Assembly (NCBI GenBank): GCA_963797095.1
Contig: CAWCNY010000006.1
Location: 608,001-672,000 of the forward strand
Length of the DNA stretch: 64,000 nucleotides
DNA from: an uncultured Chloroflexia bacterium
GTDB taxonomy: Bacteria; Chloroflexota; Chloroflexia; QHBQ01; JADMIH01
Reading direction: 5' to 3'
This document shows positions 1 through 64,000 of the stretch, one piece after another (positions within the stretch are counted from its first letter, which is position 1; each line of letters starts with the position of its first letter). The notes below the pieces were generated by a model. It saw only the letters and a program-made list of their open reading frames with translations. It ran no database searches and was not told the origin of the DNA. The position numbers were made by a program, and so were the translations under genes.

Positions 1-188
1 AAGCGGCTGTCCCCCTCTCCACGAGGGCGCACGATGGTGCCTCCGTGCCGGCCAACTGTGTCTTCAATTATGTGGTCGTGACGGGCGAGGGCTGTGCGTG
101 TCTGATCCGGGTAGCGCTCCCAAAGCTGAGTGCTCCCCTCTATATCGGTAAAGAGGAAGGTCACCGTCCCAGTTGGTAAGTTGGACAT
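1..188 (-). CDS. Class III adenylate/guanylate cyclase domain protein, N-terminus (runs off window)
   Basis: Manual translation from ATG at 188: MSNLPTGTVTFLFTDIEGSTQLWERYP...ALARHD...RPRGEGDS, the cyclase FTDIEGST/GD motifs. Not in the ORF track because it is truncated. Confidence 0.9.
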   Translation of the reverse strand, partial: MSNLPTGTVTFLFTDIEGSTQLWERYPDQTRTALARHDHIIEDTVGRHGGTIVRPRGEGDSR

Positions 189-377
189 ATTCATAGCTAT
201 TGCCATGATCACTTGCCAATAGAGAGCCCAACGCAGGCCCAGGAGGGGTGCGCATCGGGCCATGCGAATTTGACGCTATTATAACACGGAGAAGGAAAGC
301 GCCGGAAACGAGCAGCGGCATCAACGACGTGTGAGCATAACGAGGGAGCAGACAATCACGGGCTGACAATCAAGACA

Positions 378-406
378 TTGACAGAAGTCGCACACGGTCG
401 TACAAT
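378..406 (+). promoter_or_regulatory. Sigma70 promoter for the LLM-MenA operon
   Basis: TTGACA (378-383), 17 bp spacer, TACAAT (401-406). Confidence 0.8.
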
Positions 407-408
407 GT

Positions 409-430
409 GATTGTGATCAGTTTCACAATC
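409..430. promoter_or_regulatory. Palindromic operator, Rex-like or CRP/FNR-like
   Basis: GATTGTGA-TCAGTT-TCACAATC: one mismatch to Rex TTGTGAA-N4-TTCACAA and a perfect TGTGA-N6-TCACA; lies over the predicted transcription start. Confidence 0.7.
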
Positions 431-464
431 GGTTGTATTGAGCAGCCGGGAGGAGTGCAGAGAG

Positions 465-2525
465 ATGGGTGAGTTATTGCAGCCTATCGGAATCGGGCTA
501 GCTGCGCGCGGCGAGGTTGAGGATGTCGTTGGATGGGCGCAGGACGCTCAGCGGCGCGGGTTGGATTCCGTTTGGATACACGATTCTTACTTTGAGAGAG
601 ACGCCGTCACCTATGCATCGGCTATCGCGGCGCAGGTGCCTGAGATCAGAGTGGCTATGGGAGCACTCAACCCGCTGACCAGGCACCCCGTAGTGTTAGC
701 CATGACTGTGAGCGCGCTGGACGAGATGGCTCCCGGCAGGATTATTCTGGGGATGGGCACGGGGTTGCCGCTCAGGCTGGCGCAGATGGGGATACCCTAT
801 ACTCCTGACGCGGGGGTGGATGTGGTGAGCAAAGCGATAGACACCGTGAGGGCGCTCTGGTCCGGGCAGCGCATCCCCTCGGCCACGCCGGGCCTACCCC
901 CGGTGCAGCCGATGTTTGCCCCCGTACACCATGTGCCGATCTATATTGCGGCCTACAGAACACCCTTCTTAAAACTGGCAGGTGAGAAAGCCGATGGGTA
1001 TCTGGCACGACCCGCTGAGTCCGTAGCGAACTTCAAGAGAATGATACCGATCATCAGGAAGGCGTCGCTGGCAGCCGGAAGGCCCGAAAACGCCGTGAGC
1101 GTGGCAGGCTATCTGCTGGCTTTTATCGATAAGACTCGGCGCGAGGCGCTCAATCGGGCCAAGCGCGAGCCTTTCGTAATCTATATGATGAGCGTGTTAT
1201 CCGATTTCTCTTTGCAGCAGGTGGGCTTCGAGAAGGAATTGAGAGATTCGATCATGGCGGCCTGGCGGGCCGAGGACTACCATAAGGCAGCCGGGCTGAT
1301 CCCCGACGAGATGCTCGATGCGTTCATGCTGTGCGGCACGCAGGAGGATGTAGCGCTCAAGGTAGCCCAGTTCCGCGATGTAGGCATGAACCTGCCCCTC
1401 TTGCAGCCGGTCGTGCAGGACGACGAGCAGATGAAGGCGATCCTGGAGACGGCGGTGCTGTACGGCACCGGCGCGGTTGGAGCAAGAAGACGGACGACAG
1501 ACGGTGAACCGGTGGCGGTGGCGGCTTCAATCCAAAATCCGCAATCCGAAGCCCAGGATCGGGCGGGCGGACTGGCCGACGACCGAAGTTTGACGTTCGG
1601 CCAGAGAGTTTGGCGGCACGCTAAGGGGTGGTACGAGATCGCCCGGCCCTTCAGTTTCACCGCCTCATCGGCTCCGGTGGCGGCGGCTGGCGCTCTGGCC
1701 GCCCTGGATGGGCTGTTTGACTGGAAGCTCTTCCTGCTGGCGCTATTTGGGATTGTGTTCCTGCACATCGGCACGAATGTGACCAACGAGATATATGACG
1801 TGCGGCGTGGAGTTGATACGATCACATCACCAAGGGCCAGCCTGGCGCTGCTGAAAGGCCGTATAACCGAGCGTGAGGCATTCGTGATCGTGGGGTTGTC
1901 GTTCGCGCTGGCCACTGTGCTGGGTGTGTTGTTGATAATCGAGCGTGGGTGGCCGATCCTGGCTCTTGGGTTGCTTGGATTAATAGGTGGTTGGGGCTAC
2001 ACAGCCCCGCCGCTACAGTATAAGTACAAGGCTATAGGCATACCGCTCGTGTTCACCCTCTTTGGGCCGCTCTCCGTAGTGGGCGCTTATTACGCTATCA
2101 CCGGTACCTGGAGCTGGCAGGCGTTGGTCTTGAGCGTGCCCGTGGGTCTCCTCGTCGCGGCGATATTGCATGGCAACGAATGGCGCGACATCACGGACGA
2201 TGCACGCATGGGCACCGCCTCATTCTCGATAATGTTCGGGCGGCGGGCCGCCTATTACGCATACGTCTCGCTGGTAGTGGGTGCATACGTGACGCTTAGT
2301 ATCGGTGTGTTCCTGGGCTGGCTGCCGAGGGAGACCATACTTGCGATGTTGTCGCTCCCTCTGTTGGTGCGAGCTATCAGAGCCTCCGAACTGGGCGTAA
2401 GCGGTCAGCAAAGAGCGATTGCCATGATCGACCTGGAAACCGCGCAATTGCACGCGGCGTTCGGATATTTGCTCGTACTAGGGTTGGTGTTAGGCGTATT
2501 CTTGCCCGGGTTGCTGGGAACGTAA
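465..2525 (+). CDS. Fusion of an LLM-class flavin/F420 oxidoreductase with a MenA/UbiA-family prenyltransferase
   Basis: N-half has luciferase/Mer-like motifs (DSVWIHD, NPLTRHP, GRIILGMGTG). C-half has ARPFSFTAS, NVTNEIYDVRRGVD, NEWRDITDD and several TM helices. AGGAG RBS at 451. Confidence 0.85.
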   Translation: MGELLQPIGIGLAARGEVEDVVGWAQDAQRRGLDSVWIHDSYFERDAVTYASAIAAQVPEIRVAMGALNPLTRHPVVLAMTVSALDEMAPGRIILGMGTGLPLRLAQMGIPYTPDAGVDVVSKAIDTVRALWSGQRIPSATPGLPPVQPMFAPVHHVPIYIAAYRTPFLKLAGEKADGYLARPAESVANFKRMIPIIRKASLAAGRPENAVSVAGYLLAFIDKTRREALNRAKREPFVIYMMSVLSDFSLQQVGFEKELRDSIMAAWRAEDYHKAAGLIPDEMLDAFMLCGTQEDVALKVAQFRDVGMNLPLLQPVVQDDEQMKAILETAVLYGTGAVGARRRTTDGEPVAVAASIQNPQSEAQDRAGGLADDRSLTFGQRVWRHAKGWYEIARPFSFTASSAPVAAAGALAALDGLFDWKLFLLALFGIVFLHIGTNVTNEIYDVRRGVDTITSPRASLALLKGRITEREAFVIVGLSFALATVLGVLLIIERGWPILALGLLGLIGGWGYTAPPLQYKYKAIGIPLVFTLFGPLSVVGAYYAITGTWSWQALVLSVPVGLLVAAILHGNEWRDITDDARMGTASFSIMFGRRAAYYAYVSLVVGAYVTLSIGVFLGWLPRETILAMLSLPLLVRAIRASELGVSGQQRAIAMIDLETAQLHAAFGYLLVLGLVLGVFLPGLLGT

Positions 2526-2561
2526 ACCTCGTTTCTTCGTGTACCAAAAGAAAGTTAAGCG

Positions 2562-3203
2562 ATGAATAAGATCCTGAAGGATAAGGTACTGTTGGGTGGG
2601 TTGGCCGCGGCGTTTGGTGCGTTCGCGCTGACTTTTCGAGGGCCGCGCCCGCAATTCTGGAACAGGATGACCCTGACCGGATTGTCTCTGGGGAGTCTTT
2701 CTTTAGCTTCGCGACCTGAATTGCGCAAGACCAGGATCGGACCCAAAGATGTGGCGGCGGGCCTGGGGTCAGCGGCGGTACTTTACATAATATTTAGAGT
2801 AGGCGACAAACTGGCACGAGCGATCATGCCAAATGGCGCGGCTGAGATCGATGACATTTACAAACTTCAGAACCTTGGCTCGAAAAAAGGGCTGGCCGCT
2901 CGGCTGATCACAATCATAGGGCCTGCCGAGGAGCTTTTCTGGCGCGGCCTTGTGCAGGGTACGCTGGCGGAGGCCCTAGGCAAGCCCGCAGGGTGGGCGC
3001 TGGCTACGGCAGCATACGGCGGTGCGCACCTTGTAACAGGCAATGTCACCCTCATCGGTGCGGCCGCTGTGGCCGGTGGATACTGGGGCGGTCTCTATGC
3101 CGCAGGTGTGCCGATGGGCGCGCTGATCGTGAGCCACGCCGCATGGGATGTCTACATTTTCTTGATCGCTCCCACAGTGCTTGCAAAAGACGACCGACAA
3201 TAG
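2562..3203 (+). CDS. CPBP (CAAX/Abi) intramembrane metalloprotease
   Basis: EELFWRG, xAH and SHAAWD motifs; hydrophobic. Confidence 0.85.
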   Translation: MNKILKDKVLLGGLAAAFGAFALTFRGPRPQFWNRMTLTGLSLGSLSLASRPELRKTRIGPKDVAAGLGSAAVLYIIFRVGDKLARAIMPNGAAEIDDIYKLQNLGSKKGLAARLITIIGPAEELFWRGLVQGTLAEALGKPAGWALATAAYGGAHLVTGNVTLIGAAAVAGGYWGGLYAAGVPMGALIVSHAAWDVYIFLIAPTVLAKDDRQ

Positions 3204-3488
3204 ACGAAGGATCAAGTTTCCGTTGCCAATCGTCCTTCGTCGTTCGGCATTCGTCCTCCCGAATCGTATTGAGAACACCCGCAGGGACCAGCAGCATCAC
3301 CGTGGTATGACCAAATGCCTATGGTAGACCGCAGGCTTTTGCGCCTACAATATTAGGAGGAGTTTGCCTGCATAGCCTTGCCGATCAATGCGATACCGCA
3401 ACGGCTGCGGGCCTCAGGTTGGGCGCGGCATATTCACCAGGAGGAGATTGAGAAACGCAAAGGACGTTTCGCCAGGTCGAGAGCAGCA

Positions 3489-4442
3489 ATGAAAGTGACA
3501 CTCTACACGAAGTCCGATTCTTCGGAATCTCGCCGCGTTTGGGATCTGCTGGAGCAGTTGAGCGCGCAACACGAGTTCGATTTGCGCGAGGCACAGTCAC
3601 CTGATGGCGCACCTGCACCCTGTGTACGGTTTGATGCCCCAGGCTCACCCTTCCACAACGCCAACGGGCTTACACAAGAGCTCTTCCTGGAGTACCTGGA
3701 TGACGCCAGAAGGTCACTTACCCCTACCGTCGATGCTCGGAAGGATAAGCCAGGTCGTACAACGCCCAGGAGGAAAGCAGGGAGCCTCCCCACAGCTACT
3801 TATGAAGCAACCCATCCGATCCGCTCGTTTCTCTGGAGGCACCGGGTAGGAGGCATAATTGGTGCGCTTTCCGGCTTTGTGGGGCTGGCCTGGGTCGCTC
3901 CTCTTACTACCTCGTGGGGATGGGGTAATGGCTTCTACAATGCAGTTCACAGCGTCTATCGCCTGGTATGTGACCAGGTGCCGGAGCGTTCCGCACAACT
4001 GGGGGGCTTTCCTGTGTGCCTGTGCTGGCGTTGTACTGCCATTTATCTGGGCGCGCTCACTTTCGGCATCATTTACACTGTAGGTCGAGATCGCAAGATC
4101 GACTGGCTGAAGTGGCTTGTGCGTCCTGTGTCGCTGGGAGTTATGCTGCTGTATGGACTGCCTCTTATCCTTGATGGGGCCACTCACACCCTCGGGTTGA
4201 GGCCCGGCATCAACTATGCCAACTCACCCGACTTCTGGCTGTCTTGGGAAGCGCTCTCGGCAGACTGGTGGCTGCGCATTGTCACCGCCCTCATCGCTAC
4301 GATAGGTGCGGTGAAGTTCCTTTGCCCACGTCTGGACAAACTGGGTTACGCTTATGAGCGACTGTACAATCTTCGAAGGCTGGATAAAGGCCATACTCTG
4401 GATGGCTCAACATCTGCCATAAGCAGTATCGGGCCGTCATAG
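3489..4442 (+). CDS. DUF2085-type membrane protein with a degenerate glutaredoxin-like N-terminus
   Basis: CDQVPERS...CLCWRCTAIYLG resembles DUF2085; start MKVTLYTK chosen. Confidence 0.65.
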   Translation: MKVTLYTKSDSSESRRVWDLLEQLSAQHEFDLREAQSPDGAPAPCVRFDAPGSPFHNANGLTQELFLEYLDDARRSLTPTVDARKDKPGRTTPRRKAGSLPTATYEATHPIRSFLWRHRVGGIIGALSGFVGLAWVAPLTTSWGWGNGFYNAVHSVYRLVCDQVPERSAQLGGFPVCLCWRCTAIYLGALTFGIIYTVGRDRKIDWLKWLVRPVSLGVMLLYGLPLILDGATHTLGLRPGINYANSPDFWLSWEALSADWWLRIVTALIATIGAVKFLCPRLDKLGYAYERLYNLRRLDKGHTLDGSTSAISSIGPS

Positions 4443-4465
4443 GTCGCTGAACCGAGGACCTGGCG

Positions 4466-5482
4466 TCACCCTCCAGGCTGAATCCTTTTCCCCGTTCGTG
4501 CTGCCTCTTTCAGTGCATCGATAACCTGCATGTTGTGCAGGCTACCCTCCAGCGTGTACGCCAGTGGATGATCGTTTAGCACCGCATCCGCGAAGTGCTC
4601 GATCATAAGATAGTTCTGGTAGGTTTCCGGCACCTCAATAATCTCTATATGCCCCGGATTGTCCCCACCATCCGCCTTATCAAGCTTAATCTCGGCAGGC
4701 CCGGCCCCCTTGCGGAATGGTTGGGCTACCGTGATAAGCCCCTCCGTGCCCGACACCGTGAGCCATTGTTGTTGTGTTACTCCTGTCCTGAAACTGCAAT
4801 CGACAGTTGCGAGCACATCGCCGGGAAACTCCAATGTGCCTACCACTGTTTCCTCAACTCCCGACGGTGCCCATACCGCGCTGGCAGTGACAGCCTGCGG
4901 CGGCACGCCCGCCACCATCAGCGAGACGTTGACGCAGTAGCACCCAACGTCCATAAGCGCGCCCCCGGCCAGGTCGGCGCTCCACCGGATGTCGTCCGGC
5001 CTGGTCAGCGCGAAGCCGAACGTGGCGCGGATCACCTTTATCTTGCCGATTGCGCCGCTGGAAAGCAGTTGCCACAACCGGCCCATCAAGGGGTGGAAGC
5101 GATACATAAAAGCTTCCATAGCTTTGACGCCGTTCGCTTCGGCTGCGGCCATTATCTTCCCCACGTCGGACGCGTTGCTTGCAAGCGGCTTCTCGCACAG
5201 CACGTGCTTGCCCTGTTCCATTGCCTTGATGCTCCACTCCTTATGCAAAGCATTGGGCAACGGGATGTACACCGCATCGATAACGTCCGAGGCGAGCATT
5301 TCCTCGTAGCTGCCGAAGGCGAACGGCACCTCACGCTGTTTTGCCCACGCCTGCGCTGTGCCGAGGTCGCGGCTCGCGATGGCCATAAGCTCGCTGTTGG
5401 AAGACATCTTTATAGCGCGCACCTGCGCATCGGCTATACGCGCCGTGCTGAGCACGCCCCAGCGAAGTCGAGAGGTTGGCAT
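4466..5482 (-). CDS. Gfo/Idh/MocA oxidoreductase
   Basis: RWGVLSTARIA, YIPLPNALH, GKHVLCEKP, GGALMDVGCY. Confidence 0.92.
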   Translation of the reverse strand: MPTSRLRWGVLSTARIADAQVRAIKMSSNSELMAIASRDLGTAQAWAKQREVPFAFGSYEEMLASDVIDAVYIPLPNALHKEWSIKAMEQGKHVLCEKPLASNASDVGKIMAAAEANGVKAMEAFMYRFHPLMGRLWQLLSSGAIGKIKVIRATFGFALTRPDDIRWSADLAGGALMDVGCYCVNVSLMVAGVPPQAVTASAVWAPSGVEETVVGTLEFPGDVLATVDCSFRTGVTQQQWLTVSGTEGLITVAQPFRKGAGPAEIKLDKADGGDNPGHIEIIEVPETYQNYLMIEHFADAVLNDHPLAYTLEGSLHNMQVIDALKEAARTGKRIQPGG

Positions 5483-5546
5483 TCGTTACCTCCAGGTGCC
5501 TATCTTCGTACTTGTCAATAAAGAGTGTCCAGCTCCATAAAGAGAC

Positions 5547-5577
5547 ACGGAGAACCGGCCTTTTCCCGGTTCTCCGT
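5547..5577. terminator. Stem-loop downstream of the DUF4342 gene
   Basis: ACGGAGAACCGG...CCGGTTCTCCGT. Confidence 0.5.
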
Positions 5578-5629
5578 AAATTAGCACCACTCGCAGGCTC
5601 TGTCAAGAAGCCTCGCCTGTAAAGGAATT

Positions 5630-5899
5630 TCAGTCCCTGCGCTCGACCACGATGGTCAGGTCAGCCGCAAGGGCCGCAATCGCACCGATAGCCGCCCACA
5701 TAGGGAGCAACAGCGCGCCGACCACTCCTGCGGTTAGCGGAAACTCAGCTATGGTCTGCCCTGTATCGTTCTTGATAACGATGCGGCGCACATTTCCCTC
5801 GTGCAGCAGTTCCTTGATCTTCGATAGGAGTTGCTCACCGCTAAGCTTAAACTCCTCGGTAGTGGTTTTCTCTTCTTTGGTAGTAGTTTCGTCAGCCAT
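5630..5899 (-). CDS. DUF4342 domain protein
   Basis: KIKELLHEGNVRRIVIK...EFPLTAGVVGALLLP...IVVER; GGAGG RBS. Confidence 0.85.
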   Translation of the reverse strand: MADETTTKEEKTTTEEFKLSGEQLLSKIKELLHEGNVRRIVIKNDTGQTIAEFPLTAGVVGALLLPMWAAIGAIAALAADLTIVVERRD

Positions 5900-6351
5900 G
5901 TCAAAACCTCCTGTTGTTGGGCGGCACTCTGGGCCGCCAATCACTCTTACCCATGCTTTTCGCTCAATATCCTCCGCTTAAGGGCGAGCGTGATGAGCCT
6001 GGTCAATTTACCTCATTATATACCCTCATTATATACGTGGTACATTTGTCTTGCGTTGCACCCTCCTATGAGACTATAGGTATCGAAGCGATCACGAGTT
6101 ACACTCTGAATAATGAGGTCAAATTCTCCTATCCTAATATCAGCAATCAGCGTTCGCGCGACCCAATTTGGAATGTTATTATGGCCTGGGGACGTGGATA
6201 CGCCCAATTTGTGTCCGCCGCATCTCGGCTACAGGCCGCACGATTGGGTACAATTTGCTTCGGCAAGCCATCTGATGCGTGGAGTAGATCATCCGGCACA
6301 CCCAAGAATAGCCGGGGATTGGCGCTATTAGACAGAGTGGAGAGCTAGTGC

Positions 6352-7716
6352 GTGGCGCGAAGAATAGTGTTGGCAGTTGTGGCTGCATATTTTATCCTAT
6401 CCACACTGTACAATCTTGCAGTGCCTGTAGGAGAAGCACCGGATGAGCCTGCGCACATCGACTATGTGCGCATAATCTTGCGCACAGGGCAATTTCCCAC
6501 GATCCCTCTTGGCTCGCCACGCTACTCTTACGAAGCTGAGCAACCTCCCCTCTATTATCTGTTGGGGGCGGGTTGGATGGGCTTGTTGTGGCCCAATTCC
6601 AATATCCTCCCTTCCCTATCAGACAATCCTGACTTCTCGTTCGCAAAAGAGACGCCTTATAACGCTTACTTACATACGTATCCCGCTCAGGAAGATGTTC
6701 CTGCTCATCTATTGCGCTTGCTATCAACATTGCTGGGATTGGGAACTCTTGCATTGATATGGTTGAGCGCGCAAGAGGCATGGTACACCCATCCAGGTGT
6801 TACAGACGAAGGCACCTCGATCGCTCCCCACTTTCCCACTGCCGCCTTAATCGCTACCGGGTTTGTAGCTCTTTTGCCTGGTTTTACCTTCACATCTGGT
6901 ACGGTCACTAATGATACCCTGGCTGCCCTTGCCGGTGCCTGCATAGTGTACCTGACTATAAGAATTATCAGGCGAGGCGCCACGTTGCCTCTTGCTGCTC
7001 TGGCAGGCATTACACTTGGCCTGGCACTCCTGAGCAAGTGGTCCTTAGCCGTGTTTGCCCCATTGCCGGTACTAGCCTGTCTACTTGCGCCTGGTACTGG
7101 CAATAGGTGGCGAGCAAAGGTTGTGCATATTGCCATGATTATGGTTATAGCACTTGTTATTGGCGGGTGGCCTTTCTTGAGCAATCTTTTGGAATATGGG
7201 GATCCTCTTGCGACTCAGGCACGGCTAGCAGTCAAATCGCCTATCGTATCACCGTTGGCGAATATGCCTTTCTTCTGGCTGAATCGAGGCTATGTTGGTG
7301 GGTTGTTCGATTCTCTGTGGGGCGTGTTTGGGCTGAGGAATTTGCAGCTACCCAGCGCGGTTTATGTTTTTTACTATCTAATGTTAGTGTTGGGACTTAC
7401 TCTTTCTCTCTATTCTTTGCGAAAGGCCGATAGCACCAATCGTAAGGTGTTAACTATCCTTGCTCTAACGCTGGCTTTGATCTATGCAGGCGTGGCTTAC
7501 CAGAATACGCAGTTCTGGGCGATACAGGGCCGCTTGCTCTTGCCTGGATTGGGAGCGCTTGCCCTTCTGATCGGATGGGGTACAACTCGCCTGTTCGAAA
7601 TGTTGCGGCTTCGCCCCCGTACCCTCGTAGCAGTCACATCTCTTCTTATGCTTGGACTGCTCATATTGAACTTTTACGCATTGATGGGCACACTCATAGT
7701 CGGGTATTATGGCTAA
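6352..7716 (+). CDS. GT-C fold membrane glycosyltransferase (GT39/DUF2142-like)
   Basis: APDEPAH, QPPLYY, NDTL, QGRLLLP motifs; many TM helices. Confidence 0.75.
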   Translation: MARRIVLAVVAAYFILSTLYNLAVPVGEAPDEPAHIDYVRIILRTGQFPTIPLGSPRYSYEAEQPPLYYLLGAGWMGLLWPNSNILPSLSDNPDFSFAKETPYNAYLHTYPAQEDVPAHLLRLLSTLLGLGTLALIWLSAQEAWYTHPGVTDEGTSIAPHFPTAALIATGFVALLPGFTFTSGTVTNDTLAALAGACIVYLTIRIIRRGATLPLAALAGITLGLALLSKWSLAVFAPLPVLACLLAPGTGNRWRAKVVHIAMIMVIALVIGGWPFLSNLLEYGDPLATQARLAVKSPIVSPLANMPFFWLNRGYVGGLFDSLWGVFGLRNLQLPSAVYVFYYLMLVLGLTLSLYSLRKADSTNRKVLTILALTLALIYAGVAYQNTQFWAIQGRLLLPGLGALALLIGWGTTRLFEMLRLRPRTLVAVTSLLMLGLLILNFYALMGTLIVGYYG

Positions 7717-7795
7717 ATGTTAACTAACGGTCTTATGTTATAATGCAAAGCAAGGTTTTTGCCTTGACTTTTGAAGACGAGGAAAAGAGAGGGTA

Positions 7796-8380
7796 ATGAA
7801 AGTAATTTTGACGCAGGCCGTGCCTGGCCTGGGAGAGGCGGGCGCTGTCAAAGAAGTGGCCGATGGGTATGCCCGCAACTATCTCTTGCCGCGGAAGCTC
7901 GCGGTCACCGCTACTCGCGGGTCGTTGAAGCAAGCCGAGGCACAGGCCGGCGTATTCGCACGCCGTGCACAGAAGGCTGTCAGCACCGCTCAAGGGGCGG
8001 CATCAGCAGTCGACGGCAAGAGCGTGAAGATTCGCGCCCGCGTCGGGTCGGAGAACCGCCTGTATGGCTCCGTTACAGCCGCTGACATCGCAGAGGCGTT
8101 GCTGACCCAGTACGGCGTAGAACTTGACCGCCGTAAGATCGCCATCGACGAGGTGATCCACAGGACGGGCACCTACTCCGCCATTGCTGACTTCGGCCAG
8201 GGTATCGTTGCCAAATTCAACGTCGAAGTCGCGCCTGAAGTGGCCGGAGCGCATGGCAAAGCCTCGCGTGGTGAAGAGAGCGCAGCCGCAACGGAGGCAT
8301 CTCCGGCAGAGCCTGCCGAGGCAATTGAGGCCGAAGGCGAGGCCGCCGCCGAGGAGACCGGTGAGCAGGCCGAGGGCTAA
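7796..8380 (+). CDS. rplI: 50S ribosomal protein bL9 with acidic C-tail
   Basis: VKEVADGYARNYLLP, RLYGSVT. Confidence 0.97.
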   Translation: MKVILTQAVPGLGEAGAVKEVADGYARNYLLPRKLAVTATRGSLKQAEAQAGVFARRAQKAVSTAQGAASAVDGKSVKIRARVGSENRLYGSVTAADIAEALLTQYGVELDRRKIAIDEVIHRTGTYSAIADFGQGIVAKFNVEVAPEVAGAHGKASRGEESAAATEASPAEPAEAIEAEGEAAAEETGEQAEG

Positions 8381-8396
8381 GAAAGAGTCTGTATCG

Positions 8397-8425
8397 GTAT
8401 GGGCGACCCACCGGGTCGCCCATAC
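8397..8425. repeat. REP-like perfect hairpin
   Basis: GTATGGGCGACCC-ACC-GGGTCGCCCATAC. Confidence 0.7.
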
Positions 8426-8587
8426 GGGATGTAAGGCGGCGGTTGTGGAAATGTGTTAATCTACGCGTCGCCAGGGAAATGGGCATTACAATAGAATAAG
8501 AGCGCCGGTGCTACAGTCGAGGATGTAGCAGACCATGCGTTTTGAGTTATTAGCAGATTGAGTTAGTGTAAGCGCAGGTAGCACCGT

Positions 8588-11227
8588 ATGGACATGGACA
8601 CGCCCGGCGGGGTAGAGCGCCCCGTCCCGTATGATCTACAGGCAGAGGAGGCTGTTCTCGGCTCGCTCCTCCTCGACCGCGATGCCGTTATCAAGATAGC
8701 CCCGTTCCTGCGCCCCGAAGATTTCTATCGGGAGGCGCATGGTTGGGTCTATGGGGCGGTGCTCGACCTCTACGCGCGGCGCGAGCCGCCCGACCCCGTA
8801 ACCCTCTCCTCAGAGCTTGACAGGTCTGGTCGTCTTGAGCAGATTGGCGGCTACAGCTATCTCGTCAACCTGATCAACCGCACCCCCACGGCGGTGCACA
8901 TCGAGTATTACGCTCATATAGTCGAGCGCACGTCGGTGTTGCGCAGGCTTATTTCGGCGGGCGGTGAGATCGCGGCCCTCGGCTATTCGGAGGACAAAGA
9001 GACCGCCCAGGTGCTCGACAAGGCCGAGCAGATCCTCTTCTCAATTTCCCAGCGCACCACAACCAAAGACTTCGCTTCGATTGAGCAGGTACTCAACGAA
9101 TATTACGACCGCATCGAGGCAATCCAGCATTCGCCAGGCAGCGTAGTAGGAGTGCCATCCGGCTTCCATGATCTGGATGAGGCAACGGGTGGGCTGCAAA
9201 AAAGCGATCTGATCATCATGGCCGCGCGTCCTGGCGTGGGAAAAACCTCCCTCTCTCTAGGCATAGCCCACAACGCCGCCGCGCTTGGCACTCGAGTGGG
9301 TGTCTTCTCGCTCGAAATGAGCAGGGAGCAACTTGTACAACGACTGCTCGCCGTGGAGACGGGCGTGGACAGCCAGCGCCTGCGGCTCGGCTACCTTAAT
9401 GACGAGGAATGGCAGTTAATATCTGACGCGATTGGCCGTATGGCCCAGATGCCCATCTTTATCGACGATAGCGCGGGCCTCACCATACACGAGATCAGGT
9501 CGAAGTCGCGCAGGTTGGAGGCCGAAGTAGGCGTTGACCTTCTTGTGATCGATTATCTCCAGTTGATGCAGGGTAGTGCGCGCCGCGACTCCAACCGCGT
9601 TCAAGAGGTGTCCGAGATCAGCCGTGGCTTGAAGGTGCTTGCCCGCGAACTCAACATCCCCATTATCGCGTGCGCCCAGTTGTCCCGCGCTGTAGAGAGC
9701 CGCACCAACCACGTCCCCATGCTGTCAGACCTCCGCGAATCGGGCTGTCTTACGGGCGACTCCCCCATCTACTTGCCCGACGAAGGTATGTATCGACCTA
9801 TCAGCGAGTTGGCAGGCAAGCGTGGTTTCAAGGTGCTAGCTCTCAACGCGCACAACTGGCGCATGGAATCTGCTACTGTCACTAATGCTTTCCCCACGGG
9901 CCGCAAGCCTATCTTCAAGCTCACTACTCGCCTGGGCCGCACGATCCGCGCCACCGCCAACCATAAGTTCCTCACAATCCACGGCTGGCGTCGCCTGGAC
10001 GAGCTAGCTCTCGGCAGCAGGCTTGCCTTGCCCCGCCTGCTTCCTGGCCCTGCTCAGGCCACCATGAGCAACGACGAATTGGCTCTGCTCGGCCACCTCA
10101 TTGGCGATGGCTGTACCCTGGCGCATAGTCCCGTCCACTACACAACCAACGACATCACCCTAGCCGAAACTGTGGCTCAACTGGCAACGTCTGTATTCGG
10201 CTCTGCTGTCAATCCGCGCATCCAGCGTGAGCTTGATTGGTATCAAGTCTACCTCTCCGCTTCATATCACCTGACGCACGGCAAGCGTAATCCTGTGGCT
10301 ATGTGGCTCAATGACCTGGGCATCTTCGACCTTCGCTCCTACCAGAAGTTTGTGCCCGATAAAGTATTCGCTCAACCGCGTGAGAGTTTAGCCCACTTCT
10401 TGAAACATCTGTGGTCCACTGACGGCTGTATCCATATGACCAGGGGCAAGCGCCATTACCCCACAATCTACTATGCCACCAGTAGCCCGCGACTGGCCCG
10501 CAACGTGCAATCTCTACTGCTAAGGCTTGGTATAAATGCCACTCTCCGTCAGGTGTCGCAAGGCAGCAAGGATCGCGACCAGTATCACGTTGCCATAGAC
10601 GGCAAGCTCGACGTGGAGAGCTTCCTTTATGAAGTCGGTGCGCTCGGTCGAAGCAAGCAAGATCACAGGCTCGCCATTCTCGACTATCTGATCGAGAAAG
10701 CCGTCAACACGAACCGCGATGTGCTCCCGCGTGAAATCTGGCGCATGATCGCTGTTCCAGCCATGCAAACCGTTGGCCTCACATCAAGGCAGATGCAGGC
10801 CGCCCTCGGCAATGCCTACTCCGGCACCGGCCTCTATAAGCAAAATGTCAGCCGTCAGCGCGCCTACAGACTCGCAGTCGTGCTCAAATCCGAAGAGCTT
10901 CCCCAAGTCGCTTCCAGCGACGTCTATTGGGATGAAATAGCCTCGATCCAGCCTGATGGTGAGGAAGAAGTGTACGACCTCACCGTCGAAGGCCACCACA
11001 ACTTTGTAGCCGCCGATATCACTGTCCACAACTCCATAGAGCAAGATGCCGACATAGTGATGTTCATCCACCGCGAGGAGATGTACAACCCCGACACTGA
11101 GAAGAAGGGTATCGCCGAGCTACACATCGCCAAGCACCGCAACGGCCCCTTGACGACCATACCTCTGCGCTTCTTCAACCGCACAACCAAGTTCGCCGAC
11201 CTGGAAGTCTACCGCCAGGAAGAGTGA
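8588..11227 (+). CDS. dnaB: Replicative DNA helicase DnaB (intein-containing)
   Basis: AARPGVGKT, IDYLQLM, SDLRESG|intein|SIEQDAD, KHRNGP. Confidence 0.97.
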   Translation: MDMDTPGGVERPVPYDLQAEEAVLGSLLLDRDAVIKIAPFLRPEDFYREAHGWVYGAVLDLYARREPPDPVTLSSELDRSGRLEQIGGYSYLVNLINRTPTAVHIEYYAHIVERTSVLRRLISAGGEIAALGYSEDKETAQVLDKAEQILFSISQRTTTKDFASIEQVLNEYYDRIEAIQHSPGSVVGVPSGFHDLDEATGGLQKSDLIIMAARPGVGKTSLSLGIAHNAAALGTRVGVFSLEMSREQLVQRLLAVETGVDSQRLRLGYLNDEEWQLISDAIGRMAQMPIFIDDSAGLTIHEIRSKSRRLEAEVGVDLLVIDYLQLMQGSARRDSNRVQEVSEISRGLKVLARELNIPIIACAQLSRAVESRTNHVPMLSDLRESGCLTGDSPIYLPDEGMYRPISELAGKRGFKVLALNAHNWRMESATVTNAFPTGRKPIFKLTTRLGRTIRATANHKFLTIHGWRRLDELALGSRLALPRLLPGPAQATMSNDELALLGHLIGDGCTLAHSPVHYTTNDITLAETVAQLATSVFGSAVNPRIQRELDWYQVYLSASYHLTHGKRNPVAMWLNDLGIFDLRSYQKFVPDKVFAQPRESLAHFLKHLWSTDGCIHMTRGKRHYPTIYYATSSPRLARNVQSLLLRLGINATLRQVSQGSKDRDQYHVAIDGKLDVESFLYEVGALGRSKQDHRLAILDYLIEKAVNTNRDVLPREIWRMIAVPAMQTVGLTSRQMQAALGNAYSGTGLYKQNVSRQRAYRLAVVLKSEELPQVASSDVYWDEIASIQPDGEEEVYDLTVEGHHNFVAADITVHNSIEQDADIVMFIHREEMYNPDTEKKGIAELHIAKHRNGPLTTIPLRFFNRTTKFADLEVYRQEE
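9746..11032 (+). mobile_element. 429-aa intein with LAGLIDADG homing endonuclease
   Basis: Starts CLTGDS, block B TANHKF, endonuclease blocks LLGHLIGDG and FLKHLWSTDG, ends VYDLTV...VHN followed by Ser. Confidence 0.95.
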
Positions 11228-11297
11228 CCAACCGAAAGTCGAACCAGAAACCAGAAACCGGGAACTAGGAACTGTAATCCGACTACCGACCACCGAA

Positions 11298-12167
11298 ATG
11301 ACCAAACCATTCACAGGCTTCTCCAGCGACAGACAAAAGACCATCCGCGTGCCGGAGGGGTTCTTCGAAGATCTCTTGCCTCAGATCACGTCCGTGCTGG
11401 AGATGAAAGTCACCCTCTACCTCTTCTGGCGGCTTGCCAGGGGCGGGGCTGGCAGCGCAGCGCCCCGGATGGTCAGCCTGAGCGAACTCGAAGGCGATGA
11501 CAAGCTCAAGACGGCTCTATCACAGGGCAAAGGGCTGCGTCGCTTTGAGGAGGCGCTACGCGAAGGACTTGAACTGGCGGTTGGGAGAGGCACCCTGCTG
11601 CAGTTGCGTATCTCGGTCGCTCATCAGACACTTGCACTGCAGAACGGTCACTCGGAGAAGGCCAACGGCAATGGCAACGGCAATGGCAAACATGTTGAAG
11701 ATCCGGACCTGATGGAATACTGGTTCCTCCTGAACACCCGCGACAACAAAACCTGGATAGAAACGCTGGCCAACGGCGAAGTAGACATAGTACAAACGCC
11801 TCTGATCAGCTCTTACATGGACCTGCAGGATCAATCCGAGATCCGAAATCTAAAATCCAAAATCCTCATTGAGCGGCCCAACATCTACGTGCTTTATGAG
11901 CAAAACATCGGCCTCCTAACGCCGATCATGGCCGAGAAACTTCAGGATGCTGAGGGCCGCTACCCGAGAGAGTGGATCGAGGCGGCGTTCGAGGAAGCAG
12001 TGCTGAACAACAAGCGCAACTGGCGATATATAGAGCGAATACTTGAAAGATGGACTGCGGAGGGAAGGCAGAGTGGAAAAGATAGGCGATCTGTTGAGCA
12101 ATCTCTCGATCCCGACAAATATACAAAGGGGAAGTACGCCTTCCTCTTCCGACCCGAAGGACGTTAG
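11298..12167 (+). CDS. DnaD-domain replication protein
   Basis: C-terminal YEQNIGLLTP...WIEAAFEEAV.NNKRNWRYIERILERW. Confidence 0.85.
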   Translation: MTKPFTGFSSDRQKTIRVPEGFFEDLLPQITSVLEMKVTLYLFWRLARGGAGSAAPRMVSLSELEGDDKLKTALSQGKGLRRFEEALREGLELAVGRGTLLQLRISVAHQTLALQNGHSEKANGNGNGNGKHVEDPDLMEYWFLLNTRDNKTWIETLANGEVDIVQTPLISSYMDLQDQSEIRNLKSKILIERPNIYVLYEQNIGLLTPIMAEKLQDAEGRYPREWIEAAFEEAVLNNKRNWRYIERILERWTAEGRQSGKDRRSVEQSLDPDKYTKGKYAFLFRPEGR

Positions 12168-13104
12168 TGCTCCGAGCGCGCAACCTGCCGGCAGCGAAGG
12201 CGCTACTATAGAAGGTGTCGGCGACCAACGAGCAGCGGCCTCATCCGGAGCGAGCAATGCTCAAAACCCGAATCCGGTCGTGAGCAATATTCAGCATTCC
12301 GCCGCGTTCCAAGTGCCGCAACCTCCAGAGCCTTGTCCTTACTGCAAAGGTGCTGGCTGGCTCAGAATGAACGCGCCGGTGGGCGATCCCCGCTTTGGGA
12401 AGCTCTACCCCTGCGTATGCAGAACCCAGGCCACCGAAGAACGCAACCTCGAGGACCTCTATCGCCTGAGCAACCTCGATGCGTTCCAGACAAAGGTGTT
12501 CGCCAACTTCGACCCTGAGATCCCCGGCGCTACCGAGGCATATTACGCTGCCGCCGATTTCGCCACCCAACCCGAAGGTTGGCTCCTCCTGCTGGGCGGC
12601 TACGGCACCGGCAAAACCCACCTTGCCGCCTCCATCGCCAACTACGTGGTGCAGGACCATCACATGCAGGTCTATTTCGCGGTAGCGCCCGACCTCCTGC
12701 ACTATCTGCGCTCGGCCTATGCCCCCGACAGCGACACCACTTACGATGAGCGGTTCGAGCAGATACGCTCGGTCTATCTGCTGATCATTGACGACCTGGG
12801 AGCCGAGCAATCCACCCCCTGGGCGGTCGAAAAGCTCTACCAGATATTCAACTACAGGTATAACCTGCGCTTGCCCACCGTCGTCACGTCCAACTGCGAC
12901 CTCGACAGGTTGGACCCGCGCATCTGCTCGCGCCTGTGCGACCCCGATCTATGCAGGCACGTCTTCATGACCTCCAGCGACTACAGGATGCGCCGCATGG
13001 ACCCGCGCTTTGTAGGCAGAGGCCAGGCAGCATCGCCGGGTAGCCCGGAAGGGGCCAGAAATGCAAGAAAAACAGGATACAACAAAGGACCGGGCACTCG
13101 TTAG
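12073..13104 (+). CDS. DnaC/DnaI/IstB-like AAA+ helicase loader
   Basis: Zn motif CPYC...CVC, Walker A GGYGTGKT, Walker B LLIIDDLG, TSN; probable GTG start overlapping the DnaD gene. Confidence 0.85.
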   Translation: MEKIGDLLSNLSIPTNIQRGSTPSSSDPKDVSAPSAQPAGSEGATIEGVGDQRAAASSGASNAQNPNPVVSNIQHSAAFQVPQPPEPCPYCKGAGWLRMNAPVGDPRFGKLYPCVCRTQATEERNLEDLYRLSNLDAFQTKVFANFDPEIPGATEAYYAAADFATQPEGWLLLLGGYGTGKTHLAASIANYVVQDHHMQVYFAVAPDLLHYLRSAYAPDSDTTYDERFEQIRSVYLLIIDDLGAEQSTPWAVEKLYQIFNYRYNLRLPTVVTSNCDLDRLDPRICSRLCDPDLCRHVFMTSSDYRMRRMDPRFVGRGQAASPGSPEGARNARKTGYNKGPGTR

Positions 13105-13131
13105 CGCCGGCCCTGTGTTATGATCCATCCT

Positions 13132-16100
13132 TTACTTCTTGCTGCGTGCTCCGCGCCCGCCTGCCACACCTGACACCGCTTTCTTGGCCTCGCTCTGCTT
13201 GGGTGGTGGGGGCGTGCCCAGCCCGCCTGAGTTGAGGCCGGCAGTTATACCGCCATCTTTCTCGCGGGCCATGCGCTCCATCTCACTCTTCATCACTGAG
13301 AGGCGGTCATTGTCAGGGTCGAGCCTGAGCAAACGCCCATAAAGGCGAGCGGCTTGCCCGTATTCTCCCAGGGCCGTCAGTTGCTTGGCGAGACTGTAGT
13401 GGCCGGGCACATCCTGGGGCGCTAGGGCCAGTAGCTGGTGCAGCGCGGCAATGGCCTCTTCGGTACGGCCTTCATGGATGAACAGTTCGGCCAACGAGCG
13501 CTCTCCCTCCACTGCCTCCTTGAGCATACCGCTTTGCACATACATATTGAGCAGGTGCTGGCGGGCGTCCACGTCGCGCGGGGCGATGCGCACTATTCGC
13601 TCGTAGATCCCTATAGCCTGGTCGTGCTGCCCCATTGTGTAGTGCAGGTCGGCGGCCTTGCGATAGGTTCTGATAGCGTCCTTAAGCAGCCCAGCCTTCA
13701 ACTGTAGCTCGGCCAGCGTATTAAGCTCTCGCAACCCGTATTCGGTCATACCTAGCTTGAGATACATATCGCTCAACTTGCGGCGCACAGCCACGTTGTT
13801 CGGGGCCAGCTTGGACATATGGCCCAGCGTTTCCAGCGTCCGCTCGTTGTCGTTGTTCTTCTGGAAGAGCACCAGCAGGTCGTTCAGTTCGGCCAGTGCC
13901 TGGTTTAGCTGCCCCTGCCTGAAGTAAATATCGGCCAGGCGGGTGTAAACTGAGTAGTCGTTGGGCATGATCTGCTTGAGAGCTTGCAAAGCGCCCATCG
14001 CGCCGTCCCAGTTGTTCTGCGAGGCATTGGCCTCGGCCAGCGAGTAGTAAAGCTGGATAGGCTCCGATACCTGCGCGAACGCATACTGCGGCCTCGGAGA
14101 TTGGATCGTGAGGTCGCCGCTCTTCTGCGCAACATCATCCAGCCCGCCGTGAGTCTTGAGAATCTCCAGCACCCGGTTGTAATGCAGCGCCGCCACAGCC
14201 CCGCCACCCAGGTCCTTGCCGGTGCTCTTTCCCATGAGAGCCAGGTCGCCACGATACTGGCGCATCAGGATCTCAAGCAGAAGCCACGTCTTGTCGATGT
14301 CGCGCGTCTCGGCTGTAGCCAGCAACACCAGGCCCTGGTCCAGCGCGTCGGCTGCTATCTCCATAAGATCAGAGCGCCCAGCCAGCACCGCCAATCCATA
14401 ATAGATCGCGGGGTGAGGTTTCCTGAACCCTTCCGGCTTGAGCGCCATATTCAACTCTTCGAGGAAGAGGCGGTTAGTGCTCTTACGCTTGCTTGCGCGC
14501 TCCAGGATGCTCTGGAGCGCATCCCATGACGTGATCTCGTTGACCCCGGCGAGCGTCACATAGAGGCGGGCCAGCGCCAGGTCGTTGCCTGGGTCAAGAT
14601 GCAGGGCGCGGCTTAGTTCCAGCAGGGCATCGCTCGACTTGCCAAGCACGCTCAGATATGTGCCCATAGCGAGGGCCACTTCCGACGAGTTGGGCAATTT
14701 GGCCTTAAGCCCCTCGGCCTCTTCCAGGGCGCGCTCGACGTTGCCGTTACTGTAGTGCTTCTCGGCCACTCCCAGCAGCGCTTTGGCGGCCTCGTCCACC
14801 TTGCCCGCATCCAGCAAAAGTACCCCCAGTCTGCTCAGGAGCATCGGATTACCGGGGTCGATTTGCAGCAGCCTGCGACAGACTTCCGCTGCGTTTTCAG
14901 GATCGTTGCGCGCCACATACGTATCCATCACCGTCGTATATTTGGTAATGGCCTCTTCGACGCGACCGAGTTGCAGGTAAATATCGCCCAACATGATGTG
15001 GACGGGGAGATAGCCGGGATCGGCGCTCAGTACCGCCATACAGGAGTTGATGGCGACATCCCACTTGCCCTCGGCCATGGCCTGCTCGCCTTCCGCAATC
15101 AGCCTCTGCGCTCCCAGGGCACCTGTGCCGCCTTCGGAGAGACCGCCCGAGGGCATAAGCTGGCTATCGAGTGGGCTGCGTGCCAGGTAGTGGGTGCCTG
15201 GTACCACTTTGCGAGAGCTATCCTTCTTTGCTTCCTCGGCGGGTAGTGCCACCGTACCGGGCACCACCAGTTGGGCTGTTCCGTCCTCAGCCGTTTCTTC
15301 CACATCGCCGTGCTTAATGGGGCCGCTGGCGTTCAACTGGTCGCTGTTGCCCGTGCCCGTTACCGATGCTGCGCGCAAATATTCGGTGATCGAGCGGAGA
15401 GCGCCACCTGCTGTTCTCATCAGCGAGGTCGGCTTATCCTCCCGCACGGCGGCCTGAAGTCCCTCCGTCCCTCCCTCGATTATGGATGTGCCGCCTTCCT
15501 CGCTCAGCGGCCCGCCATGCCCCAGGTCTAGACGTGTAGCATCTTCGCCTACAGGAGCCACATCTGTAATATCGGGCAGGTGGCTCGGATCGAGCCAGTT
15601 GCTGCCGCCCTTGCTGATACCCATCAGCTTGCTCTGAATACTCTTGTTGTACAGGTCCTGGGCGCGTCTCTCTAACTCAGGTATCTGTGGGTGGTTGAAT
15701 TTCCGTGCTTTGAACAGGCTTACCAGGTTGCTGTACAGAGATGATGCCCTTCCCGGGTTGTGGTCGGCGATATGCGCGTCGGCGGTAGCCATGTAAAGCT
15801 CTATTAGCTCATCGGCTTCCGCCCGACCGATCTGTTCGAAGTCGATCATTCCGAGGGCGCGCTCGAAAGCGGTGGCTGCTTTGGCATAGGCGCGCTGGGC
15901 AGAATAGCACTGGCCCAGTACGTAGTTAGCCGACATCGCGAACTCGGGGTCCTGAAGGGCGCGTTCCAGCATGGGGATGGCGAGGTCGGGCCTGCCCATC
16001 TGCTGGTGGAGCAGTCCGGCGCTGTAGAACACCGCTCCGCGCTTGGCTCCAGCGCGTACTGCCCCATCGTAGAATTCGAGGGCGGCTCGGAAATCGCCCC

Positions 16101-16839
16101 TGGTTTGGGCTTCTGTGGCCTGCTCAACCAGGGCTAACGCCTCAGGTGGGTCTTCCTGCGCCTGGATCAGCCCTGTGCCTGGGGCAACCGACTGGCGCTG
16201 ACCGCCAAAATCGCTGCCGTCGAGAGTGACAGTGCCTGCGTTCTCGGCTATCTTTCGTTTGAGGTTGTATGCCCAGCGCCTGATCTCGGCGTTTTCGGGG
16301 TCGAGAGCAGACGCCGCTTCGGAATAACCCTGGGCCTCGGCCAGGTGGCCTTCTTCGAGGGCGATCTGCGACAGGGCCAGGTGCTCTGCTGCCTGGGCTT
16401 GCTTGTCGCCCACCTCCTGTGTGAGGTCGAGCAAGCGCACCCGCAATTCTTTATCTCTGGGGGTGGCTCTTGCCAGGTCCCGCAAGGCGCGAATTGCTTC
16501 GTGAAACTGGTTCTTTTGGGTGTAGAGGTCGGCCAGCCGCATGTAGGTGGCCCTGGCCTGGTCTGTGTTCCCTGTCGCGAGGTGGATCTCGGCGAGACGA
16601 TTCACCCCGAAGAGGTCGCCCGGGTCTTCATCGACGAGAGCCTCGTAGGCTTCGAGAGCCTGGGCCCAACGACGGAGACGAAACAGGCACTGTGCCATGT
16701 TCCGGCGAGCCGTCATATCGTCGGAGAACTCGGCGAGGGCGCGCCCATACTCTTTCATGGCGCGCTCCCACTGGTTAGCCCAGGCGTACTCGTGGGCGCG
16801 CTTCATTGCGGTGTCGAAAATTGCCTTATTGCCCGCCAT
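13132..16839 (-). CDS. Large multi-TPR protein (1235 aa)
   Basis: Many TPR-like helical repeats separated by a low-complexity linker. Confidence 0.8.
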   Translation of the reverse strand: MAGNKAIFDTAMKRAHEYAWANQWERAMKEYGRALAEFSDDMTARRNMAQCLFRLRRWAQALEAYEALVDEDPGDLFGVNRLAEIHLATGNTDQARATYMRLADLYTQKNQFHEAIRALRDLARATPRDKELRVRLLDLTQEVGDKQAQAAEHLALSQIALEEGHLAEAQGYSEAASALDPENAEIRRWAYNLKRKIAENAGTVTLDGSDFGGQRQSVAPGTGLIQAQEDPPEALALVEQATEAQTRGDFRAALEFYDGAVRAGAKRGAVFYSAGLLHQQMGRPDLAIPMLERALQDPEFAMSANYVLGQCYSAQRAYAKAATAFERALGMIDFEQIGRAEADELIELYMATADAHIADHNPGRASSLYSNLVSLFKARKFNHPQIPELERRAQDLYNKSIQSKLMGISKGGSNWLDPSHLPDITDVAPVGEDATRLDLGHGGPLSEEGGTSIIEGGTEGLQAAVREDKPTSLMRTAGGALRSITEYLRAASVTGTGNSDQLNASGPIKHGDVEETAEDGTAQLVVPGTVALPAEEAKKDSSRKVVPGTHYLARSPLDSQLMPSGGLSEGGTGALGAQRLIAEGEQAMAEGKWDVAINSCMAVLSADPGYLPVHIMLGDIYLQLGRVEEAITKYTTVMDTYVARNDPENAAEVCRRLLQIDPGNPMLLSRLGVLLLDAGKVDEAAKALLGVAEKHYSNGNVERALEEAEGLKAKLPNSSEVALAMGTYLSVLGKSSDALLELSRALHLDPGNDLALARLYVTLAGVNEITSWDALQSILERASKRKSTNRLFLEELNMALKPEGFRKPHPAIYYGLAVLAGRSDLMEIAADALDQGLVLLATAETRDIDKTWLLLEILMRQYRGDLALMGKSTGKDLGGGAVAALHYNRVLEILKTHGGLDDVAQKSGDLTIQSPRPQYAFAQVSEPIQLYYSLAEANASQNNWDGAMGALQALKQIMPNDYSVYTRLADIYFRQGQLNQALAELNDLLVLFQKNNDNERTLETLGHMSKLAPNNVAVRRKLSDMYLKLGMTEYGLRELNTLAELQLKAGLLKDAIRTYRKAADLHYTMGQHDQAIGIYERIVRIAPRDVDARQHLLNMYVQSGMLKEAVEGERSLAELFIHEGRTEEAIAALHQLLALAPQDVPGHYSLAKQLTALGEYGQAARLYGRLLRLDPDNDRLSVMKSEMERMAREKDGGITAGLNSGGLGTPPPPKQSEAKKAVSGVAGGRGARSKK

Positions 16840-17234
16840 AATGTAACCTCTAGGTGGTGCGGATTGTCGATTGGGGTATGCCTAACACCCGCTTGATAAT
16901 TTTGTGGTTAGAAGACGATTGAAGAGTGATTGTAAAGTTGCAATGGGCCATTATTTGCAAAGTTGCTATTTGCGCTGGGTTGCTGTCGCTCGAATTCATA
17001 CATAAAGAGAGGCAGGGAATCGGGTCTGCCGTATCGTGAGTATAGCACATAAAAAGGTCATAACCCCCAAATATGGGACAAAGGGGAGTGCCTGGTGGGA
17101 GAGAAGTACTGCCTGCGCTTGCTGAATTGGGTGCGGGAGATTAGAATGGGGGCGATCGGGCGAAGGGCGTAAAGAACCACGAGTAAAGGGTGGGGAGTAA
17201 AGGTGCCCCAATTTGACGTTTGCGGAATGAATAG

Positions 17235-18047
17235 ATGTCGCAGATCCAATACATATTTAACCAGATAACGGTCTCCACAGTGCTGGATGTGCTGGCGGTG
17301 GCGCTGATTTTCTACTGGCTGCTGGCGGTTGTGCAAGGCACGCGGGCTGTACAACTGGTGCGGGGGATCATAATATTGTGGCTGGCGTCGGCGCTGGTTT
17401 CGACCCTGTTTCAGCTATCGACATTGACATGGCTGATACGCAATTCGGGGGTGGCGCTGCTGGTGGCGATCCCGATCATATTCCAGCCGGAGCTAAGGCG
17501 GGCGCTGGAGCAGTTGGGGAGGACGGGGAACTGGCTTGGGCGTGGGCAGTTGGGGTCGTGGGGCGGGCGGAAGGTGCTGGAACGTGCTATCGAGGAAGTG
17601 TCTGCGGCGGCGGGATTGCTTGCGCGGCAGCAGCATGGGGCGCTGATAGTGCTGGAGCGGCAGACGGGGTTGCAGGACTATGCGGATAAGGGTGTGCAGT
17701 TGGACGCGGAAATATCGCGGCAGGTGCTGGCGAATATCTTCTATCCAAACTCACCACTGCATGATGGGGCGGTCATCATACGGAATGGGCGGATCGCAGC
17801 AGCAGGGGCGGTGCTGCCCCTGTCGGATAATGTGACGGGGCCGCAAAATTACGGGACGCGGCACCGGGCGGCAATCGGCATCTCAGAGTTTTCCGACGCG
17901 ATAGCGGTGGTGGTGAGCGAGGAGCGGGGGACCATATCGGTAGCGGCAAACGGTAGGTTGGTGGGTAATCTATCGAGCGAGCGGTTGCGCAAGCTGCTGT
18001 ACGAGCTATTTCACCTGAGAGACCCCGAAGCAAAAGACGGAACTTAA
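17235..18047 (+). CDS. cdaA: Diadenylate cyclase CdaA
   Basis: Three N-terminal TMs, FQPELRRALE, PLHDGA, GTRHRAA, VSEERG. Confidence 0.95.
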   Translation: MSQIQYIFNQITVSTVLDVLAVALIFYWLLAVVQGTRAVQLVRGIIILWLASALVSTLFQLSTLTWLIRNSGVALLVAIPIIFQPELRRALEQLGRTGNWLGRGQLGSWGGRKVLERAIEEVSAAAGLLARQQHGALIVLERQTGLQDYADKGVQLDAEISRQVLANIFYPNSPLHDGAVIIRNGRIAAAGAVLPLSDNVTGPQNYGTRHRAAIGISEFSDAIAVVVSEERGTISVAANGRLVGNLSSERLRKLLYELFHLRDPEAKDGT

Positions 18048-18080
18048 CAAAAAAACTACCCAAATGGCCCTAGCATTTGC

Positions 18081-18094
18081 AGAACTTATGTTCT
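18081..18094. promoter_or_regulatory. Putative LexA (SOS) box
   Basis: AGAAC-TTAT-GTTCT overlapping a TATGAT -10 candidate upstream of the sigma factor. Confidence 0.6.
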
Positions 18095-18119
18095 ATGATG
18101 GTGCTAGGAGGTAACCGAA

Positions 18120-18806
18120 TTGGGTGAGAAGATTGAACCAGAAAAGCCAGGTGATCTGGAGCTTGCCCTGGCAGCCCACGCAGGAGACGCCAACGCGCGA
18201 AACGCCCTCTACTTGAGGTACCGGTCGTTGATCGGCAAGCGCATCATACCCGCCAAGCGCCTGGCGCGAACCCTGGCAGAGCAAGGCTCACCAATTGGCC
18301 CCGATGATGTCGAGCAGGAGTCGTTCCTGATCTTCTGCCGCTTGCTTGAGGAGTGGAACCCTGAGACCGCGCCGTTCGCGCCCTTTCTCGCAGAGAAGAT
18401 TACGTACGCCGCTCACGATTATGTGCGTGAAGCGCAGCACCTGAGAAGCTCGCGCGTGCGATGGGCTCCTATAAAGGCCGACCCAGGCCTGCCCCTTAGC
18501 GTGAACTCGCACTGGGGTGCGCAGCACAAGGAAGGGGAAGCCACGGTATCTCCCCTGATAGGCAAACTCTATATGCTGGGGCCAGACGCCGCCGAAGTGG
18601 TCCTGAGCGCGGAGCAGTGGGAAGCCTTAGTCAGCCACTTGAGTGAGGACTGGGCGCGGCTCTTGCGCCTGCGCTTCTGGGAAGACAAGTCCAGCAAGCA
18701 GATCGCGCAAAGCGAAGGCTGCTCTCAGCGCACAGTAGACCGCACTATCAAGTCCGCGCTCGCCGATCTGCGCGAGATCGTCCAGGAAGAATGGGACATG
18801 CCCTGA
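18120..18806 (+). CDS. Alternative sigma-70 family factor (regions 2 and 4)
   Basis: DDVEQES...F..F...I region 2; LLRLRFWEDKSSKQIAQSEGCSQRTV HTH; TTG start after AGGAGG. Confidence 0.8.
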   Translation: MGEKIEPEKPGDLELALAAHAGDANARNALYLRYRSLIGKRIIPAKRLARTLAEQGSPIGPDDVEQESFLIFCRLLEEWNPETAPFAPFLAEKITYAAHDYVREAQHLRSSRVRWAPIKADPGLPLSVNSHWGAQHKEGEATVSPLIGKLYMLGPDAAEVVLSAEQWEALVSHLSEDWARLLRLRFWEDKSSKQIAQSEGCSQRTVDRTIKSALADLREIVQEEWDMP

Positions 18807-18947
18807 CAATGATGTGATCTCTCAGATCACCGGTAGGGCGTGAGGCACCCCCTGGTGGGCAATGTTGTCGCGTGAAAATACCAGCATAGAAATACCAATA
18901 GTACGATGTACCCCCTGTAAGTACCCGATGGAATGCCACCCAAGCCA

Positions 18948-18999
18948 AGTCCCGAAGGGACGTAAGCCCAGGGCTACGCTCTTACGTCCCTTCGGGACT
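18948..18999. repeat. REP-like inverted repeat with 19-bp arms
   Basis: AGTCCCGAAGGGACGTAAG...CTTACGTCCCTTCGGGACT. Confidence 0.75.
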
Positions 19000-19134
19000 A
19001 TGCTCGGAATGATGTACAAACAGGGCACCCGTTAGCAATGCCTGCGCTTGTGCCACGTTCGTGGGTTTATGCGACAACATTGGAGGCGCCCCTCGTCCTG
19101 AGGGGCCCGCTGACGACCTTCTGCAAAAACACAC

Positions 19135-19566
19135 TTACTCTGCAACGCGCAAAGCACATTCAGAAATGGAGGTGATAACATCCTGGGGCGTAGGCGGGTC
19201 GCCGGGCACACGAAAAGTGATCTCCGCATAATGGTTCAAGGGATAAGACGATAGCCCTGGCATCTCCAACTTGGCCCACTGTCCGCCGTTTATGGCAGCA
19301 TCACCGACGGCAATAATGGCGGACGGCTGTGGCAGCGAAGCCAGCTCCCGCAAGGTAGGATCGAGATTGCGTGCAAGCAGCAGTCCGGTCAGCAGGAGAA
19401 TATCAGCCTCCGCCGCCGACTGCACAAATCGCACGCCCATCTCACGCAGCCGCACCTCGAATCGAGGCGCAAGCAGCGAAGCGCACACCTCAGCATCCGC
19501 ATCCGGCCCGCCCATATGCAGATGGTACACAGCCACAGACTTCCGACGTGCCAAACCAGCAAACAT
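19135..19566 (-). CDS. NuoB/HycG-like small subunit lacking the Fe-S cysteines
   Basis: ADILLLTG, IIAVGDAAINGG and VPGDPPTP align to the family motifs, with the Cys positions substituted. Confidence 0.8.
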   Translation of the reverse strand: MFAGLARRKSVAVYHLHMGGPDADAEVCASLLAPRFEVRLREMGVRFVQSAAEADILLLTGLLLARNLDPTLRELASLPQPSAIIAVGDAAINGGQWAKLEMPGLSSYPLNHYAEITFRVPGDPPTPQDVITSISECALRVAE

Positions 19567-19577
19567 CTACGTCTCCT

Positions 19578-19610
19578 ACTCGTCACTCGTCACTCGTCAC
19601 TCGTCACTCA
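19578..19610. repeat. Heptamer tandem repeat (ACTCGTC)x4
   Basis: Read directly from the spacer. Confidence 0.9.
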
Positions 19611-21086
19611 CGGCCCCGTCAGCCACGGCACCGCCGCCCACTGCAAGATTGGTTCCAGCCGAGATGCCGATACCAGGAACAGCGCGACCTGGGCCACTGC
19701 TAGCGCAAGCGTTAGCAGAAGCACCGGATCGGTAAGCCGTTCCGCCCAGTCGCTCTCTTCGACCATTGCATCATGCGACCATAGTCGGTCGCGGTTTGCC
19801 AGCCAGGAGGCCCCCACGAGTCCTGACCCCGCCAGCAGCATACCCAGCCACAGCCCTCCCGAATTGGCAGCGCTCTGGGCTATCAGCACCATACCCGCAA
19901 AGCCGCCAAACGGTGGAAGCCCCACCAGAGAAGCCACACCTATGATCACAGCCCATCTACCCCCTGCTACTAATAGGGGCACCGCCAGTGCGACGTTGCT
20001 CGCGACCAGGATAGCCCCCACCGCCCCGGTCTGCGAGCCGGAAAGGACCCCATACACCGCCCAGGACACCGCAACGGCTACAGTCATCGCCTTCAGGTTA
20101 GCGATCCTCGCATCCACCTCATCAGAAGCCCGCTTTGGCCGCTGGATAGTTCCCAGGGCGCGTAACCCCGCGAGTAGCGCGCCCATCGCGCCGAGCCACC
20201 CCGCAGCCGCGCCGCGTGCCAGGCTCCCCTCCACCGGGGCCAACAACAGCAGACCTGCTACCAGGGCCACCGGCGCGCACGCTCCAAGCGCGACGAGTGC
20301 TGCTGCGGGCGCAGACTTTATCAGGTCACCCCACGAGGCGGTGAAAGGCATACTACCTGCCCACACCAGCAACCCCACGGCGAGCAGACCTATACCGAAT
20401 TGCAGCAGCCCGCGATTCTCCAGGCTGAAACCGTAGCGCTCAATGAGAGCGGCACTAACAACCCAGATCGAAGCGGCGATAATAGCCAGAGCCAGGTGCT
20501 TGAAAGCCGCGGCGTACCCCCTGGCTTCCTGCCTGTTTTCAATACTATCTTCTCGGTCTTCTGCGGAATTCCCATCTTGCCTTGTTGCGCCTGTGGAACG
20601 CTCAGGCAGCGCCAACGCGGCTACTATTAGCGCCGGTCCAAAGAGAAGCAGTGGTGTGATAAAGGGATCGGCGGCCAACACGGCGCAGGTAAGGAGCGTT
20701 GCCGTACCGCCTAGGCCAACCGGTACCCAGGCCGCGCCTCTTTGCGATTCTACTTCCTCCGAGCTGGAAGGTATGATCCAGTAAAAGAGTGCAGCGCACA
20801 GCAGCGAAACATCGGCGGCAGTCAATATGTAGCGCGTTGGCGCTGACGTGGTAACAGCGATGCCGAAAAGATTGGCACCAACAGCCTCCGGTGTGAGGGC
20901 CAGGAATGTCGCTTCCAGGAGGAGTCCCGCGCACACAGCCAGCAAGCCACCGAGCCGCAGCCACGGACCGTAGTCGTCGGCAATCCTTTGCAGGCGCCGG
21001 GCCTCCATCAGCAGAGTACCAAGCGCACCCGCGATGAGGGGCACGATTATCGTCCAGAGGAGGGCCGGGCTATTCATCTTCGACAT
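19608..21086 (-). CDS. Divergent Mrp/NuoL-M-N (HyfF-like) antiporter-type membrane subunit
   Basis: AAFKHL, AGSMPFTASWGDL..SAP, SLVGLPPFGGFAG. Confidence 0.7.
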   Translation of the reverse strand: MSKMNSPALLWTIIVPLIAGALGTLLMEARRLQRIADDYGPWLRLGGLLAVCAGLLLEATFLALTPEAVGANLFGIAVTTSAPTRYILTAADVSLLCAALFYWIIPSSSEEVESQRGAAWVPVGLGGTATLLTCAVLAADPFITPLLLFGPALIVAALALPERSTGATRQDGNSAEDREDSIENRQEARGYAAAFKHLALAIIAASIWVVSAALIERYGFSLENRGLLQFGIGLLAVGLLVWAGSMPFTASWGDLIKSAPAAALVALGACAPVALVAGLLLLAPVEGSLARGAAAGWLGAMGALLAGLRALGTIQRPKRASDEVDARIANLKAMTVAVAVSWAVYGVLSGSQTGAVGAILVASNVALAVPLLVAGGRWAVIIGVASLVGLPPFGGFAGMVLIAQSAANSGGLWLGMLLAGSGLVGASWLANRDRLWSHDAMVEESDWAERLTDPVLLLTLALAVAQVALFLVSASRLEPILQWAAVPWLTGP

Positions 21087-21882
21087 CCTCCGGTGCCGGC
21101 TCAGCCTCGAAGTCTGTCAGGTCAGCCTCCTCTGCAGCGGGTTGATCGACAGGTGCTACCACGACCAGTTCTGTTGAACGTGGAATTATCCCGTCGCGGG
21201 CATCGAAGATTGCGTTCAGGTTGAGCGTATCATATCGCTCGCCAACGGTGAGCCAGAGGTAGCTGGCAAGCGTACCGGCCCCAATCCTGGCGAGCGCGCC
21301 CAGTGCCAGCACCACACCGGGCGGCGTGCTGTTGCCCATCACGTACAAGAGGAGAAACGCCCCATTGAAAAGCGATAGGATACCAAGCCCCAATTTGACC
21401 GCCGATCTCCCCCCGTCAACAGTCAATACCAGCACAGCTGTGAGCACCACCCAGAAGAAAGCCAGCAAATCGCCTTCGTTGATGCCAAAGGGGTTAATCC
21501 GGGCGAGGCCATAACCCGCCACGCCTGCCAGTAATGCCAATCCCCACAGGAGAATCCAATCCTGTGGTTGGAATGTCCTCGAACGTCGTGTGCGCCTGCG
21601 TACAGCCGGGCGCGTGATACTGGCGGGTGGGTATGTTTGGTCGTCGGGCGATGCCGTCCGAAAGATAGTGAGCGCTATAACTACACAGGTCGAGAGGGCG
21701 GCTACAAACTCGACCAATGCAACCAGGCTGCCCGCGCCAGCCGATGGTGATATCCACACGAGCCAGCCTATCCCTGCCCACTGGAGAAAGAAAGCGCCCA
21801 AAGCGAGCCTCGTGTCCTTCTGGGTAAGTAGGAGGAACCCGCCGGTAGCGATAATAATGGTAGGTAGTAGATTTGGCATCAT
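21070..21882 (-). CDS. Membrane subunit, HyfE-like
   Basis: About 6-7 TMs, LALGAFFLQ; lies between two antiporter-like genes with overlapping stop/start. Confidence 0.5.
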   Translation of the reverse strand: MMPNLLPTIIIATGGFLLLTQKDTRLALGAFFLQWAGIGWLVWISPSAGAGSLVALVEFVAALSTCVVIALTIFRTASPDDQTYPPASITRPAVRRRTRRSRTFQPQDWILLWGLALLAGVAGYGLARINPFGINEGDLLAFFWVVLTAVLVLTVDGGRSAVKLGLGILSLFNGAFLLLYVMGNSTPPGVVLALGALARIGAGTLASYLWLTVGERYDTLNLNAIFDARDGIIPRSTELVVVAPVDQPAAEEADLTDFEAEPAPEDVEDE

Positions 21883-23711
21883 CGTGTGATCGCCAGCAGC
21901 GTCAATAGCGCCAGCAGTACATCCAGGGGCAGAAAATATCGTCCTTCCAGGCGTTCCATAAGCCTGCCCAACGCTGCTCCCAGCCTGCCAAGGAGCGCCC
22001 CTGCGTCATAAATACCGCGCTCAAGCCAGGCTAGCGAAAGCCACCATACGAAGGCAGGCGGCGCGGGGCGCAAGGCTTGTGGGGTTTCCGAGGGCGCTTC
22101 TCTGGTCCTGGGTCGTCCTTCTTGCCCCGCCTTCAATAAACCCGCTGAACGATCCTGAAGCCTGTCAAGCGCCGTAGGGAGCAACGCACCTGCCTCTACG
22201 CGTGACGTGGCCGATGCTCGAATGAGCCAGCCCAGCAACGCAAGCAGAATCAACCCCGCACCCAGCATGGTGAGCGGCAGCATCACATCCCCTTCGACAA
22301 TGCCAGGCCAGGGCAGCCCCAGCGACTGACCTATGCCTGCGACATCTGCCATCCTCTCCACGTATGGCAGCCACAAACCCGGTAGGATGCCGCCCATGAC
22401 GACAATGCCTGCGAGCACGTAGCCTATCAGGTCCAGCACCACACGGTAACGTTGGTCCGCTGAAGCGTCAGACGTTGTCCGCTCTTGCGCCGTCGATTGG
22501 GCGAGATGCAAGGCTGTACCGCAGGCTGACAGGACGGCCGCCCCCAGCAGGATAATCGTGAGGGAGGGAGTGCGCGATTCCAGTAAGCTTGTGGACAGCA
22601 GCCACAAGCCAACGAAACCGGCGGTGATGGGCACACCCGCCAGTGATAAGCCCGCTACCGTGCGGGTCATCCAGGCATAGCCGGGCGCTCGGTCAGCCAT
22701 TTCCAGGGCGAGCATCCCAAGCCCGAAGGTGGCGAACAGGGCCAGCGCAGCCCATCGCCCGGCGGGACTATCCATTCCAAGCGCCCACACGACCAATCCC
22801 AGCCAGTACGCAGTTATGGCGGCCTGCCACCGCGAGGTGCCTGCCCACATGTAGACGCCTGCGCCGCCCACTACGGCAGTAATGCCTCCGAGCACCGCCA
22901 GGGTCGCCATCGTGCTTGCCCACTCGCCGGGCGTCGAGCCTGTGAGCGCCCCTTCGGTGATCAGCGCCTGCAACCGGAGTATAAGCAGCAACACGGGCGC
23001 GCCCAGGGCCAACCCCTGTACTGCCTGCATAGCCCCCTCTCCTGTGAGCGCGCTCCAGCCTGTGAATGGCACCAGCCCCACCCACAACACCACCCACCCC
23101 ACGACCAGCGCAAGGGGCCAGAGGGTAAGCGCGGATAGCGACAGTGTATCCAGGCTGTATTCGCCGCCGGTGGTCCGTCCTACCAGCAGAACAGCGCCCA
23201 ACAGGAGGACCGCGCCGGTTGCAATCGCCACCCTTTGCCGGGCGAACCAATCGGCTTTGACTTCGTCTGAAAGCGCCCACACAAGGAGCACAACCAGCAG
23301 AATCTGAGCGGCGAACGCACGCAAATCCAGCGTAAAAGCGAGGCTATAGAGCGCAGCGATCAGCCCCACGCTGGCGGCAATCTTGAGGGGTGGGTTCTGT
23401 TCGTCCGCTCCTGATCCCACCTTAAGTACGGCGAGCAGGCCAATTGCCAGCACCCACCCACCAAGCCCATTCGAGAGGGCATCGCTTCTGAAGACAGATG
23501 CCCCAAGCCAGGCCGCGATATTATCGCCGGCTACCGGTTTGCCCGCCCCATATGCGAATCCTTCAAGTATGAGGCTCGTTGTGAACGCGGCCGCTATTGC
23601 CAGGATGGCAACGATACGTGCGATCCAGTCGCGGCGCGTCCCGGCAGGCAACAGGCCGAGGGCAGCGCACACCAATGCCCCTATTATCAATGTCAGTAAA
23701 GCGTATACCAT
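21879..23711 (-). CDS. Divergent Mrp/NuoL-M-N (HyfB-like) antiporter-type membrane subunit
   Basis: FRSDALS, VGLVPFTGW, LSLAGVPITAGFVGLW. Confidence 0.7.
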   Translation of the reverse strand: MVYALLTLIIGALVCAALGLLPAGTRRDWIARIVAILAIAAAFTTSLILEGFAYGAGKPVAGDNIAAWLGASVFRSDALSNGLGGWVLAIGLLAVLKVGSGADEQNPPLKIAASVGLIAALYSLAFTLDLRAFAAQILLVVLLVWALSDEVKADWFARQRVAIATGAVLLLGAVLLVGRTTGGEYSLDTLSLSALTLWPLALVVGWVVLWVGLVPFTGWSALTGEGAMQAVQGLALGAPVLLLILRLQALITEGALTGSTPGEWASTMATLAVLGGITAVVGGAGVYMWAGTSRWQAAITAYWLGLVVWALGMDSPAGRWAALALFATFGLGMLALEMADRAPGYAWMTRTVAGLSLAGVPITAGFVGLWLLSTSLLESRTPSLTIILLGAAVLSACGTALHLAQSTAQERTTSDASADQRYRVVLDLIGYVLAGIVVMGGILPGLWLPYVERMADVAGIGQSLGLPWPGIVEGDVMLPLTMLGAGLILLALLGWLIRASATSRVEAGALLPTALDRLQDRSAGLLKAGQEGRPRTREAPSETPQALRPAPPAFVWWLSLAWLERGIYDAGALLGRLGAALGRLMERLEGRYFLPLDVLLALLTLLAITR

Positions 23712-23734
23712 CTACATTTCAGGCTTATCTGCCA

Positions 23735-24862
23735 TCATCGCTCGGTGCAAGGCAGACAAAGGTCAAGAGATAACAGCAAGAGCCTCAAGTCCTCCAAATG
23801 CGCGCCGCGTAGCAGGCCCGGCAAGATTGCCAGCGATGGATATGATCCGGCGCTCAGGTGGATGCCGCGCAACCCCTCCGGCGCGCCGTCCACCCAGCAA
23901 AATACCTCGCCGCGCGGCCCCTCCACTCTGCTTATCCCCTGCCCGGCGCGCAATTCAGCCGCTCCCCTTGTCCTTACAGGCCCGCCGGGCAGGTCGTCCA
24001 GCGCTTGCTCGACCACCCGGAAACTCTCCAGGCATTCCAGCAGGCGCACCGCCAGTCGCGAGAAGGCATCGCCGTTGCGCTGTACAATCATGGTCACTGC
24101 CTCGTCCTCATACGCGCCAGTGGGGAAAGCCGCCCGAAGGTCCAGCGCCACTCCGCTGGCACGCGCCACCGGTCCGCGCAGCCCGGCAGCTACAGCCTCC
24201 CTACCTCTAATCACCCCCAGGCCCACCAGCCGGTCGGCGATACCCTTGTTATTGATAATAGACACTATATGCGCGCGTAGGGGTCGTTCTACATGGCGCA
24301 TCGCCAGCGCCAGCGACCTGCTCGCGGTTTCGTCGCTATTGTGACTGAGGCCGCCGAAAGTTATTAGCCCAGGTTGCTGGCGCGCTCCCGCCCACTCGCT
24401 CAATGCGTGCACCACGCGCTCCCGCAGGTCGCGCAACGCTGCTTCGCGCTCAGGCAAGTTCAGTGCTTCCATTGTGTCGGCGGCGTTTCCCAGGTGCGCG
24501 ATGATCCGCTCGATCTCGGCCAGCACTAGCCGTAGGTAGGCGGCGCGTGGCGGCACCAGCAGGTGCGACATGCTTTCCACAGCCTGCACAAAACACAGCA
24601 AGTTGGCCTGCGAGCAAGGAGCGCACAGGCTCTCAACCACCGACAGGGCGCGTATCCAATCCAGCCCCCCATCGGCGACCCGCTCCTCAAGGCCAATGTG
24701 GTTGTACCCGTATTCCGCTTCGGCGACCTCTATCGTGGCCGAAGTCGTCAGCATATCGCTTGCGGCTTTGACTTCGAGCCTGATCTGCATGGGCCAGGGA
24801 AGCCAGGGGCTGTAGGGGCCGATCAATTGTGGTTTGTGTATTGCAGGTTGCGAATCGATCAT
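23735..24862 (-). CDS. Group-4 [NiFe]-hydrogenase large subunit / NuoD-like protein
   Basis: IGPYSP, GYNHIGLE, ESLCAPC, VPPRAAYLR..LAEIERI, GPVARASG, EGPRGE, C-terminal DLCLPCTER. Confidence 0.85.
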   Translation of the reverse strand: MIDSQPAIHKPQLIGPYSPWLPWPMQIRLEVKAASDMLTTSATIEVAEAEYGYNHIGLEERVADGGLDWIRALSVVESLCAPCSQANLLCFVQAVESMSHLLVPPRAAYLRLVLAEIERIIAHLGNAADTMEALNLPEREAALRDLRERVVHALSEWAGARQQPGLITFGGLSHNSDETASRSLALAMRHVERPLRAHIVSIINNKGIADRLVGLGVIRGREAVAAGLRGPVARASGVALDLRAAFPTGAYEDEAVTMIVQRNGDAFSRLAVRLLECLESFRVVEQALDDLPGGPVRTRGAAELRAGQGISRVEGPRGEVFCWVDGAPEGLRGIHLSAGSYPSLAILPGLLRGAHLEDLRLLLLSLDLCLPCTER

Positions 24863-24898
24863 GCGTGAAAAGTAAGATGTGTTCCGTACTCAGGCCGC

Positions 24899-25453
24899 TT
24901 ACCGGAAAATCACCGACAGGCGCACTTGAAGCTCGCCTTCGGAAAGCCGGGCCGACGGGTAGATGCTTCCTATGGAATCCAGGATGCCGGTTGACGTGGT
25001 GATAATTATCGTATACACAATGGATTCGGTGGCGTAGAAGTAACGAACTACAGCCTCGCCCATCGAACGCGGTGGCGCATCCGGTGGCACACTGTCAGTC
25101 TTGCGTTTGCGCCTGCGGCGGCCAAGTGGTGGCATCTCCTCGACTGCGCTGCCCCGGCTTTCCGGAGTCGTGGCAAATGCTTGAGCGAGGCGCGCACGCT
25201 CGCCCGTCATGCTGATGAAGATCGCACCGGCACGCCGGAAAGCGCCGGCGATCTCGGCAGCATGCGCGTCGCGGAAATAGAGCCTGACCTCGCGGTCGTC
25301 CTCTTCGCGCACCACCGCGAAGGCCGCAAGCTCTCTACCCAGCGTCTCTTCAGCACCCTCAGGTTCGTCGTACCAGCCGTTTTCGCCCGGCTCATCCCAG
25401 CTTGGTAGATCATCACCGGGTATGTGGGACGCGCCGTTATTGTGTCCATCCAT
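24899..25453 (-). CDS. NuoC (30 kDa)-like subunit, divergent
   Basis: C-terminal SIGSIYPSARLSEGEL...F resembles NuoC Si..iyP.A...ERE; first gene of the operon. Confidence 0.55.
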   Translation of the reverse strand: MDGHNNGASHIPGDDLPSWDEPGENGWYDEPEGAEETLGRELAAFAVVREEDDREVRLYFRDAHAAEIAGAFRRAGAIFISMTGERARLAQAFATTPESRGSAVEEMPPLGRRRRKRKTDSVPPDAPPRSMGEAVVRYFYATESIVYTIIITTSTGILDSIGSIYPSARLSEGELQVRLSVIFR

Positions 25454-25639
25454 AGAATTATTACTCGGTAGATCGCCTTATTCATATAATTTTAGCTTTT
25501 GGGCGACAGGGGTTACTATAACAGCCGTTCGCGGGGAGCGTCAAGCGTGGTGGATACTGCGTATTGCGTATTCTCGGCCACTTCTATCGCTGTCGATCAT
25601 CAATCGCCGGGAGGTCATTGGTGCTATAATTAGTGAGCT

Positions 25640-26857
25640 ATGCACGTAGCGTTCAACGGATATTTCTGGGATCAACCTCGCACAGGGTCGGGCCAATATT
25701 CGAGGCATTTGTGGTCTGCTCTCGATGCGATAGCCCCTCCATCCGACTGTTTCACTCTATTACTGCCCCCAGGCATGCCCCCACTTGAGGTACCCGTAAG
25801 TGAGCGTGCTGTAGTTGCGGAAAGCGCGCCTATCCCTCTAGTTGGTGGCAGGCTGGGCAAACTGGACAAGATTACGTGGGAGAGTGCGGGAGTGGCCCGT
25901 GCCACGCACCGCACCCGCGCTGATATCCTCCACGCCCCATACCTGTCCGCTCCCCTGCCCGCGCTAAGGCTGCCCAGGATAGTTGTTACAGCGCACGATA
26001 TGATCCCGTGGGTCGTCCCCGGCTACGCAGGGCCTCTCTCCGTCCGCCTCTATCTGCGGCTTGCCACTGCCTGCGTGCGGAGGGCCGACCTGATCCTGGC
26101 CGATTCCAATGCCTCTCGCCGCGACGTAATAAAAGTGCTGAAAGTTCTCCCCGGCAAAGTGCACACCGTTCACCTGGGCATGGAGAGCCACCCAGACTAT
26201 ACTCCACAGCAAATAGCCGAAGTGAAAGCAAAGCATGGTCTGCCTGAGGACTATGTGTTCTATCTGGGCGGGTTCGACAGGCGGAAGAATGTGCCGTTGC
26301 TCTTACGTGCATGGCACTCCGCCCTCTCCCGAATGGATGGGCCAACTCCTGTGCTGGCGATAGGCGGGAGCGTGCCCAAACCAGGCGGCGTCTTCCCCGA
26401 TGTAAGAGGCGAGGCGCGGCAACTGGGATTCGGCCAGGAAGGCGGACCTGTACACTTCCTGGGCCGTGTGAGCGAGCAAGATAAGCCATTGCTTATGGCC
26501 GGGGCGCGTCTGTTTGCCTACCCTTCGGCCTACGAAGGTTTTGGTCTCGACCCACTTGAAGCCATGTCCGTGGGGTGTCCTGTAGTCTCTTCCTCAGGCG
26601 GTTCGCTGGAGGAAGTGGTCGGTACCGCCGGCCTCGTGGTCCCGCCCAACGACGAGGCGGCGCTGGCGAACGCTATTGTGTGCGCCTGGAACAACCCTGA
26701 CCTTCGTGCTGACCTATCCGGGAAAGGCCGCCTGCGGGCCATGAACTTCACGTGGCACAGAACCGCCGAGCAAACGCTTGCGCTGTATAGAAAGCTTCAA
26801 CTTCACACAAACCAGGAACTCGGAACTCGGAACTCGGAACTCGGAACTCGGCATTAG
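25640..26857 (+). CDS. Glycosyltransferase family 4
   Basis: TAHDMIP, RKN, PSAYEGFGLDPLEAM; extended -10 TGcTATAAT at 25622-25630. Confidence 0.9.
   Translation: MHVAFNGYFWDQPRTGSGQYSRHLWSALDAIAPPSDCFTLLLPPGMPPLEVPVSERAVVAESAPIPLVGGRLGKLDKITWESAGVARATHRTRADILHAPYLSAPLPALRLPRIVVTAHDMIPWVVPGYAGPLSVRLYLRLATACVRRADLILADSNASRRDVIKVLKVLPGKVHTVHLGMESHPDYTPQQIAEVKAKHGLPEDYVFYLGGFDRRKNVPLLLRAWHSALSRMDGPTPVLAIGGSVPKPGGVFPDVRGEARQLGFGQEGGPVHFLGRVSEQDKPLLMAGARLFAYPSAYEGFGLDPLEAMSVGCPVVSSSGGSLEEVVGTAGLVVPPNDEAALANAIVCAWNNPDLRADLSGKGRLRAMNFTWHRTAEQTLALYRKLQLHTNQELGTRNSELGTRH
26815..26851 (+). repeat. Heptamer tandem repeat (GGAACTC)x5 inside the ORF 3' end
   Basis: Read directly; encodes ELGTRNSELGTR. 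Confidence 0.9.
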
Positions 26858-26877
26858 GAATCAACGGAGAAGAACGA

Positions 26878-28029
26878 GTGCGCGTAATGTGGATATGGCA
26901 CGCGGCGGTGGTAGCCGAATACAGGAAGCCTCTGTATCAACTGGCTAAACACCGCAATCTGGACCTGACGCTACTGATCCCAAAGAGATGGCCTGAGCGT
27001 GCGGGTCAGATGGTCCGTGCCGAGTCTGATTGCCTGGAGGGCGACGCGCCCAACTACCGTGTTATCAAGGCGCGCACACTGTTCACCGGTCTCTATTACA
27101 TGTATCTGTTCCCAAGTCTGCTGTACCAACTGCTCAAATATCGCCCGCAAATTATCTACTGCTATGAAGAGGCCCACACTCTCATGTCGGCGCTTGTGCT
27201 GTTAATACGGCGCATCTTCATGCCTGAGAGCAAGGTCTTGCTCTACGCGGCGCAGAATATCAAGAAGCGCTACCCGGTGCCGTTCAGGTGGTTCGAGCGC
27301 TATTGCTTCCGAAGGGCTGATGCCATCCTCGCGTGCGGCACCCAGGTAGTGCGCACGCTCCGTTCAAAGGGCTATCGGGGCGCTCTTCACGTAGTGGCCC
27401 TCCCAACCGATATGGATACGTTCGCCCCTGATCCCGTCAGGAGACAAGTTGGCCGTACTGCTCTTGGCCTCGCCGACAATGACCTGGCAATTGGCTACGC
27501 CGGTAAATTCGTAGAAGAAAAGGGCTTGCGGACGCTGTTGGATGCTTTCGAGATTGTGGCAGTGAAGCACCCGGATGCTCATCTGGTGCTTGCGGGTGGT
27601 GGCCCGTTGCGCCGTGAGTTGGAGGAGGCATCTCAACGCGCCGGGTTGGCGGGCCGGGTGCATATACCCGGCTTGCTGCATAATTCGGATCTGCCTCAAT
27701 TTATGAACGCCCTCGATCTCTTCGTGCTACCATCCGAGACACGTAGCAATTGGCGCGAACAATTCGGGCGGGTGGCGGTAGAAGCTATGGCGTGCGGCAC
27801 GCCTGTCGTGGGGTCCGATTCGGGGGAAATACCCGCTGTACTTGGCGACTCAGGCCTCACTTTTCATGAAGGCGATAAGGATGCCCTGGCTAACTGTCTC
27901 CACGAAGTCTTATCCAATCCTGATCTTCGCGCTCGTCTATCCAGGAAAGGGCGCGACCGAGCCGTCCGGCATTTCTCGCTTGAGCAGATCGCTCGCAAGC
28001 ACCTCGCCATCTATGAGGAGTTGGGGTGA
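26878..28029 (+). CDS. Glycosyltransferase family 4
   Basis: EEKG, PSETRSNWREQFGRVAVEAMACG. Confidence 0.9.
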   Translation: MRVMWIWHAAVVAEYRKPLYQLAKHRNLDLTLLIPKRWPERAGQMVRAESDCLEGDAPNYRVIKARTLFTGLYYMYLFPSLLYQLLKYRPQIIYCYEEAHTLMSALVLLIRRIFMPESKVLLYAAQNIKKRYPVPFRWFERYCFRRADAILACGTQVVRTLRSKGYRGALHVVALPTDMDTFAPDPVRRQVGRTALGLADNDLAIGYAGKFVEEKGLRTLLDAFEIVAVKHPDAHLVLAGGGPLRRELEEASQRAGLAGRVHIPGLLHNSDLPQFMNALDLFVLPSETRSNWREQFGRVAVEAMACGTPVVGSDSGEIPAVLGDSGLTFHEGDKDALANCLHEVLSNPDLRARLSRKGRDRAVRHFSLEQIARKHLAIYEELG

Positions 28030-29633
28030 GTGCCGGTGAACGCTCGGCGCTGCCTGTCCTCGGCAGATGGGCGCTGGTGGCGGCGCTCGCTTTCGCGTTC
28101 CTGACCGCCTGGATCAACAACCCCGGCGCTGATGGCTCATACGCGCTAGGCAGGGCCAATTCGCTCTTGCGAGATGGCTATTATTCACAGGCTGCTTCTC
28201 TCCTAGAAAACACCCTCAAGACTTACCAGGGGCCGCAGGTGCGCCTCTCCCTTTCATATGTCTACCTTGCCCGCCGTGACGCGGTGCGCGCCGAGCGGCA
28301 GGTGAGGATCGCCCTGCCCTCGGCCTCCCCCACTTTGCGACTTTTTCTGCTAGCTCAACTGGGGCGCGTATTACGCTTCGTCGGGCGTCCGGATGAGGCT
28401 CTTGCCGCTTGGCAGCAGGTCGAGAACGAGGCTTTGCCCTACCTGGACATGGCAGAGGTGCGTGCCGCCACGCGGTCCTCCCAGTGGAACATAGCTATGC
28501 TCCTGTGGGCGCGGGGTGATTGGGATGCCGCCAGAGCAGGGCTTGAATCGCTACTTGATGGTGATGATGTCTATTCGCTGTCCGCGCGTGTGAAACTGGC
28601 CCAGTTGCTGGCGTTTTCCGATAGCGACTCTTCTGCAAGGTTGGAAGACGAGGCGCGTAGCCATCTTCCCCTCGTAGGCGTAGGGGCCGCAATCCCTAAC
28701 CTGCGTGTGCCGGGCCTTGAAGAAGGTCTCGCGAACGGCGAAATAGAGAGCATCCTTGCCACGCTCGACAAGGCGCGAATCGAAGTTGCGGCGACGGCCC
28801 AAAGGGGTGTTGGCGATGCGGTTGTGCAGACGCTATGGGGTGGGGCATACCTGCAAATGGGCGAAAACCTCCTTGCCAAACTCTATCTGCAACAGGCAAT
28901 CTCCCTCCAACCCGATTATGCGCCAGCCCACGCACGCCTGGCACTGGCCCTATTTACATTAGGCGACGAACAAGCGGCTCTGGCTCAAGTGCAAACAGCA
29001 GTACAACTGGACGGCAACGATCCTCTCGCCAGGCACGTGCTGGCGCGTATCTACACGGCGACGGGCAATTGGGATCAGGCCGAGGAGCAACTTCAAGCCC
29101 TGAACCGGCTCCAGCCAGGCGGCCTGGAAACTCACCTTGAATGGGCCGAGTTTTACCGCTTGCAAGGTGAATATGATCAAGCCGAGAGCGAGTATATAGA
29201 GGCCGTAAACGCCCAGATCGTGGCAAGCGCTCTACCTGGCATAACGACCGATGGCGTAGAAGAGGACACCAACGCCGCCGTGATCCTTGCGCGCTTCTAC
29301 ACGGACGTGCGCGGTTTCGGCTGCGAGAAAGGGCTTCCCGCAGCCCGCGAAGCAGTATCCCTACGCCCCGATGACCCCGCCGGGCTGGATGCGATAGGTT
29401 GGGCGCTGGTGATCTGCGACCAGCCCCAGCAAGCCTTATCCTCCTTGAAGAACGCTATCGCTCGCTCGCCCAACGAGCCGCGCTACCACTTCCATCTTGC
29501 ACACGCCTACAGAGACCTCGGCATGTACGATGACGCCCGCGATCAATACAACAGAGTGATCGACCTCGACCCAGGCGGCTCCTGGGAGCACCTGGCGCTA
29601 ACCGAATTGGTCAACCTCTCGCAAGGGGAATGA
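28026..29633 (+). CDS. Exported or membrane-anchored TPR protein
   Basis: N-terminal hydrophobic segment followed by multiple TPRs. Confidence 0.8.
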   Translation: MSAGERSALPVLGRWALVAALAFAFLTAWINNPGADGSYALGRANSLLRDGYYSQAASLLENTLKTYQGPQVRLSLSYVYLARRDAVRAERQVRIALPSASPTLRLFLLAQLGRVLRFVGRPDEALAAWQQVENEALPYLDMAEVRAATRSSQWNIAMLLWARGDWDAARAGLESLLDGDDVYSLSARVKLAQLLAFSDSDSSARLEDEARSHLPLVGVGAAIPNLRVPGLEEGLANGEIESILATLDKARIEVAATAQRGVGDAVVQTLWGGAYLQMGENLLAKLYLQQAISLQPDYAPAHARLALALFTLGDEQAALAQVQTAVQLDGNDPLARHVLARIYTATGNWDQAEEQLQALNRLQPGGLETHLEWAEFYRLQGEYDQAESEYIEAVNAQIVASALPGITTDGVEEDTNAAVILARFYTDVRGFGCEKGLPAAREAVSLRPDDPAGLDAIGWALVICDQPQQALSSLKNAIARSPNEPRYHFHLAHAYRDLGMYDDARDQYNRVIDLDPGGSWEHLALTELVNLSQGE

Positions 29634-29714
29634 AACGTGAGGACGATGGACTATCATAACGAGTGACGAGTGACAGAGTAAGTAGTGCGCAATAGTCACC
29701 TATCACGTCACGCA

Positions 29715-30464
29715 CTATCTCCCTTCCAGGTAAGCATCCACGCCCAACAAGTATGCTGCATTCACCAGCATGGTATCTCGATCATCTTCATTATCCAAAT
29801 TATATATATAGATGTTGGGAATGTTCGTGGAATCGAGGGTAGGTGAGGCGACTAAAGTGTAGCCATCAGGCAGAACCCTCATAAACGGCAGCCATTCGCG
29901 TGGGAGCTCTTTCGTGCTGAAAGGCTCATGCCCTTCGTCGAGCGCTTCCGCCGTGTTCCACGAGAGGGTGGCAGCCCATAACCTGTAATACCGTGTGCTC
30001 TCCGTGATATGCGAACTGAGGGCCAGCGCAAAGCGATTGTTCGGCGTGACAGTGATCCAGGTGCTCTTTACCTTGGTGTACTGGCCTGGGATCTGCAATT
30101 CGTTCCTGTCGGTGCGGGCCAGTGTGTTCCTCCCCTGCCACAACTCCAGGCCCGGAACATAATCGTCCATCAGGTAATTGAACCCTATCACATACACATC
30201 GTCCTTGCCCCGGCCCGTAGTTACAGCGAACAGGCCGGTCTTAAGTCTGCTCGATTCCCCGGTCGCGATGTCATACACGAAAACCTCATAGTCGTGCCTG
30301 AACCTCCTGTTGTCTGTGAAGATAAGGATGTGATTGCCGTCCCGTGTAAACTCTCCAAGCAGGTCAGTTTCAAAGCCGTCAGGCGTCGGATTAGGCAGTG
30401 TGGCAATATTCTGCGAGCGCGGTTCGTTTTACGTCCCTTCGGTTGTGATCTCTTCAACATCCAT
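29715..30464 (-). pseudogene. Hypothetical gene with an early in-frame TAA (or a 187-aa ORF from 30278)
   Basis: ATG at 30464 overlaps the mqnA stop; reads MDVEEITTEGT*NEPRSQ... and continues in frame into the 187-aa ORF. Confidence 0.5.
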
Positions 30465-31291
30465 CAAATTGCTTTCGCCCGCCCCGCCATATCGAGAAAC
30501 AAAGCAAGTCCCTTCTGCTCGCCGTTGCCGAGGTTGTAAGTCTGCCGGGCGAATAACTCCTTCACGCGCTCCGGTTTCAGGTTCACGCAGGCCGTCGCCG
30601 CATCCACCACCGAGCTAGCCTGTTCCGCAGCCGCTCGTTGTGATAGCCTGATGGCGGCTTGCATCGCCGCACCAGCGCCCGGCTTGTGCTCCTCCAGGTC
30701 TCGTCTGCAGCACAGCACCTCCCATACCATCGGCAAACCCGTGAGTATCCACCACGCCAGCCCCAGGTCCTCCGCCACTCCTCCCTTCGCTTTGGTCTGT
30801 TCCCCCGCCTTCACAGCCTCATCACCGAACATGAGGCGCGCCGTTGCCTTCTCATATCCTTCGTCTTCTTGTGTGCACGTCTTCAGCGTAATCCCATAGT
30901 AAGGTGCCAGCAATGTCCGCAGCAAGTGGTCGGCTGTGGTGCCTTCTTCATCTGGCGCAATAGCCACATTCTCCCCCTCGATAAGATCGATGCGCTTTGG
31001 CGCGAGCAGCAGCGCCGTCTCGCACGCGCCCGCGCAGGCCAGCCCCCACCCTCCAAGCGGCGCGAGCTTGCTTCCCCATTTCTGTGCGGCAGCCGGTGGC
31101 ACGAACGCCGCATCGATCTCGCCCGACAGCACCTTTTCGGTAAAGGTCCTGTGCTCGTGGCTAGCCAATTGCAGACGCCACGGCGATTCAGGCCCGACCC
31201 ACCCCGCCTCAAGCGGATAAAGCAAAGGCGCGAAGTTGACCCTGCGATAGTATCCCATGCGCAATTCATGAAGGTCATTGGACGAGGCCAC
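30464..31291 (-). CDS. mqnA: Chorismate dehydratase MqnA-like (futalosine menaquinone pathway)
   Basis: VNFAPLLY, LMFGDEA, DLGLAWWILTGLPMVW; AGGAG RBS before GTG. Confidence 0.7.
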   Translation of the reverse strand: MASSNDLHELRMGYYRRVNFAPLLYPLEAGWVGPESPWRLQLASHEHRTFTEKVLSGEIDAAFVPPAAAQKWGSKLAPLGGWGLACAGACETALLLAPKRIDLIEGENVAIAPDEEGTTADHLLRTLLAPYYGITLKTCTQEDEGYEKATARLMFGDEAVKAGEQTKAKGGVAEDLGLAWWILTGLPMVWEVLCCRRDLEEHKPGAGAAMQAAIRLSQRAAAEQASSVVDAATACVNLKPERVKELFARQTYNLGNGEQKGLALFLDMAGRAKAI

Positions 31292-31395
31292 AGCAAACTC
31301 CTTTTGACGGTAAGTTGTCTCTCGATCTTGCCACAGCGCCGTGCCCTGCGCAAGCCACTTTACCAACTTGGATACTGGTGCTCACAGCGGTGCCC

Positions 31396-32343
31396 CTACT
31401 CGTTCAGCACTGGTAACACCTGTTCGACCAGCAGTTCCAGCGTCGTCAGGTCAGGGAACCCGCCACAATCCAGCATGAAATAATCCACACCCACCTCCAC
31501 AAAAGCGCGCATCTGCTCTATCACCTGCTCCGGTGTGCCTACAAATCCAAAATCATCCTCGTCATTCTGAGGGCTAAAAAGATCACGCGCAAACATTTCG
31601 GCTTGCTCCTCCGTGTATGCACAAGCGCACCCGCCTACCCACGTCCTCCTCACCGTAGTTGGATCGCGCCCTACTTCAGTGCAAGCCCTTTCAAGCTCCT
31701 CGACCAACCGTCCATAACGATTCGGCCCCACCGACGATACGTTCCACCAGTCAGCGTATCTGGCCGTCAAGCGCAGCATCTTCGGCCCGAATGCACCGAT
31801 CATTATTGGCGGAACAGGGTTGGGGCGCGGCTCGCAGCTCGCGCCCTTAACCCTGTAATGCATTCCCTCGAAGGTCGTCTCTTCTCGTTCCCACATCGCC
31901 TTGATGATCTGCAAAGTCTCATCTAACTGCTCCACCCGCATCCGGTCGGGCGGGAACTCGTAGCCGCATGCCCTGTACTCGTCTTTGTTCCAGCCCGCCC
32001 CCAGGCCCAATATGAACCGTCCATTGCTCAAGAATTGCAAAGTGGCTCCCATTTTCGCCAGCAGGGCGGGGTTTCGGAACGATTGGCACAGTACTGTATG
32101 CCCGAACCTCAATCTCGGGTGCAATGCCGCCACATAGGCAAGCGCCGTGAACCCCTCCAGCAGATCCCTGTCACCAAACTGTAAATGATCCACAAACCAA
32201 GCCGAGTCGAAATGCCCCTCGATCAACTCCAACCCCCTGTTCAAATCTTGCAGGAATGTGGCTCGCCCTGCTCGATTATGCGCGCTGCTCGGCATTTCAG
32301 TTGGCATACAGAAACCAAATTGGACGTTCGGCATGCTGCTCAA
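31396..32343 (-). CDS. LLM-class flavin (possibly F420)-dependent oxidoreductase
   Basis: WFVDH, FRNPALLAKM, GRFILGLGAGW, ADWWN. Confidence 0.9.
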   Translation of the reverse strand: MSSMPNVQFGFCMPTEMPSSAHNRAGRATFLQDLNRGLELIEGHFDSAWFVDHLQFGDRDLLEGFTALAYVAALHPRLRFGHTVLCQSFRNPALLAKMGATLQFLSNGRFILGLGAGWNKDEYRACGYEFPPDRMRVEQLDETLQIIKAMWEREETTFEGMHYRVKGASCEPRPNPVPPIMIGAFGPKMLRLTARYADWWNVSSVGPNRYGRLVEELERACTEVGRDPTTVRRTWVGGCACAYTEEQAEMFARDLFSPQNDEDDFGFVGTPEQVIEQMRAFVEVGVDYFMLDCGGFPDLTTLELLVEQVLPVLNE

Positions 32344-32453
32344 TCCCCGTGTTACTAATTGTACCCTATGGCATAGCTCTGCCCGATTGTGGATTTAGGT
32401 GGCGCGGAACTTCGGTACGTGCTAGATTAGAAGTGTAGAAGCCGGAGCGCGCC

Positions 32454-33512
32454 ATGAAACAGTGCCCTAACCCGAACTGTATATATTACACCCGCCTGGA
32501 AGAACTGCCGGACGCCTATGTGCGCTGCCCCTCCTGCGGTGGGCAACTGGTCAATTCGTCAACTACTTCGGGCGTGCTGAGGTCGGGCCACCTCCCGAGG
32601 ATCAGCGCTCTTCCTGGGCGCGATCTGGACGATGAATTCCAGCAGGCGTTTCCTGAAGAGGCATTGCAGCCGGCCCCGCAGGTCGTGGGCGTGCCCACAG
32701 GTGCGGTGCAGCACGAGGAGGGTGAATACTATCCCTACGACGAGTCCTCAGAATATGAGGTAGTGCCAGGACCTCCCCCCCTGTCTCGCTTCGCCAGGTT
32801 CGGCTATATCGCGGGCGGGCTGCTCCTCATCATAGCGTGTGGGCTGTTCGTATTCGTGATCGGGTCGCGCATCTTCCAGCAAGCTGGTGTGGTTCCATCA
32901 CCACAGGCAACCCAGACCGCCCTCGCGTCTATCCGCCCCGCAATCAATACCCCTATATCCGAACTCCCCACCGCCAACGTCCTGCCCACAAGCGCCCCAC
33001 CTACGAGCGTGCCCCCGACCAACGCCCCTCCTCCCCCACCCTCTACCGACACTCCCTCCGTGCCGGTATCCGAGCCGCCCACCTCCGCACCTGTGCCCAT
33101 CGATACTCCGCCACCCTCTCCGCCCGCCCCCACAGCGCAGGTCAATGCTACCGCCCCGCCCGCGCAGAGTGAGCCATCCGCCGGTGTGCTTGATGCCTTC
33201 ATGACCTCCAGTGTCCAGGGAGGCCAATCCCTCGATATCGTTACCACCTATGGGGCATCAGATACATTCGTCCTGGCGGTGCAGGCGCAATTCGGCCCCG
33301 ACGGCGTTACCTCGGTGCTAACCCGCTGGTATGGTCCCGATGGCGGCCTCCTCTACGAATTCCCCCGCTCATACTCTCAATCAGGCACCTACTACTCAAC
33401 CTTCAATCTCCGCAAAAGCACCCCCTGGCTCGAAGGCAGCTATCGAGTAGACATCTACACCAACGACGGCACCGTCCCGGCCTACACAGTGAACTTCGCT
33501 GTAAGCCCCTGA
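32454..33512 (+). CDS. Zn-ribbon, TM, Pro/Thr-rich linker and beta-rich C-terminal domain protein
   Basis: CPNPNC..CPSC, single TM, PT-rich tract, WYGPDG..G.YRVDIY. Confidence 0.7.
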   Translation: MKQCPNPNCIYYTRLEELPDAYVRCPSCGGQLVNSSTTSGVLRSGHLPRISALPGRDLDDEFQQAFPEEALQPAPQVVGVPTGAVQHEEGEYYPYDESSEYEVVPGPPPLSRFARFGYIAGGLLLIIACGLFVFVIGSRIFQQAGVVPSPQATQTALASIRPAINTPISELPTANVLPTSAPPTSVPPTNAPPPPPSTDTPSVPVSEPPTSAPVPIDTPPPSPPAPTAQVNATAPPAQSEPSAGVLDAFMTSSVQGGQSLDIVTTYGASDTFVLAVQAQFGPDGVTSVLTRWYGPDGGLLYEFPRSYSQSGTYYSTFNLRKSTPWLEGSYRVDIYTNDGTVPAYTVNFAVSP

Positions 33513-33532
33513 TCGATGGTATGTAACTGTAC

Positions 33533-33577
33533 CTAAAAAGCCAAAATGGAGGCTCAGCTGCCATTTTGGCTTTTTAG
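33533..33577. terminator. Bidirectional terminator
   Basis: CTAAAAAGCCAAAATGG...CCATTTTGGCTTTTTAG between convergent genes. Confidence 0.8.
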
Positions 33578-33616
33578 ATAATCCTCCCCATTGGCGAGGG
33601 ACTCAGCAAAACATCA

Positions 33617-35017
33617 TTAGCCCGCCACGCTAGGCAATCCTGCCAGCGCCGCCTCGATCTCCTCCGCAGGGTGCTCATAATCTTCCAGGTCACCGCTAAG
33701 GTAGTGGTCGTAGGCCGACAGGTCAAAATGCCCATGCCCGCTCAGGTTGAACAGGATCGTCTTGGCCTCTCCTGCCTCTTTACACCTTAACGCCTCGTCA
33801 ATAGCAGCGCGTACGGCGTGCGCCGATTCGGGCGCGGGCACGATCCCCTCGCTTCGGGTGAACGTCACCGCCGCCTCGAACACCGGGTTCTGCTTGTAAG
33901 CCACAGCTTCGATCTGACCCAGCTCAAGCAGGTGGCTGATGATTGGCGCTGCCCCATGGTAGCGCAGCCCTCCCGCGTGGATAGGCTTGGGAATAAAACC
34001 GTGCCCCAGCGTGTGCATCTTCACCAGCGGAGTCATCATAGCCGTATCGCCGAAGTCGTAAGTGTACGTTCCTCTCGTCAAAGACGGCGAAGCGGACGGC
34101 TCGGCGGCCAGTATTCGCAAGTTCGACTTGCCCGTCAGCTTATCGCCCACGAATGGCAGCGACATGCCGCCGAAGTTGCTCCCACCACCAACGCAGCCGA
34201 TCACCACGTCGGGGTAATACCCTGCCATCTCCATCTGCATCTTGGCTTCCTGCCCGATCACCGTCTGGTGCATCAGAACGTGGTTCAGCACGCTCCCAAG
34301 CGAGTACTTGGTGTCGTCGCGCATGGCGGCATCTTCCACCGCCTCCGAGATCGCAATACCCAGGCTTCCTGTCAACTCGGGGTCCTGCTGCAAGATCGAG
34401 CGCCCAGCATTGGTCTCGTTGCTTGGGCTTGGGATCACTCTCGCCCCGAACAACTCCATCAAGATGCGGCGGTACGGCTTCTGGAAGTACGATACCTTTA
34501 CCATATATACCTGGCACTCAAGCCCAAACATGTGCGTTGCCATCGCCAGCGCGCTTCCCCACTGACCCGCGCCCGTTTCGGTGCTCAGCCTCTTCACCCC
34601 CTCTGCCATGCTATAGAACGCCTGGGGCAGCGCCGTGTTGGCCTTGTGGCTCCCCACAGGGCTGACCCCCTCGTACTTGTAGAAGATGCGGGCCGGCGTA
34701 TCCAGCGCCTTCTCAAGCCTGTGTGCTCTGTACATCGGCGTCGGGCGATACAAACGATACACCTCCAACACCTCGCCCGGCACGTCTATATACCTCTCTT
34801 GAGACACCTCCTGCTTGATGATCTCCATCGGGAAGAGTGGTGCAAGGTCGGCTGGCCCGATTGGCTGCCCCGTGCCGGGGTGCAACACCGGCGGCAGCGG
34901 TTTAGGCAGGTCGGCCTGGATGTTGTACCACTGCCTGGGGATCTTCTCTTCATCGAGGATGTACTTGGTGCGCTCGCCTGGCAAATCGCCCACTTTACCG
35001 AGATTAGTTGCGTCCAT
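33617..35017 (-). CDS. trpB2: TrpB2 (stand-alone tryptophan synthase beta-like)
   Basis: [39 protein letters not shown]. Confidence 0.92.
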
Positions 35018-35834
35018 CTTGCTTCTCCTTTTTAGAAAGTTTCCCAAACCGCTCCAACGAAACGCGTTCAAGATCAATCATATAATTCAACCCGTGCGTG
35101 GCTGCCAGCGCGGGCGCGATCTCCTGATAGAACCCGATCAGAATGCCTGCGGCCCCAAGCATCTCTTCCCGGTCGAGCCTGCAACACGTTGCCTCCAGAG
35201 GTCGAGTCTCCTCTCTCGGCACCACCGTCTCCACCTTTGAATAGGCCGAGTGCTCAGAAGTGAAATCGTGCTTTAGACGAGCCAGTTTCAGGCACTTCAT
35301 CCGCATCTCGTCCAGCGAGCCATACGCCGTCCATAGCTGCCCGCGTCTCATCCCCGCGATGAAATGCATCAGGTTATCCCAAAAACCATACAGCAGCGCG
35401 TACAGCGTGCGCTTCTGCGCCTCTTCACCCGGGTTGTAAAGCGGGAAGGTTCTGCCCGCCAGCAATCCCTTCTTATCAACTAGCGTCTCAAACGCCCCGC
35501 CATGTATATGCTCGAAGTGGCTCTCCCGTGCCAGGCTGAACTCGCCTTCCACGCCGTCGGCGTACGTGAACAGCACCATATCGAACCCGAACAGGTTGAA
35601 ATCTTCGAGAAAGACAGGGTGCCCCAGTTGCTGCATAAAGGTCCGGCGCTCCGCAAAGAAATCGTCATACCCATAGTCCGAAACGATCGCATAAATATCA
35701 AGGTCGGACCACTCATCGGCCATGCCAGCAGCAAAAGAGCCGCCCAGGAAGGCCGCCGCCACATGTGCGTTAGCTTCACAAGCTGCCACAAAACGCTGAA
35801 GCAGCGCCTGCTGCTCTTCGGAACCGGTTTTCAT
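35004..35834 (-). CDS. Pol-beta-type nucleotidyltransferase (Lnu/ANT-like)
   Basis: [16 protein letters not shown] motif plus helical C-domain. Confidence 0.75.
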
Positions 35835-35878
35835 ACTGTTCTGCCGTTGCCTGTCGTCGTAAACCGCTGATTTTATTC

Positions 35879-37020
35879 ACTCACCTTACGCAGCCAGGCG
35901 AACAGGTTGAAGTTGGCGGAAGGTATCAAAGGCAACCTGCATGGCACGCAAGTAGATAGTGCTCTTTAGAGCAAAGTGGTTGAGATGATTGGACAGCTTC
36001 AACAATTCGAGCTTGACGTACCCACACAAAGAGGCAAACAAATGGTTGGTCTGGGTGCACACTGTGTGAGTTGGCGAGCGTTCCAAAGAAGCATTCTGCT
36101 TCAGCGACTTGTGATACTCTTCCACGTTCCACCGTCTCTGGTAGATTGTGGTGATTTGGTCGAAGGTGCATGTCACATCCGAGCACACCAGATACTGGGT
36201 GATTTGACCACCATCTTCGTTTGCGAAGAGTTGCTTGACCAATATCAAGGGGAAGTCTATCCCTTCAAGATAGACCGTCCGCACCTCACCCGTCTCCAGC
36301 GGCACACTGTCCACACGCATGTACCAACCCTGTCGTTTGTCTCCCTCGGTAAAGGCCACCTTGCGGTTGGTCTTGAGAGGCATGATGAAATCCCCCTCCA
36401 ATTCGACTTTGACGAAGCGCATATTGTCCGCCGAGGCATACCACACGTCATTGAGCACGAAGTTGAGCACGAAGCGGAACAACACTTGGTTGTGCTTGGC
36501 TTGCCGCAACAACGCCTGATAGTGCTCGTTCTTACTGACCGGATCACGCCGCTTGGTTTTGCCGTCTTTAGGGTCCACATACTGCTCGGTCTTTCTTACC
36601 AACCGAAAACCCACGGGCAGCGACACCTCCAACTCAGGCACATGGTACAAGGCCGAGAGGAAGTTTATCCCCTTGACCGTTGTGCCTTTGGAGTGGTCAT
36701 AGTGCCAGGCGATGATGTCGTTCTCATCTGTGTACGGCTTCTCCGAGATGGAGTCGTCCACGATGATGCACCCATCTTCCTGCTCAACGGCTCGCACATG
36801 AGGCTTGACAAAATGCCACAGGTCAGCAGAGGTGAACTCTCCCTTGGAGAGGAAGCGTTGAATGGGGTCATGGCTCACGCTTCCACTCAGCAATGCGCTC
36901 AAGCCCGTGCCGGTGGTCAGACCGAAAGAGCTTATCAGGTAGTCAGTGTACAGATCAAGCAGTTCTTTGTTCGTCATCCCTTTAGTCTACCATTCAACAC
37001 TTCGGCTGCGTAAGGTGAGT
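35879..37020 (-). mobile_element. IS701-family insertion sequence
   Basis: Perfect 17-bp terminal IRs ACTCACCTTACGCAGCC; direct repeat TATTC (or TTATTCA with 16-bp IRs). Confidence 0.9.
35886..36977 (-). CDS. IS701-family DDE transposase
   Basis: IVDDS..EKPYT, DVWY, YQRRWNVEEYHKSLKQ; carries a 12-bp in-frame duplication at 36451-36474. Confidence 0.9.
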   Translation of the reverse strand: MTNKELLDLYTDYLISSFGLTTGTGLSALLSGSVSHDPIQRFLSKGEFTSADLWHFVKPHVRAVEQEDGCIIVDDSISEKPYTDENDIIAWHYDHSKGTTVKGINFLSALYHVPELEVSLPVGFRLVRKTEQYVDPKDGKTKRRDPVSKNEHYQALLRQAKHNQVLFRFVLNFVLNDVWYASADNMRFVKVELEGDFIMPLKTNRKVAFTEGDKRQGWYMRVDSVPLETGEVRTVYLEGIDFPLILVKQLFANEDGGQITQYLVCSDVTCTFDQITTIYQRRWNVEEYHKSLKQNASLERSPTHTVCTQTNHLFASLCGYVKLELLKLSNHLNHFALKSTIYLRAMQVAFDTFRQLQPVRLAA

Positions 37021-37098
37021 TATTCAATTGTTGGGCCAGTATACGAGCCGCATATCAGGCGTGTCAAGACATTTCCAGTAGCCAATACTCATCATTTC

Positions 37099-38055
37099 TT
37101 AGCCATCAAGTGCCCGGCGCAAATGCTCTATCGAGGTATTGCCACCGCTGCACACAATGCCAACTCTCTTACCCTGTAGATCGTCCCGAAGCCGGTAAGC
37201 GGCAGCCAGCCCGGATGCCCCGGCTCCTTCTGCCAGCGTATGCGCCCGTTCAACCATCCACTTCATGGCTTGCAGGATCTCCCCATCGCTGACCAGCAGG
37301 AATTCTTCCAATCTCTTGCGCAAAATAGCCTGTGGTAAAGCGAAGGCGGTGCCCGTCGCCAACCCCTCGGCGAACGTCCGGTTGGGAGCCTCCACTATCT
37401 TACCCGTTCGCCACAACTCATAAGCCGCGGGCGACAATTCGGATTGCACGGCAATGACGCGAATGGCCGGGTTGACCGCGTTTGCAACGATGCAAGCTCC
37501 GGCGACCCCGCTGCCCCCACCCAGGGGCACGATGATCACCTCCAGATCGGGCCTGTCCTCCAGCATTTCAAGGCATCCTGTGCCAACGCCTGCGATCAGC
37601 AGTGGCTCGTCTCCTGAGTGGATGTAGCGCCAGCCGTTCTCTCGCGCCAGCGCCTCACAATGCAACCGTGCCTCGTCGAAGTTGGACCCGTGGAAGATAA
37701 TCTTCGCGCCCATGCCCTCCATCGCAGCCACCTTGCCGGGGTTTGCGCCCTCCGGCACAACGACCCTGGCTTCCACTCCGAACAACCGGGATGCGAATGC
37801 AATCGACTGCCCATGATTCCCGGTCGAAGCGGTGATAACACCGCGCTCTTTTTCATCGTCGCTCAACTGCGAGATCAGGTTCACCCCGCCGCGTATCTTG
37901 AATGCACCGACGGGCTGGTAGTTCTCGTGCTTAATATATACCTCGGTCCCGATCAATTCGTTTATAGCCGGGTAGTTGTGCATCGGTGTGCGGCTCAGGT
38001 AAGGCCGGATCTGCTTCTGAGCCAGCAGCACATCTTGAAAAGTAGGAACGTACAT
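37099..38055 (-). CDS. PLP-dependent threonine/serine dehydratase
   Basis: KHENYQPVGAFKIRG, STGNHGQ, PLGGG, SGGN. Confidence 0.9.
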   Translation of the reverse strand: MYVPTFQDVLLAQKQIRPYLSRTPMHNYPAINELIGTEVYIKHENYQPVGAFKIRGGVNLISQLSDDEKERGVITASTGNHGQSIAFASRLFGVEARVVVPEGANPGKVAAMEGMGAKIIFHGSNFDEARLHCEALARENGWRYIHSGDEPLLIAGVGTGCLEMLEDRPDLEVIIVPLGGGSGVAGACIVANAVNPAIRVIAVQSELSPAAYELWRTGKIVEAPNRTFAEGLATGTAFALPQAILRKRLEEFLLVSDGEILQAMKWMVERAHTLAEGAGASGLAAAYRLRDDLQGKRVGIVCSGGNTSIEHLRRALDG

Positions 38056-38115
38056 CGAAACATCTCCCCAATTATTCAGTTGGGTTGCCTCTCGTTAGGC
38101 AATCTGTGAATAACA

Positions 38116-38532
38116 TCATCCGTTTGTGTGAACGGTCTTCGTCATGCCGGATCGTTTCGAGTCCGGTTCGCCGCTCTCTATGCCCCAACTCCAATGGACC
38201 TCCGGAGTGATTACCATATAGAAAGAGCCAGAATAACTCCCAGGCTCAGGGGTGCGCTCCTCGATCTCGGCTGTGCCGTGCACCTTCACGCCCCTCACAA
38301 GCCATGGCGACACGCTCTCCAAGTCATCGATCACCAAAGCTACTCGTGCGTTGCCCGCCGTTACGTTCTTGTATTTAAGTGTTTTTCGTATATCTCGGCC
38401 GCCCACGATGAAATTCTCGCCATCGAACCTGAACCCGACAACAGCCACATCCGGCTGTCCATCGGGTGAGACGGTGGCGATTCGTGCCAGGCGCTGCGAC
38501 CGCATATATTTGGCTTCTTGTTCTGTAAACAT
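38116..38532 (-). CDS. PPOX-class (probably F420-dependent) oxidoreductase
   Basis: QRLARIATVSPDGQPDV, KYKNV, VALVIDD..S..PW..RGV. Confidence 0.85.
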   Translation of the reverse strand: MFTEQEAKYMRSQRLARIATVSPDGQPDVAVVGFRFDGENFIVGGRDIRKTLKYKNVTAGNARVALVIDDLESVSPWLVRGVKVHGTAEIEERTPEPGSYSGSFYMVITPEVHWSWGIESGEPDSKRSGMTKTVHTNG

Positions 38533-38577
38533 TGTATGTACCTCTTTTCATTGAGCTCAGGCTTGCGGGGATCTGGT

Positions 38578-39866
38578 TAGGCCCTATGCGTCAGAAGAAT
38601 TGAGAAGGCCCATGAGCATGAGAGCTTGGTGTGGGCGTTGGCTGTTGGCACGTAAGGCCGAGGCTATGCGATGTAGACCTCCTCTGTGTAACAAGCTCAC
38701 CTGTGTAACAAGCTCACCGCCGTAGTGCGTAGCGCCGACATCACCGCTCCTCCTTGCCCCACATGGATCAAGCTCCTGTCTTCTCCCATTGTCACGTCCA
38801 CTCTTTATCACCCCTTTGTGCTCCCACTTGCGCTTGATCTGCACTACCTGTGAAAGCCCTGGCCACCGGCTGTAGCTGTAGCCCGCAAGGTCGGTTGAGG
38901 CTATCCCCACTCGCTCCTCTATACGTCCATGTCCCTTGTCCACAGTAGTTGCAGAACGGTAGTCGAACTCCTCCTCCTTTGCTTGTTGGGCATTCTGCAT
39001 TTCGGGTGCCTGGAAGAGAGTGTCCAACTCCTCCAGCAACTGGGGTTGATTGCCTCGCACCACCAGCAACTGGGGTTGATTGCCTCGCACCACCACCAGA
39101 TAATCACCCCCATCCCCAAGCACCATCTCGCACAACTGCACCTGGCAGTACAAGGCATCCCCTGTCAGTATCCTTCCCTGCCAACTGATGCTACTCACCA
39201 ACTTTGGCGCTCCACTTAGTTCAGCTTCTCCATGCTGGTTATCCAGAGCGAGTTGGGCCAGCACTACCCCAACGTCGTGGCAGAATGCTTCTATGTCATG
39301 GATTGTGCAAGCATTATCAGGCTCAAACTGCAACTGATCCTTGCGAGCCTTACCGTCCACAGCTACTGCCTGCTGGCCACGTCGCCGTATTCGCTTATGC
39401 GAGTTTTGCTCTTGCTCAAAGTAATCAGTCAGTGCCATACGCAGTTGGTGTGGGTCAAGACGACGAAACAGACGGTGGAGTGTGGACTGGGTAGGGCTGC
39501 GGTCCATGGGTAGATCGAGTGCCTGCCGAAGTTGGGGCGATAAGCCCTGTGCCCACTCAGCAATAGCCAACACCGATAGGCAGTTGCACAGGATACCAGC
39601 CACAGCCAGGCACAACAAGCTCGGTAGCCAATAGACCCGGCCTTGAGCACGGCGGGGATCGGGTACTGTCGCAAAGGCTTGGAACAGATCGCAAATCCCG
39701 AGGTCGAACTGCTCATATTCGTACTGATAGGCATAGGATTTAGATGCTGTATACTGAATTGGGCGTTCCTTTCTGCTATGGGATTCTTAGTCGAACCCTA
39801 TCTTAGCAGAGGAACGCTCGTTTGTCTTTCTCTCTTATTCCCTCCTTTTAGCACGCATAAGCCCTG
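38578..39866 (-). mobile_element. ISAs1-family element, decayed
   Basis: 10-bp direct repeat GGGATCTGGT (38568-77 and 39867-76); imperfect IRs CAGGGCTTATGCGT / TAGGCCCTATGCGT. Confidence 0.85.
38584..39759 (-). pseudogene. ISAs1 transposase pseudogene
   Basis: VPDPR, AVDGK, GDALYCQ, KGHGRIEER; ATT where the start is expected; HWxIEN segment missing; 30-bp and 17-bp duplications. Confidence 0.85.
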
Positions 39867-39923
39867 GGGATCTGGTAGAGGCCTGTGTATACTTTATGAG
39901 ATCTATTATACAATTGACCCGAC

Positions 39924-41687
39924 ATGGAAACGCGAGAACTCCCGGACCACTCCCCGGCAAAAACCGATCCAAAGGCAACCGGCATCTTGCCTCTTGACGA
40001 CGAGGAGACCCAGATGCTGCCAGACCTAACCGCCTCAGCAGGCATCGCAGGCACATCTCTAGGCCTTGACGATCTCGGTGAGAGCATGGAGTCCCGTCCC
40101 CCCGCAGTAAGTGGCGTGGGGCGTATGCTCGCCCTCAACACGGCCATCGTGAGCGGGGCGTTCATCCTGAGCCGGGTGCTTGGGCTTGTGCGCGAGGCTG
40201 TGATTGCGGGGCAGTTTGGGGCTTCGGGCCAGCTCGACACTTACATCGCGGCTTTTCGTCTGCCCGATACCCTCTTCATCATAATAATTGGCGGTGCTGT
40301 TGGCTCTGCCTTCATCCCTGTGTTCACAGCGCTTTTGAGCAAAGGTCGAGACGCGCAGGCATGGCACCTGGCGTCTACACTAATCAACGCATCGGTAGTC
40401 CTCTTGAGCCTAGGCGGTATCCTACTGGGCTTTATAGCGCCCCTGGTGGTGGGCACCATCCTTTTCTCTCAGGGCACGCCTGAGCAGCAAGCTACCGTCA
40501 CCGATCTAACCCGTATCATGCTAATATCGCCGCTTTTCCTGGGGCTGGGTGGGTGGGCGCAGGGCATCCTCAACGCCCGCCAACGGTTCACTCTGCCCGC
40601 GCTTGCTCCGGTCTTCTACAATCTCGCCATAATCGCGGGGGCTCTCTTCTTAGCGCCCACCTTTGGTGTGTATGGTCTCGCCTGGGGTGTGGTAGCGGGT
40701 GCGCTCCTCCATTTCGGGGTGCAAATACCGGGGCTGCGCAAGGCCGGTATGCGTTACGCTCTAAGGCTCAACCTCCGCGATGAGGGCGTGCGCGTGGTTG
40801 GAAAGCTGATCTTGCCGCGTATACTGGGCCAGGCTGCTTTCCAGGTCAACGTGGTGGCGATGACCACCATTGCTCTCTTCCTGGCAGCGGGCAGCCTGTC
40901 GGCTTTCAACTACGCGTACACGATCATGATCTTGCCGCATGGGGTGTTCGCCCTCTCGCTTGCTACAGTTACCTTCCCCACCATGTCAGCGCAATTCGCT
41001 GAGGGCAAACTAGACGACCTCCGAAGAACGTTGGCTGGGGCGGTACGGGTGCTGCTGTTCCTCACTGTGCCCGCCGCGGTCGGTATGTTTGCTTTGCGCG
41101 GGGAACTGGTGGCTGCCCTCTTCCAGTTAGGCAAATTCAGCGTGGAGGATACACAACTGGTGGCCTCGGCTCTCGCCTACTTCGCGCTTGGCCTCGTCTC
41201 TTATGCGGTAGTAGAGATCATTACACGTGCCTTCTACGCCCTGCACGACACGCGTACCCCTGTACTAATAGCGGTCGTCACCGTGCTCCTGAATGTGGCC
41301 CTGGCCGCCTACCTCGCTCTCGCCATCGGGATGAACCAGGATGGGCTGGCTCTTAGCCTGGCTTTTACCACGACCATTGAAATGGTGCTGCTATGGGTCT
41401 TCCTGGGGCGCAAACTTCCAGGCTGGCAACTGTCACTGGATGGGATGTTCTTTTCCATTGGGAAGAGCACGTTGTCCGCCCTTCTAATGGGCGCAGTGCT
41501 GCTCCTGGCGATGCCCCTGTTACGCGACCTTCTGCCGCTTGCCAGTACAAGCAAGCTGGAAGCTATCGTGTTGCTGGCGGTTGGTGTGGGCCTCGGTGGG
41601 ATCGTCTATCTGGGCCTGGCAAAGGCTCTACGCTCCCAGGAAGTTGATCGGTCAACATCCCTCATTTTGCGTCGCCTGGGGCGCTAA
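39924..41687 (+). CDS. murJ: Lipid II flippase MurJ
   Basis: SRVLGLVRE, AFRLPD, AFIPVF, RAFYALHDTRTP. Confidence 0.93.
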   Translation: METRELPDHSPAKTDPKATGILPLDDEETQMLPDLTASAGIAGTSLGLDDLGESMESRPPAVSGVGRMLALNTAIVSGAFILSRVLGLVREAVIAGQFGASGQLDTYIAAFRLPDTLFIIIIGGAVGSAFIPVFTALLSKGRDAQAWHLASTLINASVVLLSLGGILLGFIAPLVVGTILFSQGTPEQQATVTDLTRIMLISPLFLGLGGWAQGILNARQRFTLPALAPVFYNLAIIAGALFLAPTFGVYGLAWGVVAGALLHFGVQIPGLRKAGMRYALRLNLRDEGVRVVGKLILPRILGQAAFQVNVVAMTTIALFLAAGSLSAFNYAYTIMILPHGVFALSLATVTFPTMSAQFAEGKLDDLRRTLAGAVRVLLFLTVPAAVGMFALRGELVAALFQLGKFSVEDTQLVASALAYFALGLVSYAVVEIITRAFYALHDTRTPVLIAVVTVLLNVALAAYLALAIGMNQDGLALSLAFTTTIEMVLLWVFLGRKLPGWQLSLDGMFFSIGKSTLSALLMGAVLLLAMPLLRDLLPLASTSKLEAIVLLAVGVGLGGIVYLGLAKALRSQEVDRSTSLILRRLGR

Positions 41688-41893
41688 AACCCCAAAAGTA
41701 CTACGATTCCAGGCACCTTCACGCTAAGTGCTAGCACAATATATTACTAAAGTAGTATATTTCAGTAGCCATCCGGACCAGGCGTCTCTCCCCCCAAAAT
41801 CCCATTGTGGTCGGGGTCTAATTGGCCCTATGCTTAAGTAGACCGTTCAATACAGTCCTCCATAATAATTCAAGGGAAATGAGGTTCGGATTA

Positions 41894-42772
41894 GTGTACT
41901 CCGACATAAAAGAAAGCCCCTGTAAGAAAGGGATATTAGCAGCATGCATATCAGCAGCGGTATTAACGCTGATGCTTCCTTTGTTCACAATGACCGGAGG
42001 GGCCAATGCCTCGCCACTCGTAGCACCCGCCGCAGGCGCTCCGCCCCCTCCTCCCACAGCGCCCGCCACCTTGCCTGCTGCCTCACCGACCGGACAGTCG
42101 GCAACGCCCACCGTGCCCGGCCCCGTACCCACAGGTGTTATGCCTCCCGGCTCATGCTCGATTACATTCTCAGATGTTGAGCCTGAAGCCTGGTACTACA
42201 ATTACATCATGTGGATGGCGTGTAATGGCATAGCTCAGGGCTACCCTGATGGCACCTTCAAGCCGGGCAACCTTGCCACGCGCGGCCAGATAGTCAAAAT
42301 CGTAGTAAGCGCATTCGACCTGCCGCTCCACAACTTCGACGGATCGCACTTCGCCGACGTGCCCGTAGGTAGCACATTCTTCGACTGGGTAGAGACGGCG
42401 GCCTTCTACCAAATAGTCGAAGGGTATCCATGCGGAGGCCCTGGCGAACCTTGCAACGCGCTGAACCAGCCCTACTATCGACCGAACAGCAACGTGAGCC
42501 GGGCGCAATTGACCAAGATAATCGTGATCGCAGCCCAATTGACGAACCCTTCGGCCTGGATCCTCCTGAACCCGTCGGAGGCCACTTTCAGCGACGTTCC
42601 GACCGGCAGCACCTTCTACGTGTACGTCGAAACTGCGGTTACTCACGGTGTGTTGGAAGGTTATCCATGCGGAGGATCGGGCGAACCTTGCCCAGGTCGC
42701 TACTTCCGTCCCAATGGCACTGCTACCCGCGCCCAATTGTCGAAGATGGTGTACGAGGCTGTAGTTCCCTAA
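41894..42772 (+). CDS. Exported S-layer homology (3x SLH) protein
   Basis: Signal-like segment, Pro-rich linker, three FSDV...GYP..F.P...TRAQ repeats with CGGPGEPC loops; start uncertain. Confidence 0.85.
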   Translation: MYSDIKESPCKKGILAACISAAVLTLMLPLFTMTGGANASPLVAPAAGAPPPPPTAPATLPAASPTGQSATPTVPGPVPTGVMPPGSCSITFSDVEPEAWYYNYIMWMACNGIAQGYPDGTFKPGNLATRGQIVKIVVSAFDLPLHNFDGSHFADVPVGSTFFDWVETAAFYQIVEGYPCGGPGEPCNALNQPYYRPNSNVSRAQLTKIIVIAAQLTNPSAWILLNPSEATFSDVPTGSTFYVYVETAVTHGVLEGYPCGGSGEPCPGRYFRPNGTATRAQLSKMVYEAVVP

Positions 42773-42817
42773 CACGCTTGACGCTTACCCCCGCTGGATT
42801 GTATAATTATCCAGCAT

Positions 42818-42891
42818 CGGGGTGTAGCGCAGCCCGGCAGCGCACATCGTTTGGGACGATGGGGCCACAGGTTCAAATCCTGTCACCCCGA
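42818..42891 (+). tRNA. tRNA-Pro (UGG), CCA not encoded
   Basis: CGGGGTG/CACCCCG acceptor stem, anticodon arm CATCG-TTTGGGA-CGATG, GGTTCAAATCC T-arm; upstream TTGACG-N18-TATAAT. Confidence 0.95.
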
Positions 42892-43046
42892 CACATTGGC
42901 TCCCGCCATTTGCAATCTTCATTGCGATAAAGGCGGGAGCCTTGCACGTTAATGATACCGTGGACCTACCGAGATAGCAATGCCACCAGAGAGCCATTCC
43001 ATCCTGGTCTGGCGACAAAAGACCTCCAGATCGGGGCTTTTACCCA

Positions 43047-43075
43047 TTGACTATTTAGTACATTTGTGCTATTAT
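43047..43075 (+). promoter_or_regulatory. Promoter with an internal near-palindrome (possible LexA box)
   Basis: TTGACT-N17-TATTAT containing TAGTAC-ATTT-GTGCTA. Confidence 0.5.
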
Positions 43076-43146
43076 GGAGTTACCGTCTCACTACCCCGAC
43101 CAACTTGTAGCACCCCAATTCCTTATCAACCTGGAGGACAAATCTC

Positions 43147-43512
43147 GTGGTAAATCCTATTGTGCATGTGGAAATTCCGGCAATCGATCCGGCATCGGCA
43201 GCGCAGTTCTATTCCGATATTTTTGGTTGGTCGATCATCAAGGACGATCAATTCAATTATCACATGTTCCGGGCCGAAGGCGGCCCCGGAGGCGGCTTCA
43301 CCACGGTAGGTCAGTACGGTACCGAAGTCGGCGATGTGCTCGTTTACATGGGCACCGACGACATTGACGGCACATTGGCAAAGATCGAAGCGGCAGGCGG
43401 CAAGGTCGTCTCCGCCAAGCAGGAGATCCCCGGCACCGGTTGGTTTGCCGTCTTCACCGACCCCACCGGCAATAAGCTTGCCCTCTATACGCCAGTGGAG
43501 AGGCAGAGCTAA
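43147..43512 (+). CDS. VOC/glyoxalase family protein
   Basis: HVEIPAID..AA.FYSDIFGW, EIPGTGWFAVFTDPTGN. Confidence 0.92.
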   Translation: MVNPIVHVEIPAIDPASAAQFYSDIFGWSIIKDDQFNYHMFRAEGGPGGGFTTVGQYGTEVGDVLVYMGTDDIDGTLAKIEAAGGKVVSAKQEIPGTGWFAVFTDPTGNKLALYTPVERQS

Positions 43513-43536
43513 TTCACTGAGCAACTTATAGTAGTC

Positions 43537-43571
43537 AGGCAGTTGGCCCGGTAGGCCAACTGCCTTTCTTT
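43537..43571 (+). terminator. Intrinsic terminator
   Basis: AGGCAGTTGGCC-CGGTA-GGCCAACTGCCT followed by TTCTTT. Confidence 0.8.
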
Positions 43572-43631
43572 GGTCAATGTCAAAGCGTGAGAAATAGCTC
43601 TTACCGACCTCACGAATCGCGTGCGTCGCGC

Positions 43632-43660
43632 TTGACATCCACTCATGCTTCCCGTATAAT
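43632..43660 (+). promoter_or_regulatory. rpsL promoter
   Basis: Consensus TTGACA-N17-TATAAT. Confidence 0.85.
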
Positions 43661-43710
43661 GATATTCTGTGCGCAAAGTGCGCCTTTTTAGAAGTTGTTG
43701 AGGAGAACCA

Positions 43711-44142
43711 ATGCCGACGATTAATCAACTTGTGCGCAAGGGCCGCGCAACAACGAGCAAGAAGACCAAGGCTCCGGCTCTGCGCTTCATATTAAATTCA
43801 AGTACCCAGCAGGTGCGCCGTGGCAAAGGCTCGCCTCAGAAGCGCGGTGTTTGCACTCAAGTGCGTACCATGACCCCCAAGAAGCCCAACTCGGCCCTCC
43901 GCAAGATCGCCCGCGTTCGCCTCTCGAATGGCATGGAAGTCACCGCCTATATTCCCGGTGAAGGCCACAACTTGCAGGAGCACTCGGTAGTGCTTATCCG
44001 CGGTGGTCGTGTCAAGGACTTGCCTGGCGTGCGCTATCACATCATTCGTGGCACGCTTGACGCACAGGGCGTCAAGGATCGCAAGCGCGGTCGCTCCAAG
44101 TATGGAGCCAAAAACCCGGCCAAGGCCAAGAAGGGTAGATAA
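43711..44142 (+). CDS. rpsL: 30S ribosomal protein uS12
   Basis: [30 protein letters not shown]. Confidence 0.99.
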
Positions 44143-44212
44143 TATTCGTTAGTCTGTTGTCGAATACCCGCATGACAACTGACAACTCGTACACACGGAG
44201 GAATAACGGCAA

Positions 44213-44683
44213 ATGCCACGACGAGGTAGATTTGACAAGCACCCGCTCCTGCCCGATGCCCGCTACAACAGCCTGATGGTATCCAGATTCATCAACAAGC
44301 TGATGGTAAGGGGCAAGAAGGGTCTGGCCGAGAGCATTTTGTACGGAACAATCGATGAGCTTGAGCGCCGCGCCAAGCGGCCCGGCTTAGAAGTGTTCGA
44401 GCAGGCTCTGCGCAATGCCACCCCCGTGATCGAGGTCAAGCCTCGCCGCGTCGGTGGTGCGACTTACCAGGTGCCGGTCGAGATCAAGGGCGACCGTCGC
44501 CAGTCGCTCGCCATCAGGTGGATCCTCGCCGCCGCCCGCAAGCGTTCGGGCAGAAGCATGGTAGACCGCCTCTCAGCCGAACTGATGGACGCCTCCAATA
44601 ATGTGGGCACCACCATCAAGAAGAGGGAAGATACCCACAGGATGGCCGAAGCCAACAGGGCTTTCGCCCACTACAGGTTCTAA
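44213..44683 (+). CDS. rpsG: 30S ribosomal protein uS7
   Basis: [25 protein letters not shown]. Confidence 0.99.
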
Positions 44684-44710
44684 CGAGCAACCAGAACAGC
44701 CTGACAAAGC

Positions 44711-44745
44711 AGAGAGGCGAGTTCCGAAGAACCCGCCTCTCTTGT
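44711..44745. terminator. Terminator between rpsG and the Uma2 gene
   Basis: AGAGAGGCGAGTTC...GAACCCGCCTCTCTTGTT. Confidence 0.7.
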
Positions 44746-44759
44746 TGTGTACTGGCTTG

Positions 44760-45377
44760 CTACTCTGCGTCTAGTACCTCGCCTATACCAACAGAGAACC
44801 CATCCAAGAGTACCGAAGTGGCCATGTCGCCCCGGCGATAGACACCATGTTCGGCATATACGCCATCTGCCAGTGATAGGATTGCGCACGTCTCGGTCGT
44901 TGGATTGACAATCCAGTATTCAGGGATGAGGGCTTTGGCGTAATCTCGTCGCTTTTCTGTGATGTCACGCTCGGGGTTGTCGGGGCTGACTACCTCGATT
45001 ACCAGGTCGGCTCCCAGCCAGTAGGCGTTTTGCCGCCGGGTATCTCTACTGTCGAATAACACTAGAAGGTCCGGTTCCCGAAATCTATCCTCATAGACCC
45101 TGAGCCGGAGAGGCGCAACTCTTACGATCCCGCCTCGCGATTGCAGCAACGAATGTAGTGCGTAGAGCAGAAATTGCACGATCGCTTGATGGTGATCAGT
45201 GGGCATGGATAACACCTCGAGATTGCCGGCGGTGAATTCAATCATCTTGTTGGTGTGATTTGTAAGGCGCAAGTACTGCTCTGTAGTCCAGGTGCCTTGA
45301 ATCTCATCGAGATCGGCGATAATCTCGCCGGCACCATCAACTACTTTGAGAGTTTGAGATCGTGCTGTAGCAACCAT
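44760..45377 (-). CDS. Uma2 (DUF820) family endonuclease-like protein
   Basis: REPDLLV, ADLVIEVVSP, D...KRRDY....IPEYWIVNP. Confidence 0.92.
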   Translation of the reverse strand: MVATARSQTLKVVDGAGEIIADLDEIQGTWTTEQYLRLTNHTNKMIEFTAGNLEVLSMPTDHHQAIVQFLLYALHSLLQSRGGIVRVAPLRLRVYEDRFREPDLLVLFDSRDTRRQNAYWLGADLVIEVVSPDNPERDITEKRRDYAKALIPEYWIVNPTTETCAILSLADGVYAEHGVYRRGDMATSVLLDGFSVGIGEVLDAE

Positions 45378-45553
45378 TGTGAGTTCTCCGCAGGGAATTG
45401 ATGAAGCAAAATCACATTGCTGAATCGTTCACTTGTGAGTATATCACCAGCCCATTACCCGCCGCAAACAGGCAAGCGCAACATCCGCAAATGTGGTATA
45501 ATTGTTGAGATTGCCACAAAATCAGAGCTTTATATAAGCATGGAGGGAAAGAA

Positions 45554-47629
<2,076 letters not shown>

Positions 47630-47662
47630 GTTCAGCGCTCAATGCCCAATTAGATATGAAAG

Positions 47663-47700
47663 AAGAAGACCAGGTACTGTGCACAGTACCTGGTCTTCTT
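47663..47700. terminator. Terminator after fusA
   Basis: Perfect 18-bp arms AAGAAGACCAGGTACTGT / ACAGTACCTGGTCTTCTT. Confidence 0.85.
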
Positions 47701-47793
47701 GCATTATGCTGTAGTAAGCCCATATGGGCGCGGTAAACGCCTCGGACCTTGGGCTGGCGCGCCGTATCATAGCATCCAAGCGCTGACCGTTCT

Positions 47794-48282
47794 CTACCCC
47801 AATATTAGCGCCGCCCATCGCCGCACTATATCATGGTGCACTTCCCAGGCATCCCAGGCCGATCCACCCCATTTCCATACCGCCTTCGTATGTTCATCAC
47901 TATTTCGAGCGGCATAAACATCCATCACGGTGATATCTCCACGCGATGTAGGCGGCTCCAACCAGAAATATCTGACCCTCGACTCCATAGCCCAAGTAGG
48001 TACCATCGATGCTTGCACGGGCGGAAATCCACGCTCCAACATCAAGTAAAGCCGTATCAGATGCGCAGCTATGGCATTGATGGTTTGGGTAGAAGGGCTG
48101 CCAGGGTGTTGCACTGCATAAGCATCAACGGTAACTCGATAGGCCTGGCGGTACACGGGGTCTCTGTACTGCCTGGCCATCACATCGCCATAGGTGACCC
48201 AACAACCGGGTGAAGTATCCAAATATGTGTGTACCATGCCCGCGATATCGGGCACTTGCGCTCCACATCCAATACAGAGCAC
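47794..48282 (-). CDS. DUF5946-like hypothetical protein
   Basis: CxGCGA..H.Y..SPGCW, VDAYAVQHP; start uncertain. Confidence 0.65.
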   Translation of the reverse strand: MLCIGCGAQVPDIAGMVHTYLDTSPGCWVTYGDVMARQYRDPVYRQAYRVTVDAYAVQHPGSPSTQTINAIAAHLIRLYLMLERGFPPVQASMVPTWAMESRVRYFWLEPPTSRGDITVMDVYAARNSDEHTKAVWKWGGSAWDAWEVHHDIVRRWAALILG

Positions 48283-48470
48283 TCGCTTTGCCGTCCCTTC
48301 CGTGATCTTCCTCCTCTAGTTAATGTGGTCCTCTATCCGATTGCATACACAAGCAACCAGTTAGCTATGAATTGGGAGGCTGTTCACAGTTGAAGCTGGG
48401 CACGCTAAATTTCCACAGGACAACACTGTGCCATTCTCTCTAAACACGTACACGGTTCTTCCAACAACCG

Positions 48471-48704
48471 TCAAGAATACTCGGTACCGTCTCTATCTAT
48501 GACGCCCGGTACTTGCAGAGGACTGCTGTAAAATCGCGCCATAAACTCACAATGCTGTAGAGAAGTGGGGCCTTTGTGCCATGCTTCTTCGAGCTGCTTG
48601 CATAAGCGCTCCGCATCTTCACGGGTTCTGAGGCCCGGATAGCTGCCCCAGTTACCCCATACATACCTTGGCTCATCACGCTCAAATATGACCCACATAG
48701 CCAT
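48471..48704 (-). CDS. Small hypothetical protein
   Basis: 77-aa ORF with a GGAAGGG RBS-like sequence. Confidence 0.4.
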   Translation of the reverse strand: MAMWVIFERDEPRYVWGNWGSYPGLRTREDAERLCKQLEEAWHKGPTSLQHCEFMARFYSSPLQVPGVIDRDGTEYS

Positions 48705-48977
48705 CCCTTCCGCTTTTGGACTAGAACATGTAAGTTGTTGGCACTTGATGACGGATTGGACTTGTTATAGTGGAGTCCGTGCTTGTAAATAGCAATTTGT
48801 ATTCTTTAGTAGCGTAGAACTCTATACACCATCTCCAGGGTTCTATTACTAATTCCTGACTGATACATAGAATAGCATATTAACATTCCAAAATCAATAG
48901 GCATAACAGCGCTTCGAACTCTTTCTTGGGCCTGCAAGCTCTCACTCTAGAGAATATGCAGATCGCTTGCAACACGC

Positions 48978-49006
48978 TTGACACCCGCCCCTATTTCCTA
49001 TATACT
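48978..49006 (+). promoter_or_regulatory. S10 operon promoter
   Basis: TTGACA-N17-TATACT. Confidence 0.8.
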
Positions 49007-49069
49007 TATGTACTGTGCGCTTTTATGCGATGTAATAGGAAAGGGCCAGGAAAATAAAAATCAAATAAG

Positions 49070-49195
49070 AGGCGTATAACGCACGCGGGCGCGTGTGGTT
49101 ACCCTTCAAAGGTGACTACGAAAAAAGTATGGGCTCTGTTTCCATACGCCGTGCGCGGTGCGCTCAAGCGTCAGAAACAGAGCCCTTTTTGTTTG
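49070..49195 (+). promoter_or_regulatory. Structured S10 leader with a terminator-like stem
   Basis: GGGCTCTGTTT (49131-41) pairs with AAACAGAGCCC (49175-85), followed by TTTTTGTTT. Confidence 0.6.
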
Positions 49196-49284
49196 TCTTG
49201 AAGATGAAGGTCGAAAAGCAAACTACCAGGCGCGAATACGCAGTAAGCAGTACGCAATAGTACTAACTTAACAAAGGAAGATAA

Positions 49285-49593
49285 ATGGCTACCAAGCAGA
49301 AGATTCGTATAAGGCTCAAAGCGTTTGACCACAGAATTCTTGACCAGTCGGCGCAGCAGATCGTGGAGACAGCTGAGCGCACAGGTGCACTGGTGGCAGG
49401 TCCGGTACCTCTACCCACCAAGATCGAAAAGTACTCCGTCATTCGCGGTCCTTTCATCGACAAGGACTCGCAAGAGCAGTTCGAGATCCGCACCCACAAA
49501 CGTCTCATCGACATTCTGGAGCCAACCCAGAAGACGATCAACGCCCTCATGCGGCTCAACCTGCCCGCAGGCGTAGACGTCGAGATCAAGTAG
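49285..49593 (+). CDS. rpsJ: uS10
   Basis: [18 protein letters not shown]. Confidence 0.99.
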
Positions 49594-49750
49594 ACGAAAG
49601 ACAACAGACGAACGAGGAAGGAATTGCATTCGTCCACCGTCGTCAGTCCTTCGTCATAATAGGGAATCTTGCCTCGGCATCTCGAAGCCGCATGTACCGG
49701 CGATGTGCGCTCGGTAAGGCAAGCGAAACTCCATAGGAGCAAGTACCGAA

Positions 49751-50386
49751 ATGATAAAGGCAATTTTAGGTAGAAAACTGGGCATGACCCAGGTATTTGA
49801 AGCGGCAGGCATCGCCACCGGGGTAACGGTGATCGAGGCCGGGCCTTGCGTTGTCACGCAGGTAAAGACCCCTGAGAAGGATGGCTACACAGGCGTGCAA
49901 CTTGGCTGGGGTGATGTTCGCGAGAACCGCCTCACCAAGTCCGAGCGCGGCCACCTTCGTAAGAAGAAGCTACCCCTGGTACGCCACCTGCGCGAAGTGT
50001 CGGTCGACCCCAACGGCGAGCTTCCTAAGCGTGGATCGCGCATCGATGTGACGATGTTCCAGGAAGGCGATTTCGTGGACGTTATCGGCACCAGCAAAGG
50101 CAAGGGTTTCGCGGGCGTAATGAAGCGCCACAACTTTCGTGGTGGCCCCCGCACACACGGCCAATCTGACCGCTCTCGCCGCCCCGGCTCCATCGGCCCC
50201 GGCTCCACGCCAGGCCGTGTGTTCAAGGGCACCCGCATGGCGGGCCGTATGGGCAACTCCCGCGTTACGGTTCAGAACCTGCGCATAGTTTCTGTCGATC
50301 CGGATCGCAATCTCCTGCTGGTCAAGGGCGCTGTCCCCGGCCCCACCGAGGGAATGTTGATCGTTCGCAAGGCAATAAAGAAGTAG
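49751..50386 (+). CDS. rplC: uL3
   Basis: [15 protein letters not shown]. Confidence 0.99.
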
Positions 50387-50473
50387 CTGGCAGCATAGTA
50401 GTCAGTAGTCAGATGTTTTTCCGATTACCGACTACCTACCACCGACTACTTACGACGTAAGGAGTAATTAGAA

Positions 50474-51673
50474 GTGCAAGCGACAATATACAACCTGGCC
50501 GGGGAAGAGGTAGAGAAGGTTGATCTGCCTGATGCCATCTTCGGCATCGAGCCGAACGAGGGGGTTATCCATCAGGCGGTTCTCCGCCAACAGGCCAACG
50601 CCCGCCGTGGTACCCACGACACCAAGACCCGCGCCTACGTGAGCGGCGGCGGCAAGAAGCCCTGGCGTCAGAAGGGCACCGGGCGTGCTCGCCAGGGTTC
50701 CACCCGCTCTCCGCAGTGGCGGCATGGTGGCGTAGTATTCGGCCCCCACCCCCGCTCGTACGAGCAGGATATGCCCCGCAAGATGCGCCGCCTCGCTATT
50801 CGCAGCGTTCTCTCAGGCAAGATGGCCGATGGTCAGATCGTTCTTGTGGACAGCTTCCAAACCCTGGAGCCTCGTACAAAGGCTATGATCGCGGCCCTCA
50901 ACAGCCTGAATATAGGCGACAAGAAAGCCCTAATTTTCACTACTGGTGGGGAAAGCACACTTCGCCAGGCTGCCGGCAATCTGCCAAACATCAAGATGCA
51001 GAGCGCCCACCTCCTGAGTGTGGTGGACATGCTCACCCACGATTTTGTGGTTCTCCCTAAGGATGCACTCGATGTGGTGACAGGCATACTCGGCAACACG
51101 GGTGGTCGCGCTAAGCTGACGCTGAGGGCGGTTACTGCCCCGAGGACCAATGGCAAGGCCACGGAGCCTGCCAGAGTCGTTGAAGTCGCCAAGCCCAAGC
51201 CCGATGTGAAGGCCGAAGTAGCGGCGGTTGAGGAAGCGAAAGAGACGAAGGCCGAGAGCAAGCCCCGAACATCGCGTCGCAAGAGCGAGCCTGAGACATC
51301 AGCGACCGAGACCCCGGCCCCATCGATTGCAGCGGGCAAGGTGGTCATCGCAACAGTCCATTATCAGGGCGAGGAATATGTTCAACTCAGAAACGACAAT
51401 GACCTGCCCGTGGATTTAAGCGGCTGGACGCTCCGCGACAAGAATGAAGAATCGCAGAGTATGACCTTCCCGGATGGTACCGAGCTAAAGCCAGGCTCGA
51501 CCCTCAGAGTCTTTACAGAGCCGGGCCACAAACTCACATTCGATAGCAAGCGTCCCATCTGGAACGATGAAGGCGATATAGCTGCACTGTTGAACCCGGC
51601 AGGCGAGGAAGTGTCCACCTTCGCCTACGGCAAATACGCCGAGGAAAGCGAAGGCGAAGGGAGCGAGAAATAA
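50474..51673 (+). CDS. rplD: uL4 with a charged linker and a C-terminal lamin-tail domain
   Basis: KPWRQKGTGRARQGS core of about 207 aa; tail EYVQLRN...VDLSGWTLRD...F..GT.L.PG...IWNDEGD.A.L. Confidence 0.95.
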   Translation: MQATIYNLAGEEVEKVDLPDAIFGIEPNEGVIHQAVLRQQANARRGTHDTKTRAYVSGGGKKPWRQKGTGRARQGSTRSPQWRHGGVVFGPHPRSYEQDMPRKMRRLAIRSVLSGKMADGQIVLVDSFQTLEPRTKAMIAALNSLNIGDKKALIFTTGGESTLRQAAGNLPNIKMQSAHLLSVVDMLTHDFVVLPKDALDVVTGILGNTGGRAKLTLRAVTAPRTNGKATEPARVVEVAKPKPDVKAEVAAVEEAKETKAESKPRTSRRKSEPETSATETPAPSIAAGKVVIATVHYQGEEYVQLRNDNDLPVDLSGWTLRDKNEESQSMTFPDGTELKPGSTLRVFTEPGHKLTFDSKRPIWNDEGDIAALLNPAGEEVSTFAYGKYAEESEGEGSEK

Positions 51674-51963
51674 TGCCTCATATGTATGAAGTCTTGCGCC
51701 GTCCCATTATGACAGAGCGCAACACAGAACTGATGATGCAAGGCCGCTACACATTTGAGGTAGCGCCCGATGCGAACAAAATACAGATCAAAGAGGCGGT
51801 CGAGAAGGCCTTCGACGTAACGGTATTGGCGGTCAACACGCTCAACGTTCACGCCAAAGCTCGCCGCCAGCGTACCCGCCTGCGCGGTCACAAACCGGGC
51901 TGGAAGAAAGCAATCGTAACATTGGCCCCCGGCCAGAGGATCGAGATATTCGAAGGCGTCTGA
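51673..51963 (+). CDS. rplW: uL23
   Basis: RPIMTE, ANKIQIKEAVE, WKKAIV. Confidence 0.98.
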   Translation: MPHMYEVLRRPIMTERNTELMMQGRYTFEVAPDANKIQIKEAVEKAFDVTVLAVNTLNVHAKARRQRTRLRGHKPGWKKAIVTLAPGQRIEIFEGV

Positions 51964-52048
51964 GCCATTTTGGGTTTTAGATCTCGGATAGCGGATTGAT
52001 CCCCTAAATCCGAAATCTAAAATCCGGAATCCAAAATCGGAGAGAATT

Positions 52049-52903
52049 ATGCCAGTAAGAAAGTACAACCCAACCTCCCCTGGCCGCAGGATCATGAGCG
52101 TGGCGACTTTCGAGGAAATCACCAAGAAGAAGCCCGAGAAATCGCTGATCGTTGCTCAGAAGAAGTCCGGTGGGCGCAACAACACCGGGCGCATCACAAC
52201 CCGGCATCGCGGCGGTGGGCACAAGCATCACTACCGCATCATCGACTTCAAGCGCAACAAGTACAACATCCCCGGCAAGGTGGCGGCGGTCGAGTACGAC
52301 CCCAACCGCTCGGCCCGGATTGCCCTTGTCAATTACGCCGATGGCGAGAAGCGCTATATACTTATGCCAATTGGCCTCAAGGTAGGCGACACGATCATGT
52401 CGGGCGATAACGCCGATGTGCGTGTGGGCAACACCCTGCCTCTCCGCCGTATCCCACTCGGCACGCAGATCCACAATGTTGAGCTGCATATCGGCAAGGG
52501 CGGCCAGTTGGTGCGCAGCGCGGGCGGCGTGGCCCAACTTATGGCCCGCGACGACAAATACGCCCAGGTGCGCCTCCCGTCCGGTGAGGTGCGCATGATC
52601 CACGTGAACTGCATGGCTACCATAGGCCAGGTGGGCAACGTGGAGCACGAGAATATCCGAATCGGCAAGGCCGGGCGCAAGCGCTGGTTGGGCAGGCGTC
52701 CCGAAGTGCGTGGGGCAGCCATGAACCCGGTCGATCACCCGCACGGTGGTGGCGAGGGCCGAGCACCACGCGGTGGGCAGCCTCAGACCAAGTGGGGCAA
52801 GCCCGCACAGGGCTACCGCACCCGCAACAACAAGCGGACCGACAAATTTATCATACGTGGCCGACGCCGTGGGCCTCAGGCCGCAGGCAAGGGGCAGAGA
52901 TAG
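52049..52903 (+). CDS. rplB: uL2
   Basis: [21 protein letters not shown]. Confidence 0.99.
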
Positions 52904-52972
52904 TTCCAAGTTGCTGGTTCCTGATAAGTTACTCACCGGTAACTAGAACCAGCACCTTCCAGAGGAGAAAAG

Positions 52973-53257
52973 ATGACACGTTCAGCTAAGAAGGGGCCTT
53001 TCGTAGACCATAACCTTGAGGAAAAGATCCTCAGGATGAACCAGCGGAATGAGAAGCGCGTGATCAAGACCTGGGCGCGTGCCAGCACCATCACCCCCGA
53101 CATGGTGGGCCACACACTAGGTGTGCACGACGGCAGGCGTCATATCCCCATCTATGTGACCGAGAACATGGTCGGTCACAAACTGGGCGAGTTTGCACTA
53201 ACCCGCTTCTACAAAGGCCACGGGGCCAAGACCGAGAAGGCCACGCGCTTGAAATAG
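52973..53257 (+). CDS. rpsS: uS19
   Basis: [16 protein letters not shown]. Confidence 0.99.
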
Positions 53258-53303
53258 GGGGTCGGCAGGGGAGAGTCCCTGCACGGGGTGTGGGGTGTCC
53301 CCA
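53257..53303 (+). repeat. GC-rich double-hairpin REP-like element, copy 1
   Basis: GGGGTCGGCAGGGGAGAGTCCCTGCACGGGGTGTGGGGTGTCCCCA. Confidence 0.6.
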
Positions 53304-53335
53304 CTCTCTACCTCTACAGAGGAGATGAACAAAGA

Positions 53336-53674
53336 ATGGAAGTACGAGCAGTAGCCAAGCATATTCGCCGGTCACCCCGCAAGATTCGCCTTGTGATGGA
53401 TGCCGTGCGCGGTAAGAGCGTTGACGAGGCAGTCGCCATCCTGCGATTCCTTCCGCATACCAGCGCCGACGAAATCCTGAAAGTAATCAGGAGCGCAGCG
53501 GCCAACGCCGAAAACAATTATCAGATGGCTCCCGAAGACCTCTTCATCAAGGCCATCTACGCGGACGAGGGCCCGACCATCAAGCGCTTCCGCGCCCGCT
53601 CACGCGGTATGGCCGCCCCCATCCTCAAGCGGACCAGCCATATTACAGTTGTTGTAGAAGAGAGAGAATACTAG
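53336..53674 (+). CDS. rplV: uL22
   Basis: SPRKIRLV, SAAANAENN, KRTSHIT. Confidence 0.98.
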   Translation: MEVRAVAKHIRRSPRKIRLVMDAVRGKSVDEAVAILRFLPHTSADEILKVIRSAAANAENNYQMAPEDLFIKAIYADEGPTIKRFRARSRGMAAPILKRTSHITVVVEEREY

Positions 53675-53759
53675 TAGAATTATGGATTTCCGATTGCGGA
53701 TTTGCCATACTAAATCCGAAATCTAAGATCCGAAATCCGCAATCCGAACAGGGGGAACC

Positions 53760-54620
53760 ATGGGACGAAAGGTCCATCCAACATCATTCAGGCTCGGCAT
53801 TATCCGAGATTGGCAATCTCGCTGGTACGCCGACCGCAACTATACCGACATGCTCCACGAGGATGTGCGCATTCGCGCCCTTGTGAATAAGAGACTATCG
53901 AACGCTTCTCTGTCCAGCATCGAGATCCAGCGTTCGGCCAACCAGCTTGACGTTACCCTTCACACAGCCAAACCGGGCGTTGTGATCGGCAAAGGCGGCC
54001 AGGCTGTTGACCAGCTTCGCAAAGACCTCGAAACGATGACGGGCAAGAAGGTCAAGCTCAATATTGAAGAGATCAAGCAGCCCGAGCTTGATGCCTATCT
54101 GGTAGCCGAGAGCATCGCCGAGCAGATCACCCGCCGCGTGTCATACAAGCGTGCCCTCAAGCAGGCTGTACTTCGCTCGACTCGTGCCGGGGCCAAAGGC
54201 GTCAAGATTCGCATCTCAGGCCGCCTCGGTGGCGCTGAAATGGCCCGCTCCGTGTGGGAGCGCGAAGGCCGCGTGCCTCTGCACACCATCCGCGCCGACA
54301 TCGACTACGGGCAGGTGCACGCCCACACAACCTATGGCCGCATCGGCGTCAAAGTGTGGATTTACAAGGGCGAAGTCATCCAGCGCAAAGGTGGCGACTC
54401 CCTGCTTGAGGTGGACCGCCCGCTGGCAACAGCCGCCCCGCGCCCTGAGCGCCGCGAACGACGCGAGCGCGATGACCGTGGCGGGCGCGGCGGAGGACGT
54501 GGCGGGGAGCGTGGAGATCGAGGAGATCGCGGCGAGCGCGCCCCTCGTGCCCCTCGAGCCGAAGCCCCTCAGACTGGTACGGCCTCCGGCGGCGAGATGG
54601 GCTCGTCCAACGAAGCGTGA
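53760..54620 (+). CDS. rpsC: uS3 with an RG-rich tail
   Basis: MGRKVHP, GRVPLHT. Confidence 0.99.
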
Positions 54621-54635
54621 TTGGAGTAATTAGCT

Positions 54636-55097
54636 ATGTTGATGCCTAAGAGAGTAAAACATCGCAAGCAGCATCGCGGCACCACCGGGGGCGGCGTGGC
54701 ACAGCGCGGCACCGAAGTTACATTCGGTGAGTTCGGCTTGCAGGCCCTCGAAACCGCCTGGATCGACAGCCGCCAGATCGAGGCTGCCCGCCGTGCCATC
54801 ACAGGTCACATCAAGCGCGGTGGCAAGGTCTGGATTCGCATCTTCCCGGACAAGAGCATGAGCGCCAAACCCGCCGAGACCCGCATGGGCTCCGGCAAGG
54901 GTGCTCCCGACCATTGGGTCGCTGTCATCAAGCCGGGCCGCGTGATGTTTGAAGTGTCGGGCGTGCGCGAGGATGTGGCAGCCGAAGCCATGCGCAAAGC
55001 AGGTCATAAGCTCCCTATTAAGACGCGCTTCGTGAAGCGCCAGGCCGAAGGCCAGGCAGTACCGGAGCCGCAAGCGGAGCCGGAGGACGAGGAGTAG
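54636..55097 (+). CDS. rplP: uL16
   Basis: [17 protein letters not shown]. Confidence 0.99.
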
Positions 55098-55102
55098 ACC
55101 AT

Positions 55103-55408
55103 ATGAAGGCAGAAGAGATAAACAGCATGAGCGAGTCTCAGCTTCGGACCATCCTTGAGGAGAACCGTCAGGAGCTTTTCAACCTGCGTTTCCAGGTGGC
55201 TACTCGCAAGATCAAGAATCACCAGCGCATCCCGCAGGTGAAAAAGGATATCGCCCGTATCATGACCGCCATGCGTGAGCGCGAGCTAATGCGTGAGTTC
55301 GCGGGCGTTGACCTGGAATCGGATCTGGTGGAAGCCATCCCAACCACCCAGGAGACAACAAGGAGCGGGGGCCTGCTTGGCCGCCTGCGCGGACGCGGAG
55401 GACGATAG
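55103..55408 (+). CDS. rpmC: uL29 with C-terminal extension
   Basis: ELFNLRFQ, KKDIARI. Confidence 0.95.
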   Translation: MKAEEINSMSESQLRTILEENRQELFNLRFQVATRKIKNHQRIPQVKKDIARIMTAMRERELMREFAGVDLESDLVEAIPTTQETTRSGGLLGRLRGRGGR

Positions 55409-55490
55409 GACCGACGATAGACGAACGACTATGGGCGGGAAGCAAAACTTCCCCTCCATCTTCCGTCCTTCGTCCCCACAGGAGACAATA

Positions 55491-55817
55491 ATGGCAAAGA
55501 ACGAACCAACAGTACAGCAGGCCACGGGCGAGCAGCAGCTACCTGAGCAGCAGCTACTTGAGTACCTCCGCACCAAACGCACCGAAATCGGGCGCGTCGT
55601 CTCCGATAAGATGGAGAAGACGGTGGTGGTACTGGTCGAGCGCCGCAAACAGCACCCGATCTACAAGAAGGTGATGCGCCGCTCGGCCAAATTTATGGCC
55701 CACGACGAGCTCGGCGCGGCAATGGGTGACACCGTCCGCATTATCGAGAGCAGGCCGCTCAGCGCCCACAAGCGCTGGCGCGTGGTGGAGATTATCGCGA
55801 AAGCAGACCAAGTTTGA
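55491..55817 (+). CDS. rpsQ: uS17
   Basis: GRVVSDKMEKT, ESRPLS; AGGAG RBS. Confidence 0.97.
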   Translation: MAKNEPTVQQATGEQQLPEQQLLEYLRTKRTEIGRVVSDKMEKTVVVLVERRKQHPIYKKVMRRSAKFMAHDELGAAMGDTVRIIESRPLSAHKRWRVVEIIAKADQV

Positions 55818-55901
55818 CGGACGGTAGACTATAGACGATTGGCGAAAGAGTCTTCGTCGTTCGTCCTTCGTCGTTCGTCCTTCGTCCAGGAGAACTAGAC
55901 A

Positions 55902-56270
55902 ATGATCCAGCAAGAGACCCGCCTGCGTGTGGCGGACAATACAGGAGCCAAAGAGATCCTCTGCATTCGAGTGATGGGTGGCTCCAAACGCAAATATGCT
56001 CACGTAGGCGATATCATAGTAGCGGCGGTCAAGACCGCCACGCCCGGTGGCACGGTCAAGAAGGGTGAGGTGGTGCGCGCTGTAGTGGTTCGTACTGCCA
56101 AAGAATACAAGCGCCCGGACGGCTCACATATCCGCTTCGACGATAATGCTGCCGTAATCATAAACAAAGACAATGCCCCACGCGGCACTCGCATCTTCGG
56201 CCCGGTGGCCCGCGAATTGCGCGAGAGGCAGTTCATGAAAATCGTATCGCTCGCGCCAGAGGTTTTGTAG
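55902..56270 (+). CDS. rplN: uL14
   Basis: [17 protein letters not shown]. Confidence 0.99.
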
Positions 56271-56343
56271 GAAAGACGATAGACCTGGATGATCTGACCT
56301 TCGTCACTCATCCTACTTCATGCGTCCTCCGTAGGAGATTCGA

Positions 56344-56691
56344 ATGAATATCAAGCAGAACGACACCGTGCTAATCATAGCCGGCAAAGATAAGGGCAAG
56401 AAAGGCAAAGTGCGTGAGGTACATCCCACCGACCATGCCGTGATTGTCGAAGGTATTAATATCGTAAAGAAACACACCAGGGGCCGTTCGGGTGCGCGCC
56501 AGGCAGGTGTGATCGAGCAGGAAGCACCTCTCAACGCCGCCAAGGTGATGGTGGTATGTCCATCCTGCAACAGAGGCGTGCGCGTGGGCCACACTTTGCT
56601 CGCTAACGGTCAGAAGGTGCGCGTGTGCCGCCATTGCGGCGAAACCTTCGAGGCCGATGCCACCCAGGAAAAGTGGGGTGGCCGCCGGTAG
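56344..56691 (+). CDS. rplX: uL24 (two CxxC motifs)
   Basis: IAGKDKGKKG, EGINIVKKH. Confidence 0.98.
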   Translation: MNIKQNDTVLIIAGKDKGKKGKVREVHPTDHAVIVEGINIVKKHTRGRSGARQAGVIEQEAPLNAAKVMVVCPSCNRGVRVGHTLLANGQKVRVCRHCGETFEADATQEKWGGRR

Positions 56692-56793
56692 TTTTAGATT
56701 TCATAAATCCGAAATCTGCAATCTAAGACCCGAAATTGAAATGGGCTGCAACCTTCAGAAGACGACCAGCCAAATAGAAAGAGGAGATTTACA

Positions 56794-57513
56794 GTGGCTA
56801 AGGACGATAACAAAGGCAAAGCCGGGACGGCCAAAGGTGGAGGCAAGCCGTCAAACGCTCAACAGAGGGGTGGCGGGCAGGGCGCAGGTGCCAATGGTGC
56901 AGCCGCGAGCCAGCCTCGCGCCCAGCTTCGTAGTGCCGGTGGCCCTAATGAGATACCGGAAGGCTATGTGCCTCGCCTCAAGAAGAGATATGCAGATGAA
57001 GTGGTTCCTGCCCTGCTCAAGGAATTCAATTTCTCTAATGTAATGCAGGTTCCAGTGGTCAAGAAAGTAGTTATTAATATCGGTATGGGAAGCGAGGCAC
57101 GTGAAAACGTCAAGTCGCTCGATAATGCCGTGGGCGACCTGGCCCAGATCACCGGCCAGAGGGCTGTGATCACCCGCGCCAAGAAGTCTATCGCTGCCTT
57201 CAAGTTGCGCACAGGGATGCCCATCGGCGTGATGGTCACCTTGCGCGGCCCCAGGATGTGGGACTTCCTGGACAAACTGTTCAATATAACGCTGGCTCGC
57301 GTGCGCGACTTTTCGGGTGTGTCCCCCAGTTCGTTTGACGGGCATGGCAACTTCACCCTCGGCCTGCGTGAGCAACTGATCTTCCCTGAAATCGAATATG
57401 ACAACATCGACAAGGTTCGTGGCATGGAGATCGTAATTGTGACCTCTGCCAGGAACGATGAAGAAGGCCGCAGCCTTCTGCAACACCTGGGAATGCCGTT
57501 CAAAAGAGGCTGA
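56794..57513 (+). CDS. rplE: uL5 with a Gly/Ala-rich N-extension
   Basis: [20 protein letters not shown]. Confidence 0.98.
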
Positions 57514-57598
57514 TACGATTTCGGATTTTTGGATTGCTGATTGCGGATTGGAAAATAGGTCCGAAATCTAAAATCTAAAGTCTAAAATAAGGAGATAT

Positions 57599-57784
57599 AT
57601 GGCCAAGAAATCAATGATAGCAAAGTCGCTCCGCACACCGAAGTTCCATGTGCGCCAGCACAATCGTTGCAAGATCTGCGGACGCCCTCGCGCCTACATT
57701 CGCAAGTTCGGAATGTGCCGCATCTGCTTCCGCGAGCATGCGTCTCGTGGTATGCTGCCCGGCGTCGTAAAGTCGAGCTGGTAA
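57599..57784 (+). CDS. rpsN: uS14, zinc-binding type
   Basis: RCKICGR...CRICFRE. Confidence 0.98.
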
Positions 57785-57916
57785 CCCACAGTCATGAGCA
57801 CCTGGTACCGAGTGCTCGGACCTCCAGATGAACTCGGTACTCAGTACTTGGTACTCAGTACTGGAAATGCTTAGGACGGCCATTATGGCCGTTGCCGCAA
57901 GGAGAAATCACGGCTT

Positions 57917-58315
57917 ATGAATATGACAGATCCTATCGCCGATATGCTGACCCGCATTCGCAACGCCAGCATGGCGCGACACCAGAGTGTGCTGATCCCT
58001 AATTCCAACGTGAAGGTGGAGATCGCCCGCATCTTGAAGAACGAAGGCTACATCCGCGATTACGACATGCCACCCGACATGGAAGGGCGCATGTTCCGCG
58101 TATGGCTCAAGTACGGCCCCGACAAGAGGCCCGTGCTGTCGGGTATCAAGCGCGTCAGCAAGCCCGGCCTGCGCGTCTACACCAAGCGCAAAGATATTCC
58201 GATGGTGCTGAGCGGGCTTGGCGTTACCATCCTCTCCACCCCTCAGGGCGTGATGACCGGTCGCGAAGCCTTCGGCAAAAAGTTGGGCGGTGAGGTAGTG
58301 GCTTACGTCTGGTAG
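57917..58315 (+). CDS. rpsH: uS8
   Basis: [20 protein letters not shown]. Confidence 0.99.
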
Positions 58316-58402
58316 ATCGTGATACGTGATGAGTGATACGTGATCTCCCATGAATGTTCGCCGTAAGCAGTATTCACGTGTCCGCACTAGGAGAAAAGAA
58401 CA

Positions 58403-58963
58403 ATGTCTCGTATTGGTAACAAACCTATACCTCTACCCAAGGGCGTGACTGTGGAGCTGGATGGCTCCCACATGCGAGTCAAAGGGCCTAAAGGCACCCT
58501 TGAGCAGTCCTTCCGCTCGGAGGTGGATATTGAGGTGCAGGACAGCCAGATCGTGGTCACGCGCCCCGTTGAGGACAAGTTGCACCGCTCGCTCCACGGC
58601 CTCACCCGCACCCTCATCAACAACATGGTGGTGGGTGTGACCGATGGTTTCACCCGCACCCTCGAAATTGCGGGCGTCGGCTACCGCGTAGCTAAAGAGG
58701 GCAATTCGCTTGTCTTTTCCCTCGGATATTCGCACCCCGTTCGCATCGACCCACCGACCGGCATTAGCTTCGGCGTAGAGACCCCAACCCGATTCACAGT
58801 ATCGGGCATCGACAAGCAGGCCGTCGGACAGCAGGCCGCCATAATCCGCATGCTCCGCAAGCCTGAGCCTTACAAAGGCAAAGGTATAAGCTACCAGGGT
58901 GAGCGCATCCGCCGCAAGGCTGGCAAGGCCGGTAAGGTCGGCGGCAAGGGCGGTAAGAAGTAA
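58403..58963 (+). CDS. rplF: uL6
   Basis: [13 protein letters not shown]. Confidence 0.99.
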
Positions 58964-59090
58964 ACGCCACTGCTTATTGCGTATTGCATGTTGCGTAACG
59001 ATGAAACGGACAGAATACACAGTGCGTAGTAAGCAATACGCAGTGGAAATCGCCTGAATATGACCAGGCAACATAAAGGATAAAAGAGAA

Positions 59091-59447
59091 ATGAAGCAGA
59101 AACCGCATGAAATGACGCCGCGCCATAAGCGGCACAACCGCGTCCGAGCGCGCATGCATGGCACACCGGAGAAACCTCGCTTGAATGTTTTCCGCAGCCT
59201 CAACCATATCTACGCGCAGGTTATTGACGACGATGCGGGCCACACCCTGGTGGCTGCCTCCACCCTCGACAAAGAGGTGAGCGAGGCCCCCAAGATGCAG
59301 CAGGCCCAGGCAGTCGGCAAGCTTGTAGCCGAGCGCGCCAAGGCCGCCGGTATCGGCAAAGTAGTATTCGACAGGGGTGGCTATCTTTACCACGGGCGTA
59401 TCAAAGCCCTGGCAGATAGCGCCCGCGAAGGCGGACTCGATTTCTAG
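59091..59447 (+). CDS. rplR: uL18
   Basis: [20 protein letters not shown]. Confidence 0.98.
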
Positions 59448-59456
59448 ACAGAAAGC

Positions 59457-59503
59457 GGGGTGCAGGGGAATTCCCTTGCCGGGGGTTCCAGGGGTATTCC
59501 CTG
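59457..59503 (+). repeat. GC-rich double-hairpin REP-like element, copy 2
   Basis: GGGGTGCAGGGGAATTCCCTTGCCGGGGGTTCCAGGGGTATTCCCTG. Confidence 0.6.
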
Positions 59504-59539
59504 ACCTGACCCTCCCCTAACAGGAAGTTCGGAGGAAAA

Positions 59540-60271
59540 ATGGCTAGATTAGAACGAGGAACCATATCAGAGCTTGATGAGAAGCTGGTCCAGGTCAACC
59601 GTGTCGCCAAAGTGGTGAAAGGTGGCCGCAGGTTCAACTTCAGCTCGGTGGTAGTGGTAGGTGACGGTAAGGGCATGGTTGGCGCCGGTACAGGTAAAGC
59701 CTCCGAGGTCCCCGACTCGATCCGCAAGGCGGGCGACGACGCCAAGAAGCACATGATCCGTGTGCCTCTCGTCGGCAGCACCATCCCCCACGATGTGCGT
59801 GTCTCCTACGGCGCAAGCACTGTCTACCTCAAGCCCGCTGCTCCCGGTACCGGCGTGATAGCCGGTGGTGGAGTGCGTGCGGTACTTGAAGCTGCCGGTG
59901 TGCGCGACGTGTTCGGCAAGTCGCTCGGCAACAACAACCCCATCAACCTGGTGCGCGCCACCCTGCTGGCCCTCTCCAAACTCCATTCTGTGGAGGATGA
60001 GGCCATGCGTCGTGGTATCCCCCAGGAGGAGATGGAGAAGCGACTCTTCCGCAAGGACGTAGCCGTCCAGAAGGCGATCCGCGAGGGCCGTATGCAAGCT
60101 GCTCCCGCCATCAGGACCGTCGAAAAACCTGCTCGCGAGGAGCGCCCACCCAGGCGTGATGGTCGTGGCCGCGACGGCCAGGGTGCCGGCCCCGGTGGCG
60201 GTGGCCGAGGCAACCGTGGCGATAACCGCGGTGGTCAGGGCAGAGGAGGAGGCGGACGTGGCCGAGGCTAA
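59540..60271 (+). CDS. rpsE: uS5 with an RGG-rich tail
   Basis: [19 protein letters not shown]. Confidence 0.99.
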
Positions 60272-60473
60272 GAAGACTGAGAGCAAGGCCGAAGACGCAA
60301 AGACCCTCCGTATCACCTGGGTCAAGAGCGCCATCGGCTATCCCAAAAACCAGAAGGCGACTATAGCCGCCCTGGGGTTGCGCCGTCTTAACCAGACGGT
60401 CGAGCAGCCCGATAACCCCGCTATCCGGGGCCAGATCTTCCGCGTACAGCACCTGTTGCGCGTCGAAGAATAG
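60258..60473 (+). CDS. rpmD: uL30
   Basis: [17 protein letters not shown]; GTG start after GGAGG. Confidence 0.95.
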
Positions 60474-60541
60474 TGTGACGGCCTCAGGCCGATAACGCGA
60501 GGCACGACTCATGGAGTTTGTGTCGAGAAAGGATCATCGCA

Positions 60542-61066
60542 GTGAAATTGAATGATATCGCCTCCCCGCAAGGTACGAATAAAGACAGGAAGCGTGTTGG
60601 GCGCGGCCACGGCTCCGGCCACGTAAAAACCGCCGGGCGCGGTACCAAAGGCCAGAAGGCCCGCACAGGCGGTAATGTGCCGCCACGCTTCCAGGGCGGC
60701 CAGACCCCTATTCAACAGCAACTTCCCTACAAGCGCGGCTTTACGAATATCTGGACTCAGCGTTACAATATAGTCAACCTGGGGCGATTGGCGGGGCTTG
60801 AGAAAGGCGCTGAAGTCACCCCTCAGAGCCTGCTCACGCTGGGCCTTCTGCGCGACAACGACAAGCCACTTAAGATACTGGGCGATGGCGATCTATCAGT
60901 AGCAATCACCGTCAGCGCCCACAAAGTGAGCGAAGGCGCAAGACAGAAGATCGAGGCTGCGGGCGGTAGCGTAAATATCATCGAAACCCCCAACGCACCG
61001 CACCGCTCGAAAGGTCGCAGCGAAGCCCCCATCCGGGCCATGAAGGCCCGCCAGGCAGGAAAGTAA
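60542..61066 (+). CDS. rplO: uL15
   Basis: RVGRGHGSG, GQTP, LKILG.G. Confidence 0.98.
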   Translation: MKLNDIASPQGTNKDRKRVGRGHGSGHVKTAGRGTKGQKARTGGNVPPRFQGGQTPIQQQLPYKRGFTNIWTQRYNIVNLGRLAGLEKGAEVTPQSLLTLGLLRDNDKPLKILGDGDLSVAITVSAHKVSEGARQKIEAAGGSVNIIETPNAPHRSKGRSEAPIRAMKARQAGK

Positions 61067-61154
61067 TCGGAGTCGGTAGTCGGTAGTCAGTAGTTGGATC
61101 TCTGTTCAACTACCGACTACCGACTACCGACTACCTTACCGAAAGGACAGGCAC

Positions 61155-62477
61155 ATGCTCCAGGCAGTAATCAATGCCTTCAAGATTGGCGACTTGCGCA
61201 GGAAGATACTCTTCACGCTCGGCATGCTCGCTGTCTTCCGTGTGATCGCCCACATCCCTGTGCCAGGCGTTGATTTTACGCGGCTCGATACCGCATTTGA
61301 TCCCAACAATCCGGCGAACCAGCAGTTCGGCGGCCTGCTCAACATTCTCAACATCTTCTCAGGAGGCACGCTCCAGAACTTCAGCGTTGCGGCTATGGGT
61401 GTCTACCCGTACATTACTGCCTCCATTATCATCCAGCTTCTGACGGGCGTTATCCCCCGCCTCACGGAGTTGAGCAAAGAGGGTGAGAGTGGTAGGAACC
61501 AACTGAACAGGTACACCCACTGGCTCACCGTTCCGCTGGCGGCTCTCCAGGCGTTCGGCCAGGCGGGGCTTCTCAACAGCCAGTTCGGCGCGCTTCCCCA
61601 GTTCGGCACCGACCTTTTGCTCACAGTCACCGTTATCATAAGCCTTGTCTGCGGCACAATGTTCCTTGTGTGGCTCGGCGAGCTGATTACAGAGAATGGC
61701 ATCGGCCAGGGCATCTCTATCATCATCTTCGGTGGTATCGCAGCCCGTATCCCAGGTCAGATCTTACAGTTGACTCAGTCCGGCAGCACCGGCACAGGCA
61801 TTTTCAGCATCGCCCTGTTCGCCGCCATCGGCCTTCTCACAGTGGTTGGAATCATCCTCATCAATGAAGGCCAGCGCCGCATCCCTGTTCACTATTCGCG
61901 CAGCATCATGCGTGGTGGCAGGATGATGAGGCAGGCAGGCACATCATTCATACCGCTACGCGTCAACTCCTCCGGTATGATCCCGCTCATCTTCGCCCTC
62001 TCAATCATGAGCTTCCCGGTGATCGTAGCCGGTTTCTTCACTGCCGCCTCCACCGATTGGGTGAAAAACGCCGCGCTCTGGGTGTATGGCACTTTCCAGC
62101 CTAGTTCGCCTCTCTACAACATCGTCTACTTCCTGATGGTGGTGGCATTTACTTTCTTCTATACAAGTGTGGTATTCTCTCAGCAGCGTATTGCCGAGAA
62201 CCTCCAGAAATCTGGAGGTGCGGTGCCTGGCATACGTCCGGGGCCGAACACAGATCGCTTCCTAAATACCGTGCTCACCAGGATCACCGTAGCTGGCGCT
62301 TTCTTCCTGGGCATAGTGGCTATCCTCCCCTGGTTAGCCTCCCTGGTGACCGGCGTGCAACTCCTCAACTTCAGTTCGACCTCTCTCCTCATCGTGGTTG
62401 GTGTCGCCATAGATACAATGAAGCAATTGGAGTCCCAACTCCTGATGAGGCGGTATGAAGGCTTTATCAATCGCTGA
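61155..62477 (+). CDS. secY: Preprotein translocase SecY
   Basis: MGVYPYITASII, PGIRPG, SLLIVVGV. Confidence 0.99.
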   Translation: MLQAVINAFKIGDLRRKILFTLGMLAVFRVIAHIPVPGVDFTRLDTAFDPNNPANQQFGGLLNILNIFSGGTLQNFSVAAMGVYPYITASIIIQLLTGVIPRLTELSKEGESGRNQLNRYTHWLTVPLAALQAFGQAGLLNSQFGALPQFGTDLLLTVTVIISLVCGTMFLVWLGELITENGIGQGISIIIFGGIAARIPGQILQLTQSGSTGTGIFSIALFAAIGLLTVVGIILINEGQRRIPVHYSRSIMRGGRMMRQAGTSFIPLRVNSSGMIPLIFALSIMSFPVIVAGFFTAASTDWVKNAALWVYGTFQPSSPLYNIVYFLMVVAFTFFYTSVVFSQQRIAENLQKSGGAVPGIRPGPNTDRFLNTVLTRITVAGAFFLGIVAILPWLASLVTGVQLLNFSSTSLLIVVGVAIDTMKQLESQLLMRRYEGFINR

Positions 62478-62593
62478 CCTGGTTTTGGCCTGTGGATCTT
62501 GGATTGTGGATCAATGAGTAGGATGCAATGGAAAAAACAGTCCAAACTCAACAAGCTGAAAACTACAACCTGAGTGACAATGGAGTCACGCAA

Positions 62594-63235
62594 ATGATCA
62601 TCATCCTGTTGGGCGCACCGGGGGCGGGGAAAGGCACTCAATCGGAGATACTCGAGGACAGGCTTGGCATGGTCCATATCTCCAGTGGCGACCTCCTCCG
62701 GGAAAACGTCAAGAACGATACTGAGCTTGGCAGAGTTGCCAATGAGTATATGATCAAGGGCTTACTGGTGCCGGATCATTTGATCATCGATATGATCACT
62801 GACCGCATGGCTCTACCCGATGCGGAGCGCGGAGTGTTGTTGGATGGATTTCCACGCACCCTCCCGCAGGCCGAGGCACTGGACGATGCCCTCGACATCA
62901 AGGGCAAGCGGGTCAACTCCGCCCTTTACATCAAAGTCGCAGACGATGCACTGATAGGCAGGCTTTCGGGCCGGTGGATCTGCCGGAAGTGCGGCCATAT
63001 CTATCATGAGAAATTCAACCCGCCCACCGTTCCGGGCGTGTGCGATGTATGTGGAGGCGAGCTATACCAGCGCCCTGACGATACCCGGGAGACCGCTATC
63101 ACACGTATAGAGGTTTTCCATAACCTGACACAACCCATAATCGAATATTATCGCCGGCGGGGCATCCTCCAGGAAGTGAACGGCGATCAGCCGGTAGAGG
63201 ATGTAACTCGCGACCTTCTTGAACGGCTGCGGTAA
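62594..63235 (+). CDS. adk: Adenylate kinase (Zn lid)
   Basis: GAPGAGKGT, LDGFPRT, CxxC lid; alternative start at 62528. Confidence 0.97.
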   Translation: MIIILLGAPGAGKGTQSEILEDRLGMVHISSGDLLRENVKNDTELGRVANEYMIKGLLVPDHLIIDMITDRMALPDAERGVLLDGFPRTLPQAEALDDALDIKGKRVNSALYIKVADDALIGRLSGRWICRKCGHIYHEKFNPPTVPGVCDVCGGELYQRPDDTRETAITRIEVFHNLTQPIIEYYRRRGILQEVNGDQPVEDVTRDLLERLR

Positions 63236-63290
63236 TAACAATAATTGCAGATGACGGATCCCCTGGCCCCTAATCTGTATCTGAACTGAA

Positions 63291-64000
63291 ATGGCAATCT
63301 ATTTGAAATCACCAAAGGAAATAGAGCTGATGCGCCAGGCTGGGCGCATCGTTGCTCAGACGCTGCAATTGCTCGCCGAACATGCCAAGCCTGGCGTAAC
63401 CACGCGTGAGCTGGACGAGATGGCCTACCGCTTTATCAAATCGCAGGGGGCCATCCCAACCTTCAAGGGCTACCACCCGTTCCCCAATATCCGGCCCTTC
63501 CCAGGCTCGATCTGCGCCTCCGTAAACGAAGAGATCGTACACGGCATCCCGAGCGACCGCCAGCTACAAGAAGGCGATATTATCGCCCTGGATTGCGGCA
63601 CTATCTACAGGGGCTGGCAGGGCGACTCCGCGCTGACCGTGGCCGTGGGTAAGATAAGGCCCGAACTGCAAAAGTTGTTGGAGGTGACCAAGTCATCTCT
63701 GGAAGCTGGCATTGCGCAGGCGCGGGTCGGCAACCGCGTCGGTGACATATCTCATGCTGTCGAGCAGCGCATCAGGCAGGGCGGTAACTACGGCATCGTG
63801 CGCGAATATGGCGGGCACGGCCTGGGCAGACGCCTCTGGGAAGACCCATCTGTTCCCAACCACGGCGCGCCTCACCAGGGCGACCGTCTGCGGGTGGGCA
63901 TGGTAATCGCTATCGAGCCGATGCTAAACATGGGTGGTGAGGAAACCGAAACCCTTCCGGATGGTTGGACCGTTGTCACCAAAGACCGCAAACCATCGGC
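63291..64000 (+). CDS. map: Methionine aminopeptidase type I (runs off window)
   Basis: Manual translation MAIYLKSPKEIELMRQAG...SVNEEIVHGIP...GHGLG...EPM. Confidence 0.95.
   Translation, partial: MAIYLKSPKEIELMRQAGRIVAQTLQLLAEHAKPGVTTRELDEMAYRFIKSQGAIPTFKGYHPFPNIRPFPGSICASVNEEIVHGIPSDRQLQEGDIIALDCGTIYRGWQGDSALTVAVGKIRPELQKLLEVTKSSLEAGIAQARVGNRVGDISHAVEQRIRQGGNYGIVREYGGHGLGRRLWEDPSVPNHGAPHQGDRLRVGMVIAIEPMLNMGGEETETLPDGWTVVTKDRKPS

Follow-up and report, generated by a model that had tools for sequence, protein, structure and literature searches.

The six-gene cluster at positions 19135-25453 on the minus strand of the window (the whole 64,000-nt stretch of DNA analysed here) is intact and under purifying selection, and, as judged from profile searches and gene order, it is the degenerate end of an uncharacterised Chloroflexia-wide family of clusters without NuoH or NuoI neighbours. 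On balance, we consider it probable that the encoded proteins form a membrane complex of group-4 [NiFe]-hydrogenase/Ehr ancestry that would neither carry out redox chemistry nor pump by the canonical route, and that would hold a simple tetrathiolate site.

ORF calling in the window gave six co-oriented ORFs in the order A-B-C-D-E-F (Table 1), at exactly the coordinates given by the first-pass annotation and with the two overlapping junctions that it had described (C/D, 4 nt; D/E, 17 nt); the remaining intergenic gaps were 36, 23 and 41 nt. With such tight or overlapping junctions, the six ORFs constitute one operon. The promoter-like and terminator-like sites at its ends are no more than suggestive, such sites being no more frequent in the region than in shuffled sequence.

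Table 1. Features of the six-gene operon and its flanks (positions in the window).
Feature	Position	Strand	Length (aa)	Evidence
A, very diverged NuoC-like (30 kDa) subunit	24899..25453	-	184	hhalign against NuoC; PF00329 in the L028 orthologue
B, group-4 [NiFe]-hydrogenase/NuoD-type large subunit	23735..24862	-	375	PF00346, 9.6e-39; CAPC (L1) and CLPC (L2)
C, NuoL/HycC-like antiporter-like subunit	21879..23711	-	610	family profile to 6u8y_X (MbsH'), 1.6e-5, and ND5; Foldseek
D, family-specific 7-helix membrane protein	21070..21882	-	270	model pLDDT 77.9
E, NuoN/MrpD/MbhH-like antiporter-like subunit	19608..21086	-	492	family profile to 6cfw_H (MbhH), 3.2e-12
F, NuoB-like small subunit without [4Fe-4S] Cys ligands	19135..19566	-	143	PF01058, 5.9e-9
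Promoter-like site, ~60 nt upstream of A	25515..25544	-		10/12 consensus positions plus TG extension; suggestive
Terminator-like hairpin and T-run, F end	19136..19156	-		suggestive

Homologues of B, with 57-70% identity and free of stops, were found in 19 of the 24 genomes of the genus (17 of the 21 published), and 10 of the 12 genus loci that were fetched have all six genes in this order; in G010, F is encoded at another place in the genome, and in G013, whose genome is 63% complete, F was not found. For all six genes dN/dS was below one (0.05-0.34, unsaturated pairs). The lack of frameshifts noted in the first reading extends, for frameshifts and stops alike, to 19 of 24 genus genomes, and with an intact cluster under purifying selection its term 'repurposed' suits the operon better than 'decaying'. 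That the cluster is a functionless, decaying relic could be argued from the loss of cofactor ligands and pump residues and from the lack of any Pfam match for A, C, D and E, but this already disfavoured view is barely credible in the face of the undisrupted reading frames, the low dN/dS values and a gene order kept across families.

The nearest named relatives of the large subunit B are of the Ech/Coo type (29-34% identity, E ~1e-42 to 1e-47), and both of its CxxC pairs are present, as first described. The second-sphere residues (L1 Arg, L1 His and the N-terminal Glu) are all replaced. Its C-terminus, ending in CTER, resembles that of CooH-type proteins, which require no C-terminal processing. 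In 4 of 13 genus sequences, Ser takes the place of the fourth Cys of B. Across 103 parsed large subunits, the Cys patterns were CxxC+C..C in 72, CxCC+C..S in 23, CxCC+C..C in 7 and CxxC+C..S in 1, so that an extra Cys in the first motif accompanies 23 of the 24 cases of Ser at the fourth position; this covariation stems from overlapping sequence sets and few independent events, the tree of large subunits requiring 2-5 independent changes for the swap. Because Ser at the fourth position goes with the extra first-motif Cys, the four cysteines of B are judged to be kept by selection via ligand swap, on few independent events. A large subunit with three Cys only (L021) was also observed, and all four have been lost in a sister family (L025-L029).

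A genome-wide search for hyp genes, which the first-pass annotation had suggested, placed HypD on another contig; the genome contains hyp genes and two true hydrogenases, so [NiFe] insertion would be possible in this organism. Across the genomes compared, HypD follows the true hydrogenases and not the six-gene cluster. Searches of 10 published genomes of the genus that have the cluster found neither HypD nor a true [NiFe] large subunit; these are MAGs 79-93% complete (5 of them at least 90%), for which absence is not proof. Because HypD was not found in these relatives and the second-sphere Arg, His and Glu are replaced, a [NiFe] centre in B is unlikely, and the retained cysteines probably hold none. 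It is accordingly a highly improbable alternative that B retains [NiFe] and acts as a sensor of H2 (or of CO/O2) or as a catalyst independent of an iron-sulfur relay: the two CxxC pairs, the CooH-like C-terminus, the hyp genes of the genome and the Roseiflexus-type relatives that keep the ligands of both subunits are in its favour, but the exchange of a bridging Cys for a neighbouring position, the lack of any Cys in the sister family, the replaced second-sphere residues and the HypD result in relatives, five of them at least 90% complete, speak against it.

In the small subunit F, which aligns with the NuoB of the same genome (hhalign 1.6e-10), GG replaces CC, Ala replaces the third Cys and DPP replaces CPP in the motif alignment; all four cluster ligands are thus absent, as had been claimed, and genus orthologues retain at most one of the four [4Fe-4S] cysteines, in 3 of 11 sequences. 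The pattern of large-subunit cysteines kept and small-subunit cysteines lost, which the first-pass annotation called inverted, is real here and recurs in a second family (L054), but it is not a fixed trait, as the sister family and the Roseiflexus-type locus depart from it in opposite directions. For A, the family profile gave weak matches to the C-terminal part of NuoC (E 0.26-0.9), hhalign against the NuoC of the same genome gave 9.7e-4, and an orthologue (L028) matches PF00329 at 1.5e-5. A carries a variable N-terminus together with a basic, variable insert; on these alignments it is a NuoC-like protein, separate and very diverged.

The structure model of C (pLDDT 65.7) had NuoN, NuoL and HycC as its top Foldseek matches, with MrpA also matched (E down to 3.7e-9), and includes a long C-terminal helix followed by a final TM helix; the family profile of E also matched MbsH (6u8y_H, 5.1e-10). 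At the canonical Lys/His positions of TM7, TM8 and TM12, C has Trp, Gln and Leu and E has Trp, Cys and Met, and the canonical TM5 Glu of C is replaced, in an alignment of low confidence at that residue. By these alignments the canonical proton-carrying Lys/His residues of complex I are lost from C and E, in agreement with the earlier description of antiporter subunits deprived of their key residues. How far the substitutions are conserved differs by site: the TM8 and TM12 positions are replaced genus-wide in both proteins by hydrophobic residues, Thr or Cys (Gln at TM8 in the window's C), whereas at TM7 of E, 13 of the 15 family members have Arg and the window has Trp, and the fourth Cys of B varies as described above.

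The model of D comprises seven helices, has no Foldseek match and ends in an acidic tail. E58 is conserved in 16/16 relatives and K163 in 15/16, with Arg in the remaining one, and both lie in predicted helices. The first three helices resemble NuoJ/MbhD, with VIA-align Z of 6-7.4 for NuoJ/ND6 and MbhD that are not decisive (on MbhD, rmsd 1.7 Å over 73 residues, Z 6.1); a likeness to MrpB/C is equally not decisive. D gave no Pfam match at E up to 10 and no hhalign match to NuoK, NuoJ, NuoA or NuoH of the same genome. A profile search yielded 138 representatives; PF00420 was found in 2 of 51 remote relatives and PF13244 in 1 of 51, and an Atlas cluster in which 16% of members carry PF00420 scored 0.85. 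The label 'HyfE-like' given at first is thus weakly supported. Because the Arg at E TM7 and the E58 and K163 of D are retained in relatives, some ion transport would be possible.

A rather unlikely reading takes the membrane part as still an Mrp-like cation transporter working through non-canonical residues, with the cofactor-poor head as its regulator or plug. The antiporter fold of C and E, the frequent Arg at the TM7 Lys position of E and the invariant E58 and nearly invariant K163 in helices of D are consistent with it, as are less degenerate relatives in which C still has its TM5 Glu and TM7 Lys and E its TM12 Lys; the window's own Trp at E TM7, the genus-wide character of TM8 and TM12 in C and E and the absence of MrpE/F/G-type ORFs from the operon argue against it.

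No NuoH-, NuoI- or hyp-type gene was found in the six-gene cluster, which bears out the earlier statement that NuoH/HycD, NuoI/HycF and hyp are missing there, and neither NuoH nor NuoI was matched within 8 related loci of 18 kb. The cluster thus lacks the NuoH-type subunit through which the head would dock. The sole NuoH (PF00146) of the genome sits in its one complete, separate canonical nuo operon. In 5 near-complete genomes every NuoH gene was either at least 300 kb away from the cluster or on a different contig. The single NuoH of the genome, the two NuoH genes that relatives carry at other genomic sites, and the lack of NuoA-type as well as NuoH- and NuoI-type genes in the cluster would suit alternative modules that use the NuoH, NuoA, NuoJ and NuoK of the cell's canonical complex I, comparable to the cyanobacterial variant NDH-1. 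We regard such borrowing as improbable, since quinone reduction would be beyond a head that lacks an N2-type cluster, neither co-location nor co-variation of the cluster with nuo genes was seen, and the anchor could be D itself, which is conserved together with the cluster in every lineage.

A family-range profile search covered 301 genomes of the class, in which profile matches scored far above the level of NuoD in families f6 (16/16), f7 (9/9), f10 (60/60), f11 (11/11), f14 (37/37) and f15 (5/5). Homologues of B, D and E occurred in the same order in all 8 related loci fetched, and a long antiporter-like ORF lay between B and D in 7 of the 8, 5 being confirmed as antiporter-like. The cluster is therefore no isolated curiosity, as the family it belongs to occurs in most Chloroflexia families sampled. 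Loss of cofactor ligands is graded across lineages, from all ligands to none. At one end, none of the four small-subunit Cys is missing from the Roseiflexus-type locus L057, where L1 still has its Arg and His and TM12 of E its Lys; relatives of this locus with 76-93% identity occur under the record title Roseiflexus sp. In the Chlorohelix-type locus L054, C retains both its TM5 Glu and its TM7 Lys and the small subunit is Cys-less; the large subunit of this locus shares 96% identity with one from a record titled Ca. Chlorohelix. The NuoC-like gene A is absent from both loci. All versions sampled are intact, and purifying selection was found where dN/dS was tested (the genus and the sister family).

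In the reading that we favour, group-4 [NiFe] hydrogenases and their Ehr relatives would have given rise to a small membrane complex with a cytoplasmic head of A, B and F and a membrane base of C, D and E. Because the small-subunit Cys and the antiporter Lys/His are lost, there would be no electron wiring to or from the large subunit and the canonical pumping route would be gone, which agrees with the earlier view that this is not an H2-evolving, electron-wired pump. Without Hyp machinery and second-sphere residues, the old [NiFe] pocket would most likely hold a tetrathiolate Zn, Fe or Ni ion as a structural or sensing site. The selected function would be located in the conserved B-C-D core and may be a conformational, scaffolding or regulatory one at the membrane; a remaining ion path may run through D. 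More tentatively, and with considerable doubt, the same may apply broadly: most sampled Chloroflexia families would possess a machine without NuoH or NuoI, and in several lineages the [NiFe] pocket would have become a selected tetrathiolate site without a wire. If so, this would be a new kind of hydrogenase-derived membrane metal or redox sensor, or a non-redox conformational machine, of which living intermediates of every step exist. A natural series from all ligands to none can reveal which function depends on which architectural part, and what such complexes do after redox chemistry is lost, a question shared by all Ehr.

Complex I, the membrane hydrogenases, Mrp and Ehr are generally seen as variations on a common modular plan, with a NuoH-type subunit linking head and membrane arm, and to our knowledge every characterised relative has a NuoH/HycD-type anchor and a NuoI/HycF-type ferredoxin subunit; the present family departs from this plan. 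Complex I (Nuo/NDH-1) is marked by the N2 cluster, the NuoH quinone channel and the Lys/Glu chains of NuoL/M/N, none of which the cluster has. C and E share the fold of the Mrp antiporter, but with its key residues replaced and without MrpE/F/G-type partners. Among solved structures, MBH and MBS of Pyrococcus furiosus provide the best sequence matches for E (MbhH, MbsH) and C (MbsH'), but these complexes possess MbhM (NuoH), MbhN (NuoI), an Fe-S small subunit, far more Mrp-type subunits and conserved Lys/Glu chains. Of the features of group-4 hydrogenases, the cluster has the large-subunit CxxC pairs but neither the small-subunit Cys nor the NuoH/NuoI partners. With Ech/Coo, B shares the L2 motif D-x-C-x-x-C-x-E-R and an unextended C-terminus; in contrast, EchB (NuoH), EchF (NuoI) and an Fe-S small subunit are missing from the cluster, B has other residues in place of the L1 Arg/His and the N-terminal Glu, and there is no tie to hyp genes.

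The six-gene Ehr (Hyq) type comprises a group-4-derived large subunit, a NuoB-like subunit, two antiporter-like subunits and a small membrane subunit. The cluster shares this set of subunits and likewise combines antiporter-like membrane subunits with a NuoB/C/D-like head. Unlike Ehr, it has a small subunit without cluster ligands, lacks a NuoH/HycD-type or NuoI-type gene and has a separate, very diverged NuoC; furthermore, the defining trait of Ehr is a large subunit without CxxC motifs, whereas B keeps them, and only the sister family shows this trait. Ehr are described as predicted non-hydrogenases of unknown function (PMC6349859, PMC10284858, bioRxiv 10.1101/2019.12.18.881540), and a 2021 preprint mentions Ehr complexes in Chloroflexi in passing. 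Also close are the uncharacterised orthologous clusters in records titled Roseiflexus sp., Kouleothrix aurantiaca, Ca. Chlorohelix sp. and Chloroflexi bacterium 54-19, which share the B-C-D-E(-F) order and likewise have no NuoH/NuoI neighbours; Kouleothrix aurantiaca strain COM-B is a strain record, and biochemical, structural and expression studies are therefore feasible.

All six co-oriented open reading frames (ORFs) that the first-pass annotation had placed at 19135-25453 were found there, on the minus strand (A to F in the table below), with overlaps of 4 nt at the C/D junction and 17 nt at the D/E junction and gaps of 36, 23 and 41 nt at the remaining junctions. A promoter-like site precedes A and a hairpin of terminator type falls at the end of F, the regional frequency of such sites being not above that in shuffled sequence. 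The source genome comprises 8 contigs and 6.0 Mb at a completeness of 93%. A look-up of sequencing runs listed two soil DNA runs with small shares (0.07 and 0.05) and no RNA run, which says nothing on expression or habitat. On one side of the cluster stand a diadenylate cyclase of the CdaA type and a factor of the sigma-70 family; on the other are a TPR protein and a pair of GT4 glycosyltransferases. The cyclase, the sigma factor and both glycosyltransferases are kept beside the cluster within the genus only and are absent there in other families; the flanking genes were therefore rejected as members of the system. Elsewhere in the window there is a protein consisting almost entirely of TPR repeats, and an ORF with a match to PF02621 (menaquinone biosynthesis, MqnA type) that hints at a futalosine route to menaquinone.

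Coordinates of the operon genes and of other features, in the window unless a locus is named
Feature	Position	Strand	Product
A, NuoC-like by profile	24899-25453	-	184 aa
B, large subunit	23735-24862	-	375 aa
C, NuoL-like	21879-23711	-	610 aa
D, membrane protein	21070-21882	-	270 aa
E, NuoN/MrpD-like	19608-21086	-	492 aa
F, NuoB-like small subunit	19135-19566	-	143 aa
Cluster flanks	17235-18806; 25640-29633		
TPR-repeat protein	13132-16839	-	1,235 aa
PF02621 ORF	30464-31366	-	
Sister-family ORF between B and the NuoL-like gene	L028, 6593-7072		159 aa

Pfam matches were confined to B (PF00346, 9.6e-39) and F (PF01058, 5.9e-9); A, C, D and E had no Pfam match even at E-values up to 10, one stray DUF match aside, and the NCBIfam models of NuoM and MrpD matched C and E weakly and in their C-terminal parts only. 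Family alignments (A1-A5 and A8) were built from orthologues of related genomes, and comparison of the resulting profiles with solved structures matched E to MbhH (6cfw_H, 3.2e-12), MbsH and NuoN/ND2 chains, and C to MbsH' (6u8y_X, 1.6e-5) and ND5. The AlphaFold model of C (mean pLDDT 65.7), which ends in a long C-terminal helix followed by the last membrane helix in the fashion of NuoL, retrieved NuoN, NuoL, HycC, MbsH' and MrpA with Foldseek (164 matches at E <=0.001, best 3.7e-9). A is NuoC-like: its profile matched several NuoC chains, weakly and always over the same C-terminal piece, hhalign against the genome's own NuoC gave 9.7e-4, and the A orthologue in a sister family from the same taxonomic order (loci L025-L029) clears the PF00329 threshold (26 bits, 1.5e-5).

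The model of D has seven helices (pLDDT 77.9) and gave generic 7-TM matches only with Foldseek (E 0.036 or worse), and hhalign of D with the genome's own NuoA, NuoH, NuoJ, NuoK and NuoI gave no match. Its first three helices aligned by VIA-align with NuoJ/ND6 chains and MbhD at Z 6-7.4 (rmsd 1.8 Å over 74 residues for 9g83_J and 1.7 Å over 73 residues for 6cfw_D), a range shared with unrelated helical proteins, so that the structural likeness is not decisive. A search of the D profile against 1.84 billion representatives yielded 138 relatives; among 51 remote ones, two carry PF00420 and one PF13244, and PF00420 is found in 16% of the members of an Atlas cluster scoring 0.85 for D. The label 'HyfE-like' given to D in the first-pass annotation, like any HyfE/NuoK/NuoJ-like identity, is therefore a lead, not a result. 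Complex prediction of B and F with D as partner returned a score of 0.00, which is no answer and counts neither for nor against.

An inverted pattern, with cysteines kept in the large subunit and key residues lost from the other subunits, had been reported from the window, and it is real in this genome, since B keeps CAPC and CLPC (...LCAPCSQAN... and, at the protein end, ...DLCLPCTER) and F lacks the cluster cysteines, the CC pair being replaced by GG, the third Cys by Ala and CPP by DPP. The third Cys of F is kept in 3 of the 11 genus sequences and the other cluster cysteines in none. Residues 14-20 of F, at the site of the NuoB CC pair, form a YHLHMGG motif conserved in the genus (H17 in 11/11, H15 in 10/11), and a conserved Asp stands at the old third-Cys motif; a putative replacement His/Asp metal site in F is conceivable. 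The YHLHMGG motif is missing from the Chlorohelix-type small subunit.

Canonical pump residues were counted in family profiles aligned with the NuoL, NuoM and NuoN of this genome. Among 16 sequences of C, the TM7 Lys position holds Trp in all 13 genus members and Gly in three sister-family proteins, the TM8 His position Gln, His, Phe or Tyr, and the TM12 Lys position Leu, Val, Ile or Trp; the TM5 Glu column, in an alignment stretch of low confidence, holds hydrophobic, Cys or Ser residues. Among 15 sequences of E, the TM7 Lys is replaced by Arg in 13, by Trp in the window and by Cys in locus L022, the TM8 Lys by hydrophobic residues, Cys, Ser or Gly, and the TM12 Lys by Thr or Met, with Arg in two sister-family proteins. 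The complex would then carry out no canonical proton pumping. The main rival explanation, a residual ion path through the complex, is possible because D conserves E58 (16/16) and K163 (15/16, Arg in the remaining one) and most relatives of E have Arg at TM7.

Within the genus, the large subunit was found in 19 of 24 genomes (17 of 21 published; the larger count takes in the unpublished G016 and G022, both positive) at 57-70% identity and with no internal stops, and was not found in G003, G006, G011, G017 and G021 (completeness 57-91%). The six-gene order is identical in 10 of 12 fetched loci; F lies on another contig in G010 (243 bits), and in G013 (63% complete) the search for it gave no more than a NuoB-level match. 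Nei-Gojobori dN/dS, calculated for unsaturated pairs (L018/L019/L021, L028/L029 and L026/L027), was 0.05-0.34 for every gene. The check proposed in the first-pass annotation, that dN/dS among homologues be below 1, gave values well on that side in all six genes; the cluster is under purifying selection.

Nor is the cluster an oddity of the window's genome alone, as relatives occur in most of the sampled families of Chloroflexia. When 301 class genomes (a tally that takes in five unpublished ones) were searched with a B profile, matches of 1e-53 to 1e-91 were obtained in families f6 (16/16), f7 (9/9), f10 (60/60), f11 (11/11), f14 (37/37) and f15 (5/5), cross-matches to NuoD lying at about 1e-46 to 1e-49. 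Eight loci from six families were fetched for neighbourhood comparison: homologues of B, D and E stand in one common order in all eight, seven have a long ORF between B and D, and five have an F homologue. The intervening ORF is antiporter-like in four (L052, L054, L059 and, by PF00361, L057) and in a fifth, L056, recognised by alignment alone. With the genome's own NuoH or NuoI as query, no match was obtained within 18 kb at the eight loci, and in five near-complete genomes every match to PF00146 (NuoH) is either on a different contig or at least 300 kb away from the cluster. The common core of the family is B-C-D. In a third lineage (L045/L060, proteins P0096-P0100) an unrelated gene comes after B, C and D, and in the sister family genes A to E are present. 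A conserved ORF of 159 aa, with 84% identity between L028 and L029 and no Pfam match, lies between B and the NuoL-like gene there; its likeness to the GxCxxxGG region of NuoB is faint and non-significant, and it is not put forward as a small subunit. Relatives of L057 are recorded under the titles Roseiflexus sp. (76-93% identity) and Kouleothrix aurantiaca strain COM-B (62%), and those of L054 under Candidatus Chlorohelix sp. (96%) and Chloroflexi bacterium 54-19 (62%); the Roseiflexus-type large subunit has relatives of 30-34% identity far outside Chloroflexota, in Patescibacteria, Bryobacterales and Terriglobia records (L076-L088).

Ligands and pump residues are lost along a gradient across these lineages (L1 and L2, the N- and C-terminal CxxC motifs of the large subunit). 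Part of the L1 motif is lost in L055, L056, L058 and L059, of which L058 and L059 have F with three to four Cys kept. C322 of B (GEVFCW), an invariant family-specific Cys standing where true hydrogenases have Tyr or His, has a distribution that coincides exactly with the lineages for which searches gave no Fe-S small subunit; the sister family, which has no [NiFe] cysteines, is among them.

Ligand and pump residues by lineage
Lineage	B	F	C	E
Roseiflexus-type (L053, L057)	RICGxCSFAH, L1 Arg and His present; L2 CxxC	All four Cys (SCGGCD, GRCA, GCPP)	No recognisable Glu/Lys motifs	TM12 Lys kept
Chlorohelix-type (L054)	Four Cys; Q...N in place of L1 Arg/His	No Cys	TM5 WE and TM7 K retained	TM12 Lys kept
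Window's genus	Four Cys	No cluster	Glu and Lys lost	Lys lost
Sister family (L025-L029)	None of the four Cys; shortened C-terminus	Not found with the query used	Glu and Lys lost	Arg at TM7 and TM12

Cysteine combinations were parsed in 103 proteins from overlapping sets of 100 B relatives and 17 locus proteins; the 14 left unparsed were eight without the N-terminal region, one with another C-terminus and five Cys-less sister-family proteins. At L1 and L2 we counted CxxC+C..C in 72, CxCC+C..S in 23, CxCC+C..C in 7 and CxxC+C..S in one (L021), such that an extra Cys stands at the third L1 place in 23 of 24 proteins that have lost the second L2 Cys and in 7 of 79 that keep it. The CxCC+C..S state requires five changes on a quick maximum-likelihood tree (119 rows), of which well-supported branches force at least two. 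The pattern resembles a ligand swap by which four thiolates would be preserved in B, and provides evidence for selection on the large-subunit cysteines.

Of the 24 genus genomes, 8 have HypD and 9, largely the same ones, have true [NiFe] large subunits; neither was found in 10 published cluster-holding genomes (G005, G007, G009, G010, G012, G014, G019, G020, G023 and G024), five of them 90-93% complete. The L1 Arg, the L1 His and the N-terminal Glu of B are replaced. Given the failure to find HypD in these relatives, the replacements and one movable bridging Cys, the cysteines of B probably do not hold a [NiFe(CN)2CO] centre. The window's own genome has hyp genes and two true [NiFe] hydrogenases with small subunits, on contigs C4 (about 153-167 kb) and C2 (about 624-626 kb) with hypD adjoining one, so that the [NiFe] question is not decidable from that organism alone; its single canonical nuoA-N operon is at 260-278 kb of contig C6. 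We infer a putative simple tetrathiolate metal site in B.

Set beside the F subunit without Fe-S ligands, C and E without canonical Lys/His, the lack of NuoH/NuoI, the purifying selection, the gradient and the cysteine covariation, our proposal is that the large subunit would have no electron relay in either direction and that the conserved B-C-D core may serve a non-redox role, with a structural or sensing metal site. The first-pass annotation's interpretation, a repurposed membrane complex rather than an H2-evolving pump, is supported in part, and the observation beneath it is confirmed. The interest of the family lies in the loss of the NuoH and NuoI modules family-wide, and in a natural series of cofactor loss in which a selected four-cysteine site remains.

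Literature searches turned up no account of an Ehr-type (energy-converting hydrogenase-related) cluster without NuoH and NuoI, nor of such a pattern of kept cysteines and lost cluster ligands, although Ehr in Chloroflexi are recorded in bioRxiv 10.1101/2021.08.23.457424, which gives details in its supplements and whose supplementary text and table may cover this family. The Chloroflexus aurantiacus genome paper describes two gene sets for complex I, each containing nuoH, and in its available portions does not mention the cluster (PMC3150298); those of PMC3144371, PMC4758237 and PMC10972752 hold nothing on it. Ehr complexes are described as relatives of group-4 hydrogenases of unknown function whose large subunits lack the CxxC ligands (PMC6349859, PMC10284858, bioRxiv 10.1101/2019.12.18.881540). 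By the definition in the available parts of these sources, the operon falls outside Ehr because B keeps its ligands, whereas the sister family falls inside. Judged by its subunits, the operon fits none of group-4 hydrogenase, complex I and Mrp; it is a variant among the Ehr-like relatives of complex I.
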